Assembly: GCA_963974725.1 (NCBI GenBank)
Contig: CAXBFC010000002.1
Coordinates: forward strand, 1 to 54,595
Source of the DNA: an uncultured bacterium
Lineage (GTDB): Bacteria; Planctomycetota; UBA1135; UBA2386
DNA: 54,595 bases
Direction of reading: 5' to 3'
In this document: positions 1 through 54,595 of the stretch, one piece after another
Layout: each line of letters opens with the position of its first letter
Position numbering within the stretch: position 1 is the first letter of the stretch
Made by a program: the position numbers and the translations under genes
The notes under the pieces: generated by a model
Databases searched by the model: none
What the model saw: the letters and a program-made list of their open reading frames with translations, nothing else
Told to the model about the DNA's origin: nothing

Positions 1-1364
1 CCTCCATCGACTCGCCCGTGCTACTGATGGCCGGCGGGTGGATCTCCCGCAACTACCCGGCGAACTGGAGCGCCTTCCGCGCCGACAGCACGTTCTTGTT
101 CTTCTTCCCGGAGCCCGAGGCCAACGCGGCCGCGCTGTTCGACCCGAAAGACAAGTCGGTGACGTTGTTCCTCGACGAGCGCACCGACGCCGATGCCCTG
201 TGGCACGGTCCGACGCCGAGCTTCGCGGTGATGCAAAAGAAGCTCGGGGTCACCAAGATCGAGAAGCGCGCGGACCTCGACCGCCTCGTCAAGAAGAAGG
301 TCGGCAGCCGGAAGTGCAAGACACTGGCGGTTGCCGATCCCCGCGCGACGGCCGAAGCCAAGAAGATCACCGGCGACAAGGTCGACTTCTTCAACACCAA
401 GAAGGTCGGCGACCCGGCCTTGCTGCTCGCGATTGCCGAACTGCGCAACCACCGCATGCCGGAAGAGATCGCCGAGATGCGCAAAGCCGCCGCCATCACG
501 CGCGATGCGCACAAGCTCGCGATGGCGCACACGCGCGCCGGGGTCACCGAGCAAGAACTCGTCGGCCATGTCGTCGGCACGTTCTCCAAGCATGGCTGCG
601 TCGAGGCCTACGGCACGATCCTCAGCGTGCGCGGCGAGGTGCTGCACAACCACGACCACAGCAACACGCTCAAGAACGGGGACTTGGTGCTGCTCGATGC
701 CGGCGCCGAACTGGCGAGCGGCTACTGCGGTGACGTCACGCGCACGTGGCCGGTCAATGGTCGCTTCTCGCCGGCACAGCGCGACATCTACGACATCGTG
801 CTCGCCGCCGAAAAGGCTTCGATCGAGATGATCAAGCCGGGCCAGCGCTACCTCGAAATCCACCTTGAGTCCGCACGCGTAATCGCCGACGGCATGTGCC
901 AACTCGGGTTGATGAATGGCAACGCCGACGACCTGGTCGCTTGCGGTGCGCACACGCTATTCTTCCCGCACGGCGTCGGCCACCTGATCGGCATCGATGT
1001 GCACGACATGGAAGGATTCGGGGAAGTCGTCGCCTACCCCAACGGCCGCAAGCGCAGCAAGGAGTTCGGCACGGCGTTCTTGCGCAACGACATCGACATG
1101 GCCACCGGCATGTGCGTCACGATCGAGCCGGGCATCTACTTCGTGCCGGCGATCCTGCACGACGCGAAGTTCCGCGCACAGCACAAGAAGAACGTCAACT
1201 TCGACAAGGTCGAGCGCTTCCTCACCATGAACGGCAAGCGTGGCTTCGGCGGCATCCGCATCGAGGATGACGTGCTCTGCACCAAGTCCGGCTACGACGT
1301 GCTATCTAGCGAAGTGCCAAAAGAGCGCGTCGCGCTGGAAGCGCTGATCGGCAGCGCCTGCTAG
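1..1364 (+). CDS. pepP: Xaa-Pro aminopeptidase (peptidase M24B); 5' end probably cut by the window edge
   Basis: The frame is open from the window edge through the GTG at 18. The product carries M24B metal-ligand blocks (DAGAELASGYCGDVTRTWPVNGRFSPAQRDIYDIVL, HGVGHLIGIDVHD, TIEPGIY, GGIRIEDDV). By eye it is colinear with E. coli PepP from roughly residue 30 onward. Confidence 0.9.
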   Translation, partial: SIDSPVLLMAGGWISRNYPANWSAFRADSTFLFFFPEPEANAAALFDPKDKSVTLFLDERTDADALWHGPTPSFAVMQKKLGVTKIEKRADLDRLVKKKVGSRKCKTLAVADPRATAEAKKITGDKVDFFNTKKVGDPALLLAIAELRNHRMPEEIAEMRKAAAITRDAHKLAMAHTRAGVTEQELVGHVVGTFSKHGCVEAYGTILSVRGEVLHNHDHSNTLKNGDLVLLDAGAELASGYCGDVTRTWPVNGRFSPAQRDIYDIVLAAEKASIEMIKPGQRYLEIHLESARVIADGMCQLGLMNGNADDLVACGAHTLFFPHGVGHLIGIDVHDMEGFGEVVAYPNGRKRSKEFGTAFLRNDIDMATGMCVTIEPGIYFVPAILHDAKFRAQHKKNVNFDKVERFLTMNGKRGFGGIRIEDDVLCTKSGYDVLSSEVPKERVALEALIGSAC

Positions 1365-1367
1365 GCG

Positions 1368-2057
1368 ATGCTGCGCGCGTTTTCACTATCCGTTGGGCAA
1401 TTGTTCAGCGGCCCGATCCTCGGCGTGCTCGGCGCTTGCGTGATGCTCAGCACCGCGTGCTTCGTCGGGCTGTGGTTCGGCATCGACTGGGCCATCGAAA
1501 CGTGGTTGGAAGGGTCCGAAGGCTTCCTCGCGGACATTGCGTCGATGGGCGGTGGCTTCCTCGCCGCACTGCTGTTGGCGTATTTCCTGTTCCCGGTCGT
1601 CGCCACCGCATTCCTGTCGCTGTTCCTCGAACGCATCGCCAAGACCGTTGAGGATCAGTATTACCCGCACTTACCGCCCGCCAAGGGATTGCCGGTCTTG
1701 CCAGCACTGGCGGTCACGCTGCGCTTCGTGGTGCTGATGATCGCAGCGAACGCGCTACTGCTCGTGCTGCTGTTTTTTCCGCCGATCTATGCCGTTGCAT
1801 GGTTTGTCGTCAACGGCTGGTTGATTGGCCGCGAGTACCTCGAACTGGTTGCCATGCGGCGCATCAGCGTTCGCGAGACCGACCAACTGCGCACGCGGCG
1901 CGGCACGGAAACGCTGATGACCGGGGTCGTGCTGGCCGTGCTGCTGCCCATCCCAGTGTTCAACATGGTCCTACCGGTGTTCGCAACCTGCGTGATGGTG
2001 CACCGGTTCCATGAATGGCGGGGCGCCGAGATCGAAATCGACAGCGACTACCAGTAA
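1368..2057 (+). CDS. EI24/CysZ-like (DUF540-type) integral membrane protein
   Basis: ATG lies 4 nt after the pepP stop. The 229-aa product has several hydrophobic helices and a GREYLELVAMRR block reminiscent of the EI24/CysZ family. The family call is from memory. Confidence 0.55.
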   Translation: MLRAFSLSVGQLFSGPILGVLGACVMLSTACFVGLWFGIDWAIETWLEGSEGFLADIASMGGGFLAALLLAYFLFPVVATAFLSLFLERIAKTVEDQYYPHLPPAKGLPVLPALAVTLRFVVLMIAANALLLVLLFFPPIYAVAWFVVNGWLIGREYLELVAMRRISVRETDQLRTRRGTETLMTGVVLAVLLPIPVFNMVLPVFATCVMVHRFHEWRGAEIEIDSDYQ

Positions 2058-2082
2058 GGCCACTGCAATCTCGCGCTCGCGA

Positions 2083-2514
2083 TCACTCGCTTGGCGGATA
2101 CAGCACGACCGGCACCGTCGCGTGACGCACCACCAACTCCGCAACGGAGCCGAGCAACAAGCGTCGCAAGCCCGAACGCCCATGGGTCGCCATCGCGATG
2201 TAGTCGGCCTTGTGCTCCTTCGCATAGGAGACGATGGCGTGCGCCACATCCGCCGCATCCAATACCACCGTGGTCTTGCACAGTGGCCCCAGTGGCCCAG
2301 CAACTTCCTTCAGCTTCTTCGTCCAATCGACATGCAGCTGTTGGCGGTCCGGATAAACACCCATCACGTTGCCGGCGACCGGTTCGAAGGGCATGTCTTC
2401 GAGCACTGCGAGCAAGGTAATCGGCAACTTCAGGCGCTCCGCGAGCTCGCGCACAGGAGCGAACGCACGTAGCGATTCGGGGGACAAGTCTGACGTGAGG
2501 ACAATTCCTGGCAT
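2083..2514 (-). CDS. universal stress protein (UspA family)
   Basis: ATG at 2514 is preceded by AAGGAAG. The N-terminus is [11 protein letters not shown]. The C-terminal UspA nucleotide-binding block is [33 protein letters not shown]. The longer ORF up to 2670 runs into the palindrome and is not credible. Confidence 0.85.
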
Positions 2515-2631
2515 AAGTACTTCCTTAGGAGAACGCGAGCAGTTTGGGACACGCCTACCAGGCGGACCATGCGCACATGTACCCGAATGAGAACCGGTGA
2601 TAGCGGAGCGCGACCAGTGAGAAGGTAACCG

Positions 2632-2722
2632 GCGAGGAAGTGCGTACGGTGCCTGGACAAAAAAACACATCCTCGCTGCGAGGATGTGTTTTTTTGTCCA
2701 GGCACCGTACGCACTTCCTCGC
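2632..2722. terminator. 91-bp perfect palindrome whose core is a bidirectional intrinsic terminator
   Basis: 2632-2676 is the exact reverse complement of 2678-2722 around T2677. The inner stem CACATCCTCGC/GCGAGGATGTG is flanked by A7 and T7. It starts 3 nt after the stop of the 2726-3667 gene. Confidence 0.75.
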
Positions 2723-2725
2723 GGG

Positions 2726-3667
2726 CTAGCTGCGGCTCAGCCACGCGAAGTCGGTGTTGCCACCGGTCACGATCATGCCGACTCGCTTGCCTCGGACCTG
2801 ATCCGCAATGCTGCGAATCGATGCGAGCACCGTCGCACCGCTAGGCTCGACGACCATCTTGGTGCGCTCGAGGAAGAAGCGCGCCGCATCGACGATCGCC
2901 TGCTCTTCGCACGTGATCACTTCAACGTGGTGGCGCTGCATCAGCTCGAAGTTTGGTTCGCCCAAGGCGGTCATCAGCCCGTCGCCCCAGGTCTTGGGGT
3001 TGACCACGGCCGGCTGCCGCACGCCGGTCGCCATCGACCTTGCGGCGTCGTCAACGGCCTTGGGTTCTGCCGCCAGCATGCGGGCACCGGGCAGCAACGC
3101 GCGCACGACCACGGCGGTGCCACCACACAGGCCACCGCCGCCAACAGGCGTGATCACCACATCGAGATCGGGCACCTGCTCAAGCAATTCGAGCGCGGCC
3201 GTTGCTTGTCCGGCAATGACCAACGCATTCTCGAACGGGTGCACCAGCTCCGCGCCGGTCTGCGCCTGCCACGTATCGCACGCCTGCTGACGCTCGCTCT
3301 GCTTGCAGAACCGGACTTCCGCGCCGTAGCCCTCCACCGCGAGAACCTTCACTTTGGGGGCGGTTTCCGGCATCACGACGTAACACGGAATGCCGCGCGT
3401 GCGGGCCGCATACGCGAGTGCCGCCGCGTGGTTGCCGCTGCTGTGAGTCACGACGCCGCGCTGCGCAACTTCGTCAGCGAGCGCCATCACGGCGTTGCAC
3501 GCGCCGCGCGCCTTGAAGGCACCGACCTTCTGCAAGTTCTCGCACTTGACGAAGACCTGCGCGCCGAGCTCGGCGTCGAGCGTGGCCGAAGTCGCAACCG
3601 GGGTGCGATGCACGTGGCCGCGGATGCGCTCCACGGCCGCCTGAACATCCGCCAGTTCGACCGGCAC
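2726..3667 (-). CDS. PLP-dependent threonine/serine dehydratase family enzyme (serine racemase / threo-3-hydroxyaspartate ammonia-lyase-like)
   Basis: GTG start. It has the PLP-lysine block [13 protein letters not shown], then [14 protein letters not shown] and a GGGGL glycine loop. At 313 aa it is the short catabolic-type length. Confidence 0.85.
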
Positions 3668-3670
3668 GAC

Positions 3671-5890
3671 TTAGCGCGCCGCAACCTTGAGCTTGCCGCT
3701 CTTGCGCTCGACGTCGAAGAGCTTGTTGCCGAGCGGCACACCCTTCAGCTTGAAGTCGACCGGATCGCCAATCGGATCGTCCTGAATCTCGCCGTAGCGG
3801 ACTGCGAAGCCACAGCCGATGCGGAAGATGTTATCGAGCATGAACGAGTTGAGGTTGATGTCGACACCGCGATAGCGCGAGCCAATACCGTTCTCAGGGT
3901 GGAAGTGCTCGAGGCAGTTCGCTTCCTGGGTGCCGTCCAGCTCACCACTCATCATCTTGAGCGTGCGCTTGAGCAAGTCGCCAGCGAGCTTCGCCGCCTT
4001 CTTGTTGCCGCGCTCGGCCCAGTAGGTCAGACCTTCGAGGATGTGCGAGTTGACGACCGGCCAGGTACGACCGTTCCACGGCGAACCCTTGCGGGTGCCC
4101 TTCCAACGGCCCGCGCCATCGAAGGTCGAGTCGCTCATCGAGATGCTCGGCACCGGGTACTTGGCCCAGAACTCATCGCGACTCGACAACAGGTCCAACA
4201 TGCTGTCGACCTGCTTCTGGTTCGGGATGTCGGTTGCGAGCGGGTAGAAGCCCACTGCAGCACGCACGTTGGTCTTGCGACGGCTTACCGGATCGAGGTC
4301 CATGAACATGCCGGACTTCTCGTCCCACATCTTCTTTCGCACAGTCTCAAGGATGACTTCGATCTCCGCTTGGAAGCGGTTGGCCATCGCCTTCTCTTGG
4401 ATCTCCTCGGCGACCGCGTAGAGCCACTTGACCATGCGGTAGCGGAACACCGACACGTCGATGCCCTTGAGGCGGAACTGCTCGGTGAACTCCACCGCGC
4501 GGTCGGCCTTGCTATCGATGACCGTGTAGCGGCGCGAGAACTCTTGGCCCGATTCGAAGTGGTTGACGATGTCGGTCAGACCACTGCCTTCCGGGTCGCG
4601 GTTGTTGCCAACCCACTTGACGTAGCGCTGCATCGCCATCAAGACGGTCTTCTTGGTCGCCTTGTCGTTATGCATCGAGTCGAGCGCCTCGAAGCCACCA
4701 CCCCAGTCGGCGTGGTAGAAGTCGCTCGCGTCGGTGCCGCTCATGTAGACGCGGCCGGGGACCTGACCATTGTGCAGCAGGTTGTCGAAGAAGATCTTCA
4801 AGCAGCCGCGCGAGTAGCTCGGATCATGTAGCCAGCGAGCTTCGCGCATCACCGCCGGAGCACTGAAGCTCGTCGGGATGTGAGCCTCACCGTTGCCTTC
4901 ACAGACGGCAGCCGACGTATACAGGCCCGCCCCTTGCTGCTGACGCAACAGGTAGAGCAGCTCGAAGCGGTTCTTGACGACGCGCTCCATGCCCTTGTCT
5001 TCACACTCGAACTGCGGAACGCTGCTCCAGAAGGCCTTGTAGCCGTTCTCGTCCTTGACGTCCGGACGGCGTGCACGATAGGTGACGCCCTTGCCCTTGA
5101 AGGTGACGTTCGCCTCGAAGCGGTGCGCAGCGCTGCCGCCACCCTTCAACGTGATGGCGCGGAACAAGCCGGCATACACGCGCGAACCAGCGATGATCGG
5201 ACTGGGCTTCTCGACGGGGCGCTTGGCGCGCGGCGTCTGCAGGTGCCCCATGTCGAACCACGGTGTCTCCTCGAAGTTGCCGAGATCACTGCCACCCTCA
5301 CAGAAGTACGCCTGCAAGCAGCGCGCACCCTTGCTGTCCGGGTTGGAGAAGTGGATGTCGGTCGGCACCTGCGGCGAGCCAACCGGACCAAGCGGTCGAC
5401 GAATGCGGAAACTGTCGCCCTCGTGCGAAACAGGTTCGCCTTCCGGGTCGGTCGTCGTCCACATCACCACGTGCAGCTCGAGCTCCTCGTTGCTGCCGTT
5501 CTTCAGCTCCAACTCGGAGACCAAGCGGTCGTCTTGGGTGATGAAGCGCGTCTCGGTGATAGTGATCTTGCCCGCGACGTGCTTGAACACGCCCTTGCCG
5601 TCGACCATCTCGAACCCGGCGCAAACCGTGTCCATTGGACGCCCACCGTTCAAGAACGATAGGAAGTAGACGGATGGCACGACCGCACTTGAGATACAGG
5701 TCTCGTCGGCGAACCCGGGCTCGGTGATGCGTCGCGGATATTGCGGGGCAAAGAGGCAATAGCCTCCGCCCGCCAACGCGATCTTTTTCGGCAGATTGAC
5801 GACACCGGAATCCGTGGCTGATGCCTTGGAGCCTGAGGCCTTCGCCTTCGTCGTACGCTTGGCCGAACTCTTCTTCTTAGCCGCTGCCAT
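3671..5890 (-). CDS. (alpha/alpha)6-barrel glycoside hydrolase, GH63 / MGH1-like
   Basis: The long ORF has blocks HFESGQEFSRRY and GSPWNGRTWPVVNSHILEGL typical of GH63/MGH1-like hydrolases (from memory). The preferred start is the ATG at 5890 (MAAAKKKSSAKR...), with an alternative at 5953. The stop is 3 nt before the dehydratase start. Confidence 0.6.
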   Translation of the reverse strand: MAAAKKKSSAKRTTKAKASGSKASATDSGVVNLPKKIALAGGGYCLFAPQYPRRITEPGFADETCISSAVVPSVYFLSFLNGGRPMDTVCAGFEMVDGKGVFKHVAGKITITETRFITQDDRLVSELELKNGSNEELELHVVMWTTTDPEGEPVSHEGDSFRIRRPLGPVGSPQVPTDIHFSNPDSKGARCLQAYFCEGGSDLGNFEETPWFDMGHLQTPRAKRPVEKPSPIIAGSRVYAGLFRAITLKGGGSAAHRFEANVTFKGKGVTYRARRPDVKDENGYKAFWSSVPQFECEDKGMERVVKNRFELLYLLRQQQGAGLYTSAAVCEGNGEAHIPTSFSAPAVMREARWLHDPSYSRGCLKIFFDNLLHNGQVPGRVYMSGTDASDFYHADWGGGFEALDSMHNDKATKKTVLMAMQRYVKWVGNNRDPEGSGLTDIVNHFESGQEFSRRYTVIDSKADRAVEFTEQFRLKGIDVSVFRYRMVKWLYAVAEEIQEKAMANRFQAEIEVILETVRKKMWDEKSGMFMDLDPVSRRKTNVRAAVGFYPLATDIPNQKQVDSMLDLLSSRDEFWAKYPVPSISMSDSTFDGAGRWKGTRKGSPWNGRTWPVVNSHILEGLTYWAERGNKKAAKLAGDLLKRTLKMMSGELDGTQEANCLEHFHPENGIGSRYRGVDINLNSFMLDNIFRIGCGFAVRYGEIQDDPIGDPVDFKLKGVPLGNKLFDVERKSGKLKVAAR

Positions 5891-6015
5891 TGGCAAGTCT
5901 TTTATATCGAGGCGCTTATGGTGCCCAAGTAGAGTGACTAACCAACACACCAATTACGGTGTTACCGGATAATAGTCAAACAGGCAGTCGCATATTGATG
6001 GCTGCCCGCTAGCAG

Positions 6016-7368
6016 TCAAGGGGTTTCCGGCGCCTGCCACAGGTCTGACAACGTCAGACCCGGTTTGCGGGATACGGCAGCTCCGAACACAGCCGCCAAG
6101 CGCGCCGTCAATGACTGCCTTGAGAAGCCAATCATACGCTGCCTGGTGCACCCGGACTTTGGTTGGCCGTCTTGGTGAGCCGCAACCATTTCGCCGAGCG
6201 CCTGCGCCAATGCGTTGGCATCGGTTGGCGGCACGACCACCCCCGCACGCATGGTTTCGATGAGGTCCGCACCATCGCCGGGCGGCAGCGCCCCGAGCAC
6301 CGGTCGCTCACTGGCAAGTGCTTCATAGAGTTTGCCCGGAACGACCAACGCGCGTTCGCCGGCGGGAACGCCATGCAGAGGCACGAACACGGCATCTGCC
6401 GAGTGCAGCGCGGCGACCGACTGTTGATGCGGCACATAGCCATGCAACGTGAACAGCTTCTCGATGCCGAGCGAATGCATCAGCTCACGGTGCGAAGCAT
6501 CCACCTCACCATATAGGTGCACTGCCAATTGCTTTGCAGCATGCTCGGCGCCAACGGCATCACGCCACCTCGCAATGCCGTGCAATAGATAGTAGCCAGT
6601 GCGACCAAGCGGCTCGATCTGGCGATTGCGTACGCGCAGCAGCGAGTTCTTGGTCATACCCGCATCGAGAGATGCCGGGTGGAACGTGCCGATATGAACC
6701 AATTGAAAAGGGGCCGTGCTATCCGCGCGGGTCGGCTCGACGGCCGCGAAGTCCTCGGCGTCGAATCCATTGGGGATCACGACACATCGATCCGACGACG
6801 CGCCCAACTCCACAAACGCGCGCCTGGCTTCCGGTACGTTGGCAACGACGTAGTCCGCACCAATGATCGTGCGCCGCAGGTGACTGAGGTCTCTGCGCGC
6901 ATGGATCGCACTCAAATACGTGCGCCATGCATCCAGCGCCCACGGATCGCGCAAGTCCGCGATCCACGGCAAGCCATGTTCTTGCTGCAAGCGCTCGCCA
7001 ATGCGGAAGCACGCGTAGGGCGACAACGTCGTGACCACTGCATCGAACTTCTGCTCGTGCGCCAACTGCATCGCGCGCTCACAGGCGGCGTGCACCCATT
7101 CGTCGGCGTCGACATGCAACCGCAGCTTGCGACGCATACGCATCGCGAGCGGCACGCGAGTCGGCTCAGCCACTCGTTCGACGCGGCAATCCCCGTGCGA
7201 AAGCGAGGCGTCGTCATGCGGCGCGTGCTCACTTCGCTCATCTTCGGTGACCGTCAAAACCACCGGTTCGATGCCGTGCTCGGGCAGATACTTGCAGAAC
7301 TTCGCGAAGCGCTGGGTGCCGGCACCGCCCTTTGGCGGGAAGTAGTAGGCAACAACCAGAACGCGCAT
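6016..7368 (-). CDS. glycosyltransferase family 4 (GT-B fold)
   Basis: The N-terminus MRVLVVAYYFPPKGGAGTQRFAKF starts at the ATG at 7368, in an ATGA overlap with the upstream stop. The C-terminal block PGKLYEALASERPVLG matches the GT4 donor-binding region. The upstream 72 codons of the raw ORF overlap the preceding gene. Confidence 0.8.
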   Translation of the reverse strand: MRVLVVAYYFPPKGGAGTQRFAKFCKYLPEHGIEPVVLTVTEDERSEHAPHDDASLSHGDCRVERVAEPTRVPLAMRMRRKLRLHVDADEWVHAACERAMQLAHEQKFDAVVTTLSPYACFRIGERLQQEHGLPWIADLRDPWALDAWRTYLSAIHARRDLSHLRRTIIGADYVVANVPEARRAFVELGASSDRCVVIPNGFDAEDFAAVEPTRADSTAPFQLVHIGTFHPASLDAGMTKNSLLRVRNRQIEPLGRTGYYLLHGIARWRDAVGAEHAAKQLAVHLYGEVDASHRELMHSLGIEKLFTLHGYVPHQQSVAALHSADAVFVPLHGVPAGERALVVPGKLYEALASERPVLGALPPGDGADLIETMRAGVVVPPTDANALAQALGEMVAAHQDGQPKSGCTRQRMIGFSRQSLTARLAAVFGAAVSRKPGLTLSDLWQAPETP

Positions 7369-8153
7369 CAGCTGTCGCCTCGCACCGCAACCGACTCGCC
7401 CAGCGCATGTGCCAGGCAGTTCGCGTCCTGACACTTGTTGGCATTGCGCGACAAGCGATCGCCACGGCGACGTAAGCGCTTCATGAAGCGGTGCACCATG
7501 CCGGCCTTGGCCTTGTCTTGCAGCAACAGCGCCGGCATCGGCAAGACATGGCCGTAGCGCTCGCCCCACTTCGCCATCAACCACTGCGACGCGTGCTCAT
7601 AGCTATCATCGAGCTTGCCGGTCGACAGGTGGACCAGCGGTGCATCAATGGCCATCGCCTTGAGCCCTTGGCGATCCGCTTCGAAACAAATGTCTGCGCC
7701 GTAGCAGTGAAAGCCCGGCACCTCTTCACAAAAGCGCAAGCCCGACGACTTGCGCACCGCGATCAACACTTCGTCCAATGCCAGCACCTGACGCGGCAAC
7801 GACGCCCAATAGCAGTGTCCGTTGGGGTCGACGATGTGGCCGCGGAATCGACCGGAGTGCTCACAACCGACGAGCCCTGCGAGCGCGACGTCATCCGGCA
7901 CGTTCGCCAAAGATGTCGTCAACCGCTGCCAGAAGTCCGCAGGGAACAACACGTCCTGATGCAGGCAGACAATCCAATCCGCGTCGAGTTGTTCGATGCC
8001 GTGATTGAGGCCCTGCGCCGCGTTCCAACCCTTGAGGTTTGGTTCGATCTTAAGCCACTCCGGCATCACGTCGGCGACTTTGCGCAACGACTCCTGGCAC
8101 GCTTCGAACTGCGCGACGTCATTGACCAAAGATACGAATGCGAGGCGGATCAC
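7368..8153 (-). CDS. putative glycosyltransferase (GT2-like fold)
   Basis: The 261-aa ORF is translationally coupled at both ends (GTGA at 8150-8153, ATGA at 7368). The N-terminal IRLAFVSLVND...ACQESL and WIVCLHQDV pattern resembles small GT-A enzymes. The family call is weak. Confidence 0.5.
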   Translation of the reverse strand: MIRLAFVSLVNDVAQFEACQESLRKVADVMPEWLKIEPNLKGWNAAQGLNHGIEQLDADWIVCLHQDVLFPADFWQRLTTSLANVPDDVALAGLVGCEHSGRFRGHIVDPNGHCYWASLPRQVLALDEVLIAVRKSSGLRFCEEVPGFHCYGADICFEADRQGLKAMAIDAPLVHLSTGKLDDSYEHASQWLMAKWGERYGHVLPMPALLLQDKAKAGMVHRFMKRLRRRGDRLSRNANKCQDANCLAHALGESVAVRGDS

Positions 8154-8956
8154 GAGTCAGCTACTGCCCGAAGGCGATCGAGGACAGAGGTCAGTTCTTC
8201 GGGCATCGGGTCTTCGAGGACGAATCGCTCACCGGTGGTTGGATGCGCCATCTCGACCCGCTGCAGGTGCAGGAACAGGCGATGCAATCCGTAGAGCTTG
8301 CGAAAGGTAGCGTTGATGCGGCCCTTGCCGTGGGTAGTGTCGCCGATGACGTGTCGACCAGCGTGGTTGGCATGTCGTCGAATCTGATGGTATCGACCAG
8401 TAAAGATGCGGCACCGCACCAAAGCACAGCGAGAAAACGTCTCGACGACCTCAAAGTCGCTGCGACACTCGCGCGCGATGTCTTTGTCATCGGTGAGCGG
8501 CCGATCCATCGTCCACGACGCGCCGAGTTCCTTGTTGCTGCCCGGATACCGCATCAACGCCATGTAATCCTTGTGGGCATCCGGTGCCGACAGGCTCTTC
8601 TGCAGCGCCGCAGCGCTCTCTGACGAGAGCCCAAACATCAGGATGCCCGACGTGGCGCGATCTAGGCGGTGGAACGGATAGACGTATTGCCCGATCTGAT
8701 CGCGAACGATCTGCAGTGCCGCATGCGCATCGGGGTAGTTCTTGTCGCGGTGCACGAGCAGCCCCGACGGCTTGCTGACTGCGAGGAAGTCTTCTTCTTG
8801 ACGCAGCACCGGCAGCGGCCCAGGGCACGGCTCAGTGGCCGCCTCTGGGGTCGCCTCGGTGGACGCCTCTGGGGTCGCCTCTGGGGTCGCCTCTGGGGTC
8901 GATCCGGGAGTGGTCGACTCAGCGGGATCAGTCGAGTCGTTCGGTTGCTCGGTCAT
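8150..8956 (-). CDS. RluA-family pseudouridine synthase (TruC-like) with a (TPEA)n N-terminal tail
   Basis: The catalytic block is YPFHRLDRATSGILMFG, followed by RYHQIRRH. The N-terminal 45 aa are low-complexity TPEATPEATPEASTEATPEA. Confidence 0.85.
   Translation of the reverse strand: MTEQPNDSTDPAESTTPGSTPEATPEATPEASTEATPEAATEPCPGPLPVLRQEEDFLAVSKPSGLLVHRDKNYPDAHAALQIVRDQIGQYVYPFHRLDRATSGILMFGLSSESAAALQKSLSAPDAHKDYMALMRYPGSNKELGASWTMDRPLTDDKDIARECRSDFEVVETFSRCALVRCRIFTGRYHQIRRHANHAGRHVIGDTTHGKGRINATFRKLYGLHRLFLHLQRVEMAHPTTGERFVLEDPMPEELTSVLDRLRAVADS
8841..8900. repeat. five tandem 12-bp units (GCCTCTGGGGTC) encoding TPEA repeats
   Basis: The tandem units were read directly at 8841, 8853 (degenerate), 8865, 8877 and 8889, inside the pseudouridine synthase 5' end. 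Confidence 0.8.
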
Positions 8957-9039
8957 TGGCGAGTATGCATCGAAACGATTGACCGCCTACAGAACAACCT
9001 CGTTCGCGACAACTGCACCGGCAAGCCATACTCGACATC

Positions 9040-10521
9040 GTGAACGTCTGGAACTTTCTTGCCGATGCTGCCACCAAGTGGCCGGAACGCACCGCGCTGC
9101 GTTGTGGCCGAGAGTTCACATATGCCGACACCCAAAACCGGGCCCACAACGTCGCTGCGCTCCTTCGTGCCAACGGCATAGAACCCGGTGATCGCGTCGC
9201 ATGCTTGATGGACAACGACATCGATCATCTGCTCGCCTACTTCGGCATCGCAGCAGCTGGTGCGATCCTGGTCTCGCTCAATACGCGACTGACTGCCGGT
9301 GAGCAACGCGACATCCTGGCTCACTCAGGCTCGAAGCTGCTGCTGCACGACACAGGCCATGCCGCGCGAGCGGCGGAGCTTGGTATTGCGACCGCTACCG
9401 TGGCGGATGCCACAGCCTGCGAGTTCGTCGCCACACCGGCCGCAACCAACGAACCCGCGCAGCTCTACTACACCAGTGGCACGACCGGATCGCCGAAGGG
9501 CGTCGTGCTGACGCATGAGAACGTGTGCACCCATGCACTCGCAGCCGTCAAGGAACTGGAGCTCAGCGAACGCGACACCTGGGCGCACATCGCACCGATG
9601 TTCCACCTGGCCGATGCATGGGCAACGTTTGCGATCACCGCGGTCGGCGGCTGCCACGTGTTCTTGCCGCACTTCACCGCACAAGCAGCGCTCGATCTGC
9701 TCTGCGACGAGCGCGTCACGATCACGAACCTCGTGCCGACGATGCTCAACCTGATGGTCAAGGAGCCGGGCGCGAGCGACCGCGAATACTCGCTGCGCGT
9801 CATGCTCAGTGGCGGGGCACCGATTGCACCGGACGTCGTCAAACGCATCCTGACGACGTTCTCATGCGACTACGTGCAGACCTACGGCATGACCGAGACC
9901 AGCCCGTACTTGACGCTGAGCCTGCTGCCACCCGAACTGTTGCCGCTGCCGCTTGAGCAGCAGCTGCATTGGAAGTGCAAGACCGGCCGCCCGTTCTCAG
10001 GCGTCGAACTGCGGGTTGTGCACGACGACGGTTCCGCGATCGCCGCGGACGGCAAGGCGGTCGGTGAGATTCGCGTGCGCGGCAAGACGGTGACGCCCGG
10101 CTACTGGCGCAATCCCGAAGCGACCGCCGCGGCGTTCGACGGCGAGGGATTCTTGATGACCGGCGACCTCGCGACGATTGACGCATACGGCTTCGTCGAC
10201 ATCGTCGATCGCAAGAAGGACGTCATCAAAACGGGCGGAGAAACAGTCTACTCGATCGAAGTCGAACACGTTCTCTACGAGCACCCTGCCGTGCTTGAGT
10301 GCGCCGTGTTCGGCCGCCCCGACGAGCAATGGGGCGAACGGGTTGTCGCCGCGGTCGTCGTGCGCAACGGCCAGCAAGTCACGAGCGACGAGTTGATCGC
10401 CTTCTGCCGCCGGCACATCGCCGGCTACAAGACGCCCAAGCAAATTGTGTTCTTGGCAGCGCTGCCTCGCACGGGATCCGGCAAGCTCCAAAAACGTGCG
10501 CTCCGCGAAGCCCCAAAGTAG
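9040..10521 (+). CDS. AMP-dependent acyl-CoA synthetase/ligase (ANL superfamily)
   Basis: The AMP-binding signature LYYTSGTTGSPKGVVLTHEN is present, along with YGMTET, GDLA...DRKKD and the terminal PRTGSGKLQKRALRE lysine motif. Confidence 0.9.
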   Translation: MNVWNFLADAATKWPERTALRCGREFTYADTQNRAHNVAALLRANGIEPGDRVACLMDNDIDHLLAYFGIAAAGAILVSLNTRLTAGEQRDILAHSGSKLLLHDTGHAARAAELGIATATVADATACEFVATPAATNEPAQLYYTSGTTGSPKGVVLTHENVCTHALAAVKELELSERDTWAHIAPMFHLADAWATFAITAVGGCHVFLPHFTAQAALDLLCDERVTITNLVPTMLNLMVKEPGASDREYSLRVMLSGGAPIAPDVVKRILTTFSCDYVQTYGMTETSPYLTLSLLPPELLPLPLEQQLHWKCKTGRPFSGVELRVVHDDGSAIAADGKAVGEIRVRGKTVTPGYWRNPEATAAAFDGEGFLMTGDLATIDAYGFVDIVDRKKDVIKTGGETVYSIEVEHVLYEHPAVLECAVFGRPDEQWGERVVAAVVVRNGQQVTSDELIAFCRRHIAGYKTPKQIVFLAALPRTGSGKLQKRALREAPK

Positions 10522-10602
10522 TCGAAGCCGCGAAGTAGCCGAAGCCGCACTGTAGCCAAAGCCGCACTGTAGCCAAACCCGCGGAGTAGCCGAAACTACG
10601 GC
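10518..10602. repeat. five tandem 17-bp units, consensus GTAGCC(G/A)AAGCCGCACT, each carrying TAG
   Basis: Units start at 10518, 10535, 10552, 10569 and 10586. The first unit contains the ligase TAG stop. The last contains the stop (CTA on the + strand) of the convergent methyltransferase gene. Confidence 0.85.
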
Positions 10603-11864
10603 CGCCGCAACACAACGATGCGGTTGGTGTTGGTGCCGCCCTTATTGTTGTCGACACCCCAACAGTTGGCGGTCTTGGTGAAGTTCTGGGCGTTGATCAT
10701 CACCAACTCCGGCACGAACCCGACCTGCGCGGCGACCGGCAACACCGCTTCCTCGAGCCGAACCTTGCCCTTGCGCACTTCGCCGACTTCAAACGCGACG
10801 TAGCCGCCGGGACGCACCACGCGATACAGCTCGACGAACGCTTCACGCATCGCCGCCTGCCACGCTTCGACCGTGCGCGCCATCGTCATCGGCACTTGCT
10901 TCGCGTCGATGCCGCAGAACCAGCATCTGAGCCAGTTGTCGGACGCGTATTGCACGACATCCAAGAACGGCGGCGAGGTGACCACCAACTGCACACTGCG
11001 ATCCTGCAATTCGGACATCGACGACGCCATGCCCGTCATCAAGACTGCGCCCTTGGCGTGCTGTTGTTGATCGTCCATCAACGGCCGCACGTCTCGCAGC
11101 AGCGCCTGCGACTTCTTCTTGAGGATCGCACCGACATCACGCTCGGGCGGCACCTGCCCGCGCTTCTGGTTGATCTTGCGCTGACCATCGGGTGACGTCG
11201 CTTGGTTGGGTGGCAACGTGTAGACCGAAAAGAAGCCGTTCGAATGCCCGGTCAGTCGATTGACGCACACCATGCGCAGCCAATCGTCGACGGCATCGAG
11301 TTCGCCGGATTCTTCGCGCCGCAGGAAGTACGCGCGCATCGCGTAGAGCGCGCGCAGCGTCTCCGGATGGAAGAACACCAACAGATCCTGGTCGATCGAT
11401 CCCGACCACCACAGGTCCAGCGAGTCGATGCGTTCGAACACTGCCGTCACGGTCGGCGGCTGCAAGCGCGGCCGAACCAACATCGCCGACAGCGGGTTGA
11501 CGTCGTTGCCACACGGCACGCGCGCCCGCAGCGAAGCTTCGAGCGCGGTCGTGCCGCGGCCCATGAACGGATCGAGCACCAAGTCACCTGGCTTGCTCAA
11601 CCGCTCGATGAAGAACGCCGGCAGCGACGGCTTGAAGCACGCGCGGTAGCTGACTTGGTGCAGGCTGTGACCTTCGCGCTGCGCCGACGTCCAAAACTCG
11701 TTGGTGAAGGTATCGACGCGCAGGCCTTCGAGTTCGAGCTGTTCGCACAGCGACTTGGTGCCGAACTTCTCAAACGCGCGCAACTCGTCCGCGAGGTGCT
11801 GTGGCAGCTGTTCGGGTTGTGGCGAAGTCTCGGTCACAAGTGGATCACAACCCGTTCGGGACAA
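10596..11864 (-). CDS. SAM-dependent N6/N4-type methyltransferase (DNA or RNA), motif I before motif IV, orphan
   Basis: HQVSYRACFKPSLPAFFIERLSKPGDLVLDPFMGRGTTALEA is a PF01555-like AdoMet motif I near residue 100. GNDVNP looks like motif II. LVVTSPPFLDVVQY is the (S/D)PP(F/Y) catalytic motif near residue 295, followed by RVVRPGGYVAFEVG. Confidence 0.7.
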   Translation of the reverse strand: MSRTGCDPLVTETSPQPEQLPQHLADELRAFEKFGTKSLCEQLELEGLRVDTFTNEFWTSAQREGHSLHQVSYRACFKPSLPAFFIERLSKPGDLVLDPFMGRGTTALEASLRARVPCGNDVNPLSAMLVRPRLQPPTVTAVFERIDSLDLWWSGSIDQDLLVFFHPETLRALYAMRAYFLRREESGELDAVDDWLRMVCVNRLTGHSNGFFSVYTLPPNQATSPDGQRKINQKRGQVPPERDVGAILKKKSQALLRDVRPLMDDQQQHAKGAVLMTGMASSMSELQDRSVQLVVTSPPFLDVVQYASDNWLRCWFCGIDAKQVPMTMARTVEAWQAAMREAFVELYRVVRPGGYVAFEVGEVRKGKVRLEEAVLPVAAQVGFVPELVMINAQNFTKTANCWGVDNNKGGTNTNRIVVLRRP

Positions 11865-11913
11865 CCGTGCAACGGTGCATCCACGAAGCGACCCGCGGAC
11901 GTTGAGATTCGAG

Positions 11914-13065
11914 CTATTTCTTGACGGTACGACTCTGCAGCAGCACGTCCGAACCCGCAGTCAACGTCCACGTGCCACTGGCCTTGAGCACCGTAATCGG
12001 GCCGTCCCCCAAAGGATCCATGATCGCGTCGGGTGTGCGCCCTTCGTGAATCTGGATCGCTGTGCGTAGCAAGCGCAGATGAGCAAGCGACTGACGGCGC
12101 CAGATCTCGCGATAGCGCAGTATCTGGGACCCGGAACTGCTCCCGGCCGCACGATCCATTGCCACTTCGAACGCCTGGAACTGCTGCAAGCGATCGCTCC
12201 ACTTCTGCGCGATGGGTGACAGCAACTTCAGACTCCGGAAACACGTGCCCATCGCCTTGATCGCCTTGCGCTGCGGCGAGAAGCCACTGTCCCAGGCCAT
12301 CAACTGATCCAACCACCCGGTCGACGAGAACAACTTGCCACGGCATGCCAGGTAGGCATGCGGATACAGGATCTCTTCCCAATCCACCGGCCGCTCAAAC
12401 CTGTCGTCGAACCACACGAGGCCAGTCAGAAGCCGCTCACGAGCTCCTGCTCCGAGCTGGGCAAGCCGCTCGTCCGTCCAATGGTCAACGAACGGCTCGA
12501 CGTTGTCTGCCGGCTCCTGGCCATCGGTAGACATCACTAGCGCATCCAGCCAAACCTCGACCGCGGCAACGTCGTTGCCTTCAGCCAGAAGATTCGAACA
12601 AGCACGCCGAACGACCCTCAACCAGTCTGCCTCGATTCTCAAGTCAGCGCACGCAACGCTGCGACTGTGCGCCCCCAGTTGCATTGCGGCAATTGCAGAC
12701 TCGATGCCTTTTGCCGGTTGGCCGTCAGCTAACGGTTGGCCATCAATAGCCGGCTGTGTCTTGCCAACCTGAATCGCGGGCGAAGTCTCCGCGATGAGCG
12801 ATTGCATCTCGGCGGCATCTTGCGCAACTAACTGCTTCATGGCTTCCTCTGCCGCGCGGTAGTGCGGCAGAGCGTCCCCATCGATCAGCTGACCGTAGAC
12901 AGCGCTCTGGCGCTGCACCGTTTCGCTCGCGCGCGCTTCAACCCGCGCGATCATCTCCCGGAGGAGCACAAGGTCTTGCTCGTCACCAGCCGTCAACGAC
13001 GAAAACGCCATGCCGCCTAGGATCAGGACGATCACCAGCCAGAACTTCCATCCGAGTCGCCGCAT
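11914..13065 (-). CDS. hypothetical membrane-anchored or secreted protein
   Basis: The 383-aa ORF has an N-terminal hydrophobic anchor MRRLGWKFWLVIVLILGGMAFS and no recognisable motif. It is co-directional with the methyltransferase, 49 nt upstream of it. Confidence 0.55.
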   Translation of the reverse strand: MRRLGWKFWLVIVLILGGMAFSSLTAGDEQDLVLLREMIARVEARASETVQRQSAVYGQLIDGDALPHYRAAEEAMKQLVAQDAAEMQSLIAETSPAIQVGKTQPAIDGQPLADGQPAKGIESAIAAMQLGAHSRSVACADLRIEADWLRVVRRACSNLLAEGNDVAAVEVWLDALVMSTDGQEPADNVEPFVDHWTDERLAQLGAGARERLLTGLVWFDDRFERPVDWEEILYPHAYLACRGKLFSSTGWLDQLMAWDSGFSPQRKAIKAMGTCFRSLKLLSPIAQKWSDRLQQFQAFEVAMDRAAGSSSGSQILRYREIWRRQSLAHLRLLRTAIQIHEGRTPDAIMDPLGDGPITVLKASGTWTLTAGSDVLLQSRTVKK

Positions 13066-13231
13066 GCAGCCTGCATGCTAGCGAGGATTCGCCGCTTGTC
13101 AGGGAATCCGGGCCCGTGGCGCAAGATCCAGGCGCGAACTATCGGCGACAGCATTCCAAACCGGCTTGCGCAACGGCGAGCCGCCACCGGTTCGATTCCA
13201 GTTCGGCGGCGCAATTCGATACTCTCTGGCC

Positions 13232-13999
13232 ATGTTGTTCGACTGGCTGTTTCGACCTCGCAGGCAGGAGGCGCGCAAAGAACTGCTCGCCAAGCCGTTC
13301 CCTGATGAGTGGCAGCACTACTTGAAAGGCCTGCCGTTTTACCGAGCGCTCGACGAACGCGGTCAAGAACGCATTCGGGACGACCTGCGTGTCTTGATCG
13401 CCGAGAAGGACTGGGAGGGCTGCGGCGGCCTTGAGATCACCGACGAGATCAAGGTCACGATCGCGGCGCAGGCCAGCCTGCTGCTGCTCAACATCGAGCA
13501 CGACTACTACAAGCACGTCGCCTCGATCCTCGTCTACCCGAGTGCCTACAAGACGGCGCCACAACGCGACGCCGCGGGCGTCATACGCGAAGGCCAGGCC
13601 AACCTCGGCGAAGCTTGGCGACGGGGCCCGGTCGTGCTTACGTGGGACGCGACGATGCGCGGCGCGGTCGATGCGAAGGACGGGCACAACCTGGTGATGC
13701 ACGAGTTCGCCCACAAGCTCGACATGCTCGATGGCCTTGCCGACGGCACCCCGCCACTAGAAGGCAAAGATCAGCTGAGCGAGTGGGTGCGCGTCATGAG
13801 CGGCGAGTATGAAAAGCTGCGCGACGCGGCGAAGACTGGCCGAGCGACGGTGATGGACACCTACGGCGCAACCAACCCCGCCGAGTTCTTCGCCGTCGCG
13901 ACTGAGTGCTTCTTTGAAAAGGCGCGCAAACTGAAGCAGCGCCATCCTTCGCTCTATGCCTGCCTGAAGGACTACTACCATCAGGACCCGGCGGCCTGA
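13232..13999 (+). CDS. mtfA: MtfA-like zinc metallopeptidase (peptidase M90 / DUF980)
   Basis: Starts at the ATG at 13232 (MLFDWLFRPRR). It has the HExxH site LVMHEFAHKLD and the conserved FFAVATECFFE C-terminal block. Confidence 0.8.
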   Translation: MLFDWLFRPRRQEARKELLAKPFPDEWQHYLKGLPFYRALDERGQERIRDDLRVLIAEKDWEGCGGLEITDEIKVTIAAQASLLLLNIEHDYYKHVASILVYPSAYKTAPQRDAAGVIREGQANLGEAWRRGPVVLTWDATMRGAVDAKDGHNLVMHEFAHKLDMLDGLADGTPPLEGKDQLSEWVRVMSGEYEKLRDAAKTGRATVMDTYGATNPAEFFAVATECFFEKARKLKQRHPSLYACLKDYYHQDPAA

Positions 14000-14015
14000 G
14001 TCGCGGACAGGGCAA

Positions 14016-15950
14016 CTAGAAGCCTGCGGCTCGTGTCGAGAGCCACCCCTCGTCGCCGTGCAACCAGATCAGAAAGCGCCCGGCATTCGCGCTACCACCT
14101 TTGCGAGCGTAGACGAACAGACTCGAAATCAGTGGGTAGCTGCCGTTGCGAACGGCACCCGCATCCGGGTGGATCGGCGGCGACTTGGCATCTCGTCGAA
14201 TCGGCACAATGCGCACGCCCGGATGGTTTCGCGCAGCTTCTGGATTGCTCAGACATACGATGGCATCCTGATTTCCCGCCGCGAGCGCGAGCAGGTCTTC
14301 ATCCGATGTCCGCTTCGATACATGTTCGGCGAACGGGCCTTGCCCCAGCAACGAGGAGCGCATGCGATGAGGAGTGGCGACCGTCTTGTGGCAAATGCCA
14401 ACGACCAAGTCGCCCAACGCCTTCGGCAAGTCGTCACCGAGCTCCGACCACTTGTTCACGCCATCGCGACCAAAAACCTTCGCGAGCTGCTCCATCGTCA
14501 ACGACGCGATCGGGTTCTTCTTGTTGACGCAGAGAGTGAAGGCGTTGCGCACGACCTCATGCTCTTGGAGTTCGACGCTGCGCTTCTTGGCTGCATCCAA
14601 CTCTGCTTGCCGCAGCTTGCGTGCGGTCATAGCCAGATCGCATTCGCCTGCAACCACGGCCGCAAGCCCAGCACCTGACCCACCACCATTCACGATGACG
14701 GATTGCTCATGCGCCTTGCCAAAGTCGGTTGCCCATTGCTTGGCCAACTCGAGCAACAAATCGGAACCCCGGATGCTGACTGGCCGCGCCGCAGGAAACG
14801 GAATCCTGGTCACGGTCCGCTGGCGGCCGACAAGGTCGACCAGATACAGACCTTCGTCCTGAGGCCCGGTCTCCGGTGTCATGAACGTCGATAGCGCCGC
14901 GATTCTCGCGTCGGGCGACAGCATCAAGCCAAGGGCACCGCTCGGCATTGCCCCTGGAACATCCCCACCCTCAAGCTTGTCAGTCGCAAACAGACGCCGC
15001 TCACGGATGACCGCACCACCAATCGTGCCCTCGACCAAAGACCAGGCGAACCGGCCGTTGCCGATGCTGCGACAGACAGTCACATACAAGGTTGCGCCAT
15101 CCTTGGACATCGCGATGTCGTTCGCCTTTACCGTGTCTTTGGCGCCGAGCGGCAACGTCACCTCCAACTTGCCTTCCCGAAACACCAACACCTCGTGCTT
15201 CTCTGCCGACGGCATCGCGATCCGTTCGAGATCTCCTGAGAACGCCGGCAACGGCGTGCATTCGACATCGGCAAGGTCCTTGGAACGCAGCAGCGGACTA
15301 CGTTCGAGCGTCACAGGATCCAAAACGGTCATTTCCCACGATAGCTTCTGAGCCTGACGACCTGGGGTCTCAACCTCGATGCAACAAAGCCCATCGCCAC
15401 GTGGCACTACGACCGAACGTGCACCCGGCATCTTGACCTGAATGCGTTTGGTCTCGCCCGTTTTTAGATCGACGCGCAGGATCCCTTGATTAGCCACGAA
15501 CAAGTGATCGCCAAAGACCACGGCCCCCAAGACCACAAAGCTGTCGAGCACTTCCAGGTTGGTCCGAACCTTGTGCACCAACGGATCGCCAACTGGCGGC
15601 ACGCTCGTAACTGACAACGTGAGGCCGTCACCATTCGACCCCGACACGACGACCGCACGTTTGCCATCCGGTGTCCACAGTGCGTTGACGTAGGAATCCC
15701 CGGGTGGCGTCGCCAACAGCCGTTCGGCCTTGCCCGTCTCGCGATCATAGACCGCGACGAACCTGCGGACGACTTCGCTACCGCTGTCGACACCGCTGAA
15801 CAACAACTGCTTGCCATCCGGGCTCCAAGCGGGGCGGCACGCGAGCATGCTGAGCAAAGCAACCATGGCCACAACCACGGCCAAACGAGCAAATGCGATG
15901 CGCTGCCCCTTGATGCAATTCCTCTCCATAGGCGCACTATCATAGGCCAT
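14016..15950 (-). CDS. fusion protein: N-terminal PD40/TolB-like beta-propeller plus C-terminal PstS-like periplasmic binding domain
   Basis: A TM anchor is followed by RPAWSPDGKQLLFSG and WTPDGKRAVV PD40 repeats. The C-terminal block is IRGSDLLLELAKQWATDF...VNGGGSGAGLAAVVAGECDLAMTAR...NKWSELG, typical of PstS/PBP_like_2. The start was chosen at MAYDS (15950), with alternatives at 15929 and 16145. Confidence 0.75.
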   Translation of the reverse strand: MAYDSAPMERNCIKGQRIAFARLAVVVAMVALLSMLACRPAWSPDGKQLLFSGVDSGSEVVRRFVAVYDRETGKAERLLATPPGDSYVNALWTPDGKRAVVVSGSNGDGLTLSVTSVPPVGDPLVHKVRTNLEVLDSFVVLGAVVFGDHLFVANQGILRVDLKTGETKRIQVKMPGARSVVVPRGDGLCCIEVETPGRQAQKLSWEMTVLDPVTLERSPLLRSKDLADVECTPLPAFSGDLERIAMPSAEKHEVLVFREGKLEVTLPLGAKDTVKANDIAMSKDGATLYVTVCRSIGNGRFAWSLVEGTIGGAVIRERRLFATDKLEGGDVPGAMPSGALGLMLSPDARIAALSTFMTPETGPQDEGLYLVDLVGRQRTVTRIPFPAARPVSIRGSDLLLELAKQWATDFGKAHEQSVIVNGGGSGAGLAAVVAGECDLAMTARKLRQAELDAAKKRSVELQEHEVVRNAFTLCVNKKNPIASLTMEQLAKVFGRDGVNKWSELGDDLPKALGDLVVGICHKTVATPHRMRSSLLGQGPFAEHVSKRTSDEDLLALAAGNQDAIVCLSNPEAARNHPGVRIVPIRRDAKSPPIHPDAGAVRNGSYPLISSLFVYARKGGSANAGRFLIWLHGDEGWLSTRAAGF

Positions 15951-16000
15951 TTCCGACCGCAACAGACGCCGTTTACTGGCCCAACGCCACCTACTCGACG

Positions 16001-16531
16001 ATGCTTCTCCCCATGCTGACGCGTCCAAAGACTGGCGACTATTCCGATTACTTTCAGGGCTACCTCGACCGCGTTCCGGACGGCGACGTGCTCGCCTTGC
16101 TGCCAGCCCAATGCACCCGCATGCAAACGCTGCTGCGGGCAGCAAGCGAAGCGCAAGGCAACTACTGCTACGAACCCGGCAAGTGGTCCGTCAAGCGACT
16201 CGTGCTCCACATTGCCGACGGCGAACGCATGTTCTGCTATCGAGCCATGTGTCTCGCACGCGGCGACAACCAACCCATGCCAGGCTTCGACGAGAACGCC
16301 TACGCCCAAAACGACGGCAGCGACAACCGCACCCTGGCCAGCATCATCGACGAATACGCCTCAGTCCGAGCCGCCACCTCAACCCTATTCGCCGGCTTCA
16401 ACGACTTGGCCTGGTCAAAGCGCGGCACCGCCAACGGCAACCCAGTCACCACCGCATCCCTACCCTGGATCATCGCCGGCCACGACCTCCACCACTGCGC
16501 CATCCTCCAAGAGCGCTACGGCCTCAAATAG
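16001..16531 (+). CDS. DinB-family (DinB_2 / YfiT-like) metal-dependent protein
   Basis: The 176-aa product has the layout YEPGKWSVKRLVLHIADGERMF ... IIAGHDLHHCAIL, a four-helix DinB His-triad arrangement. Confidence 0.75.
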   Translation: MLLPMLTRPKTGDYSDYFQGYLDRVPDGDVLALLPAQCTRMQTLLRAASEAQGNYCYEPGKWSVKRLVLHIADGERMFCYRAMCLARGDNQPMPGFDENAYAQNDGSDNRTLASIIDEYASVRAATSTLFAGFNDLAWSKRGTANGNPVTTASLPWIIAGHDLHHCAILQERYGLK

Positions 16532-16538
16532 CAGACCT

Positions 16539-16558
16539 GAATCTGCGTACGCAGATTC
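16539..16558. terminator. 20-bp perfect palindrome between convergent genes (possible bidirectional terminator; no U-tract)
   Basis: GAATCTGCGTACGCAGATTC lies between the DinB stop (16531) and the stop of the 16561-18483 gene. Confidence 0.4.
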
Positions 16559-16560
16559 GC

Positions 16561-18483
16561 TCACTTGGCGGGTCGATAGCCGGCGCTGCGAACCTCGCGG
16601 ACGCCAGCCTCGCCGTGCAGCCAGCCCAAGAACCTCGACACGTTCGCTGGCGCGCCCTTTCGCGAATACACAAACAGGCGGAGAACCAATGGGTAGCTGC
16701 CATCGGCGATTGTCGCATCCGTCGGCAAACAAGGTTTGCTTGCCGCATCACGCGCAATCGGAACCAGCTTGACGTTCGCATCGCGACTCGCAGCATCCGG
16801 GTCATCGAGTGCGACGATTGCCCCCTTCTTGATCGCGGCGAACGCGACCAGCGCCTCGTCGTTCTCAGGTGTAATGCGGCTGTGAGCGAATGGCCTGCGC
16901 GCCAGAGCCGAGACTCGAAGCGCTTCATGAGACGGGGTCAGTCGCTTGTGCGTCGCCATGATGATGTCGTTGTCCGCCTCCGGAACCTCGAACCCAAGTT
17001 CCGACCATTTGGTTGCGCCATCAGCTGCAAAGATCTGCGCCAACTGCGCGACGGTTAGCGCAGTGATTGCACTGTCCTTGTGCACGCAAATGGCCGCGGG
17101 ATGCCGCACAATGCAGTGCTCCTCGAACGTAACACCGTCCTGCTTGGCCTGGTCAAGCTCGGGTTTGGTGGCCAACCGCATCGCCATGGACAGATCTGCA
17201 TCACCCTGTCGCAACGCGGCCAGGCCCGTTCCAGTGCCGCCGCCCCTGACTTTCAGGACGTGACCAGGATGATCGACGCGGAACCGAGCACTCCACCTCT
17301 GAGCCAAAGACAACATCAAATCGGAGCCGCACAGGGTGACGGCCTGCGACGCTGGAAAGCCGACTTTGGTCACCGTTCGCTTGGGATTCGTAAGATCGAC
17401 TAGATAGAGACCTTGGTCCTTCGCCGCGTTGAGAGCATGCGCCGTCGTCACCGCCGCGACCTTGCCATCCGGCGAGATCGACAAGCCAAGCGACTCACCC
17501 TGGGGCCGAGGCACTCGCGAATGCTTGCCGTCGAACAGCACGGTTTCGCGCTGCACGGACCCGCCAACGGTGCTCTCAAACAACGACCACTGACTGCCAG
17601 CCTCACGCCCTTCAGCCATGCGACACAACGTGGCGAAGATCTTGTCGCCGTGCCGCGACCAAACCAGGTCATTGACCCACACCGCTTGCTTGGGCCCAAG
17701 CGGCAGCGTCAACTCGATCTTGCCCTCGCGAAACACGACGATCGATTCCAGGCTCTGCGAAGGCATCGCAACACGATCGAGGTCCGGCGAAAACGACGGT
17801 CGCGGCCAGATCGAAACGCCTGCGTAATCCTGCGACCGCAACAGCATCTTGCGATGCAGCGTCTCGGGATCGAGCGCACCAATTTGCCACACTCCCTGGG
17901 GATGGACGCGACTAACCGTGAAGCTGATGTAAGCGAGACCGTCGCCACGGCGAACCACCGCGAGCCGTTCGCCCACGCCAGCCGCGACGGTCTGGGTGTC
18001 GCCCGTGTCGAGATTGATACGAACAATGTCGCCGGTGCTGAAGAAGAGGTTTCGATCCACGATGACCGCGCCAACCAGCGCCTGCGGCTCGAGAGCATTC
18101 GTCTCCGTCGACACCATCTGCGTGTGCACGACCTCCGGTGACGTCACCGACTCGCCCAGCACCACGACTTCGGAAACCGCAACCATGGCGGGTTTGCCAC
18201 GGCCGACACCTGACAACACCAACGCGCGCTTGCCGTCAGCACTCCAACTGGCATTGAGCGAGTCGTGGCCAACTGGCGGCACCAACACGCGTTCTACCTT
18301 GCCCGTCTCCCGATCATACGAAGCGACAAACCGACCCCCATCATCCACCGCGGTGAACAACAAACGCTTGCCATCCGGACTCCACGCGGGTCGACAGGAA
18401 AACGCAACGGCCAACACCGCAATCACAGCCACAGCCAGAAGGCGCACGAACGCACGAGAGGACGGGTTGCTGGGAGCAGTCAT
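16561..18483 (-). CDS. paralog of 14016-15950: PD40 beta-propeller plus PstS-like binding domain fusion
   Basis: It is colinear with the other copy over the full length (CRPAWSPDGKRLLFT, YDRETGKVERV, VVFREGKIELTLPLG, GLYLVDL, CGSDLMLSLAQRWSARF, RGGGTGTGLAAL, TKWSELG, DGSYPLV..LFVYSRKG). The start was chosen at MTAPSN (18483), with an alternative at 18516. Confidence 0.75.
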   Translation of the reverse strand: MTAPSNPSSRAFVRLLAVAVIAVLAVAFSCRPAWSPDGKRLLFTAVDDGGRFVASYDRETGKVERVLVPPVGHDSLNASWSADGKRALVLSGVGRGKPAMVAVSEVVVLGESVTSPEVVHTQMVSTETNALEPQALVGAVIVDRNLFFSTGDIVRINLDTGDTQTVAAGVGERLAVVRRGDGLAYISFTVSRVHPQGVWQIGALDPETLHRKMLLRSQDYAGVSIWPRPSFSPDLDRVAMPSQSLESIVVFREGKIELTLPLGPKQAVWVNDLVWSRHGDKIFATLCRMAEGREAGSQWSLFESTVGGSVQRETVLFDGKHSRVPRPQGESLGLSISPDGKVAAVTTAHALNAAKDQGLYLVDLTNPKRTVTKVGFPASQAVTLCGSDLMLSLAQRWSARFRVDHPGHVLKVRGGGTGTGLAALRQGDADLSMAMRLATKPELDQAKQDGVTFEEHCIVRHPAAICVHKDSAITALTVAQLAQIFAADGATKWSELGFEVPEADNDIIMATHKRLTPSHEALRVSALARRPFAHSRITPENDEALVAFAAIKKGAIVALDDPDAASRDANVKLVPIARDAASKPCLPTDATIADGSYPLVLRLFVYSRKGAPANVSRFLGWLHGEAGVREVRSAGYRPAK

Positions 18484-18579
18484 CGAAGGACTGCGAGCAT
18501 ACCCACCGCGCCCCATCCGTTCGCCCCGCGCAGAATCTGTGGTTCGAACCGGGTACCGTACGCAGATTGGGCTCGGGAC

Positions 18580-18891
18580 CTACAGACTCAGTAGCTCGCT
18601 GGCGATGGCCAGGTATTCGGTGCGCGGATCGTCCTGCGCGACTGGGCGGCCGGCTTGTCGGTACCAGTAGTCGGCGTTGCTGTGGTCGCCTTCTTCGCGG
18701 TGCAAGGCGGCGTGCACCCAGGAACACTCGGGCGAGTGGTTTTGAACGGCGTCGTGGGCGTTCTGCCATGCCCCGCGCAGCGCCCACCAAACTCCGAGTA
18801 GCGCGCCAGTGAGGTCTATTGGCGGGGTTTCGTTGGCCAGGCTGGCGACGAACCGATCGAGGGGCGTCTCCGATTGGGCATGCGACTGCAT
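18580..18891 (-). CDS. small conserved hypothetical protein
   Basis: About 103 aa. The block WVHAALHREEGDHSNADYWYRQAGRPV resembles a widespread uncharacterised small-protein family (from memory). The start is ambiguous (18891, 18900 or 18978). Confidence 0.45.
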   Translation of the reverse strand: MQSHAQSETPLDRFVASLANETPPIDLTGALLGVWWALRGAWQNAHDAVQNHSPECSWVHAALHREEGDHSNADYWYRQAGRPVAQDDPRTEYLAIASELLSL

Positions 18892-19069
18892 GCAACCCAT
18901 GTAAGGCCATAGCCATAGCTCGCGGCAACCGTAAGATCGCCGGGACCTCATGCCGATCCGCCGCGAAGGCCCTGTCACGGAACGTCTGCTTCAGCTGCTG
19001 CGCAACCATCCCGGCCCGGATGCTGCGCGAGCAGGGTCGCTCGACGCGCCTATTGCCCCCCATTCTTCG

Positions 19070-21235
19070 ATGTCGCGCCGTCAGGCGGTAGCGATCTTCG
19101 AATCGGCGATCCAGTCGCGCTTGCAGGATTTGCTGTCGCGCGAACTGAAGGACAAAGGCATCAGCTACTACACGATTGGTAGCTCCGGTCACGAGAGCAA
19201 CGCCATTTGTGGCGAACTGCTGCGCGGCACCGACACGGCATTCTTGCACTACCGCAGCGGCGCGTTCATGGCGGCACGGTTGCGCAAGGGCCAAGGCGAG
19301 ACGCCGTTCTTCGATGCGATGCTCAGCTTCTGCGCATCGGCTGAAGACCCGATCAGTGGCGGACGGCACAAGGTGCTCGGCTCGGCCAGCATGCATGTGC
19401 CGCCGCAGACGAGCACGATCGCCAGTCATCTCCCGAAGGCCATCGGCTTCGCGCTGGCTCTGCAGCGACTCGAACGGCAAGGCATTCGGCCGGCGAAGGG
19501 CGTACCGTTCGATTCGATCGTCTACTGCAGCTTTGGCGATGCCTCGATGAACCATGCGACGGCGCAAGCGGGCATTCACGCCGCCGGTGCCGCGGTGATG
19601 CACAAGCAGCCGTGCCCGATCCTGTTCGCGTGCGAAGACAACGGTCTCGGCATCTCAGTGCGCACGCCGGATGACTACGTCACCCGGATGATGAAGGACC
19701 GGCCAGGCATCCGCTATTTCTCGTGTGACAGTCAGGACTTCCCCGGGGTCTGGGCGACGACGCAGCGCGCGATCGAATACGTGCGCACGCAGCGCAAGCC
19801 GGCGTTCTTGCATACCAAGACGGTGCGCCTGATGGGCCACGCCGGCTCCGATGTCGAAACCAACTACATGTTGCCGGAGCATATCGAGGCCAACGAAGCG
19901 CGCGACCCGCTGCTCGCCTTCGCGGACCTAATGCTGGCAACTGGCGCGATCACGCGCGATGGCATGCTGGAGCTCTACGGCGATACGGATCGCCGCCTGC
20001 GCCGCGCTGCCAAAGAAGCGCATTCCCGACGCAAGCTGACCACCGCGGCGGAAATCATGACGCCGCTGAAGCTGCCGACCGCCGACCAGTGCTCGATCCG
20101 CGTCGCAGCCAACGAACGTCGCCGTGCAGTCTTCGGCGGCAAGCTGCCAGAAGACGACGCGCGCGGCCGGCACCTCGCCTATCGCATCCCGCAGGCGCTG
20201 ACCGACATCTTCGCGGCCTATCCGCAGGCGCTATTGTTCGGCGAAGATGTCGCGCGCAAGGGCGGTGTCTACAACGCCACCAAAGGGCTGCATGCGACGT
20301 TTGGCGGCGGCCGGATCTTCAACACGATCCTCGACGAAACCACCATCCTGGGCCTCGCCCAAGGCATGGCACAGGCCGGTTGCTTGCCGTTCCCCGAGAT
20401 CCAATACCTCGCCTACCTACACAACGCGATCGACCAGATCCGCGGCGAAGCAGCGTCACTGCAATTCTTCAGCACTGGCCAGTGCTATCCCGATATGCCG
20501 GCGCAGTTCACCAGCTACGCCAACCCCATGGTGATGCGCATGGCTGGCCTCGCTTACCAAAAGGGTTTCGGTGGTCACTTCCACAACGACAACTCGGTCG
20601 GCGCCTTGCTCGACATTCCCGGCATCGTGCTCGGCGTGCCAACGCGCGCCGACGACGCGGTGACCATGCTGCGCACGATGACTTCGGCGGCCCACCATCA
20701 CGGCAAGGTCTGCGTGTTCCTCGAGCCGATCGCGCTCTACATGAAGAAGGACCTGCACGAGGACAACGACGGCAAGTGGCAGTTCGGTTATCCGCCGCCA
20801 AGCGAAGTCATGCCGTTTGGCGAAGGACGGATCTATGACGCAACCGATGACGACCAACTGACGATCGTGACCTTTGGCAACGGCGTCTGGATGAGCCTGC
20901 GAGTCGCCCAACGCCTGCGCGCGCAAGGCATCAAGGTGCGGGTGTTCGATCTTCGCTGGCTGATGCCGCTGCCAATCGCACAAGTCAAAGAGCACGTCCG
21001 TGCAACTGGCCGTTGCCTAGTCGTCGACGAATGCCGGGCCAGCAGCGGGGGCCCGAGCCCGATGCTGATGACCGAGCTGTGCCAAGATCCCGAACTTCGA
21101 CACTGCGTGCTGCGACGCATCGCGGCACAAGACAGCTACGTGCCGCTCGCCGCGGCCGCCAACCTCGTGCTCGTGCAAGAACCCGATATCGAACGCGCCG
21201 CCTTGGCGATCTGTGAGCAGGAGGTCGCGCAGTGA
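19070..21235 (+). CDS. TPP-dependent 2-oxoacid dehydrogenase E1 component, fused alpha and beta subunits
   Basis: The alpha part has the TPP motif CSFGDASMNHATAQ. The beta part has LLFGEDVARKGGVYNATKGL...IFNTILDETTILGLAQGMAQAG, followed by a transketolase-C-like end. The start is ATG 19070 (MSRRQAVAIFE) or ATG 18950. Confidence 0.8.
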   Translation: MSRRQAVAIFESAIQSRLQDLLSRELKDKGISYYTIGSSGHESNAICGELLRGTDTAFLHYRSGAFMAARLRKGQGETPFFDAMLSFCASAEDPISGGRHKVLGSASMHVPPQTSTIASHLPKAIGFALALQRLERQGIRPAKGVPFDSIVYCSFGDASMNHATAQAGIHAAGAAVMHKQPCPILFACEDNGLGISVRTPDDYVTRMMKDRPGIRYFSCDSQDFPGVWATTQRAIEYVRTQRKPAFLHTKTVRLMGHAGSDVETNYMLPEHIEANEARDPLLAFADLMLATGAITRDGMLELYGDTDRRLRRAAKEAHSRRKLTTAAEIMTPLKLPTADQCSIRVAANERRRAVFGGKLPEDDARGRHLAYRIPQALTDIFAAYPQALLFGEDVARKGGVYNATKGLHATFGGGRIFNTILDETTILGLAQGMAQAGCLPFPEIQYLAYLHNAIDQIRGEAASLQFFSTGQCYPDMPAQFTSYANPMVMRMAGLAYQKGFGGHFHNDNSVGALLDIPGIVLGVPTRADDAVTMLRTMTSAAHHHGKVCVFLEPIALYMKKDLHEDNDGKWQFGYPPPSEVMPFGEGRIYDATDDDQLTIVTFGNGVWMSLRVAQRLRAQGIKVRVFDLRWLMPLPIAQVKEHVRATGRCLVVDECRASSGGPSPMLMTELCQDPELRHCVLRRIAAQDSYVPLAAAANLVLVQEPDIERAALAICEQEVAQ

Positions 21236-22269
21236 GTGACTTCGCAACTAGCGAGGCAACCGACGGCAAGCCAACCGCCGTGCTGTTTTGCCCCGGCCGC
21301 GGCTCCTACACCAAAGAAGAGCTCGGCTTCGTTGGGCGCACGGTGCAATCCGGCCCCGTCACCGACGCGCTCGCTGCTTCGGACCGCGCCCGCCGCGAAC
21401 AAGGCCGCCCGACACTGACCGAAGTGGACTCGGCAGAGAAGTACCGGCCCAGCCTGCACCTCGACGGCGAAAACGCGGCCGAACTGATCTACTTCGGCAC
21501 CATGGCGCACGTGCAGCAACTGCGCGAGCGCTACAACATCGTCGCAATCGCGGGCAACTCGCTCGGCTGGTACACGGCTCTGCCGGCCAGTGGCGCGCTC
21601 GATGCGACCAGCGGCTGGCGCCTCGTCGCCACCATGGCCTCGCTGCAAAAGCAGGTGAAGGGCGGTCAGATCCTGATGACCACAGTCGGCGAAGACTGGC
21701 AGCCCAACATGGCGCTGCGCGTCGCCGTTCAAGCGACCGTGCAAGCGCTGCAGGATCGCGGCGCAGAGTTCTACTGCGATTACAGCATCAAGCTCGGCGG
21801 CCACGAGGTGCTCGCCGGAACCGAGATGGGCGTTCGCGAACTGCTGGTGCGACTACCAAAGGTCACGATCGGTGGCCGCGACTTCCCGTTCCGCCTGGCC
21901 GGGCACGGTCCATTCCACACTTCGCTGTGCCTGCAGACCGCCGAACAAGCCGCAGAGATGCTCGTGGACTTGCCAATCCAGATGCCGAAGTGCCATCTGA
22001 TCGATGGCTACGGCAACGTGCACAGCCCGTGGTCTTCCGATCCGCGCGAACTACTGCGCTACACCGTGCACAACCAGGTGATCGACACGTTCGACTTCTC
22101 CGCGTGTGTGCGCACCGCGATGCGTGAGTTCCAACCCGACGTGCTGCTCTGTGCGGGGCCCGGACAATCGTTGCGCGCACCGGTAGGTCACTGCGTGCTG
22201 CTCGAAGGCTGGCGGGGCATTCGCGACAAGGGCGCGTTGTTCGCGTCTTCACTCATCGCAACCGATTGA
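21232..22269 (+). CDS. FabD-like acyltransferase (acyl-carrier-protein S-acyltransferase fold)
   Basis: The GTG start overlaps the E1 stop (GTGA). The nucleophile elbow is IAGNSLGWYTAL (GxSxG) and the His region is LAGHGPFHTSL. At the position where FabD has its malonyl-binding Arg the sequence reads LVATMAS. Confidence 0.65.
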   Translation: MSDFATSEATDGKPTAVLFCPGRGSYTKEELGFVGRTVQSGPVTDALAASDRARREQGRPTLTEVDSAEKYRPSLHLDGENAAELIYFGTMAHVQQLRERYNIVAIAGNSLGWYTALPASGALDATSGWRLVATMASLQKQVKGGQILMTTVGEDWQPNMALRVAVQATVQALQDRGAEFYCDYSIKLGGHEVLAGTEMGVRELLVRLPKVTIGGRDFPFRLAGHGPFHTSLCLQTAEQAAEMLVDLPIQMPKCHLIDGYGNVHSPWSSDPRELLRYTVHNQVIDTFDFSACVRTAMREFQPDVLLCAGPGQSLRAPVGHCVLLEGWRGIRDKGALFASSLIATD

Positions 22270-22341
22270 ACCGCAGGCCGCCCCAAACGGCTTGTGTGCG
22301 CCTGTCGCCCCGCATCGCGCAGCCGCCGCGAATCGGCAGAG

Positions 22342-23550
22342 CTAGCTGCCGACCTTCAAGCGGATCGCCGAGCCTAGTAGGAAGATATTGTTGATCGTCG
22401 CGCCCGCGCCCTGAACGGCGAGCTCCATCCCAACCAAGTCAGACGTCGGTGGAATCGAGAGGATCACGTCGAGGCGCTCACCGGGGATGAAGGTCTGGCC
22501 AATCGAAAACGCACCAATCGGGTTCACCAACAAGGTGCCTATGAATGTCGGCGTCGGCAGCCCCATCGAGTTGGAGACGACCAAGCCGGCGAAACCAACC
22601 TCGGCAGCGACCGACAAGCGCGCCGACCTGCCGACGCGCAAATTGCTCTCAGCCCACAACTGCGGCACGACGGTTTCCACATCGAGCCCCATGAGGTTCG
22701 GGTCGCTGACGCCGTCGATACCGATGACGCCTTCAAGGCCAGACAAGCTGTCACATAAAAACTGAGAGAAGAAGCCCTTGACGATCTTCTTGGCGCGACC
22801 GAACACGACCGGGTCGGTCTGATCCAGACCAACCAGGTTCATGTGCGTGCAGTTGCCATTCATCCGGTAGTGGAACTTGAGTCCCGTACTCGGAGTGAGT
22901 GAATTGTAGTACGGGATGGCGTGCCCTAACGGCGGGGCCAGCACATCGCCTTGCCCGGAGACCAAGCCAACTGGAACGCTCACCTCGATCCCCGTAAGTG
23001 CAATCGTCGGGTTCACGGGTGCTAGGCCCAAAGCGCACCTGTAGCCAGGGTTGGTGGACGTCGCGCCAGGCGCTTCGTTGAGAACCAAAGCCATGACCGC
23101 GGTACCCATCGAGTGGCCAAGCAAGCCGACGCGCGTCATGTCCATCGCGCCCTCGAAGAAGCCGCCGTCCTCGATGTTGGCATTGCGCAAGGCTTTGAAC
23201 ATCGCACGGGTGTCGTGCTCCATCACAGCGTAGCTATTCTGCGCAGTGTTCAGCATGACCGCGACCACACCCAGCGAGGCCAGCTCTCGGCCGATCCGGT
23301 AGTAATCGCTGCCTAAGCGACCCCAGCCGTGCAGGAACACGACCACCGGGTAGCCAGTCGTGGTCGGAAGAACGGGGGCGTTGTTCGCGGCTGTGATTGC
23401 CGGGTAGTGAACCGTCGCGGTGAGCACCGGCGTGCCGGCCCCTGAGTTGTTAGACCAAGACACTTGGGTGTCGCTGATCGCATGTGCTTGGCCAATGGCC
23501 GAAGCAGCCAGCAGCGTCCAGGCGAGCGAAGAGACCCAGAGTTTGCGCAT
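22342..23550 (-). CDS. secreted alpha/beta hydrolase (lipase / dienelactone-hydrolase / PAF-acetylhydrolase-like) with C-terminal beta-rich domain
   Basis: The signal peptide is MRKLWVSSLAWTLLAASAIGQAHA. YPVVVFLHGWG is the oxyanion region. The nucleophile elbow is VGLLGHSMGTA. Confidence 0.75.
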   Translation of the reverse strand: MRKLWVSSLAWTLLAASAIGQAHAISDTQVSWSNNSGAGTPVLTATVHYPAITAANNAPVLPTTTGYPVVVFLHGWGRLGSDYYRIGRELASLGVVAVMLNTAQNSYAVMEHDTRAMFKALRNANIEDGGFFEGAMDMTRVGLLGHSMGTAVMALVLNEAPGATSTNPGYRCALGLAPVNPTIALTGIEVSVPVGLVSGQGDVLAPPLGHAIPYYNSLTPSTGLKFHYRMNGNCTHMNLVGLDQTDPVVFGRAKKIVKGFFSQFLCDSLSGLEGVIGIDGVSDPNLMGLDVETVVPQLWAESNLRVGRSARLSVAAEVGFAGLVVSNSMGLPTPTFIGTLLVNPIGAFSIGQTFIPGERLDVILSIPPTSDLVGMELAVQGAGATINNIFLLGSAIRLKVGS

Positions 23551-23997
23551 CGAGAGAGTGTTCAGAGGCGTGGCGATCAGATGGCGAGGCTACGCAGGAT
23601 AACCACGAGTCGCCCTCCAACAAGCCCGGACAACGGTACGGCCGAACGCATGGGGTCTAACGTAAACCGCGGTGATGCTCGGAGTTGCCCAAATGCGCCG
23701 CCGGTTGATGGCAAGGTCGCGCTCGCCGATCGCGAGCCTCTCGCGGGCCTCTCGCGGGCCGCAAGCGGTTGAAAACGCCGATCCTGGCGCACTACCGGAC
23801 GTTTGCACTGAGAACTCGGCTGAGCTTGCCACGTGCCGGAGCTCGCGAATGGCCGGGCTGCCGGCAACCCAACACCGGAATTCGCCGCAAACCAAAGCTC
23901 AGTAAGTTTTTACGGTGGTGTCAAGCGAGTCACGCGAGGCGCGTCCGAGCCGCCGCTGTTGCGACAACAAGGAGACATCCAGTGTCGATTGCCGAAC

Positions 23998-25599
23998 TCA
24001 CTTCACCGACTGGCGCGCCGTGGCGACGACCTCCGGTGTCTTCGTAGCCGCATCGTAGTAGCTGACGAACCGGACCGCCTCCTCCGCCTCGACCTCACGG
24101 AGCGCATCCACCCACACGGGCGGCACGCTTTGGTAGTGCAGAGTCGCAACGACTTCACAATCCCCATCGACGCCATCCGGCAGCTTGATGCGACAAGCAA
24201 CACGGTCGCCACCGGCAACAAAGTTGTCGTCCCCATCAATGCCAATCGGCGCGATGTCCTTGATGTGCGGACCGAGCATATCGAAGCCGCGCGGTAGAAG
24301 TCGCGTGTCCTTGCTGCGTCCAACCATCTTCGTCAGATAGGTAGTCGGCTGACCCCCGGGCTCGTGGGCGATCATCTCGTAGATCACGACGTCGGTCTGC
24401 TTCTCGATGGTGCGCACGTGTGGCACGCGCATCACATCCTCAATGCCAACGAGGCGGCCTTGCTGATCAAATGCACCGCTCGCAAAGACGACCTTGCCGC
24501 CAACCAACACCTCCACCTTCAACCACGCGCGACGCGCTGGGTATCCGGTCGGAAACTTGTGTCCAGTCAGGTTCTCGACACTCAGCTCGAACTCCAGCAC
24601 GCCATCCTTCTTGCTCGGCTCGGAGATCGACAGGCGCGCGGTCCGCTCGGCAAGCTGCTCGCGCGTTGCCTTCGCCATCGCCCGCAATTGGTCGTTTCCT
24701 GCTTCAACATAGAGATCGTCGCGGTGTTCGCGAAGCATGTCGAGCATGAACGCATTGCCGCCTATGAACGCATGCGAGCGATACCCTTCGCGCTCAGGAA
24801 TGCGGTAGTCGAAGCCCATTGGGGTCCGTGCAATGCGTACCTTCTGCTGCTCCGGCATGTGACACTGCTGGCACGTGCGAGTCTTCTTGGGGTCGGCACC
24901 TTCGCGCTCGTTGTTGAACTCGCTGTTGCGCCACTCGAGATAAGGGGTCTGCTCCGGGAAATCCGTGCCGTGGTGATTGGTAAACAGCGTGTGGCATGTC
25001 GCGCACAAACCCGCCTTGCGGATATGTAGACCCTGAGTTGGCGTGTAGTTGACTTGCCCGCGCATCGGCCGCGTCTCCACGTCTGCGAACGGACCGAAGA
25101 TCTTGCGCTCGTCATTGAACTTGGGCCGACCAGAGAACGTGCCCTCCGTACCGAGGCCTTCGGCTGAGATCATGTGGCAAACCGTGCAAGAGACGCCGTC
25201 ATCCGCGGCCATGTCGTCGACGGCCTGCGCCAATCGCGGTGGTGCTTTGCCGTTGAGCACCGCGTCGTGGTGGGTCATCGGCACGTGACAGCGCAAGCAC
25301 AGTTCTTGAACCTGATCACCGGCCGACGCGGACTCCTTCTGCAACTGTGCGCGGAAGTAGGGGTCGCGGAACGCGTTCGCCATCATCGTCGCCTGCCACG
25401 TGTAGTACGGCGAAACGTCCTTGCCGTCCTTGTCCGTCATCGCAGTCGCCCCCGGCGCCGCGATGTGGCAAACAGCACACGCGACGGACATCGTGAAGTG
25501 AGGATCCCGGACGTCATGGTCGACAACGGGTTGGCTCGGCTGCAACGAGCAGATGGCGATGGTGACGCCAGCAACGAACGACGGGGTGCGCAGGAACAT
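23998..25599 (-). CDS. pentaheme c-type cytochrome family protein
   Basis: It has five CxxCH motifs (CAVCH, CLRCH, CTVCH, CATCH, CQQCH). The N-terminal anchor MFLRTPSFVAGVTIAICS starts at ATG 25599. The raw ORF extends to 25800. Confidence 0.8.
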   Translation of the reverse strand: MFLRTPSFVAGVTIAICSLQPSQPVVDHDVRDPHFTMSVACAVCHIAAPGATAMTDKDGKDVSPYYTWQATMMANAFRDPYFRAQLQKESASAGDQVQELCLRCHVPMTHHDAVLNGKAPPRLAQAVDDMAADDGVSCTVCHMISAEGLGTEGTFSGRPKFNDERKIFGPFADVETRPMRGQVNYTPTQGLHIRKAGLCATCHTLFTNHHGTDFPEQTPYLEWRNSEFNNEREGADPKKTRTCQQCHMPEQQKVRIARTPMGFDYRIPEREGYRSHAFIGGNAFMLDMLREHRDDLYVEAGNDQLRAMAKATREQLAERTARLSISEPSKKDGVLEFELSVENLTGHKFPTGYPARRAWLKVEVLVGGKVVFASGAFDQQGRLVGIEDVMRVPHVRTIEKQTDVVIYEMIAHEPGGQPTTYLTKMVGRSKDTRLLPRGFDMLGPHIKDIAPIGIDGDDNFVAGGDRVACRIKLPDGVDGDCEVVATLHYQSVPPVWVDALREVEAEEAVRFVSYYDAATKTPEVVATARQSVK

Positions 25600-25744
25600 T
25601 GGCAGAGACTCTAACGAGATCTTCGCCCGAGGAATCAAGCTTGCGTCCAGGTTTGCGCGATGGCGACAGCGGAATCGTTGCTGACAATGAACCAACAGCG
25701 CTCGCAATCGTTCGCGACGCCATCCATCAACTTCCCGAGGTCCT

Positions 25745-27091
25745 ATGATCCGATTGCCCACACTCCGTTTTTCCGTGCTCGCTGCAGCCACCATTGCCAT
25801 GGGCTGTTTGGCGGGGCTGCCGGCACAGGAAGTGCCAGTCGCTGCCAGCGGCCAGCAGATGCTGGCGACGAAGCACTTCTTGTTCGTCGTGCACGATGGC
25901 GTGCTGCATCAGTTCGACATCAAGACGCTCAAGCTGCGCAAGAAGGTGCGCCTGACGGGAGCCAAGCAGATGCTCGACCAAGAAGCCAAAACTGCCAAGG
26001 CGGCGGTGGCGGCCGAAAAGGCGTTTATTGCTGCGGTGCAGCAGCCGGCGCCCGACGCCCCGTCATCTGCCGACACCCAGAAGGTCGTCGAACGGGCACT
26101 GATCTGGCTCAAGACGCATCAGGACAAGGACGGCAAGTGGGATGCCGACGGGTTCATGAAGCACGATCGAGATGGTGGCGAGATCTGCAACGGACCAGGC
26201 GGCGCCGCCTATGACATCGGCGTAACCGGCCTCGCCGTGATGGCGTTGCTCACCGCCGGCGATGACTACGCCACCGAAATCCGGCGCGCAGTGGGCTGGC
26301 TGCACAAGAAGCAAGAGAACAACGGCCTGTTCGGCAAGGCCGCCTCGCATGACTTCATCTACAACCACGCCATCGCGACCTACGCCATCTGCCGCACGAT
26401 GCAGGTACTCGATCGCAAAGACGCGTTGATGACGCCGATGGTGCAGAAGGCGATCAACTACCTTGAGTCGCACCGCAACCCGTACTCGGTGTGGCGCTAC
26501 CAACCGCGTGACAACGACAACGACACGTCGGTCACCACGTGGTGCCTGCTCGCCTACACCGCGGCACAAGATCTCGCCATCAAGGTCAACAAGAACGCAC
26601 TCAAGTTTGGCAGCAGTTGGATGGACCAGGTGACCAGCCCCAACGGCCACGCTGGCTACTCCCGCCGCGGCGAAGCAAGTTCGCGCAAGCACGGCTTACA
26701 TCCGACCAAGTTTCCGGTCGAGAAGGGCGAGGCAATGACGGCCGCCGCGTTGCTGGCGCGCTACCACCTGGACGAAACGCCAAAGTCCAAGCCCCACATG
26801 GTCAATGCGGCAACGTTGCTGCTGAGCAAGCCGCCAAAGTGGGATCTCAAGGCTGGCACCATCGACGAGTACTACTGGCTGCTCGGGACGCTCGCGTTGC
26901 AACGTGCCGGCGGTGACGAATGGGCGAAATGGTCAAAGCACTTGACCGCGGCGACATCGGAACATCAGCGCCAAAAAGGCAACCTGGCCGGCTCATGGGA
27001 CCCAGTCGGAGTATGGGGAGAAAGCGGGGGTCGCGTGTTCTCGACCGCGGCGCTGGCGCTCGCCTGCAACGCAACGATCGCCAAGCCTTAG
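25745..27091 (+). CDS. secreted prenyltransferase / squalene-oxidase-repeat (terpenoid-cyclase-like) protein
   Basis: It has a signal peptide and repeated motifs ALIWLKTHQDKDGKW, AVGWLHKKQENNGLFG, AINYLESHRNPYSVWRY and AGSWDP. Confidence 0.7.
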   Translation: MIRLPTLRFSVLAAATIAMGCLAGLPAQEVPVAASGQQMLATKHFLFVVHDGVLHQFDIKTLKLRKKVRLTGAKQMLDQEAKTAKAAVAAEKAFIAAVQQPAPDAPSSADTQKVVERALIWLKTHQDKDGKWDADGFMKHDRDGGEICNGPGGAAYDIGVTGLAVMALLTAGDDYATEIRRAVGWLHKKQENNGLFGKAASHDFIYNHAIATYAICRTMQVLDRKDALMTPMVQKAINYLESHRNPYSVWRYQPRDNDNDTSVTTWCLLAYTAAQDLAIKVNKNALKFGSSWMDQVTSPNGHAGYSRRGEASSRKHGLHPTKFPVEKGEAMTAAALLARYHLDETPKSKPHMVNAATLLLSKPPKWDLKAGTIDEYYWLLGTLALQRAGGDEWAKWSKHLTAATSEHQRQKGNLAGSWDPVGVWGESGGRVFSTAALALACNATIAKP

Positions 27092-27140
27092 TTGGCGCGA
27101 AGCAGCGGTTCCAGGCAACTGGCAACACGCATTCCGCACC

Positions 27141-28418
27141 TTGGTGATTAGAGTCCGTGGTGTGTCCCGCCACCCCCAAGACCAGAACCGCCAACAACCG
27201 CGCCGTCAGAACAGCCAACGGCGAGGATCACAGGAATCGCCGGCCGAGCAGACCTTCGAGTGCATGCACTTCGGAGTCTGCGGCGGGTGCTCACTGCTCG
27301 AGCAACCGATCGCGTGGCAGCTACACGACAAGGTCGGTAAGACCGAAGCCCTGATGGCGACGGTGCTCAACGGTATGCGCATCGCGTACGAACTGCCCGA
27401 ACGCCCGCAGCGCTACTTCCGTTCGCGACTGCTGTATCCGGTCAAGCAAGACGCCGACCGCAAGGCCGTGCTTGGCATCTACGAGTATCGCAGTCATCAC
27501 GTTGTCGAGATCGATGAATGCCAGACGCAGGACCTGTGGCTTACCAACCTTGGCCGCGAAGTGCAGAGCATCCTGCGCTCGCTGCGTATCGAAGGCTTCC
27601 ACATGCACCGCCGCCGGGGCATCGCGAAGGCGTTCTGGGCGCGGTTGGCAAGCGGTACCGGTGAAGTGCTGGCAGGTTTGGTGACGCGACCAGGAGAGTT
27701 CGCCGAAGGCCAAGACTTCGCCGCCGCGCTAGCCGAGCGTGCCGCAGCCATTCCGAACGCCGGTAGGCCGCGAGAACTCGTTGGCGTGATGCATTCGATT
27801 AGCGACCGCACCGACGACTTCATGCTCGGCGATCGTCACCTGCCGTTGCGCGGCCGGGACCACGTTGTCGATCGCCGTGACGGACTGACCTTCCGCGTCA
27901 GCGCCGGCAGCTTCTACCAGATCCATTCCGGTGCCGGGGCGCTGCTCTATCGCCCGGTGATGGCGATGTGTGGTGACGTCACTGGAAAGACGGTCATCGA
28001 TGGCTATGGCGGGGTCGGCGCGTTCGGCCTTCGACTTGCCAAGGCCGGCGCGAAGGAAGTGCTCGTGGTAGAAGACAACGCGTCTTCGTGCCGCGACGCC
28101 GAACACAACGCTACCGCCAATAACCTGCCGCAGGTAAAGGTGCAACGCGAGTCGTTCACCAAGGCGCAGCTCCCAACCGATGCTGACTTGATGATTGTCG
28201 ATCCACCGCGCTCCGGCTTGCAGCTGTTTGGCGTCGACAAGGTACTCAAGGCGCGACCGAAGCAACTGGTGTATGTGGCATGCGCCGCAGAGCCCATGGC
28301 ACTCGACATCAAGACGCTGACGGCCAACGGCTACGAACTGACCGAGATGCGTTTGTGCGATCTGTTTCCGCATACCGATCACGTCGAGCTGGTCGCGAGC
28401 CTCAATCGGACCAGCTAG
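27141..28418 (+). CDS. RumA/RlmD-like 23S rRNA (uracil-C5)-methyltransferase
   Basis: The Fe-S cluster ligands are C-x5-C-x2-C (ECMHFGVCGGC), which forces a start upstream of 27261 (TTG 27141 or GTG 27144). The SAM fold is IDGYGGVGAFG, with DPPRSGL and the catalytic YVACA. Confidence 0.8.
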   Translation: MVIRVRGVSRHPQDQNRQQPRRQNSQRRGSQESPAEQTFECMHFGVCGGCSLLEQPIAWQLHDKVGKTEALMATVLNGMRIAYELPERPQRYFRSRLLYPVKQDADRKAVLGIYEYRSHHVVEIDECQTQDLWLTNLGREVQSILRSLRIEGFHMHRRRGIAKAFWARLASGTGEVLAGLVTRPGEFAEGQDFAAALAERAAAIPNAGRPRELVGVMHSISDRTDDFMLGDRHLPLRGRDHVVDRRDGLTFRVSAGSFYQIHSGAGALLYRPVMAMCGDVTGKTVIDGYGGVGAFGLRLAKAGAKEVLVVEDNASSCRDAEHNATANNLPQVKVQRESFTKAQLPTDADLMIVDPPRSGLQLFGVDKVLKARPKQLVYVACAAEPMALDIKTLTANGYELTEMRLCDLFPHTDHVELVASLNRTS

Positions 28419-28531
28419 GCCGACAGTTGGCCCCAATCCGTGCGGAGACGCCCTCTGAGCGGTTTCGAACCGGCAGCGGGCCTTACTGCACGCTGACGTT
28501 ACGCAGGTAATCGCGTGGCTACTTTGTAGTC

Positions 28532-29458
28532 ATGAAGACACTGATTTGTGTTGGGTCCCTGCTGATTGCCGCCGTCGCCACGACGACGCCGATCCCGCAG
28601 GGCGTCGAGCAAGACATCGTTTGGGAAACGTCATTCGCCGATGCCAAGGCGCGGGCGCACGACGAGGGCAAGGGCATCTTCCACCTGCAGCTGTTCGGTC
28701 ACTTGGACCAAGAACTCTGTTGAACGAACGCCCGAACCCTGAGAGCCGTGCTGCTCTCGGATCCGGCGATCGAAAAGCTGCTGCGAGAAGACTTCGTGCC
28801 TGCTTGGGAGTCGGTGCACGAAACGGCGCAAGTAACGATCGACTTCGCCGACGGCAAATCCCTCAAGCGCACGATCGGTGGCAACACGGTGATCTACCTG
28901 TGCCGAGCAGACGGCGCGGTCATCGATGCCTTCCCCGGCATCTACACGAAGCAAGACTTCCTGGCCGAAGCCAAGAGCGCCATCGACATGCTGCAGTCCG
29001 GCCTCGCGTATGCGACGGATCACCGCATCGCCCGCATCCATGCGGACAAGGCGCGATATCTCTTGCCGAACGCAGTCACTTCGATAACGAAGTCGGTCTT
29101 GGAGAGCCCCGTTCTGCTGAAGACGAACGTGCTTGGCGGACACGCCCCTCTGCGTGACCTCAGCAAAGAGCCTCGTCCCGCTCAGGGGGCGCAATGGATT
29201 TCGAGGCCCAAAGTGAACGTCCGCAAGCAATCGCCCAAGCAGTTTGGCGAAACGCTGATCCAATCTGACTCAGCGAACAACCGCGTCACCGTGCGACCGC
29301 GGATTCACTTGATGCTGTCAAAGTTGACGGCGACGGCAACTCCAAGCGAATGCAAGGTTCCGATCTACGAAGGCATTCTCGGCACGAAGCTCGATGACCC
29401 CTACCTGGGTTTGACCGCAGCAGAGTTGCCTGGCACGCGCGGTTTGATCACACGGTAG
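28532..29458 (+). CDS. secreted thioredoxin-fold protein with in-frame TGA at codon 64 (candidate selenocysteine)
   Basis: ORFs 28532-28723 and 28748-29458 are in the same frame and are separated only by the TGA at 28721-28723. The read-through product is ...GKGIFHLQLFGHLDQELC-U-TNARTLRAVLLSDPAIEKLLREDFVPAW..., a thioredoxin-like beta1/alpha1/beta2 layout with a signal peptide at the N-terminus. Confidence 0.6.
28739..28760 (+). promoter_or_regulatory. SECIS-like hairpin downstream of TGA 28721
   Basis: CUGAGAGC (28739-28746) pairs with GCUCUCGG (28753-28760), including one U-G pair. The 6-nt loop CGUGCU contains GU. The stem starts 15 nt after the UGA. Confidence 0.5.
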
Positions 29459-29464
29459 GACCCG

Positions 29465-30532
29465 CTAGGCAGGCGTGCCGCCAAGCAAGCGTTCTGCCAC
29501 AGCGGGGCAATCCGACGCGCTTCGCGCATGGCCATCGGCACCAACGACCTGCCACAAATCATCGACCAGATTGAATGGTTGGCCACCGACGAGAATCGGA
29601 ATCGCCGCCGTCGCTGGGTGGGCTCGCAGCGAGGCAATCAGGTCCGCCGTTTGGCGCACGTAGAGCACGATGTTCGCAGACAGCGCGATCACGTCGCACC
29701 CAAAGTCGCGAGCTGCTTCTGCGATCGCCGTGGCAGGTGTGTTGGCGCCGAGCGAAATGACGGACCAGCCTCGCGCTTCAAAAGCCTGCGACACCAACTG
29801 GATGCCGAGAGCGTGCGTCTCGTTGCTAACGGTTGCCGTGATGACCTGGCGGCCATTGCCTTCCGTTCGCGGCGCCTGCGCACGCATCACGGTCAGAAGA
29901 GACGTGACAATGCCCGTGCAGTAGTGCTCTTCCGCGATGGTGACCTCACCCATCTGCCACATGCGCCCCATCTCTTTCTGCACACGATGCAACACGTGCT
30001 CGTAGAGCTCGGTGGGCGTGGCGCCCGCTTCGAATGCCGCGAGCACCAACTTCACAGCGTCTTGCTCGCGTCCTTCCAATACCGCGAGCAAGAACTGACG
30101 GGCCAGGCCGATGTGCGGCCCATCACCTTCGAGATAGCTAGCGGTCTCGGGCGGCGCTTCGGCAACTTGCTTGGCGGCTAATCGCACCATGGCACAAGCA
30201 CGAGCGGCGGCAGCTTCCGGCAGGCGCTCCTGCAGTTCGTCCGCCATGCACGCGAGGTTGTCCTGGATCGCGTCATCCCCAACTCCACGCGCGGCGCACA
30301 GCACCTTGACCCAACGCAGTTGCTCGGTGAGCAAGGCGATGCGATCGGCAGCCAGCGCTTCGGCCAGGTAGCCGAGCCGAACCTCGGTATCCATCACGAG
30401 ATCGGACTCGCCGGACCCGTAGGCGCGGACGGCTTCCGGATCCCGCGCCAACTGCCGTTCGACGGTGCCGCTAGCTAGAACCCTGGCCGAACGACAGATT
30501 ATGGCAGCGACGAATGATCCCTCTTCATGCAT
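29465..30532 (-). CDS. CarH-like cobalamin (B12)-binding sensor module without a DNA-binding domain
   Basis: MWQMGEVTIAEEH matches the Wx9EH signature of the CarH/LitR four-helix-bundle light-sensing domain. VITATVSNETHALGIQL is the (D/E)xHxxG lower-ligand loop, followed by a Rossmann B12-binding domain (CDVIALSANI, ILVGGQPF). The N-terminal roughly 135 aa are helical and have no MerR HTH. Confidence 0.75.
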   Translation of the reverse strand: MHEEGSFVAAIICRSARVLASGTVERQLARDPEAVRAYGSGESDLVMDTEVRLGYLAEALAADRIALLTEQLRWVKVLCAARGVGDDAIQDNLACMADELQERLPEAAAARACAMVRLAAKQVAEAPPETASYLEGDGPHIGLARQFLLAVLEGREQDAVKLVLAAFEAGATPTELYEHVLHRVQKEMGRMWQMGEVTIAEEHYCTGIVTSLLTVMRAQAPRTEGNGRQVITATVSNETHALGIQLVSQAFEARGWSVISLGANTPATAIAEAARDFGCDVIALSANIVLYVRQTADLIASLRAHPATAAIPILVGGQPFNLVDDLWQVVGADGHARSASDCPAVAERLLGGTPA

Positions 30533-30540
30533 GGGTTTTC

Positions 30541-31326
30541 CTACAGCGGCTTGGCTAACACGACGATCTGCTCGCGATCGGAAACGACCACTCCGCCGGG
30601 GGCTTCGACCGTCACCACAAACGCCTGTGCCTCGTGAACCACAACCTTGGGATCGATTGGGATGACCACCTCGGCCTGGCCGTTGGGCACGTTGAAGACG
30701 CCACCGTCGACAGGGTGCGCCGCGTTACGCTTCGCGTCGACGATCCAAAGTTGGTATTGATGCTGCGACGGGTCGTTGACCGGCAACCCACGAAAGCGCA
30801 TCGCGCCGCGCTGCGAAGGCCCGTGCCAAACCACGTCTCCTTCGGGTGCCCCTCCGGACCAACTCCAAACTGCGGCGTCACGCACTTGCAGCAACTCCTG
30901 CCGCAGCGCCTGCGGAGCGACCACTGATTGCGACGGAACGTTCGTCCACCACAGCACGGCCGACAACGTCAGCAGTGCGGCAGCAAGGATTGCGTTGGGC
31001 TGTGCCCACCACTTGGCCACACCCTCGACAAGCGGCGACGACGCCGAAGACGATGCCAACGATGGTCCCGACGATCGTTCCGACATAGGTCCCGACAATG
31101 GCGCCGCATCTCGCAAGGCGCGGAGCAAGCGCTCCGAGGGCCCACTAGGAATGGCCTGTTGCAACGCGATCGTGGCCACGGCCGCACTGTGTTCCCAACT
31201 GCTGTCTGGTTCGAGTTTCGCTTCGCAAAGTGCGTCCACTAGCTCTAGGCGAGCATTCTCGTCGAGACCCCAAATCGCATCGTCGGCCTGGAGTTCGTCC
31301 AGGCGCGTCATCGAAAAGGCACTCAT
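30541..31326 (-). CDS. anti-sigma factor, RskA-like (single TM, periplasmic RskA domain)
   Basis: The ATG overlaps the sigma stop (ATGA). The TM segment is ILAAALLTLSAVLWW. The C-terminal RskA block is HQYQLWIVDAKRNAAHPVDGGVF...FVVTVEAPGGV. There is no HxxxCxxC zinc motif in the N-terminal domain. Confidence 0.8.
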   Translation of the reverse strand: MSAFSMTRLDELQADDAIWGLDENARLELVDALCEAKLEPDSSWEHSAAVATIALQQAIPSGPSERLLRALRDAAPLSGPMSERSSGPSLASSSASSPLVEGVAKWWAQPNAILAAALLTLSAVLWWTNVPSQSVVAPQALRQELLQVRDAAVWSWSGGAPEGDVVWHGPSQRGAMRFRGLPVNDPSQHQYQLWIVDAKRNAAHPVDGGVFNVPNGQAEVVIPIDPKVVVHEAQAFVVTVEAPGGVVVSDREQIVVLAKPL

Positions 31327-31937
31327 GAGTCGACTCCCTGATCAGGAGTTCGCCGATCGGAGGATCGCCGCTCGGGGGAAGAGTGATCGGGAGATTCCGA
31401 AGTCTTGACTCCAAGTAGTTCACGCACGCGCATCAAGCCTCGTCGCGCATGGCTCTTGACCGTGCCCAAGGCCATCCCAGTCGAGTCGGAAATCTGCTGG
31501 TGAGAGCGCCCGTGGACCAGGGACAGCTCCAAGACTTCGCGTTGACTGGGCCGCAGCTCCTGCATCGCCCCAGACACCCGACGCACTTCGTCATCAAGCT
31601 CGAGCGTATCTGCCTGGGTTGCACCGACCAATTCCTGGTCATCTGTCAGTGACTGGGACGTGGGTGCCCGGCCACGCTTGCGATTGCGGTCGATCAAGCG
31701 CCGACGTGCCAGAGTCATGACGAACGTCATTGCCGAACCACGCTCGGGATCGAACCGATGCGCACTCTTCCAGAGGTCGACAAAAATGTCCTGTGTCGCG
31801 TCTTCGGCGTCGCTGTCGTTGCTCAGGTACCGTCGCGCCAAACTCCACACCGGCGGAGTAAACTGGCGCATGCAAGCTTCCACGGCCTCCGGCTTGCCCG
31901 CTGCTACGTCTGCCAGGATCTGGTCGGTTGCACTCAT
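31323..31937 (-). CDS. ECF-type RNA polymerase sigma-70 family factor
   Basis: Starts at ATG 31937 (MSATDQILADVAAG). Region 2 is EDATQDIFVDLWKSAHRFD. Region 4 is SQREVLELSLVHGRSHQQISDSTGMALGTVKSHARRGL. A short Ser/Pro/Arg-rich C-terminal tail follows. Confidence 0.9.
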   Translation of the reverse strand: MSATDQILADVAAGKPEAVEACMRQFTPPVWSLARRYLSNDSDAEDATQDIFVDLWKSAHRFDPERGSAMTFVMTLARRRLIDRNRKRGRAPTSQSLTDDQELVGATQADTLELDDEVRRVSGAMQELRPSQREVLELSLVHGRSHQQISDSTGMALGTVKSHARRGLMRVRELLGVKTSESPDHSSPERRSSDRRTPDQGVDS

Positions 31938-32033
31938 CTTCCGTTGTTGCGAACAATAATACGCGACTCGCCTGGACAAAGACGAGGATCGGTCGGCACC
32001 AACTATGACACAAGTAGCCATGGTGGTAACCGC

Positions 32034-33341
32034 CTATCTCCAAGTGAACGCACTGAGACCATCAAGTTCGCGGATCAGCACCTGATTGCCGTCCACCGCG
32101 AGGTGCGCCCAAGTTTCACTATCGGCGACTTCGATGACATCGAGCAGCTCGTATTCTTTGGTGTTGGCGGCGATGAGATAAAGCTCACCATCTTCGCTCA
32201 AGGCGAGGATCTGGTTGCCGTTGGCCACCAGCGACCAGTTCTCGTCGGCGATCGACGGCGACGTCCACTTGAGCTCGCCCGAGGGCATGTGCACGCAGCA
32301 GAAGCGCTTGCTACGCAAGTAAACGTAGGCGTGATCGTCAATGACTACGGGAGTCGACATGTATGCCTGCACCCGGTTGGTCCACTTTCTCTCCGAGGTC
32401 AACTTGCCGTCCTGCTGCGCGACGCCGTAGAGATGACCGCGGCCGCCGTAGGCCGACGTGAACACCGCATCACCAAACGGCAACGGTGTCAGGATGTTCA
32501 TGCCGCGGAAGGTCTTTACCGGGTGGGTCCACAAGACCTCGCCAGATGCCGGTTGCACCCCGTTCAAGGAAGTGCGCGTCTGCACGAGCAGATGATCCTC
32601 ACCAGCAAGCGTCGCGCGAACTGGTGACGAGAACGCGCCACCGTTCATCCCGCCCTCGTCCTTCATCGACAACCACCTGGTCTCGCCAGTTTGCTTGTCA
32701 AGCTTGACCAGGCCGGCGCCGGTCTGCACGTACACCGAGTCCTCATCAACGAGTGGCGAGCAAACGAATCCAAAGGATTCGCGGTTGGACTGGAAGCGCT
32801 CAGGAAAGTCGACGCGCCAGTTTTCCTTGCCGGTCTTCGCGTCGAGGGACACGAGCACGTCCAACATGCCAGCTACAAACAACGATTCGCCGTCGTATGC
32901 CGGCGTCGATCGAATCCACGAACCGTTGCGAGCTGCGAAGAAGGGCACACTCATGCTGCCATCCCATTTGACTTGCCAGATGATCTTACCGGAACTTCGG
33001 CTGGCGGCAGTGACCACCTCCGTCTTCTTGCCTTCGGTTGCCGTCGTAAAGACGAGGTCTGCGCTGACCACCGGGCCCGAGTAGCTCGGCCCCATCTCAA
33101 TCCGCCAGTCGCGCTTGAAGTTCTCGTTGTTGAGTCGCGCCGGCCAGACCGAGGCGGTGACGTGGCCCGATCGTTTCGGACCTCGCCACTGATTCCATTG
33201 GCCCGGGAAGGCCTGCACAGCGGCACCCGGTGAGGCGGCTTCCGGCACGGTGTCTTTTGGCGATGGCACGACGGGTGTGCCCTGCGCCAATAGAGCGGTC
33301 GGAACCAGCATCAAGCCGACGGTCAAAGCGACAGTTCTCAT
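32034..33341 (-). CDS. PQQ-like beta-propeller repeat protein (BamB-like fold), secreted
   Basis: The signal peptide is MRTVALTVGLMLVPTALLAQG. It has the typical WNQWRGPKRSGHV entry motif and repeated propeller blades. Confidence 0.75.
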   Translation of the reverse strand: MRTVALTVGLMLVPTALLAQGTPVVPSPKDTVPEAASPGAAVQAFPGQWNQWRGPKRSGHVTASVWPARLNNENFKRDWRIEMGPSYSGPVVSADLVFTTATEGKKTEVVTAASRSSGKIIWQVKWDGSMSVPFFAARNGSWIRSTPAYDGESLFVAGMLDVLVSLDAKTGKENWRVDFPERFQSNRESFGFVCSPLVDEDSVYVQTGAGLVKLDKQTGETRWLSMKDEGGMNGGAFSSPVRATLAGEDHLLVQTRTSLNGVQPASGEVLWTHPVKTFRGMNILTPLPFGDAVFTSAYGGRGHLYGVAQQDGKLTSERKWTNRVQAYMSTPVVIDDHAYVYLRSKRFCCVHMPSGELKWTSPSIADENWSLVANGNQILALSEDGELYLIAANTKEYELLDVIEVADSETWAHLAVDGNQVLIRELDGLSAFTWR

Positions 33342-33517
33342 CAAGGACTCCTGTGGGGTTCGCATATCGAGAGACTTCGCCCGTCACGACCGACTGGATG
33401 CACCCAACCTAATCCTCAGAATCCCGCGCGGGATTTCGAGATCGCAGTGCATCCAAGCTCCAGCCAGCGGCGAAATGCTCGTCGTCCAGATAACCACCCA
33501 TAACCCCCACTACAAAC

Positions 33518-34414
33518 ATGACCCGCTTCCCGATCATTGCCCTCTCCGCTCTCCTCGCCGCCCCAATCGTCGCCCAAGACTCGAAGGCTGACATCGTCGA
33601 CACCGCCGTCGCCGCCGGCTCATTCAAGACCCTCGCAGCAGCGCTCGGCGCCGCCAACCTGGTCGACACCCTGAAGGGCAAGGGCCCGTTCACGGTGTTT
33701 GCGCCGACCGACGCTGCGTTCGCGAACTTGCCGAAGGGCACCGTCGCCAACCTCCTGAAGAAGGAAAACCTGCCGACGCTGACCAACATCCTCACCTACC
33801 ACGTCGTCGCCGGCAACATGCCCGCGAAGAAGGTGCTGACGCAAAAGGGCCTGATCGCCCTCAACGGCCAACGCGCCCCGCTCTCGATGGTCAAGGCCAA
33901 TGCCTTCATCGCCGGCGCCCAAATCGTCAAGACCGACATCCACTGCTCCAACGGTGTGATCCACGTCATCGACGCGGTCATGATGCCGGCGACCAACGAC
34001 ATCGTCGACGTTGCCGCCAAGGCAGGCACCTTCAAGACGCTGCTCGCCGCCGCCAAGGCTGCTGGCCTCGTCGACACGCTGAAGGGCAAGGGCCCGCTGA
34101 CCGTGCTCGCCCCGACCGACGCCGCGTTCGCCAAGCTGCCGAAGGGCACCGTCGAGATGCTGCTCAAGCCTGAGAACAAGGCGAAGCTCGCAGCAGTCCT
34201 GACCTACCACGTCGTCGCTGGCCGCGCGTTCGCTGCTGATGTCGCCAAGGCCAAGACCATCAAGACCGTGCAAGGGAGCCCGATCACGATCACGGTCAAG
34301 GACGGCAAGGTCATGGCCAACACGGCCACGATTGTCGCCACCGACATCAACGCTTCGAACGGTGTTGTGCACGTGATCGACCAGGTCATCCTGCCGCCGA
34401 ACCCGAAGAACTAG
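33518..34414 (+). CDS. secreted protein with two fasciclin (FAS1) domains
   Basis: The blocks [21 protein letters not shown]...ILTYHVV...NGVIHVID appear twice. Confidence 0.9.
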
Positions 34415-34469
34415 GTATCGAAGAGCTAGGTAGCGCGCAGCTACCTAGCCAGCTGGCTGGAGCATCACC

Positions 34470-35027
34470 ATGAAACGCATCTACCGATTCGCTCTAGCCG
34501 CCACCCTGATCGCGACCGTGGTCGCGATCAGTGGCTGCTCGACAACCTACGAGCGCCGCAACCCGGTTGGCGAACGCTTTCCCAGCATTCGCGCCGCGGC
34601 ACTCGACGAGAGCATCGTAGCCATCCCGGACAACTTCACGGGCAAGGAAACGCTGTTGTTCGTCGGCTACGAGCAGGACAGTCAGTTCGACATCGATCGC
34701 TGGCTCCTGGGACTAGCCCAGCTCGAAGTCGATGTCGTGGTTTACGAGCTGCCGACCATTCCGGGACTCATCCCGGGCATGTTCGGCACAGTCATCAACA
34801 ACGGCATGCGTTCCGGCATTCCCGAAGAAGACTGGGCCATCGTCGCCACCGTCTACGACGACGCCGACGCGATTGCGCGCTTCCTGGGCAACGAAACGCC
34901 ATTGCCGGCGAGAGTCGTATTGCTCGACAAGCAAGGCGACGTCGCGTTCTTCCACGATCGCGGCTACTCGGCCAGCACCCTGCTGCGCCTGAAGGCTCGC
35001 TTGGAAGAACTGCGCAAGCAGTCCTGA
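34470..35027 (+). CDS. lipoprotein of unknown function
   Basis: The lipobox is VVAISGC-S. The 185-aa product has a thioredoxin-like size and layout but no Cys motif. Its function is not recognisable. Confidence 0.6.
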   Translation: MKRIYRFALAATLIATVVAISGCSTTYERRNPVGERFPSIRAAALDESIVAIPDNFTGKETLLFVGYEQDSQFDIDRWLLGLAQLEVDVVVYELPTIPGLIPGMFGTVINNGMRSGIPEEDWAIVATVYDDADAIARFLGNETPLPARVVLLDKQGDVAFFHDRGYSASTLLRLKARLEELRKQS

Positions 35028-35044
35028 GTGACTCGCGGCGCACA

Positions 35045-35121
35045 CCGCGCCGTAGTAACCGCGCCTTAGCGACCGCGCCGTAGTAACCGCGCCTTAGCAA
35101 CCGCGCCGTAGCAACCGCGCC
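35045..35121. repeat. about 5.5 tandem 14-bp units CCGCGCC(G/T)TAG(T/C)(A/G)A, organised as 28-bp super-units
   Basis: Units start at 35045, 35059, 35073, 35087 and 35101, with a degenerate one at 35115. The array begins 18 nt after the lipoprotein stop. Confidence 0.85.
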
Positions 35122-35326
35122 GCGTGATGCGTCGCCCACGCCGCACGATTGCGGTGACCGCATGCGAGGCACAGCGATCCCTCGTTCGCGCCCGCCGGAT
35201 CGCTGCCCGATCGCCCCGCGCATCAAGGATTGGCCACGATTGCTTGCCGCACGTGGAATTCACGCGCGCGCTGAATCCGCCAGCAGATGGCCAGCGAAAT
35301 GGGCTGCAACCCAAGCAATCTGAACC

Positions 35327-37087
35327 ATGCAGCACACTTCGCTATCCGCTCTCATCGCCCTTTGCCTCGCGGCACCTTCCGTGGCCCAATCATTCGAAGT
35401 CGACCTCACCCAAGCCAACTCCTGGCAGACCGTGCTCGACGGCGTCATGGGTGGTCGTTCCTCCGGCGTGGTTCGCACAACAGAGCAAGGCACCTTGTCC
35501 TTCAGTGGCAAGCTGTCCCTGGAGAACAACGGTGGCTTCTCGCAGATGCGAACGCGCGTCCAAGGCCAACAGCTGACCGGCGCCAAGGGCCTGGTGCTAG
35601 AGGTGCTCGGTGACGGACGCACTTACAACTTCGACTTGCGCGTTTCGAATGCCCGCATGATGGCAGGCGGATTCCAACAGAGCTTTGCAACCGTTGCGGG
35701 CCAATGGACGGAAGTGAAACTGCCGTTCGACAAGTTCCGCCTGTTTAGCTTCGGACGCCTTGTCAAGCGCGCACCGGAACTCAACCCCAGCTTGATCGAG
35801 TCCATCGGCGTGACGCTTTCGGACAAGCAGCCGGGCACCTTCGAACTGCAACTGCGCAGCATCAAGGCACTGACGGCGAGCTCCAGCAAGATTGCCACCG
35901 GCGGTGACGCCGGCGTCGGCAACGACCTGGTTTCTGTCGCTACCAGCGCCGGGCTGACCACGCTGCTCGAGCTCGTTTCGGCTGCCAAGCTGAAGCTGCC
36001 GAAGTCACAGGTAACGATCTTCGCCCCCACCAACGAGGCCTTCGCAGCCATTCCCAAGGACACGCTGGCGAAGCTTCTGCTGCCCGAATCACGCGAGACC
36101 CTTCGCCAGATCCTTACGTTCCACATCGTGCCCGGCAAGCTGTCGTCAGATAGCGTGCTCAACGCTCGCAGTCTGCCGACCCTGTGCGGCCAACCGCTGG
36201 CCGTTGACGCCATGGCGGGACGCATCGCCGGAGCTGGCATCACTGCCGTCGACGTGGCATTCGAAGGCGGCATGGTTCATGTCATCAACAAGGTGATGAT
36301 GCCCGAGCAACGCTCGGTGTCCCAGATTGCGGCTTCGGACGAGCGCCTCACGACGCTGATGGCAGCGGTCAACAGCGCCAACCTGGCTCGTCAGTTCGAG
36401 CGTCAAGACGGTCCGTGGACCATCTTCGCGCCGATCGACTCGGCATTCGCCAAGCTGCCGAAGGGCACGGTCCAGGCGCTCCTGAAAAAAGAAAACATCA
36501 AGGCACTGACGGAGATTCTGGGACTGCATGTCGTGCGAGGTCGCATTGCTGCCCGCGAACTACTGTCGAAGAAGGAAGCCCAGACGTTGCTGGGCCTGCC
36601 CATCAACTTCGCCCTCAACGACGGTAAGCTGACCATCGGCGCCAACTCGCGAATCGTGCAAGGCGACATCCAAGCCAGCAACGGCGTGATCCACCTGATC
36701 GATACCGTGCTGCTGCCCGCTAAAAAGGCAACCTCGGCGGCTGCGACGTCCAACGCTACGCCGGCGTCCAGCCCCGCCACCGGTGCAAAAGAGTTCGGCC
36801 GCATCTACTCGCTCGCCGTCGAGCGCGGTGCCGTGCTGTTCAACGATGGCAACCCGGAAGCATGTGCCGCGATCTATGAAGTCGCGATCGAAACGATGAT
36901 CAGCTTCGCCGGCGACGACCTTGGCGAAGCAGTACGGAACCGCCTGATGCGAAGCCGCAAGGAAGCGGCGTCCGACAGCGGCCGGACTCGCGCCTGGGCG
37001 TTCCGCCGCGCGCTCGATGACTCCTACAGCATCATCCTGCGCCGGGAACTGCCCCAACGCGAAGCACTGCCATCGCGCTCGACGTAG
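35327..37087 (+). CDS. secreted fusion: CIA30-like domain plus two fasciclin (FAS1) domains plus an unknown C-terminal domain
   Basis: WQTVLDGVMGGRSSG...GKLSLENNGGFSQMRT is the CIA30 signature. It is followed by two copies of FAPTNEAFAAIPKDTL / [16 protein letters not shown] ... NGVIHLID. Confidence 0.8.
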   Translation: MQHTSLSALIALCLAAPSVAQSFEVDLTQANSWQTVLDGVMGGRSSGVVRTTEQGTLSFSGKLSLENNGGFSQMRTRVQGQQLTGAKGLVLEVLGDGRTYNFDLRVSNARMMAGGFQQSFATVAGQWTEVKLPFDKFRLFSFGRLVKRAPELNPSLIESIGVTLSDKQPGTFELQLRSIKALTASSSKIATGGDAGVGNDLVSVATSAGLTTLLELVSAAKLKLPKSQVTIFAPTNEAFAAIPKDTLAKLLLPESRETLRQILTFHIVPGKLSSDSVLNARSLPTLCGQPLAVDAMAGRIAGAGITAVDVAFEGGMVHVINKVMMPEQRSVSQIAASDERLTTLMAAVNSANLARQFERQDGPWTIFAPIDSAFAKLPKGTVQALLKKENIKALTEILGLHVVRGRIAARELLSKKEAQTLLGLPINFALNDGKLTIGANSRIVQGDIQASNGVIHLIDTVLLPAKKATSAAATSNATPASSPATGAKEFGRIYSLAVERGAVLFNDGNPEACAAIYEVAIETMISFAGDDLGEAVRNRLMRSRKEAASDSGRTRAWAFRRALDDSYSIILRRELPQREALPSRST

Positions 37088-37172
37088 TCGCGCGTAGCCA
37101 CGCGGCGTGCGGGGCGAGACATCGGCCGCGAGGCATCGGCGGCTAGGCAGCAGCCGCTAGACCTGCGCTTGA

Positions 37173-37640
37173 CTATGTCCCCGTGAGCACGCCATACCGC
37201 GCCACCAACTGCTGGTGACGGTAGGCGAAGATCCGGTCGACGTCGGGCCTGATGAACAATCGGTTGAGCAACGGCTCCACCAGCCAGCCAGGCCCCCGGT
37301 AGTCGACGACATCCCGGATCGCGGTGCCACCTGCGACAACTTCGAACGTGTGCTCGTGGTGCCAAAGTCGATACGGCCCACGCCGCTGCTCGTCGACGAA
37401 GCGGTAGGGCGGCTGCCACGCGGAGATCTCCGACTGCCAGCGAACGGGAAGTCCGCGGATGCGCAGCCGGTAGTCGATCAAGGTCCCAACCCGCATCTCA
37501 ATTGACGACGGCGTCAGGACCTCGAAGCGCACCCACGGCGGCGTGATCTGCTCCAGGTTGTGGGCATTGGAGAAGAACTCGAAGACCTCAACAAGAGGTG
37601 CCGCAACGCGCAACTCCGTCGTCAAGCGATGTGCTGCCAT
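37173..37640 (-). CDS. SRPBCC-family ligand-binding protein
   Basis: Starts at ATG 37640 (MAAHRLTTEL). The block FFSNAHNLEQITPPWVRFEV...WQPPYRFVDEQRRGPYRLWHHEHTFE is typical of the SRPBCC proteins that accompany SDR-type (YfcH-like) genes. Confidence 0.75.
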   Translation of the reverse strand: MAAHRLTTELRVAAPLVEVFEFFSNAHNLEQITPPWVRFEVLTPSSIEMRVGTLIDYRLRIRGLPVRWQSEISAWQPPYRFVDEQRRGPYRLWHHEHTFEVVAGGTAIRDVVDYRGPGWLVEPLLNRLFIRPDVDRIFAYRHQQLVARYGVLTGT

Positions 37641-37798
37641 CAGGTGACTCCCAACATCAGCGCGGGCCAGTAGTTGATCAGGTCCATGGTTTGGCCTTTG
37701 GCAGCCAAGCGCGCGCCAGCAAGGCTGCACACGCGGCCAGCCAGTGAGCAATCGCGTTCCGTCTTAGCACGGGGACCGGCGAGATCGCGTCGATCCGC

Positions 37799-39373
37799 TC
37801 ACTCAGCCGGGGCAGGATCCGCGGGCGGTTCTCGCTTGGTCGGCTGGACTGGCTTGGTTGGCTGGGCTGGCTTGCTCGGCTGGGCTGACTTGGTGAGCTG
37901 CGATGCCGACGACTCCGCTGCCTTGCGGATGCCCCTTTGCATGCCGCGGAACACCAGGCCATGCAGTGGCAGGACGGCATACCAATAGGCAAGCCCAAGC
38001 AAACCGCGCGGTTTGAATCGTGCAGTCTGAAGCAGCTGGCACTTGGAGTGGTCCCCAGCAACTGGCTCGATCTCAAACGTCAAGGTCGCGATGCCCGGCA
38101 ACTTCATCTCGGCGTAAAGCTCCAGGCGACGCTCGGGCTCGGCCTTGGTCACGCGCCAGAAGTCGAGCGCGTCGCCATAGCCGACCCGTTCGGCGTCGCG
38201 TCTTCCCCGTCGCAGCCCAGGCCCGCCGACGAGACGGTCCATCCAGCCGCGCAAGCGCCACAGCCAGTCCGATGCATACCATCCATGGCCGCCACCAACT
38301 CGACAAACGGCTCGGTAGACCTCGGCGGCTGGGGCCTTGATCTCGATCGATCGTGGGTCCTCGAAGACCTTGCCGCCAGCCCAGTCTGGGTCGCCTGGCA
38401 TCTTGCCAGCATCCGACCAACTCGTTTCAACCGAGCCAGCTTCTTGGTGCCCGACTGCCAGCACGATGCTCTCGTAGACAGTCTGCAACTGCACCGGCAT
38501 CAAACTGTTGGCAACTCGATTGCGGCAGACGACTTCGTTCCGCAGGCCCTCGGCCAACGGCCGGGCGATCCGTGAACTGATGGGTGTCACCAGATGAATC
38601 CAGAGCGAACTCAACCTGGGCGTCAACACCGGTATGGGCAAGATCCAACGGCGTGGCAGCTTGAGGGCCTTCGCCACCATCTGGATCACGGCCTTGTAGG
38701 TCACCACCTCCGGACCTCCGATATCGAGGGTCTGGCCGATGGTTGCAGGCTGTGCGAGGCACTTGACCAAATAGCTCAACACGTCATCGACGCCAATCGG
38801 TTGGCACTTGGTGCTCACCCATCGCGGCGTGATCATGACAGGTAGACGCTCGACCAAGTAGCGCAGGATCTCGAACGACGCGGAGCCCGAACCGATGATC
38901 ATGGCGGCGCGCAGCACAGTCACCGGAACACTTCCCGAGGCGAGTTCGGTCTCGACATCGCGACGAGAACTCAGATGTTCGCTCAAACCTTCGCCAGTCT
39001 CTCCGAGACCGCCGAGGTAGATGATTTGTTCGATTGCCGCGTCCGTTGCTGATTCGGCAAAGGCACGCGCGATGCGGCGATCGACTTCGGCATACGCGGA
39101 GCCAGCTGCCAGCATCGAGTGCACCAGGAAGTAGGCAGCTCGGCAGCCGCGCAGCGCTGCCGTCGTCGCAATGCGATCTTCGACGTCGCACTTCACGATC
39201 TCGACGCGCTCGTCCGAGGCGAACGGACCATCGCCGAGCTTCTCCGGACTGCGGACGAGACACCGGACCCGGTAGCCAGCATCGAGCAGCCTCGAGACCA
39301 AACGACCTCCGATGTAGCCGGTGGCGCCGGTGACAGCGATTAGCCCCTCTGGAGAATCGTCCGCGGTTGCCAT
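37799..39373 (-). CDS. NAD(P)-binding SDR/NmrA-like protein fused to a DUF2867-like domain
   Basis: Starts at ATG 39373. It has the Rossmann motif VTGATGYIGGRLVSRLL. The C-terminal half is WRVTKAEPERRLELYAEMKLPG... (DUF2867-like, from memory), followed by a Pro/Lys-rich tail. Confidence 0.75.
   Translation of the reverse strand: MATADDSPEGLIAVTGATGYIGGRLVSRLLDAGYRVRCLVRSPEKLGDGPFASDERVEIVKCDVEDRIATTAALRGCRAAYFLVHSMLAAGSAYAEVDRRIARAFAESATDAAIEQIIYLGGLGETGEGLSEHLSSRRDVETELASGSVPVTVLRAAMIIGSGSASFEILRYLVERLPVMITPRWVSTKCQPIGVDDVLSYLVKCLAQPATIGQTLDIGGPEVVTYKAVIQMVAKALKLPRRWILPIPVLTPRLSSLWIHLVTPISSRIARPLAEGLRNEVVCRNRVANSLMPVQLQTVYESIVLAVGHQEAGSVETSWSDAGKMPGDPDWAGGKVFEDPRSIEIKAPAAEVYRAVCRVGGGHGWYASDWLWRLRGWMDRLVGGPGLRRGRRDAERVGYGDALDFWRVTKAEPERRLELYAEMKLPGIATLTFEIEPVAGDHSKCQLLQTARFKPRGLLGLAYWYAVLPLHGLVFRGMQRGIRKAAESSASQLTKSAQPSKPAQPTKPVQPTKREPPADPAPAE
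37832..37885. repeat. three tandem 18-bp units encoding (A/V)QP(S/T)K(P/R) at the 3' end of the SDR gene
   Basis: Units were read at 37832, 37850 and 37868. The protein tail is SAQPSKPAQPTKPVQPTKR. Confidence 0.75.
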
Positions 39374-39547
39374 GGTATTGTCGGGGCGCCTTGCGCCGTG
39401 CCTGGATGAGAGTGGTGGTACGGGCCTCGCGACCGCGCGACAGGCCTTCGCCAGATCGTAGGCTCCAGATGCAAGATCTTGTGGCCAATCACCTGCGCTG
39501 CGGCGGATGTTCGCATCCGAATCGCCGAACCGTGCGAAATCCCGGGT

Positions 39548-40087
39548 ATGCCAGTGATCGATTCCCAAGCTTGGACCGCCGACAACCTCAATGGCCGTCG
39601 CCTGGCGGCCCGCAACTTCTCAGACGTCGTCGGCAAAAAACCGACACTGCTGATCTTCTTGCGGCACCTGGGTTGAATCTTCACCCGAGAACTCGTGCAC
39701 GAGGTCGTGCACGCCACCCAGAGCCCCAACTTCCCCGAACCGCTGTTCATCCATCGCGCGTCCGTGGCAGAGGCCGAGATCTTCTTTGCGAAACGATTCG
39801 CGGGCGCTCGCGCGATCGCCGATGCCAACGGATCCTTGTTCGAGGCGTTCGGCCTCAACCGCGGCACTATCCTGCAGCTACTCGGACCGCGAGCACTCTG
39901 GCGTGGCCTGGTTGCACTACTGAAAGGCAACTTCGTTGGGCGACCGACTGGCAATGAGACGCAGATGCCCGGCGCCTTCCTGACGCGCGAGCGCGATATT
40001 CTATGGGAACATCGTGCACGGCACGCGGGCGACCAGCCAGATCTCGACGCGATGATGAAGTCCTTGGACGCTGCATCCGAAGCGTAG
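39548..40087 (+). CDS. Prx-like2 (AhpC/TSA_2) family peroxiredoxin-like protein with in-frame TGA at codon 43 (candidate selenocysteine)
   Basis: ORFs 39479-39676 and 39695-40087 share a frame and are separated only by the TGA at 39674-39676. The read-through gives KPTLLIFLRHLG-U-IFTRELV, which superimposes on the family motif FLRHxGCxFCRE with U at the first Cys. ATG 39548 gives a typical 179-aa length. Confidence 0.7.
39694..39713 (+). promoter_or_regulatory. SECIS-like hairpin downstream of TGA 39674
   Basis: CGUGCAC (39694-39700) pairs with GUGCACG (39707-39713). The loop GAGGUC contains GGU. The stem starts 17 nt after the UGA. Confidence 0.5.
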
Positions 40088-40092
40088 CTCGG

Positions 40093-41355
40093 CTAGTGGC
40101 GGGCCCGCTCGAAACGCAGGTGACAAACGCCAATGTGCCGCTCCAAGAAGCCGGCTTCGCAGTAGGCGAAGTAGAAGTCCCAAGCGCGCATCAGCGAGTC
40201 GTCTCCGCCCAGGGCAACCACCTGCTGACGTTTGGTCAGCCAAACCTGCCGCCACCGCCTGAGGGTTTCCGCGTAGTGATGGCCGAAGTCGACCATCTTC
40301 ACCAAGCGCAGATCCGTGTGCTCACTTGCAGCCCGAGCGATCGCGGTGACCGAAGGGATGAAGCTGCCCGGAAACACGTGGCGTTTGATGTAGTCGACCG
40401 AACGCAGCGCCGACTCATAGTGTTGGTCCGCGATCGTGATTGCCTGTAAGCCGAGGATGCCGCCTGGCTTCAATCGCGCAGCGCAGCACTTGAGGAAGTC
40501 GGGCAGGTAGCGGGCGCCAACGGCCTCGATCATCTCGCACGAGATGACCTTGTCGAAGGTGCCCTCGACATCGCGATAGTCCTGCTGCAATAGCTTGACG
40601 CGATGGCCAAGGCTCGCAGCCTGCACCCGTTCTGATGCCGTCTGGAATTGATTGGAGGAGATCGTCGTCGTGGTGACGTTCGCACCAAACGTGCCTGCTG
40701 CGGCAATCGCAAGGCTGCCCCAGCCAGTGCCGATCTCAAGCAGGTCCTCCCCCGGCGACAAGTCGACCAAGCGACACAATCGCTTCAGCTTCTCGGCCTG
40801 CGCATCCGCCAGACTTTGATTCGGGAACTCGAACCACGCGGAGGAATACGTCATCGACGGATCCAAGAACTGCGCGAACAAGTCGTCACTCAGATCGTAG
40901 TGATCGGCGATGTTCTTCCGGCTACCCTCGCGACTGTTTTGCCTGCGGTTGTAGCCAAGGCGCAGCAACAGCCGCCGCGGCAGCGACCACAGCGAACGAT
41001 CAACATCCATCAAGACATCGCGATCGCGCACCATCAAACGCAGCACGCCAACCAGATCGTCGGTGTCCCATTTGCCAGCGACGTAAGCCTCGCCGGCACC
41101 GACCGCGCCCGAAGCCGCGATCGCACTGTAGAACGCTGGATCGCGAACATCGATCTGTTGCACGCCAAGGGCGCCGCTGGCCGCGCCGACCTTTTCGATA
41201 CCCGAGTAGTCACTGACGGCAAGCGCACCGCTCTGCAACCCGGCTAGCCTTTTGAGAACTCGCGCGCGCAAGAACTTCTGCCAACCAGTAGCAGGTCGCG
41301 CCACCGCCCGCACCGGTGAGCCACTGCGAGGGGAAACAAGGATAGGGTTGCTCAT
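40093..41355 (-). CDS. cyclopropane-fatty-acyl-phospholipid synthase family SAM methyltransferase
   Basis: The start ATG 41355 overlaps the DUF1365 stop. The blocks are HYDLSDDLFAQFLDPSMTYSSAWF, the SAM motif LLEIGTGWGSLAIAAA, and YAETLRRWR. Confidence 0.85.
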   Translation of the reverse strand: MSNPILVSPRSGSPVRAVARPATGWQKFLRARVLKRLAGLQSGALAVSDYSGIEKVGAASGALGVQQIDVRDPAFYSAIAASGAVGAGEAYVAGKWDTDDLVGVLRLMVRDRDVLMDVDRSLWSLPRRLLLRLGYNRRQNSREGSRKNIADHYDLSDDLFAQFLDPSMTYSSAWFEFPNQSLADAQAEKLKRLCRLVDLSPGEDLLEIGTGWGSLAIAAAGTFGANVTTTTISSNQFQTASERVQAASLGHRVKLLQQDYRDVEGTFDKVISCEMIEAVGARYLPDFLKCCAARLKPGGILGLQAITIADQHYESALRSVDYIKRHVFPGSFIPSVTAIARAASEHTDLRLVKMVDFGHHYAETLRRWRQVWLTKRQQVVALGGDDSLMRAWDFYFAYCEAGFLERHIGVCHLRFERARH

Positions 41356-42134
41356 GTCGGAATTCGGCGACGTGGGTGAGAGAAGAACGGCGCACGGCGC
41401 AACCAAAGACGTAGCGCTTGCCAATGGATCGATGCGACGAACTGCATGCTGATCAAGGGATGCCGCAGCCAACTGCGAACCAGGGTTCGGGTTCGCCACG
41501 GCTGCTTGCTCATCACCAGCGTCGCATCAAACGCTTTGCCATCGCCGGCGTGGTTCTCCATGTGCACCAGCAACCGATTGCCGGGCGTTGAGAATCGCCA
41601 GATGTAGTCCTGCTCCATCGGCTGGAACGGACTGACGTGGAAGTCCTTGGCAAACCGAGCCGTGACCCGCCCGCGTTCGTCGGCCCGAAGCACGTAATGA
41701 TGCCGTTCGCGCCACGGCGTGTTGGTGATCTCCGCGAGCACCGCGACGAGCTGATCTTGGCCGTCAAAACAGTAGTAGAACGACACCGGGTTGAAGCCAT
41801 AGCCAAAGCAACGCAACGCCGTCAGCAAGCGCACCGCGCCATCGGGGCGAAACCCGAGTTGCTGCTCGACAGCATTGTGGACCGCCTCCCGCAACGGCGT
41901 GTCCTTGGGGCCGAAGTAGTCCGAACGACGAAACCTGACCGGTGCCGGGCGACGATCAGACCAGAACCACCGGCCCCGAAACGCTTGCTCGATCTCATCG
42001 ATATCGAGGTATGCGAGGTCGAGGTTGACGGTGAACGCACGGTCCACGGCATCAAAGCGACGATGCCGGACCGTGCCGCGGTAGATCCCGCTGTGGACCA
42101 CGCCGCTGCCGTTCGCAACGCCGCTAGCACTCAC
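41352..42134 (-). CDS. DUF1365 family protein
   Basis: The GTG at 42134 overlaps the stop of the upstream flavoprotein (GTGA). The blocks are GIYRGTVRHRRF...FTVNLDLAYLDIDE...RRSDYFGP. Confidence 0.8.
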   Translation of the reverse strand: MSASGVANGSGVVHSGIYRGTVRHRRFDAVDRAFTVNLDLAYLDIDEIEQAFRGRWFWSDRRPAPVRFRRSDYFGPKDTPLREAVHNAVEQQLGFRPDGAVRLLTALRCFGYGFNPVSFYYCFDGQDQLVAVLAEITNTPWRERHHYVLRADERGRVTARFAKDFHVSPFQPMEQDYIWRFSTPGNRLLVHMENHAGDGKAFDATLVMSKQPWRTRTLVRSWLRHPLISMQFVASIHWQALRLWLRRAPFFSHPRRRIPT

Positions 42135-43453
42135 AACGCCACTCCAAACGATGGTTTCGACACTCGTGACGCAACGCCAAGCCCATTGTCGATGCCGAAG
42201 TCGTTCGCGACGCGCAGCGCCGATTGCACGCCGTCTTCGTGGAAGCCAAAGCCACACCAGGCGCCACAGAACCAAACCCTGCCGGTGCCGCTCAATTCGG
42301 CAACCTGTGCCTGCGCTTGCACACAGCGCTCATCGAAAACTGGATGATCGTAAGAAAACCGCCGCAGCACCTTCGCAGGGTCGATCCTCGCCGAACTGTT
42401 CAAGCTCACGAGGTAGCGCTCCACTGTCTCGAGCCCCTGCAGCGTGTTCATGTCATACGTCACTGTGGCATGCTCGCTTGGACTGGCGGGCAAGCGATAA
42501 TTCCACGCCGACCAGGTCTTCCGACGGTTCGGCAGCAGACTGGTGTCGGTGTGCAGCACCACGTCGTTGGCTTGGTACGGGATCGCCGTCAGAACCGCAC
42601 GTTCGGCGTCCGAAGAATCGACCAACATTCGGGCCGCTTGGTCGCTATGGGTCGCCAACACCACGCCATCGAACACTTCCGGCTCACCGCCCTTAGTACG
42701 CACGGTGACCCCAGCCGCCTGGCGGCGGATCTCCACCACCGACGCGTTGAGCCGAATGCGATCCGAGAACGTGCGCGAAAGCGGGCCCAAGTAGCTTCGA
42801 GAGCCACCGACCACGGTGCGCCACTGCGGTCGGTTCTTCACCTGCAGCATGCCGTGATTGCGGAAGAACCGGATGAAGAACCGCGCCGGCATGGAGGACA
42901 AGACCTCGGGCTTCGCCGACCAGATCGCCGCCATCATCGGCAGCAAATACCAGCGCGCGAACGCACCTTCGAGACGAGCTTCGCGCAGCACTTCGCCGAG
43001 GGTTAGATCGCTGTCGAGATACGACTCCGCGAGGCGATGAAAGCGCGTGATGCCATGCAACATCGACCAGAACTTCGGGCGCAGTAGGTTGCGACGCTGC
43101 GCGAACAAGCCATCCACAGAGGAACCGCAGTATTCGACTCCTGAAGCCTCGCAGTGCATGCTGAAGCTCATGTCCGAATCGCGCAGGCCAACGCCCAACC
43201 GCGACATCAGAGCCAAGAACTCAGGGTAGGTGCGATCGTTGCAAACGATGAAGCCGGTATCCACCGCAACGGTGCCATCGCCTGTCTGGACGTCGACCGT
43301 GTGGGTATGGCCGCCGATTCTTTCATCCGCTTCAAACACGACCACATCGTGCTTGGTGGCCAGGCGCTCGGCGGCCAACAGCCCCGAAATGCCGGTGCCG
43401 ACCACCGCAAGGCGTTTGCGCCCATGCCCGAGCAATGCGGCGGCGCGGGTCAT
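42131..43453 (-). CDS. FAD-dependent oxidoreductase (amine-oxidase / phytoene-desaturase-like)
   Basis: It has the dinucleotide fold RLAVVGTGISGLLAAERL...VVVFEADERIGGHTHT and the C-terminal VWFCGAWCGFGFHEDG. Confidence 0.85.
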   Translation of the reverse strand: MTRAAALLGHGRKRLAVVGTGISGLLAAERLATKHDVVVFEADERIGGHTHTVDVQTGDGTVAVDTGFIVCNDRTYPEFLALMSRLGVGLRDSDMSFSMHCEASGVEYCGSSVDGLFAQRRNLLRPKFWSMLHGITRFHRLAESYLDSDLTLGEVLREARLEGAFARWYLLPMMAAIWSAKPEVLSSMPARFFIRFFRNHGMLQVKNRPQWRTVVGGSRSYLGPLSRTFSDRIRLNASVVEIRRQAAGVTVRTKGGEPEVFDGVVLATHSDQAARMLVDSSDAERAVLTAIPYQANDVVLHTDTSLLPNRRKTWSAWNYRLPASPSEHATVTYDMNTLQGLETVERYLVSLNSSARIDPAKVLRRFSYDHPVFDERCVQAQAQVAELSGTGRVWFCGAWCGFGFHEDGVQSALRVANDFGIDNGLGVASRVSKPSFGVAL

Positions 43454-44379
43454 CTACGAACTCGCTCCGGAAGTGGTCGAATGCCAGACACAAGACCCAC
43501 CAACGACATCGCGCGCAGCACGTAGTAGGTGATATCAATCTGCCACCAGCGGAAACCCTGCTGCACCGAACCGGGATGCCAGTGGTGGTTGTTGTGCCAA
43601 CCCTCGCCGAGCGTCAGGACTGCAAGCCAGAACGAGTTGCGGCTGTGATCCCGGGTCGGCCAATCACGCCGTCCGAACAGATGCGCCAACGTGTTGATCG
43701 ACGCCGTGACGTGGAAGAGCACCGTCGTCGAAATGCAGAAACCCCAAACCACCATCTGCGCCATGCTGGTGCCAAGCTCGGGATAGAATCGCTGCAACGC
43801 CCCGCCTAGCGCTGCTAGCGCAACCAGCAGCACGGCGGGAACGACTCGATCGTGACGATCCAGCCAAACGAGTTCGGGATATTTCGCAAAGTCCCTGACT
43901 TGCGACATGTCGGTCTGCCAGGCGCCGCGAGTCACAAACCAACCGACCTGCGCCCACCAGAAACTGTGCGTGTGCGGCGAATGCCGGTCGCCCTCACCGT
44001 CCGAAGTCCGGTGGTGATTACGATGGTGGGCCGCCCACCATAGTGCGCCTCGCTGCACAGCCGTAGCGCCGAGCAGGGCTCCAAGAAACTGCATCGTCCG
44101 GGACATCGTGTAACTGCGATGGCCGAAGTAGCGATGATAGAACGCCGTCACCGCAAACATCCGGATCAGGTAGAGCGCAACCGCCACCATCACCGCAACC
44201 GGGCTCCAACCCACGACGAAGACCAACAGGCAGCCCGCCTGCATGGCCAGCCACGGCGCAATACGCCGCCACTCGATTTGACGGTCGTCCGATGAGGCGA
44301 CCGGGACCCCGAGAGTGCTAGTTGTCACGTATGAAGCTCCACTTAGGAAAGTTCGCGATTTTAGACCCGCTGGATGCAC
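43450..44379 (-). CDS. membrane fatty-acid (acyl-CoA/acyl-lipid) desaturase
   Basis: It has three His boxes: HRYFGH, HHRNHHRTSD and HNNHHWH. An alternative start is the GTG at 44328, which is preceded by GGAG. Confidence 0.85.
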   Translation of the reverse strand: MHPAGLKSRTFLSGASYVTTSTLGVPVASSDDRQIEWRRIAPWLAMQAGCLLVFVVGWSPVAVMVAVALYLIRMFAVTAFYHRYFGHRSYTMSRTMQFLGALLGATAVQRGALWWAAHHRNHHRTSDGEGDRHSPHTHSFWWAQVGWFVTRGAWQTDMSQVRDFAKYPELVWLDRHDRVVPAVLLVALAALGGALQRFYPELGTSMAQMVVWGFCISTTVLFHVTASINTLAHLFGRRDWPTRDHSRNSFWLAVLTLGEGWHNNHHWHPGSVQQGFRWWQIDITYYVLRAMSLVGLVSGIRPLPERVRR

Positions 44380-44435
44380 AAACTCGCATCCGTTGACTAT
44401 CCCAGGCGAACCCTACACTAGGAAACGTTCCGACA

Positions 44436-45257
44436 ATGAACCTGCTCGAACTTGCTGCGCCCCTGATGCTCTGGGCCTGGTCCACGCTGGCGGCACTCTT
44501 CGCCGTGCTGTGGCTGGTCCAGCTGCGCAGCAAGAAAGCCACCTCGGTCGACCTCGCCTGGGCAGCGTCCATCGGCATGGTCGCTGTGGTCGCCGCGATT
44601 GTAGCAACCGGCAGCGGGCCACAGCGCCTGCTGGCGGCGGTTCTGGCTGGCTCCTGGAGCGCGAGGCTCAGCTGGCACTTGCTGGTCGACCGCGTCCAGA
44701 CCGACAAAGCCGAAGACGGCCGCTATCAAACGCTGCGCCGGCTGCTCGGCAAACGTGAAGCCGTCGGATTCTTCTTCGTCTACCAACTTCAGGCACTACT
44801 GGCCGTCGGCTTGGCGACGCCATTCGTGCTGCTCGCATACTCGTCCGAGCTGACGATCGCGCCGGTGCAATCCGGCGGCGTCGCGCTGGTGATCGTCAGC
44901 CAGCTGTTCGTCGCCACCGCCGACCGACAACGGGCCGAGCACCGGGCCAATCCAAGCATGCGCGGCACGACGTGCCGCAGCGGCCTCTGGCGCTACAGCC
45001 GTCACCCCAACTACTTCTTCGAATGGCTGACTTGGTGTGGGTTCGGCATTGCCCAGCTCCCCGCACTCGGCTGGTTGGCTGCGATTGCACCACTCGCAAT
45101 GTGGCTCTCGATCCGCATCTTCACCGGCGTGCCATTCACGGAAAAGCGTGCGCTGGTTTCGCGCGGTGATGACGGCCGACGCTACATGGCGGAGACCAAC
45201 GAGTTCTTCCCTGGGCCGCCGCCACAAACCCTTCCGACACCCTCCACGCAATCATGA
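44436..45257 (+). CDS. DUF1295 family membrane protein (steroid-5-alpha-reductase / ICMT-like fold)
   Basis: The product is multi-TM and carries the signature GLWRYSRHPNYFFEWLTW. Confidence 0.8.
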   Translation: MNLLELAAPLMLWAWSTLAALFAVLWLVQLRSKKATSVDLAWAASIGMVAVVAAIVATGSGPQRLLAAVLAGSWSARLSWHLLVDRVQTDKAEDGRYQTLRRLLGKREAVGFFFVYQLQALLAVGLATPFVLLAYSSELTIAPVQSGGVALVIVSQLFVATADRQRAEHRANPSMRGTTCRSGLWRYSRHPNYFFEWLTWCGFGIAQLPALGWLAAIAPLAMWLSIRIFTGVPFTEKRALVSRGDDGRRYMAETNEFFPGPPPQTLPTPSTQS

Positions 45258-46321
45258 GTAAAGTGATCGAACGCTGCCTCGAACGCGGCCTTCTCCCGGA
45301 CACCATCGTTCGCGCCGGCATCCGTCGGCTGTTGCGCAAGCGTCTGCGCAGCGAGATGGCTCACGACCCCGAAATCTCTGCGCGCCGACTGAGCGAGTGG
45401 ATTCGCCAGTGTGACACCAGCGTCATCGCCGTGGCGACGGATGCGGCAAACCAGCAGCACTACGAAGTCCCGGCAGCGTTCTTCCAAGCCGTTCTCGGCA
45501 AGTACCGCAAATACAGCTGCGGGCTCTGGAACGCCAAAGCCATGACCCTCGATGACGCGGAAGCGGCCATGCTTGCCAAAACCTGTGAGCGAGCGGGCAT
45601 CGAAGATGGCATGCGCGTCCTGGACCTCGGCTGCGGCTGGGGATCGATGTCGCTGTGGGTCGCGGAGCACTATCCCAACTGTCACGTCGTTGGCGTCAGC
45701 AACTCTGCGAGCCAACGCGAGTCGATCCTTGCGAATGCCAAGGATCGCGGCTTGACCAATGTCGAAATCGTCACCGCCGACGTCAACGAGCTTGAGCTGC
45801 CAGAAGCGAAAGAACAGCCCTTCGATCGCATCGTCTCGATCGAGATGATGGAGCACACGCGCAACTGGCGACAACTACTCGAACGCGCCGCTGGCTGGCT
45901 GCACCCCGATGGCCGGATGTTCGTGCACGTGTTCACTCATCGCTCCGTTGGCTACGAGTTCGTGACGCGCGGTGACGACGACTGGATGGCGCGCCACTTC
46001 TTTACTGGCGGCCAAATGCCAGCGGACTCACAGCTACTTCACTTCCAAGACCACCTGCAGGTTGAGTCGCACTGGCGTGTCAGCGGCCGGCACTACCAAC
46101 GGACGGCCGAGGCGTGGCTGCGCAATCTCGACAAGCACCGCGATGAGGCGACCGCCAGCCTGCGGCGCGTCTACGGCGAAGGCGCCGCCAAGATGACCAA
46201 CCTGTGGCGCGTCTTCTTCATGTCCTGCGCCGAACTGTGGGGCTTTGACAACGGCCGTGAATGGTTGGTGTCCCACTACTTGATGCGACCGCGAACGGGT
46301 GCAAGTCGGGCGAGCAACTAA
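45254..46321 (+). CDS. second CFA-synthase-family SAM methyltransferase
   Basis: It has an ATGA overlap with DUF1295. The blocks are QQHYEVPAAFFQAVLGKYRKYSCGLW, the SAM motif VLDLGCGWGSMSLWVAE, and YQRTAEAW. Confidence 0.85.
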   Translation: MSKVIERCLERGLLPDTIVRAGIRRLLRKRLRSEMAHDPEISARRLSEWIRQCDTSVIAVATDAANQQHYEVPAAFFQAVLGKYRKYSCGLWNAKAMTLDDAEAAMLAKTCERAGIEDGMRVLDLGCGWGSMSLWVAEHYPNCHVVGVSNSASQRESILANAKDRGLTNVEIVTADVNELELPEAKEQPFDRIVSIEMMEHTRNWRQLLERAAGWLHPDGRMFVHVFTHRSVGYEFVTRGDDDWMARHFFTGGQMPADSQLLHFQDHLQVESHWRVSGRHYQRTAEAWLRNLDKHRDEATASLRRVYGEGAAKMTNLWRVFFMSCAELWGFDNGREWLVSHYLMRPRTGASRASN

Positions 46322-46420
46322 CCTCTGGCTCCTAGCGCACGACCGCCGCGCAATTGGTTGCTTCTTGTTGCGGCGCCGTACTAACATCGAGTGCCCCATC
46401 AGATCCGAAGTTCTGCACCG

Positions 46421-48505
46421 ATGAACCGATTGGCCATGTCGTTGCTCGCAGCCCTGCTGCTGAGCCCTTCTGTCTTTGCGCAGCGTCCTGTTGATCACCT
46501 TGCCCTCGGCAAGATGTGGACGTTTGAGAATCCGCCGCTCGCCTACCTCGAAAAGGAATACGGGTTCAGGCCGGATCAGAAGTGGCTCGATTCGCTTCGC
46601 CTTGGCGCGCTTCGCCTTGGCGAACAGGACAACCCTTGGTGCTCCGCGTCGTTCGTATCGCCGCGGGGCTTGATCATGACCAATCATCACTGCGTGCGGG
46701 ATCAGATCGCGCAAGTGCAGGGCACGAACAAGTGGGTCCAGAACGGCTTTGCGGCGACGGCGCTCGAAGACGAGGTGCGCATTCCCGGTCTAACGGTGCA
46801 GCAGTTGATCGCGCAAGAAGATGTGACCGCGAGGGTCGAAGCGGGCATCGAAGCAACCGACGCGGACGCCACCATCGCCGACAAGCGAAGGGCCAACATC
46901 GACGCGATCACGAAGGCCGCCGACGCGGCACACGCCGACTCAATGCATCAAGTCGTGTCGCTGTATCAGGGCGCGGTCTACCAGCTGTATCGCTACCGCG
47001 TTTGGGACGACCTGCGGTTGGTGGTCGCGCCTCACCTGCAGACGGCACACTTTGGCGGCGACCCGGACAACTTCACGTTTCCCCGCTGGAGCATCGACTT
47101 CGCGTTCATCCGCGCCTACATCGACGACAAGCCCGCAGACACTTCGGCACACTACTTTCGCTGGCGCAAAGAAGGCGCGAAGGAAAACGATCTGGTGTTC
47201 GTGCCGGGCAACCCCGGCAACACCAACCGGCAGATGACGATGCAGCAGCTGCATCTGCAACGTGAGGTCGACTACCCGATGGTGCTTGAGCAGTTTCAGA
47301 ACAGCATCAACATCCTCGAGCCGTTCAAGGATCGTGCGCCGCAACTGCTGACCACACTGCTTGGTTGGCAAAACAGCTACAAGGCCATCAAGGGCATGCT
47401 CGCCGGGCTCGAAGATCCCGAACTGATGATGAAGAAGCAGGACCACGAGCAGCACTTCCGCGGCGTGATTGCAGAAGACCCAGAGCTCGGCAAGCAGTAC
47501 GGCGACCTGTGGCGCGAGATCAACAAACTGGTCGGCAAGCAGCGCGAACTGCTACCGAAGGCGATGTTCTATCAGCCGGGGTTCTCGGGCGTGATCCAGC
47601 GCGGCCTGTTGATCGCCGAAAGCTTCGACGAAACCGTCGACGCCAAGGATCGCGAAATAGCCAAGCAGCAAGCGCTTGAGTTTGCCGGTGGCAGCAGCCC
47701 ACTGACGCACGCGCTGTTGATTGATCAGTTCGAACGCGCAACCAAGTGGTTGCGACCGGACGACGCGTTCTTGGTCGCAGTTGGCGGCGAGCACCGCAGC
47801 GGTCGCGGCACCGATTGGGCGGCGGCGATCGGCAGCCTCAACCAGAGCAAGCTGACCCGCGACCAGTTTGCGCGGCTGATGCTCACCGAACCCAACGGCA
47901 CGGAGCAGTGGCTAAAGAGCGACGACGCTGGCGTGCGCGCAGCGCGCGCTTTGTGGCCGCTCATGCAAGCCACCGAACAACAGCAGAAGGTGCTCGACGA
48001 TGGCTTGGCGAAGCAAGGCACCCGCCTCGGCCGGGCGCTGCATAAGGTCTACGGCAGCAACATCAGCCCCGATGCAACGATGACGCTGCGCTTCTCCGAC
48101 GGCCGCGTCAAGGGCTACGAATACAACGGCACGCTGGCACCGTGGGCTACGACGTTTTACGGGCTGTATGGCCGCGGCATCGAGTTTGGCAACGCCTACC
48201 CATTCGACATCCCAGATGCCTGGTTGGAAAACGAAGCCAAGATCGACTTGTCGAAGAAGGTCTGCTTTGCGAGCACCAACGACATCGTCGGCGGCAATTC
48301 CGGCTCGTGCATCGTCGACGAACAACTGCGTATCGTCGGCCTCGTCTTCGACGGCAACATCGAGTCGCTGCCAAACGACTTCTACTTCAGCCAGCAGATC
48401 GCGCGCGCCGTCAACGTGCACACCGATGCAATCATCACCGCGCTGCAGCACGTCTACGGCATGTCGCGTATTGTCGACGAACTGCGCGATGGCGCCGAAC
48501 GCTGA
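46421..48505 (+). CDS. S46 family dipeptidyl-peptidase (DPP7/DPP11-like)
   Basis: It has a signal peptide from ATG 46421. The His block is CSASFVSPRGLIMTNHHCV and the catalytic Ser block is DIVGGNSGSCIV. The GTG at 46391 is an alternative start. Confidence 0.85.
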   Translation: MNRLAMSLLAALLLSPSVFAQRPVDHLALGKMWTFENPPLAYLEKEYGFRPDQKWLDSLRLGALRLGEQDNPWCSASFVSPRGLIMTNHHCVRDQIAQVQGTNKWVQNGFAATALEDEVRIPGLTVQQLIAQEDVTARVEAGIEATDADATIADKRRANIDAITKAADAAHADSMHQVVSLYQGAVYQLYRYRVWDDLRLVVAPHLQTAHFGGDPDNFTFPRWSIDFAFIRAYIDDKPADTSAHYFRWRKEGAKENDLVFVPGNPGNTNRQMTMQQLHLQREVDYPMVLEQFQNSINILEPFKDRAPQLLTTLLGWQNSYKAIKGMLAGLEDPELMMKKQDHEQHFRGVIAEDPELGKQYGDLWREINKLVGKQRELLPKAMFYQPGFSGVIQRGLLIAESFDETVDAKDREIAKQQALEFAGGSSPLTHALLIDQFERATKWLRPDDAFLVAVGGEHRSGRGTDWAAAIGSLNQSKLTRDQFARLMLTEPNGTEQWLKSDDAGVRAARALWPLMQATEQQQKVLDDGLAKQGTRLGRALHKVYGSNISPDATMTLRFSDGRVKGYEYNGTLAPWATTFYGLYGRGIEFGNAYPFDIPDAWLENEAKIDLSKKVCFASTNDIVGGNSGSCIVDEQLRIVGLVFDGNIESLPNDFYFSQQIARAVNVHTDAIITALQHVYGMSRIVDELRDGAER

Positions 48506-48524
48506 GCGCCAACAGCACCCCAAA

Positions 48525-48551
48525 ACGCCCGCCAAAAAAACTGTCGGGCGT
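48525..48551 (+). terminator. weak hairpin after the S46 peptidase gene
   Basis: ACGCCCG (48525-48531) pairs with CGGGCGT (48545-48551) around an A-rich 13-nt loop. There is no U-tract. Confidence 0.25.
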
Positions 48552-48683
48552 ATGCACGTGAACTCGCAATCGCAAGGTAACTACGGGTGCCGCACGAGGT
48601 AGATCGCGCGGCACGCACGCCAGCGTGCCGTACCATTTGGTAGCCTGTGGCCTAACTACCTGGCCCGCAATCGCAACGACTTC

Positions 48684-51023
48684 ATGCGCGCAGTCTCGAT
48701 CACCAACTTCATCCTCCTTGCCACCGCATCGCTGGCACTGATCGCCGCGAACACCGCACCCTTCTTCGTCGCGTCAACCGACGTGCAACAACCTGGCACC
48801 CAGCCAGGCGAAGCAGCGATCCTCGGCAGCCTGCCGCAGTGTGATGGCTGCCACGGCTACTACAACCCAGATGTCGAGCCGGTTGAGAACTGGATGGGCA
48901 GTATGATGGCGCAAGCCGGCCGCGACCCGGTGTTCTGGGCGGCACTCGCCGTTGCCGACAGCGACTTCCCCGGCGCTGGTGACTACTGCATTCGCTGCCA
49001 CTCGCCGCGCGGTTGGAACGAAGGCCGCACCACACCGACCGACGGATCGGGCCTCAACCCAACCACCGATCACAACGGCATCGAGTGTGGCATCTGCCAC
49101 CAACTCACCAACCCCGATGCCAGCGAACACGCCGGAAAACAGTTCTCTCCCTACATCGCGCATTCGGGCGGAGCCAATCCGGAAGGGTTCTACGGCAGCG
49201 GCATGGCGGTGCTCGCCGGCGACCAGACGCGCTACGGACCGTACGCATCGACCACTTCTGGCCACCCGTTCGTGCAGTCGGAGTTCCACCGGTCGGCGCA
49301 GCTCTGTGGCACGTGCCACGAAGTCTCCAACCCGGTAACCGGCGACCTGGCGCCAAACAACGGCGCGCACACGCCGCTGCCGATGGGCCAATTCAGCGGG
49401 GTATCCGGCGCACCGGTCACGCAGAAGGCCGCGTTCAACAACCCGCCGTACGCATACGGAACCGTCGAGCGCACGTTCAGTGAGCACGCCGCGAGTTCGC
49501 TGTCGACGATGCTGGTCAGCAACTACAGCACGCTGCCTCAAGACCTGCAACGCGGCGCCATCAAGCGCGCCTACGACCAGGCGTTGCTCGCGCAAACCGG
49601 CGGCAACCACGAAGACGGCACCGACCGAACGTTCAGCTGCCAGTCGTGCCACATGGAACCTGTCGTTGGCGAAGGTGCAGCCTTTGGTATCGCGCCGTTG
49701 CGCTACGACCTGCCGCGCCACGATCTGACAGGCGGCAACACGTGGGTGCCCAACGCAATCCAATGGCTCGACAACCAGGTGCCGAGCCGCCTGCGTCTCG
49801 GCCAAGGAATCACTCCGGTGATGGGCGCCGCGATGAACCGCGGTGTCATTCGCGCACGCGCCTCTCTGCAACGCGCCGGCGCGCTCGATGGCATCAACGA
49901 CAACACGACGATGCGCGTCACCAACCTGACCGGCCACAAGCTGATCACCGGTTACCCCGAAGGCCGGCGCATGTGGTTGCGCGTTCGCTGGCTCAATGAC
50001 CAGCTACAAGTCATCCAAGAGGATGGCGGCTACGACCAGATCACGACGACGGTCAACGGCACCAACCACCAGGTGCACACGATCACCGATCCCAACGCGC
50101 GCATCTACCAAGCAAAGTTGGCGATCACGCAAGACTGGGCCTTCCAGATGCTCGGCCTAGGTATCAACCCGGTCCTGCCACTGACCTTCGATCGCATCAC
50201 CGGTCAACCGACGATGACGCTGGCACAACTCGCGGTGAGCCCGCCCGGCACCGAAGTCGAGACGTTCCATTTCGTGCTCAACAACAAGCTGGTCTCCGAC
50301 AACCGCATCCCACCATACGGCTTCTCGCGCGATGACGCCGAGACCCGCAACGCCTTGCCGATCCCGGAAACGCAGTTCGGCAACCCGGGTCCCGGTGGCG
50401 TCTACGACTACTTTGACGACGTGCCGCTCTCGCCCCCGCCGGGAGCCACCCGCGCGGAGTTCGAGTTGATGTATCAGACCTCGAGTTGGGAGTACATCCA
50501 GTTCTTGCTGCTGGCAAACCCCGGCACGAGCCCGTTCCTGGCATCCGCCGGCCAAGACTTGTTCGACGCCTACATGGCGACCGGCGGCTCGGCCCCCGAA
50601 GTCATGACCAGCGCGCGCTGGTGCAACATGCCCGGCACGAACGAAGACCTCGTGGTCAAGACGGCGGTCAACGGCGCGCCGTTCGACGACACCTGCGCCA
50701 AGCGTGTCGCCGCCGGTGACGTGCTCAACGTGCAAGTCATCAGCCCCGGCAACTCGCACACCGCGAACGTCGGCGGCCTGTTCTTGCAGATCCACAACCC
50801 ATGGGCACCGCCAACCGCCGGCTTCATCCCCGGCTTGTGGCTCGACAACAGCAACGCGTCGGTAATCATCCCAGGCCTTCCGATCACCGGCTACTCGCTC
50901 AACGTGACCCTGCCCGCCGGCCTCGGCAGCCAGATGTTCCGCTGGCAAGCATTGATGCTGACGTCGAACCCGGCGAACGGTTTGTTCGCGCTGAGCAACG
51001 CGCACGACTTCTACCAACGCTGA
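48684..51023 (+). CDS. pentaheme c-type cytochrome family protein with a large C-terminal extension (paralog of 23998-25599)
   Basis: It has five CxxCH motifs (CDGCH, CIRCH, CGICH, CGTCH, CQSCH). It shares the WMGSMMAQAGRDPVFW block and the motif spacing with the other copy. An N-terminal anchor is present. Confidence 0.8.
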   Translation: MRAVSITNFILLATASLALIAANTAPFFVASTDVQQPGTQPGEAAILGSLPQCDGCHGYYNPDVEPVENWMGSMMAQAGRDPVFWAALAVADSDFPGAGDYCIRCHSPRGWNEGRTTPTDGSGLNPTTDHNGIECGICHQLTNPDASEHAGKQFSPYIAHSGGANPEGFYGSGMAVLAGDQTRYGPYASTTSGHPFVQSEFHRSAQLCGTCHEVSNPVTGDLAPNNGAHTPLPMGQFSGVSGAPVTQKAAFNNPPYAYGTVERTFSEHAASSLSTMLVSNYSTLPQDLQRGAIKRAYDQALLAQTGGNHEDGTDRTFSCQSCHMEPVVGEGAAFGIAPLRYDLPRHDLTGGNTWVPNAIQWLDNQVPSRLRLGQGITPVMGAAMNRGVIRARASLQRAGALDGINDNTTMRVTNLTGHKLITGYPEGRRMWLRVRWLNDQLQVIQEDGGYDQITTTVNGTNHQVHTITDPNARIYQAKLAITQDWAFQMLGLGINPVLPLTFDRITGQPTMTLAQLAVSPPGTEVETFHFVLNNKLVSDNRIPPYGFSRDDAETRNALPIPETQFGNPGPGGVYDYFDDVPLSPPPGATRAEFELMYQTSSWEYIQFLLLANPGTSPFLASAGQDLFDAYMATGGSAPEVMTSARWCNMPGTNEDLVVKTAVNGAPFDDTCAKRVAAGDVLNVQVISPGNSHTANVGGLFLQIHNPWAPPTAGFIPGLWLDNSNASVIIPGLPITGYSLNVTLPAGLGSQMFRWQALMLTSNPANGLFALSNAHDFYQR

Positions 51024-51350
51024 CGTTCGTTGGGTGTAAGCCTCGCAGAGAAATGGCAGCGAAGTCCTGTCGCATGGCGCCTGAGCCGGCTTGCCAGAAT
51101 GCACCAGGTCCCTGGTCCTACTCTGACGGGAGATCGAGCCGCCGGCATGAGACGGGTCTGCCTATCACGCAACGCCGACCGGATCAGCTTGGCGTTAAGG
51201 GCTGAGTCTCACGCGACGACCCGGTTGGCAAGGAGACCACTCGGGGTACGATGGACAGCGAGGCCACTGCTTTCGGGTGTCGAACGTAGTTCTGCCGGAT
51301 TCCAAGTTAGGCAGATGTTGATTCCCTCACGTAGCCCAAGACCGCTAGGC

Positions 51351-51722
51351 ATGAGCGCGGCGATCATTGTGGCCTTCATGGTGCTGTGGCTTGCGGGGCT
51401 ATTCCTGCACGCGATGGTTGTGCCTTGGATACCGTTGTGGAGCGGTGGGCTCTACGACTGGCGAGTGTGGCAGCAGCCAGCTGATTATTGGGGCCCTCGA
51501 GTCGCAACCGTAGATGGGATCATGTTCCTATTGGTGTTCGGCGTCGCGACATGCGCGAGCCTCTGTGGGGCGATCTGGAGCAGCCTGCTGGCGACACTGC
51601 AGGACGACGTTGTAGGCTACTGCCTAGCTAGATCGCGTTCAGCGTCGCGGGAAACACCGGCAGCGGCTTTGAAGCGGCGGATTCGAGCAAGAAAGCAAAC
51701 TGCCTCGTCCACCGTTGCGTAG
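51351..51722 (+). CDS. hypothetical small membrane protein
   Basis: Only the distal part of ORF 51030-51722 looks coding, with two or three hydrophobic helices from MSAAIIVAFMVLWLAGLF. No homolog is recognised. Confidence 0.3.
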   Translation: MSAAIIVAFMVLWLAGLFLHAMVVPWIPLWSGGLYDWRVWQQPADYWGPRVATVDGIMFLLVFGVATCASLCGAIWSSLLATLQDDVVGYCLARSRSASRETPAAALKRRIRARKQTASSTVA

Positions 51723-51761
51723 TGAGTTTGACGACAAAACCAGGCGCGGCAGGGAGGCTGA

Positions 51762-52193
51762 ATGCGAAGAGCAAAGGATGGTCAGGGTACGTTTGAGTTT
51801 CAACCGGCGACGCTGAAACTGACGGACGATTATCACGAACGCTACCGCCGAATCGACCAAGTGCTTGGCGAGGTACCGGAGATTCTGAAGCGCGCGCACG
51901 CCGATCTTCGGAAGCAGCTGAAGCGTGAGAATCGTCGGCGCGAGCGGCAATGCCGGTACACATCGGACAACGTGCTCCGACTTGTGATCTGCCAGCTGAT
52001 CGAAGGAGCTTCGCTGCGAGAGATCGTGGTGCGCGTTGACGACAGCAACTTCCTTAGGAACTTCTGCCGGTTCGGCCCAGACAAGATGATGGGGCACACC
52101 TTGGTCTGCACTCTTCGGAACGCGATTCGCCCTCAAAGGTGGAAGGCACGTTTCGTTTTGGGCGGTCGGGTTTTGTGTGGGCGAAGAACATGA
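51762..52193 (+). pseudogene. N-terminal fragment of an IS5/IS4-type transposase (InsH N-terminal / DUF772-like)
   Basis: YTSDNVLRLVICQLIEGASLREIVVRVDDSNFLRNFCRFG matches the DUF772 helix-turn-helix pattern (SxxQLxxxLxDSxxFRxFCxxG). No DDE domain follows. Confidence 0.5.
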
Positions 52194-52560
52194 GTGACCT
52201 AAAGAGAGACTGGCTGTGCGCGTGCCTGTTCTTCACGGCCTCTGCATCCTCCCTTGTTGCCGTTGCGACTTCGCGCGATCCGTTCCATCTCAAGTTGATC
52301 ACAGGGTTGGCCACTTGGGTGCTCGGGTTCATCTCACTCGTCCGGCTGAAGCCGAGCGTCGCCGCCCAACTAGATGATGCAGCTGACGATGCTTCGCATC
52401 GCAGCTGATCATCCAAAGACGTGAGAAGGCGGACTGCTGATTGAGTAGCAAGCCAGTGAGCATTCGATCGATCTTCCAGCGAGTGGTGGGTGAGGACCTG
52501 AGCCGGATCGGTTTCGATCTAGTGGCGGGGAAGTCCGTATCCATCCTGGAAGTGGCAAGC

Positions 52561-52650
52561 TGAATCTGACCCACTCGGCAGTCGAAAACTGACCCACCAA
52601 CGGTGACACACGCCGGCACCGCGGCGGTGGCAGTCAAAAACTGACCCACC
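52561..52650. repeat. three direct copies of AA(A/T)CTGACCCAC, a multi-site terminal repeat region of the IS21 element
   Basis: Copies lie at about 52563-52574, 52587-52598 and 52639-52650, immediately beyond the 3' end of istB. IS21-family ends typically carry several transposase-binding repeats. Confidence 0.6.
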
Positions 52651-52728
52651 CGATGCGCTCGGTCCTCCCCACAAGAAGGATCCAAGCAGGCGGGGAGTAG
52701 ACCTGCTCGGATCAATTCAGAAGACCAA

Positions 52729-53502
52729 TCAGCCCGGCTTGTTTTGAGCCTTTCGGCCCTTCGCCGATCGAAGTCGGAAGCTCTCGCCGTTCATCTCAAG
52801 GATGTTGGCTCGATGCGTTACTCGGTCGAGCATCGCGACGGCAAGCCGCTCGGTTTTGAAGACCTGTGCCCATTCACTGAAAGGCAGGTTGCTGTTGACG
52901 ATGACGCTGCCGCGTTCGTGCCTGGCGCTGAAAGCTTGGAAAAGCAACTCAGCGCCTTGCTCCGTGACTGGCAGGTAGCCGAGCTCATCGACGATCAACA
53001 GGTCGATGGTCGCGAGTCGCTTGAGGAAGCGATGCAGCGCGTTCTGTTCCTGCGCGGCTGCGAGTTCGCTGACCAACTCCGTGGCGGTGTAGAAGCGCAC
53101 GCGGCGACTTTGACGGCAGGCTTCAACGCCAAGGCCAATGGAGACGTGCGTCTTACCAGTGCCACTGCTGCCGACGGCGATGATGTTGGCGCCGTCCTTG
53201 ATGTAATCGCCCTTGGCGAGTTCCCACAGTTGCGGCATTGAGATGCCCGACGGTAGAGACGTTTCGTCGAGGTCAGCGAGTTCCTTGATCTGCGGGAAGC
53301 GTGCTTCTTGCAGTCGTCGCTCGATGCGGCGCGTGCATCTGTCATTGACTTCTTCTTCGAGCAAAGCATGAAGGAAGCCCGCGTAGTCGCTGCCGGATTG
53401 CCCGACCTCTTTGGCGATCTTGACGTAGTTCTTCTTGATCGAAGGCAGTCGCAGTTCGCTCAAGAAGAGCTCGATCCGCGCGTCGATGGCAGCCTTAGCC
53501 AC
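52729..53502 (-). CDS. istB: IS21 helper ATPase IstB
   Basis: The GTG at 53502 is preceded by GAGGAGG and overlaps the istA end. Walker A is VGSSGTGKTHVSIGLG, Walker B is LLIVDELGY, and the block ERGSVIVNSNLPFSEW is present. Confidence 0.9.
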   Translation of the reverse strand: MAKAAIDARIELFLSELRLPSIKKNYVKIAKEVGQSGSDYAGFLHALLEEEVNDRCTRRIERRLQEARFPQIKELADLDETSLPSGISMPQLWELAKGDYIKDGANIIAVGSSGTGKTHVSIGLGVEACRQSRRVRFYTATELVSELAAAQEQNALHRFLKRLATIDLLIVDELGYLPVTEQGAELLFQAFSARHERGSVIVNSNLPFSEWAQVFKTERLAVAMLDRVTHRANILEMNGESFRLRSAKGRKAQNKPG

Positions 53503-54595
53503 AGAGCACCTCCTCGTACTGCGATGCCGAGTTTGCTTGCACCGATGGACCGGCATATTCGATCACTCCGACTACTGGTCGTCGCTCCTCTTGGCGACAT
53601 CCCAAGTGGTATCGGATCGTCGGCAACGACACTGGGCCTTCGAGCAATGTTGCTTTGACTGCGCTTGTGGTTGCATCGTTGCCGTAGTGCTCGGTGAGCA
53701 TCAGAGTCGCGACGAATGACTTGGATCCTTCGACCTCCCCTTCTCTTTGACGAAGTGCCGCGAGCAGTTGTGTCCAGCACGTGCCTGCGTTTGCCAGCCA
53801 CTGTTGCACTGGCACCGCGCGATCGAGGCCGCGGTGCTTCCTCTCAAGAAGTGGCAAGTAGTGCACCAATTCGAGCACCATCTTGTCTCGGCCATAGCTG
53901 CGAGCATGCTTCGCGACTTCGACGCGCCCGTAAGTGATCGTGATTGTCTCGGCCGCAATTTTCACCACCACAATGCTGCCCACCAAGCGCACCGGGACGG
54001 AGTAGTAGTTGCGTCCCAATTGCACCCACGAACGATTCGACACGCTCGCGGATCGAGTAGTCGCGGCATCGAAAGCCCGCGTTGGCAGTGGCATCAGATG
54101 CTGCTGCTCAAGGTGCCAGTTCTCACCGATTGTCGCGGTACATCCGGTTACCGTGCGATTCATCTCGGCTGCCGCTAGCGCGTCCAATCGTTCTTGCACG
54201 CCAGCACGGCCATCGACGGTTGGGATCGGTGAAAACACTTCGCTGCGTGTCCACTTGACGTCGTTTTCGACGCCACCCTTTTCGTTGCCTTTGCCTGGGC
54301 TGCAAAACTCAGCCTTGAAGCCGTAGTGCGCCTGGAAGACTTCGAAGCCTCGCTGCACTTCACGGTGGCGTCCACTCAGCACTTTGCGCACGGCTGGCGT
54401 GAGGTTGTCAAACCACATGTGCTCGAACACGCCGCCGAAAAACTCGAAGGCCTGCATCAAGCCTTCGAGCAAGGCTTCGCGCGTCTGGTTTGGCGAAGCG
54501 TAGCGATACGTTCGCCGTGAGTGGCACGCGCGCACGATCAGCACGAACACCTTGATGCGCCCTTCATGGATGTCGTCCACGACGCTCTCCATGAA
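53495..54595 (-). CDS. istA: IS21 transposase IstA, N-terminus outside the window
   Basis: The frame is open to the window edge. The product has the IstA-like DDE/C-terminal region (WFDNLTPAV, FCSPGKGNEKGGVE, YYSVP). Confidence 0.85.
   Translation of the reverse strand, partial: FMESVVDDIHEGRIKVFVLIVRACHSRRTYRYASPNQTREALLEGLMQAFEFFGGVFEHMWFDNLTPAVRKVLSGRHREVQRGFEVFQAHYGFKAEFCSPGKGNEKGGVENDVKWTRSEVFSPIPTVDGRAGVQERLDALAAAEMNRTVTGCTATIGENWHLEQQHLMPLPTRAFDAATTRSASVSNRSWVQLGRNYYSVPVRLVGSIVVVKIAAETITITYGRVEVAKHARSYGRDKMVLELVHYLPLLERKHRGLDRAVPVQQWLANAGTCWTQLLAALRQREGEVEGSKSFVATLMLTEHYGNDATTSAVKATLLEGPVSLPTIRYHLGCRQEERRPVVGVIEYAGPSVQANSASQYEEVLCG

Follow-up and report, generated by a model that had tools for sequence, protein, structure and literature searches.

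Can a cobalamin-dependent light sensor be wired to an ECF sigma factor through the structure of an operon? The question is raised by a stretch of 54,595 nucleotides from an uncultured member of the Planctomycetota (contig CAXBFC010000002.1; the whole stretch is called here the window), for which a preliminary description had proposed that a sigma gene, an anti-sigma gene and a gene for a B12-binding protein form one unit on the minus strand.

Organisation of the sigma/anti-sigma/B12 unit

All three open reading frames were found, tightly packed and with the coordinates claimed for them (Table 1). The anti-sigma frame overlaps the stop codon of the sigma gene by ATGA, and its own stop is followed after 8 nt (GAAAACCC) by the start of the B12 gene, so that the overlap and the gap described earlier are both seen in the sequence. 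The sigma reading frame spans 31323..32021, and alignment of the N-termini of orthologues identified the ATG at 31937, the start given before, as the true one. Within the three-gene unit, a simple consensus scan detected neither promoter-like nor terminator-like sites, and the reading of the unit as an operon stands. Directly 5' of the sigma gene, 96 nt from its start, lies a gene for a secreted beta-propeller protein, which occupies the same position in 7 related loci and with which the operon of the window clade probably begins.

Table 1. Features of the window discussed in the text
Feature	Position	Strand	Basis or remark
Photocobilin-type photoreceptor candidate gene	29465..30532	-	355 aa; Pfam, PDB search, AF2, Foldseek
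Rossmann B12-binding domain	29516-29848 (residues 229-339)	-	Pfam
His240, predicted lower axial cobalt ligand, in E-T-H-A-L-G	29813..29815	-	aligns with 8j2x, 8jbs and CarH His ligand
Four-helix bundle	29876-30112 (residues 141-219)	-	Pfam
W192-x9-E202-H203 motif, Q193 after Trp	29924..29959	-	four-helix bundle; sequence
Photoglobin (bilin-binding) domain, predicted	30158-30532 (residues 1-125)	-	profile search, Foldseek
RskA-type anti-sigma gene	30541..31326	-	261 aa; RskA_C, ATGA overlap
Anti-sigma periplasmic RskA_C domain	30544-30942	-	Pfam
Anti-sigma transmembrane helix, single	30943-31014 (residues ~105-128)	-	hydrophobic stretch
Anti-sigma cytoplasmic N-terminal domain	31087-31326 (residues 1-80)	-	aligns with orthologous anti-sigmas
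ECF sigma gene, SigK-like	31323..31937	-	204 aa; Pfam, alignment-set start
Secreted PQQ/BamB-like beta-propeller gene	32034..33365	-	Pfam PQQ_2 2.8e-35
TGGATGCAC, divergent twin	33395..33403	+	5' of fasciclin gene
TGGATGCAC, candidate promoter element (tentative -35 box)	33447..33455	-	5' of propeller-sigma operon
Gene for two-fasciclin-domain protein, candidate regulon member	33518..34414	+	Pfam Fasciclin 6.5e-75
Furan-fatty-acid-like lipid cluster, candidate sigma output	37799..46321	.	Pfam
TGGATGCAC	44371..44379	+	5' of DUF1295 and CMAS genes

The sigma factor contains sigma-2 and sigma-4 regions only (Pfam Sigma70_r2, 8.9e-20; Sigma70_r4_2, 5e-12) and scores 89 bits against TIGR02937, for which the cut-off is 42.9. 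The best NCBIfam family is SigK (PRK09646), at 130 bits below the cut-off of 226, and the best solved relatives are RpoE of R. sphaeroides (2q1z, 1.5e-21) and SigK of M. tuberculosis (4nqw, 6.5e-18). Alignment with 4nqw indicated that the conserved Cys pair of SigK is missing, the region-4 Cys positions being occupied by Ala and Glu. The protein is thus designated SigK-like, its membership of the SigK subfamily (ECF19/18) being unproven.

Regarding the anti-sigma factor, RskA_C was detected over residues 114-246 with 39.1 bits (Pfam gathering score 29.4), and a Ser-rich linker separates the N-terminal domain from the transmembrane helix. The whole sequence contains no HxxxCxxC and a single Cys (C34), which bears out the reported lack of the zinc motif. 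The conclusion formerly drawn from it, that the input is undefined, is weak, as RskA-type proteins own a periplasmic RskA_C domain and, to our knowledge, HxxxCxxC is never present in them. The domain retained here could provide a second, envelope-side input. The protein reaches 42.5 bits against NCBIfam 'antisigma' NF052375 (cut-off 100), and a profile of 11 anti-sigma N-domains matched no solved anti-sigma, 4nqw chain B included. Homology within the family is clear: the window N-domain aligns both with orthologous anti-sigmas and with small soluble reading frames of related loci.

A predicted photocobilin-type photoreceptor

The third protein is publicly annotated as 'methanogenic corrinoid protein MtbC1' and might therefore be an ordinary methyltransferase-type corrinoid protein placed fortuitously beside sigma genes. 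Its top NCBIfam E-values are indeed those of MtgC (1.4e-16) and pyl_corrinoid (2.6e-16), CarH being slightly worse (9.9e-14). However, the scores against MtbC/MtgC/MtaC-type families are 46-61 bits where the family cut-offs are 215-370, Pfam analysis of the neighbours revealed no methyltransferase partner gene nearby, the protein carries a Wx9EH motif and a photoglobin domain (see below), and its linkage to sigma recurs in 25 genomes. The fortuitous corrinoid protein is on this evidence extremely improbable. Beyond the Pfam matches to B12-binding_2 (1e-12) and B12-binding (3.5e-19), a sequence search of the PDB identified as closest solved relatives the photocobilins 8j2y, 8j2w and 8j2x (E 4e-23 to 3e-19), together with the light-responsive CtMerR domain 8jbs (1e-21); methyltransferase corrinoid proteins and methionine synthase rank behind them. 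This ranking agrees with the preliminary description, which had taken the B12 domain to be of the photoreceptor type and not of the methyltransferase or mutase type.

By contrast, the N-terminal domain of about 135 aa, described as an unrelated helical domain in place of the MerR-type one, can be assigned. Its profile matched the bilin domains of 8j2w, 8j2y and 8j2x (E 1e-6 to 3e-6) and allophycocyanin beta (2e-6), and PF00502 was matched in 6 of 22 family members. In AF2 models of the protein (pLDDT 94.7 and 93.4), Foldseek aligned the B12 part with 8jbs, 8j2w and CarH, and the N-domain with allophycocyanins and the biliverdin-binding smURFP at TM 0.75-0.80. Pfam gave no MerR or HTH match, and the N-terminus has, according to Foldseek, a globin fold. 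On the basis of these profiles and models, the first 135 aa are assigned to the photoglobins, bilin-binding domains that resemble phycobiliproteins. The claim of a CarH-type module on an unrelated domain consequently holds for the light-sensing B12 part only: as predicted here, the protein is a photocobilin-type two-chromophore photoreceptor and not a CarH minus its DNA-binding domain. Its probable cofactors are vitamin B12 and a bilin, and their binding and a response to light would be expected of it.

Both motifs on which the earlier assignment was based, Wx9EH and the His-ligand loop, are intact in the window protein (GRMW192-x9-E202H203 and E238-T-H240-A-L-G243) and nearly invariant among 49 relatives. 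W192, H240 and G189 are present in 49/49, E202 and H203 each in 48/49, and Q193 in 46/49. The SignatureFinder signature of light-responsive cobalamin-binding domains consists of four elements, GxxW, EH, GxxH and GxxxP (PMC11796333), and the role of the Wx9EH residues is given in PMC10979010 and PMC11796333. The first element reads G189-R-M-W192 and the last G262-A-N-T-P266, with G262 kept in 49/49 and P266 in 48/49 relatives. The third reads N237-E-T-H240 in the window clade, Gly being found in 40/49 relatives; this Gly touches the corrin via its main chain in CtMerR, and its replacement by Asn may be tolerated. The residue matching His132 of TtCarH, which takes part in the bis-His light state, is Gln (Q193), as it is in the photocobilin SasPcob. 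In an ungapped profile alignment, with the SasPcob numbering offset verified on Trp61, Glu71-His72 and His108, D48 and W74 fall on Asp270 and Trp296 of SasPcob, both named biliverdin contacts. W74 is invariant; bilin binding may not be universal, since D48 is Asp or Glu in just 32/49 relatives.

Linkage of photoreceptor and sigma genes in relatives

The relatives of the photoreceptor family all come from metagenome-assembled genomes. Among the 43 assessable species-level genomes, the photoreceptor gene adjoins the orthologous sigma gene in 25, and in 22 of these 25 the sigma gene lies 5' on the same strand, often with overlaps or gaps of less than 10 nt. An ECF sigma gene is the commonest conserved neighbour of the photoreceptor gene (26 loci), and 18/43 family members have no sigma gene beside it. 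Three layouts were observed: sigma-RskA-B12, sigma followed by a soluble anti-sigma stub of 63-88 aa and then B12, and sigma with B12 immediately after it. In two loci (L121 and L124) the order is permuted to B12-sigma-mini anti-sigma with a 4-nt overlap. Across the genomes with sigma and B12 genes, the anti-sigma is a full RskA in 7, absent in 12 and a stub in others; the stubs are homologues of the N-terminal domain of RskA (HMM E 4.7e-7, 4.2e-6 and 5e-3). Conservation of the triad, on which the preliminary description had staked its proposal, was thus found in the window clade, the pair of sigma and B12 genes being much wider.

The clades of linked sigma factors match those of the photoreceptors, and the linkage covers deep clades of both trees. 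Sigma and photoreceptor distances are correlated (Mantel r 0.74, reached in 0/2000 permutations), as would also be the case for any two vertically inherited genes. Seen from the sigma side, most SigK-like sigma/RskA pairs are without a B12 gene, which was located near 9/80 sigma relatives, or 9 of the ~33 having enough flanking DNA. These results show that linkage of sigma and photoreceptor is conserved and co-inherited, and a functional coupling of the two appears well supported by sequence comparison. It should be noted that synteny alone looks the same whether the photoreceptor regulates the sigma factor or is a co-expressed product.

A possible light-gated ECF switch

From the synteny, we infer with a probability of roughly 0.5 that a SigK-like sigma factor, an RskA-type anti-sigma factor and a cytoplasmic photocobilin-type sensor together make up an ECF switch that is gated by light and serves in photo-oxidative stress. 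In the dark, the photoreceptor with bound AdoCbl would adopt a given conformation or oligomeric state. Illumination with green light, or with red light via the bilin, would break the Co-C bond and alter this state, a behaviour shown for SasPcob among the photocobilins. The photoreceptor would then bind differently to the anti-sigma domain in the cytoplasm, or to sigma itself, shifting the amount of free sigma. Free sigma would transcribe the operon that encodes it, along with a set of genes for photo-oxidative stress. The members of this set would be, in the window, the genes for fasciclin proteins and for furan-fatty-acid-like lipids; photolyase would be included in relatives. The protein-protein contact, its sign and the regulon are predictions of this scheme.

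SigK is inhibited by the N-terminal fragment of RskA alone, and natural stubs of ~80 aa are functional (PMC7509140). A cytoplasmic stub is unable to sense the envelope, so that a further input is required. We tentatively suggest, at somewhat less than even odds, that the photocobilin-type protein is itself the light-controlled regulator of the ECF sigma factor, as an anti-anti-sigma where RskA or a mini-RskA is present and as a direct anti-sigma or activator where only sigma and B12 occur.

Alternatively, the photoreceptor could be a co-expressed output: the sigma factor would answer another signal (RskA proteolysis, singlet oxygen) and drive the photocobilin gene, whose product would control a different target by protein contact or act as a tetrapyrrole-binding protective protein. 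Regulon members are often found downstream in ECF operons, control of enzymes by way of protein-protein interactions has been described for photocobilins (PMC10979010), and both the family members that work with no sigma gene beside them and the periplasmic sensor domain kept by the window anti-sigma would fit such an output. Yet the pair survives reduction of the anti-sigma to a cytoplasmic stub or its loss, leaving the photoreceptor as the sole sensor-like protein of the unit, and it also persists in deep clades of both trees and when the order permutes to B12-sigma-stub with overlaps kept. We consider the output explanation unlikely.

Comparison with known systems

Shared by the window protein and the photocobilins (SasPcob 8J2W/8J2X, AbDPcob 8J2Y; Zhang et al. 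2024, PMC10979010) are the CarH-like AdoCbl domain, Wx9EH, the ExH His ligand and the Gln after Trp and, as also in photoglobins, the phycobiliprotein-like bilin domain with its Asp and Trp contacts. The domain order is reversed here with respect to the solved photocobilins; placement of the photoglobin before or after the B12 domain has been noted (PMC10979010; Schneider et al. 2021, PMC8717448). The partner conserved in the present loci is an ECF sigma factor, with or without an RskA-type anti-sigma; the two papers make no mention of this and name GGDEF, STAS/SpoIIE, kinases and HTH domains.

CarH/LitR repressors possess the same light-sensing B12 module and motifs. The window protein differs from them by the lack of a MerR DNA-binding domain, by Gln for His132 and by its extra bilin domain, and its output would presumably pass through the sigma/anti-sigma pair instead of operator binding. 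The control that LitR exerts over LitS, an ECF sigma of Streptomyces, is known only at the level of transcription. AerR/PpaA likewise bind B12, have no DNA-binding domain and act by binding a transcription regulator; by contrast, their partner is the repressor CrtJ/PpsR and they have no photoglobin domain.

Of the sigma systems, RpoE-ChrR (ECF11), which mediates the singlet-oxygen response of Rhodobacter, includes the best solved relative of the window sigma, and genes of its regulon type also lie near the present module (the furan-fatty-acid-like cluster in the window, photolyase in relatives). The anti-sigma is here of the RskA type and not the zinc/cupin protein ChrR; in Rhodobacter, singlet oxygen signals by way of ChrR turnover, and the operon is without a photoreceptor protein. 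SigK-RskA of mycobacteria and Yersinia (ECF18/ECF19) shows the same sigma family, an RskA_C anti-sigma directly downstream and fasciclin genes alongside. The window differs by a third, photoreceptor gene, by a sigma below the SigK cut-off and devoid of the Cys pair, and by its Planctomycetota hosts.

Several other routes lead from light to a sigma factor: YtvA-stressosome-sigmaB, LOV kinase-PhyR-NepR-EcfG and CarQ-CarR all free a sigma from its anti-sigma. The BphP-AlgB-DimA-MucA-AlgU route also ends in release of an alternative sigma from an anti-sigma (PMC12780092). Light is sensed in these routes by flavin, protoporphyrin or bacteriophytochrome proteins and passed on indirectly, through cascades of phosphorylation, proteolysis or a microprotein; none is known to have a B12/bilin protein encoded within the sigma/anti-sigma operon. 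In keeping with the earlier statement that the arrangement was not known as characterised, the literature searched describes no ECF sigma/anti-sigma pair to which a B12 or photoglobin sensor is coupled. The roles established for B12 photoreceptors are those of DNA-binding repressors (CarH, LitR), anti-repressors (AerR) and, recently, enzyme-controlling photocobilins; should the photocobilin-type protein itself regulate the sigma factor in response to light, it would be the first of the B12/bilin photoreceptors to have a sigma factor as its target.

Such a role would further point to light or photo-oxidative stress as an input to the SigK/RskA family, whose activating signal is explicitly called unknown (PMC7509140). 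In this family, natural truncated RskA stubs of the kind found here go with cysteine-less sigmas (PMC7509140). In mycobacteria, the SigK regulon is made up of two fasciclin proteins, MPT70 and MPT83, the orthologues of which are light-induced in M. kansasii (PMC9861118). For the signal of the SigK/RskA family, the module therefore supplies a concrete hypothesis that can be tested. The three natural layouts (membrane anti-sigma, soluble mini anti-sigma, none) each predict a different contact and so offer a ready-made dissection of the mechanism. Recurrence of the pairing in dozens of species points to uncharacterised light switching of genes, and a compact sigma and photoreceptor pair answering green and red light would be an attractive orthogonal optogenetic transcription switch.

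Neighbouring genes and candidate regulon

Fasciclin genes are found in the neighbourhood of the SigK-like sigma family in 29 loci. The lipid cluster of the window encodes SDR+DUF2867, CMAS, DUF1365, FAD amine-oxidase-like, fatty-acid desaturase, DUF1295 and second CMAS-like proteins, and its domain content makes it a candidate furan-fatty-acid-like cluster; the furan fatty acids of Rhodobacter are made by UfaM, UfaD and UfaO (DUF1365) under sigmaE-ChrR (PMC7380195, PMC6852236). A class II photolyase gene is located directly 5' of the sigma gene in L017, with a 4-nt overlap, and in L021, and nearby in L013, L121 and L124. SOUL haem-binding genes lie beside the module in the Pirellulaceae clade (7 loci).

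The neighbours bear on another explanation, in which the protein senses the availability of cobalamin, bilin or haem, or redox, and not light, and partners the sigma/anti-sigma pair in a ligand-dependent way, much like AerR/PpaA. B12-binding regulators without a DNA-binding domain exist (AerR, PpaA), some of them redox-responsive according to PMC10734443, and the SOUL genes as well as the altered GxxH of the window clade would agree with such a role. Against it, hardly any variation is seen in the adenosyl-pocket residues (Trp, Glu-His) that mark a domain as light-responsive, every one of the nearest characterised relatives is photoactive, and the neighbours that recur are photolyase and singlet-oxygen-type genes. 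Ligand or redox sensing is on balance quite improbable, and the light-gated switch remains our preferred reading.

The preliminary description had suggested looking upstream of the lipid cluster at 37-46 kb for a promoter motif of the sigma factor. The 9-mer TGGATGCAC was found there, before the operon and before the fasciclin gene. A promoter dyad common to the sigma genes was not detected upstream of them in 23 loci. The window contains 4 exact copies of the 9-mer (0.67 expected; 0/100 shuffles reach 4), all intergenic and each pointing to a downstream gene. Near the copy in the lipid cluster, GGATGCG on the opposite strand faces the desaturase/UfaD-like/DUF1365/CMAS operon. In related loci, GGATGCA occurs 5' of fasciclin genes in 7/28 (0.57 expected) and is weakly enriched 5' of sigma genes (6/109, with 1.9 expected).

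Organisation of the sigma factor operon

The G+C content is about 62% across the whole window. The preliminary description had reported a compact minus-strand unit composed of an ECF sigma gene, an RskA-type anti-sigma gene and a gene encoding a B12-binding protein. The three ORFs, the ATGA overlap shared by the sigma and anti-sigma genes, the start of the B12 gene 8 nt past the anti-sigma stop and the motifs quoted for its product were all found in the window. Alignment with 25 orthologues places the sigma start at the ATG at position 31937. A simple scan detected neither a sigma-70-like promoter nor an intrinsic-terminator-like site within the three-gene unit. Pfam assigned Sigma70_r2 and Sigma70_r4_2 to the sigma factor, RskA_C (exceeding the gathering score) to the anti-sigma factor, and B12-binding_2 and B12-binding to the third protein. 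The anti-sigma factor carries a single hydrophobic helix (residues 105-128 approximately) and, as had been described, lacks the HxxxCxxC motif, with one cysteine in total. No solved anti-sigma domain was found to match a profile built from the anti-sigma N-domains.

Coordinates of the features discussed in the text (window positions unless a related locus, L, is named)
Feature	Position	Strand	Remarks
B12 protein ORF	29465..30532	-	ORF call
Anti-sigma ORF	30541..31326	-	ORF call
Sigma ORF	31323..32021	-	ORF call
TGTG(C/T)CATAGT block	~32000-32012	-	~75 nt upstream of sigma start
Secreted PQQ/BamB-like propeller gene	32034..33365	-	directly upstream of sigma
Fasciclin gene	33518-34414		flanks sigma operon
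CIA30+fasciclin fusion gene	35327-37087		flanks sigma operon
Lipid-modification cluster	37799-46321		6 kb from sigma unit; Pfam
TGGATGCAC	11875-11883	-	faces DNA-methylase-like ORF
TGGATGCAC	33395-33403	+	faces fasciclin gene
TGGATGCAC	33447-33455	-	faces propeller gene, probable head of sigma operon
TGGATGCAC	44371-44379	+	faces DUF1295 and CMAS
Palindrome CTCAGAATCCCGC/GCGGGATTTCGAG	33415-33440		near-perfect
Tandem repeat	35044-35122		28-nt unit, 2.8 copies
Squalene-hopene-cyclase-like/TED-repeat gene	25745-27091		secreted product
tRNA (uracil-5)-methyltransferase-like gene	27141-28418		
Class II CPD photolyase	L017 3800-5227		overlaps sigma by 4 nt
Class II CPD photolyase	L021 3632-5140		
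SOUL haem-binding gene	L044 4378-5118		immediately upstream of sigma-photoreceptor pair

The third protein is a probable photocobilin-type receptor

When the 355-residue third protein was searched against all solved structures, the photocobilins 8j2y, 8j2w and 8j2x (E 4e-23 to 3e-19) and the light-responsive domain of CtMerR (8jbs, E 1.3e-21) were recovered, followed by methyltransferase corrinoid proteins (E 1e-14 and weaker), CarH (E 1e-9) and, weaker than CarH, methionine synthase. A methyltransferase-type B12 domain, which had been named as the reading that would undo the light-sensing assignment, was rejected, the protein scoring far under the cut-offs of the NCBIfam MtgC, MtbC and CarH models. 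For the same reason, the labels used in public records, 'methanogenic corrinoid protein MtbC1' and 'MerR family ... light-induced transcriptional regulator', are over-annotations. W192, H240, G189, G262 and W74 are invariant in 49 relatives and E202, H203 and P266 are each retained in 48 of them. Three of the four elements of the published light-response signature (GxxW, EH, GxxH and GxxxP; PMC11796333) are present; within GxxH the histidine is invariant and the glycine is replaced by asparagine in the window clade. The residue following the tryptophan is glutamine, as in the photocobilin SasPcob, whereas CarH has at this position the histidine that gives its bis-His light state. The third protein is probably of the B12 photoreceptor type.

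The N-terminal domain had been regarded as an unrelated helical domain, a view that has to be abandoned. Pfam gave no useful match with the window domain by itself, and PF00502 was reached by six of 22 family members. A profile of the 22 N-domains matched the C-terminal biliverdin-binding domains of three photocobilin structures (E 1e-6 to 3e-6), allophycocyanin beta (2e-6) and then dozens of phycobiliproteins. The AF2 model of the domain (pLDDT 93.4) can be overlaid on allophycocyanins and on smURFP, which binds biliverdin, at TM values of 0.75-0.80 and an rmsd of about 2 A. With the full-length model (pLDDT 94.7, pTM 0.90) Foldseek aligned the B12 half and nothing else, since the domains come in a different order from that in photocobilins. 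In the ungapped profile alignment, D48 and the invariant W74 fall on Asp270 and Trp296 of SasPcob, the two biliverdin contacts named for that protein (PMC10979010); the SasPcob numbering offset was verified via Trp61, Glu71-His72 and His108. The N-terminal domain is a photoglobin (the family of PMC8717448) and the protein a candidate photocobilin-type receptor whose bilin domain precedes the B12 part; PMC10979010 and PMC8717448 both note that this arrangement exists.

The sigma-photoreceptor pair is conserved and co-inherited

A scan with one genome per species yielded 59 loci, to which the loci of five metagenomic relatives were added; ORFs were called in each and searched with the window proteins. 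In 43 genomes both the complete two-domain protein and the DNA upstream of it were visible; an orthologous ECF sigma gene was adjacent in 25 of these, and the photoreceptor had no sigma gene beside it in the other 18. Loss of the triad from relatives had been proposed as evidence against the module; the triad was found in seven genomes (sigma, RskA, photoreceptor; type A), with 64-76% identity in the window clade and 40-43% in more distant members. Type B loci (three genomes plus L007) carry a 63-88-aa ORF between sigma and photoreceptor, and in type C loci (12 genomes) the photoreceptor follows sigma directly, with overlaps or 3-71-nt gaps. In a fourth layout, sigma/RskA lie on the opposite strand (three genomes). 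The type B small ORFs can be aligned over their full length with the cytoplasmic RskA N-domains, and an HMM built from type A domains alone detects them (E 4.7e-7, 4.2e-6 and 5e-3). No small anti-sigma-like ORF was present in type C loci. Unsupervised clustering of all neighbours ranked sigma first (26 loci), followed by fasciclin (14), RskA (11), SDR+DUF2867 (8) and the PQQ propeller (7).

The same locus groups form the same clades in neighbour-joining trees of the photoreceptors and of the sigma factors, sigma/RskA pairs devoid of a B12 gene falling into separate clades of the latter. Pairwise distances of the two proteins are correlated (Mantel r 0.74, a value reached by 0 of 2000 permutations). 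In view of the matching trees and this correlation, the reading that the two genes are neighbours by chance was rejected. A reverse census starting from sigma recovered 80 relatives in metagenome contigs (43-56% identity), the majority of them plain sigma/RskA pairs; the photoreceptor accompanied nine, in two of which (L121 and L124) the photoreceptor gene came first, followed by sigma and a mini anti-sigma gene, with a 4-nt overlap. From the census and the trees, the module is thus an old and specific subset of the SigK-like family rather than a family-wide feature.

A possible cytoplasmic light input to the sigma factor

Photocobilins photolyse AdoCbl by green light and, via biliverdin, by red light; their quaternary structure changes and they act via protein contacts (PMC10979010). 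As for the partner, the cytoplasmic N-domain of RskA alone suffices to inhibit SigK, naturally occurring stubs of about 80 aa remain functional, and the activating signal of the SigK/RskA family is stated as unknown (PMC7509140). The sigma factor and the photocobilin-type protein form a conserved, co-inherited pair in which the anti-sigma factor can be complete, cut down to a cytoplasmic stub or absent. This arrangement suggests that the photoreceptor would feed a cytoplasmic light input to sigma, binding the anti-sigma domain or, where no anti-sigma factor is encoded, sigma itself. The RskA_C domain of the window protein could contribute an additional, envelope-side input. The main alternative casts the photoreceptor as a co-expressed member of the regulon with a different target; the stub and no-anti-sigma layouts argue against it, since in them the unit contains no sensor besides the photoreceptor. 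Functional coupling of the photoreceptor to sigma is probable, and we give the proposed post-translational switch, with the photoreceptor acting on the anti-sigma factor or on sigma, a probability of about one half.

The photoreceptor and the sigma/anti-sigma parts each belong to known families. Light is known to reach sigma factors through other sensors, as with YtvA, LOV-PhyR and CarQRS. A further route is BphP-DimA-MucA-AlgU (PMC12780092). Neither the photoglobin, photocobilin and SignatureFinder papers nor the main text of the ECF-reclassification paper mention an ECF sigma/anti-sigma unit that includes a B12 or photoglobin protein, and full-text literature searches returned none; an unremarked listing of a B12 neighbour in the supplementary tables of the reclassification is possible.

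Genes surrounding the module

For every linked sigma factor SigK was the best-scoring model, yet under its cut-off; among solved structures, the closest relatives are the Rhodobacter singlet-oxygen sigma factor RpoE and M. tuberculosis SigK, whose cysteine pair is missing in the window sigma. Directly upstream of sigma in L017 and L021 is a class II CPD photolyase gene (TIGR00591, E 1e-95 to 1e-106), heading a unit of sigma, mini anti-sigma and photoreceptor; such a gene is also found near the module in L013, L121 and L124. The lipid-modification cluster of the window encodes SDR+DUF2867, a CMAS methylase, DUF1365, a UfaD-like protein of the FAD amine-oxidase/phytoene-desaturase type, a fatty-acid desaturase, DUF1295 and a second CMAS-like methylase. 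At the family level, these match UfaM, UfaD and UfaO (DUF1365), enzymes of furan-fatty-acid synthesis that belong to the sigmaE-ChrR singlet-oxygen regulon (PMC7380195, PMC6852236); the likeness to this Rhodobacter set is one of shared Pfam families. MPT70 and MPT83, both fasciclin proteins, make up the mycobacterial SigK regulon, and light induces their M. kansasii orthologues (PMC9861118); the SigK-like sigma of the window likewise adjoins two fasciclin genes.

In the Pirellulaceae clade, a SOUL haem-binding gene immediately precedes the sigma-photoreceptor pair (L044, L047, L051, L052, L054, L115 and L138), and its product may have a bearing on the supply of tetrapyrroles or bilins. Downstream of the locus in the window lie the gene for the secreted squalene-hopene-cyclase-like/TED-repeat protein and the tRNA methyltransferase-like gene, a neighbour conserved within the window clade.

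Candidate promoter elements

Four copies of the 9-mer TGGATGCAC are present in the window, where 0.67 would be expected; 0 of 100 shuffles reached this number. All copies are intergenic and oriented toward the next gene. In 7 of 28 related loci (0.57 expected), GGATGCA precedes a fasciclin gene. Since its enrichment upstream of sigma genes was weak, we suggest only tentatively, as a lead, that TGGATGCAC/GGATGCA may be the -35 box of this sigma factor. Attempts to define a consistent -10 element beside GGATGCA or TGGATGCAC were unsuccessful, and a search for dyads (4-mer, N14-20, 4-mer) upstream of the sigma genes of 23 loci gave nothing exceeding shuffles. TGATCC upstream of the window sigma was dropped as an RpoE-type -35 box, being located within the propeller coding end and not conserved.

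The palindrome CTCAGAATCCCGC/GCGGGATTTCGAG lies midway between two divergent TGGATGCAC copies and might represent an operator or -10 regions that overlap. The TGTG(C/T)CATAGT block, conserved in the window clade, sits in the 96 nt that separate the propeller gene from sigma and is similar to an extended -10 element. Finally, the unit of the tandem repeat upstream of the CIA30+fasciclin gene is made of two 14-nt half-units, ACCGCGCCGTAGTA/ACCGCGCCTTAGCA.

Follow-up and report, generated by a model that had tools for sequence, protein, structure and literature searches.

Two open reading frames (ORFs) of an uncultured member of the Planctomycetota lie in one frame and are separated by a single TGA, which raises the question of whether they form one selenoprotein gene, encode two separate products or are the remains of an interrupted gene. 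We addressed this question in the whole stretch of DNA that carries them (54,595 nucleotides, hereafter the window), together with homologous loci from public assemblies.

The ORFs at 39479-39676 and 39695-40087 of the plus strand share a frame, and the TGA at 39674-39676 is their sole separator, as a preliminary description of this DNA had stated and as the sequence bears out. Apart from this TGA, no frame disruption is present between 39479 and 40087. Reading through it joins 39548-39673 to 39677-40087 in a single frame of 179 codons, including one in-frame UGA. The junction of the resulting product is KPTLLIFLRHLG-U-IFTRELVHEV, and the protein contains no cysteine at all. The likely start is the ATG at 39548 (MPVIDSQAW), which agrees with the N-termini of orthologs (MAVINQEVW or MAEIDQKVW). 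We consider it highly probable that 39548-40087 is a genuine selenoprotein gene in which UGA-43 is decoded as selenocysteine (Sec). The relevant features are collected in Table 1; judging from the gene layout, the intergenic region upstream of the gene is presumably its promoter site.

Table 1. Coordinates of the candidate selenoprotein genes and of neighboring features in the window.
Feature	Positions	Strand	Basis or details
Second candidate selenoprotein gene	28532-29458	+	UGA at 28721-28723 (codon 64); hairpin at 28739-28760
Divergent intergenic region, 174 nt, flanked by the NmrA/DUF2867 gene on the minus strand and by the selenoprotein gene	39374-39547	.	Gene layout
SelL-related (Prx-like2 / AhpC-TSA_2) redox protein, complete CDS	39548-40087	+	Family profiles, ortholog starts, dN/dS
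UGA, very probable selenocysteine codon 43, first position of the UxxT motif	39674-39676	+	TGA conservation, Cys alignment
Candidate SECIS hairpin, AGGU apical loop	39694-39713	+	RNAfold, conservation in close relatives
CMAS-family (CFA-synthase-like) methyltransferase	40093-41499	mostly minus-strand cluster	Pfam scan
DUF1365, UfaO domain	41352-42275	mostly minus-strand cluster	Pfam scan
Flavin amine-oxidase-family gene	42131-43453	mostly minus-strand cluster	Pfam scan
Fatty-acid desaturase	43450-44379	mostly minus-strand cluster	Pfam scan
DUF1295 protein	44436-45257	mostly minus-strand cluster	Pfam scan
Second CMAS-family methyltransferase	45254-46321	mostly minus-strand cluster	Pfam scan

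The UGA codon and the redox cysteine of the family

The read-through protein was scanned against family profiles with U entered as C. It matches Pfam AhpC-TSA_2 (PF13911) over residues 73-159 with 32.3 bits (cut-off 27, E = 1.5e-7) and the NCBIfam model NF040769, 'SelL-related redox protein', with 126.7 bits against the curated cut-off of 120. The latter match is essentially full length, with residues 14-171 aligned to positions 8-171 of the 173 positions of the profile. Both scores uphold the earlier assignment to the Prx-like2 (AhpC/TSA_2) family. The domain of typical peroxiredoxins (AhpC-TSA, PF00578) gave no match at E <= 0.1 in the read-through protein, for which 'peroxiredoxin' is therefore a loose label; among the homologs, only the distant P0037 carries this domain.

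The preliminary description had named FLRHxGCxFCRE as the redox motif of the family and had placed the TGA on its first cysteine, giving a UxxT motif. The named motif is found to the letter in two Cys homologs (P0025 and P0036), and the Cys homologs read FLRHLGCIFCRE or FLRHFGCTFTRQ at this site, the second form being that of P0028, P0031 and P0033. The placement is likewise correct: in an alignment of 13 sequences, the UGA shares its column with the first Cys of the CxxC or CxxT motif, which is invariant in the Cys forms. The same correspondence is seen with the only solved structure found by the family profile, PRXL2B (PDB 9us9, E = 2.4e-5), in which LRRFGCVVCR aligns with FLRHLGUIFTR and U falls on the first Cys of CxxC.

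An operational criterion for bacterial selenoproteins is an in-frame TGA that aligns with Cys in at least two homologs (PMC1088965, PMC2398784), and such is the case for UGA-43. More specifically, Cys occupies the equivalent site in P0025, P0028, P0031, P0033, P0036 and P0037 as well as in at least 579 loci of a GTDB scan using one genome per species, the pattern of which contained Cys and thus returned Cys forms only. Among the best 80 of these at least 579 Cys-form loci, the motif is CxxC in 44 and CxxT in 36. UxxT therefore mirrors a common natural configuration. Within the Sec clade, the residue at +3 is always Thr or Pro and never Cys.

Conservation of the interrupted frame

Thirteen distinct loci (the window, L001, L004, L006, L008, L010 and L012-L018) retain the TGA at protein identities of 46-97%. 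These loci originate from TARA, JGI, NCBI MAG, ENA and Logan assemblies and include one Anaerolineae contig of 2.7 Mb. All 13 have the same context, namely an in-frame FLRH[LFY]G, then TGA, then [IVL]F[TP]. Because the TGA is common to loci from independent projects, we exclude both an error in sequencing and a nonsense mutation confined to one genome, and the objection that the true codon might be TGC or TGT is countered by the same assemblies. Four lineages could be aligned without gaps, and among them dN/dS amounts to 0.27-0.47 upstream of the UGA (42 codons) and 0.14-0.25 downstream of it (125 codons). Values below 0.5 on either side indicate that both halves are translated and constrained. 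A pseudogene derived from a Cys-form gene by nonsense mutation, or an error of sequencing or assembly, would explain the bare presence of a stop codon and nothing else, and against it stand the identical TGA at loci of such divergence, dN/dS well below 1 on either side and the intactness of the frame elsewhere. The probability that we leave to it is negligible, the 13 loci and the dN/dS values having effectively refuted it.

Protein databases present a different picture of the gene. The 24 closest database proteins (46-96% identity) cover the C-terminal 70% or so of the query, or less. Those for which the sequence was inspected (nine, plus one still shorter fragment) start shortly behind the UGA, either with MHEVVHA or slightly beyond it, and the full-length database matches are more distant Cys forms. 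As the closest entries start after the TGA, gene callers have evidently shortened them, in line with the earlier expectation that the gene would be split, and the Sec clade is consequently invisible in protein databases.

Under the automatic annotation, translation would stop at the TGA to give an N-terminal peptide of 42 residues and would restart at the GTG at 39695 to give a protein of 130 residues. Databases indeed hold C-terminal products of 124-195 residues as called genes, and a small upstream ORF is called at most loci, but this split would cut the thioredoxin fold between its first strand and its active-site helix, with loss of the catalytic residue. Moreover, full-length Cys homologs are colinear over the junction, the position of the putative restart codon is not conserved (MHEV, MLRA, MEDV, MDLR), and the frame is retained at 13 of 13 loci. 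We judge two separate products to be very improbable and retain the single read-through selenoprotein as the preferred reading.

The codon preceding the UGA also distinguishes the Sec forms from the Cys forms. Gly is encoded there by GGU in 10 of 12 Sec forms (39671-39673 in the window) and by GGC in none, a preference observed alongside a GC3 of about 0.77. Of 80 Cys-form genes, 47 use GGC and 21 use GGU for the Gly that precedes the Cys codon (Fisher p = 2e-4 versus the Sec forms). This bias may reflect an effect of the 5' context on UGA decoding or the shared ancestry of the Sec clade.

Members of the clade vary in an additional domain. A C-terminal extension of about 60 residues, DUF6435 (PF20027), is found in L001, L004, L016 and L018, and the same domain forms a separate small gene located two genes upstream in L012 (1844-2071) and L014 (270-497). 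The selenoprotein gene of the window is without it, and a copy elsewhere in the window was not detected.

TGA usage, the downstream hairpin and a second candidate gene

Of the 35 Pfam-supported ORFs of the window, TGA terminates 15, TAG 16 and TAA 4. TGA is an ordinary stop codon here and there is no genome-wide recoding, as the preliminary description had argued. ARAGORN detected no tRNA-Sec, and indeed no tRNA whatsoever, in the 54.6-kb window, and SelA, SelB and SelD were not found in a Pfam scan of 41 window ORFs. The named close homologs of both Sec candidates (see below for the second) belong mostly to Planctomycetota MAGs, and Planctomycetes with complete Sec-insertion gene sets have been documented (PMC4807772).

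A SECIS-like hairpin had been proposed shortly downstream of the UGA. RNAfold predicts an 8-bp stem (CGUGCACG/CGUGCACG) closed by an AGGU loop, with an energy of -12.7 kcal/mol; the stem begins 17 nt past the UGA and can alternatively be read as a 7-bp stem with a GAGGUC loop. The hairpin is kept in L001, L004, L008 and L010, with changes in the stem that consist of the loss of the outermost pair, a G-C to G-U replacement and an A-C mismatch. The best evidence of constraint at the RNA level is the low rate of synonymous change near the UGA. Among codons with an amino acid identical across the window, L001, L004 and L010, 3 of the 12 that fall within the first 13 codons past the UGA vary synonymously, versus 47 of 67 elsewhere (Fisher p = 0.0067). 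In distant orthologs, hairpins are found at about the same place, with a shifted register and G-rich loops (UGGAU in L013 and L015, GGUC in L017 and CUGGACGA in L006), whereas the folds of L012, L014, L016 and L018 are ambiguous.

Statistical comparisons do not set this hairpin apart. The 73-nt fold has a z-score of -1.8 against dinucleotide shuffles, and shuffling of synonymous codons reveals no excess hairpin stability over 12 orthologs (mean z = -0.1). Pairing in a fixed register across the clade reaches 55% versus 47.5% for shuffles, a value that is equaled by sliding the register by +2. The best hairpin with a G-containing loop averages -9.9 kcal/mol in the Sec forms against -7.6 kcal/mol in the same region of the Cys forms (p = 0.037); with GC-matched Cys-form controls (-8.8 kcal/mol) the difference is not significant (p = 0.2). 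Applied to 12 Sec-form sequences, RNAalifold found no covariation and no common hairpin except a mini-hairpin of 5 bp in which the UGA itself takes part. Nearly all 12 Sec forms have this mini-hairpin (39671-39686, GG-UGA / UCA-CC, loop AUCU) unchanged, an invariance for which the conserved amino acids G-U-I-F-T account in full. Rfam detected no SECIS family in the whole window at the gathering threshold, and around both UGAs only chance matches at E <= 10. Since the statistical tests do not single it out, we rate the hairpin as compatible with a SECIS element. It exists at the distance given in the earlier proposal, is kept in close relatives and is locally constrained, but the evidence is weaker than that proposal assumed: the hairpin is not significant against synonymous shuffles or Cys-form controls, and its role as SECIS is thus not independently demonstrated.

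A scan of the window for in-frame TGAs flanked by coding-like sequence returned one other credible case, the second candidate gene of Table 1. Its product has a signal peptide ahead of GKGIFHLQLFGHLDQELC-U-TNARTLRAVLLSDP, with the motif LC-U-TNARTLRA, and combines a thioredoxin-fold domain with a helical C-terminal domain. Close homologs are likewise shortened after the TGA, and full-length homologs read MPCANARTLRA or YSCANSRFFR, an invariant Cys being aligned with U. The orthologous loci L099 and L100 retain the TGA. An 8-bp hairpin (CUGAGAGC-CGUGCU-GCUCUCGG) starts 15 nt past this UGA, and the hairpin of L100 differs from it by one compensatory change from G-C to A-U and one change from U-G to U-A. 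The protein has no Pfam or NCBIfam match, so that none of the model identifiers of the 2026 selenoproteome catalogue matched it, and it may represent an uncatalogued selenoprotein family.

The second Cys-aligned TGA and its covarying hairpin argue that the organism decodes Sec; without such decoding, it is difficult to account for a single contig that carries two UGAs, each aligned with Cys and followed by a hairpin. Read-through of UGA-43 by near-cognate insertion of Trp or Cys, or by a suppressor tRNA, could also yield a full-length protein, in this case free of selenium, and would fit both a window in which no Sec machinery was found and a statistically unremarkable hairpin. Generic read-through, however, is not expected to place the UGA exactly on the invariant redox Cys, a position that is the signature of Sec/Cys exchange. 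Purifying selection on the gene is also at odds with Trp or Gly at this site, either of which would abolish the redox function. The second gene with a Cys-aligned UGA and a hairpin and the regular termination of 15 of 35 other genes at TGA speak against it as well. Selenium-free read-through is accordingly rated as very improbable.

Directly downstream of the second candidate gene, three genes are grouped on the minus strand (29465-32021). They encode a protein with a B12-binding domain (29465-30532), an RskA-type anti-sigma factor (30541-31326) and an ECF sigma factor (31323-32021). In L099, the B12-binding protein and the ECF sigma factor are also present, and an unannotated gene occupies the position of the anti-sigma factor. 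A regulatory module that responds to light or stress is one possible interpretation of this group.

Known relatives, gene neighborhood and proposed function

The Cys forms of NF040769, such as P0025 from Leptospira fainei, are colinear with the read-through protein over residues 14-171, are of similar length and share FLRHxG[C/U]xF[C/T]RE. The difference is that Sec here replaces the first Cys, the named members encountered being Cys proteins.

PRXL2B is the prostamide/prostaglandin F synthase and constitutes, with PRXL2A and PRXL2C, the eukaryotic Prx-like2 / SelU group; its activity is endoperoxide reducing and thioredoxin dependent. It is distant in sequence from the window's protein, has a CxxC motif and is eukaryotic, so its activity is not confidently transferable.

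SelL is a selenoprotein of aquatic animals and marine bacteria in which the two Sec residues of a UxxU motif form a diselenide. It has been described as a Prx-like protein (PMC2398784). The protein studied here resembles SelL in its superfamily, in having Sec at the CxxC-equivalent motif, in its marine occurrence and in the location of the bacterial (here candidate) SECIS inside the coding region. It differs in having one Sec (U-I-F-T) instead of two. With one Sec and a Thr at +3, an intramolecular diselenide is impossible, and because the gene has a single in-frame TGA in place of the two that UxxU demands, we refer to the protein as SelL-related and not as SelL sensu stricto.

The catalogues of prokaryotic selenoproteomes published in 2022 and 2026 include an 'AhpC/TSA family protein, pfam13911 / cd02970, UxxS', and this selenoprotein family was first found in metagenomes of Olavius symbionts (PMC9312934, PMC13188914). 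The catalogued family and the present one are alike in their Pfam domain, bacterial origin, single Sec and hydroxyl residue at +3; by catalogue description, on which alone they were compared, they differ in UxxS versus UxxT. NF040769 is absent among the catalogue identifiers. The UxxT clade, set against the catalogue by identifiers only, may therefore be an unlisted subfamily.

The UxxT motif itself is that of glutathione peroxidase (PMC13188914). The two proteins have in common a single Sec, a Thr at +3, a thioredoxin fold and (as proposed here) regeneration by an external thiol. Glutathione peroxidase belongs to another family (PF00255), to which this analysis detected no sequence similarity, and the analogy is one of mechanism only. 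By this analogy, the protein may apply the UxxT logic of glutathione peroxidase on a Prx-like2 scaffold. More broadly, thioredoxin-fold and Prx-like proteins in which Sec replaces a redox Cys rank with the most abundant families of marine selenoproteomes, most families of which have a thioredoxin-like fold or thiol-oxidoreductase homologs (PMC1088965, PMC2398784).

We infer the following mode of action. UGA-43 would be decoded by the SelB/tRNA-Sec system, probably aided by the hairpin that begins 17 nt downstream. Sec would take the nucleophilic first position of the CxxC/CxxT motif in a thioredoxin fold. As the protein has Thr at +3 and no Cys, it lacks an internal resolving residue, which points to a single-selenol enzyme. 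Catalysis would begin with attack of the selenolate on a peroxide or a disulfide-type substrate, resulting in a selenenic acid or a selenenylsulfide, and an external thiol (thioredoxin or a low-molecular-weight thiol) would then regenerate the selenol. The protein is thus a putative single-Sec, thiol-dependent (lipid) peroxide reductase.

The selenoprotein gene adjoins a cluster of fatty-acid-modifying genes (40093-46321) on one side and the NmrA/DUF2867 gene on the other. We tentatively take the flavin amine-oxidase-family gene of the cluster to be UfaD-like, a term not found in PMC7380195. The cluster resembles the furan-fatty-acid pathway of Rhodobacter, whose genes have been described in an operon context and for which the reductant of UfaO is reported as unknown (PMC7380195). 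The arrangement recurs in L001, L004 and L010, which are close relatives with neighboring genes about 80% identical, and in only 1-2 of 80 Cys-form loci. Synteny so limited is weak functional evidence and is therefore treated as a lead.

The neighboring genes suggest a context of lipid oxidation for the selenoprotein, and a lipid or endoperoxide-type substrate is suggested solely by these genes and by the relationship to PRXL2B. A closer partnership can be envisaged, in which the SelL-related selenoprotein would be dedicated to the furan-fatty-acid-like gene set as a reductase of membrane-lipid (endo)peroxides or as the reductant of UfaO; we regard such a partnership as unlikely.

At its far end, the window contains an IS21-type element on the minus strand (52729-54592). 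It comprises an IstB-like ATPase gene (52729-53556) and an integrase gene of the rve/Mu-transposase-C type (53495-54592), the latter reaching the window edge.

Bacterial selenoproteins of PF13911 and SelL are already known (PMC9312934, PMC13188914, PMC2398784), and the present analysis corrects an annotation without introducing a new mechanism. The main practical value is the correction of a systematic mis-annotation, since callers split the gene in every database entry examined and the deposited sequences are without the active site. The main lead is the second candidate gene. For the biology of the family, a UxxT, Cys-free form is added to the SelL-related / Prx-like2 selenoproteins, and this form recurs in marine Planctomycetota and in an Anaerolineae genome. 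The two Sec candidates on the contig mark the lineage as a selenium user. Were the partnership with the fatty-acid-modifying genes to be true, the SelL-related protein, together with the secreted thioredoxin-fold candidate, would represent a selenium-dependent defence against photo-oxidative stress in marine Planctomycetota.
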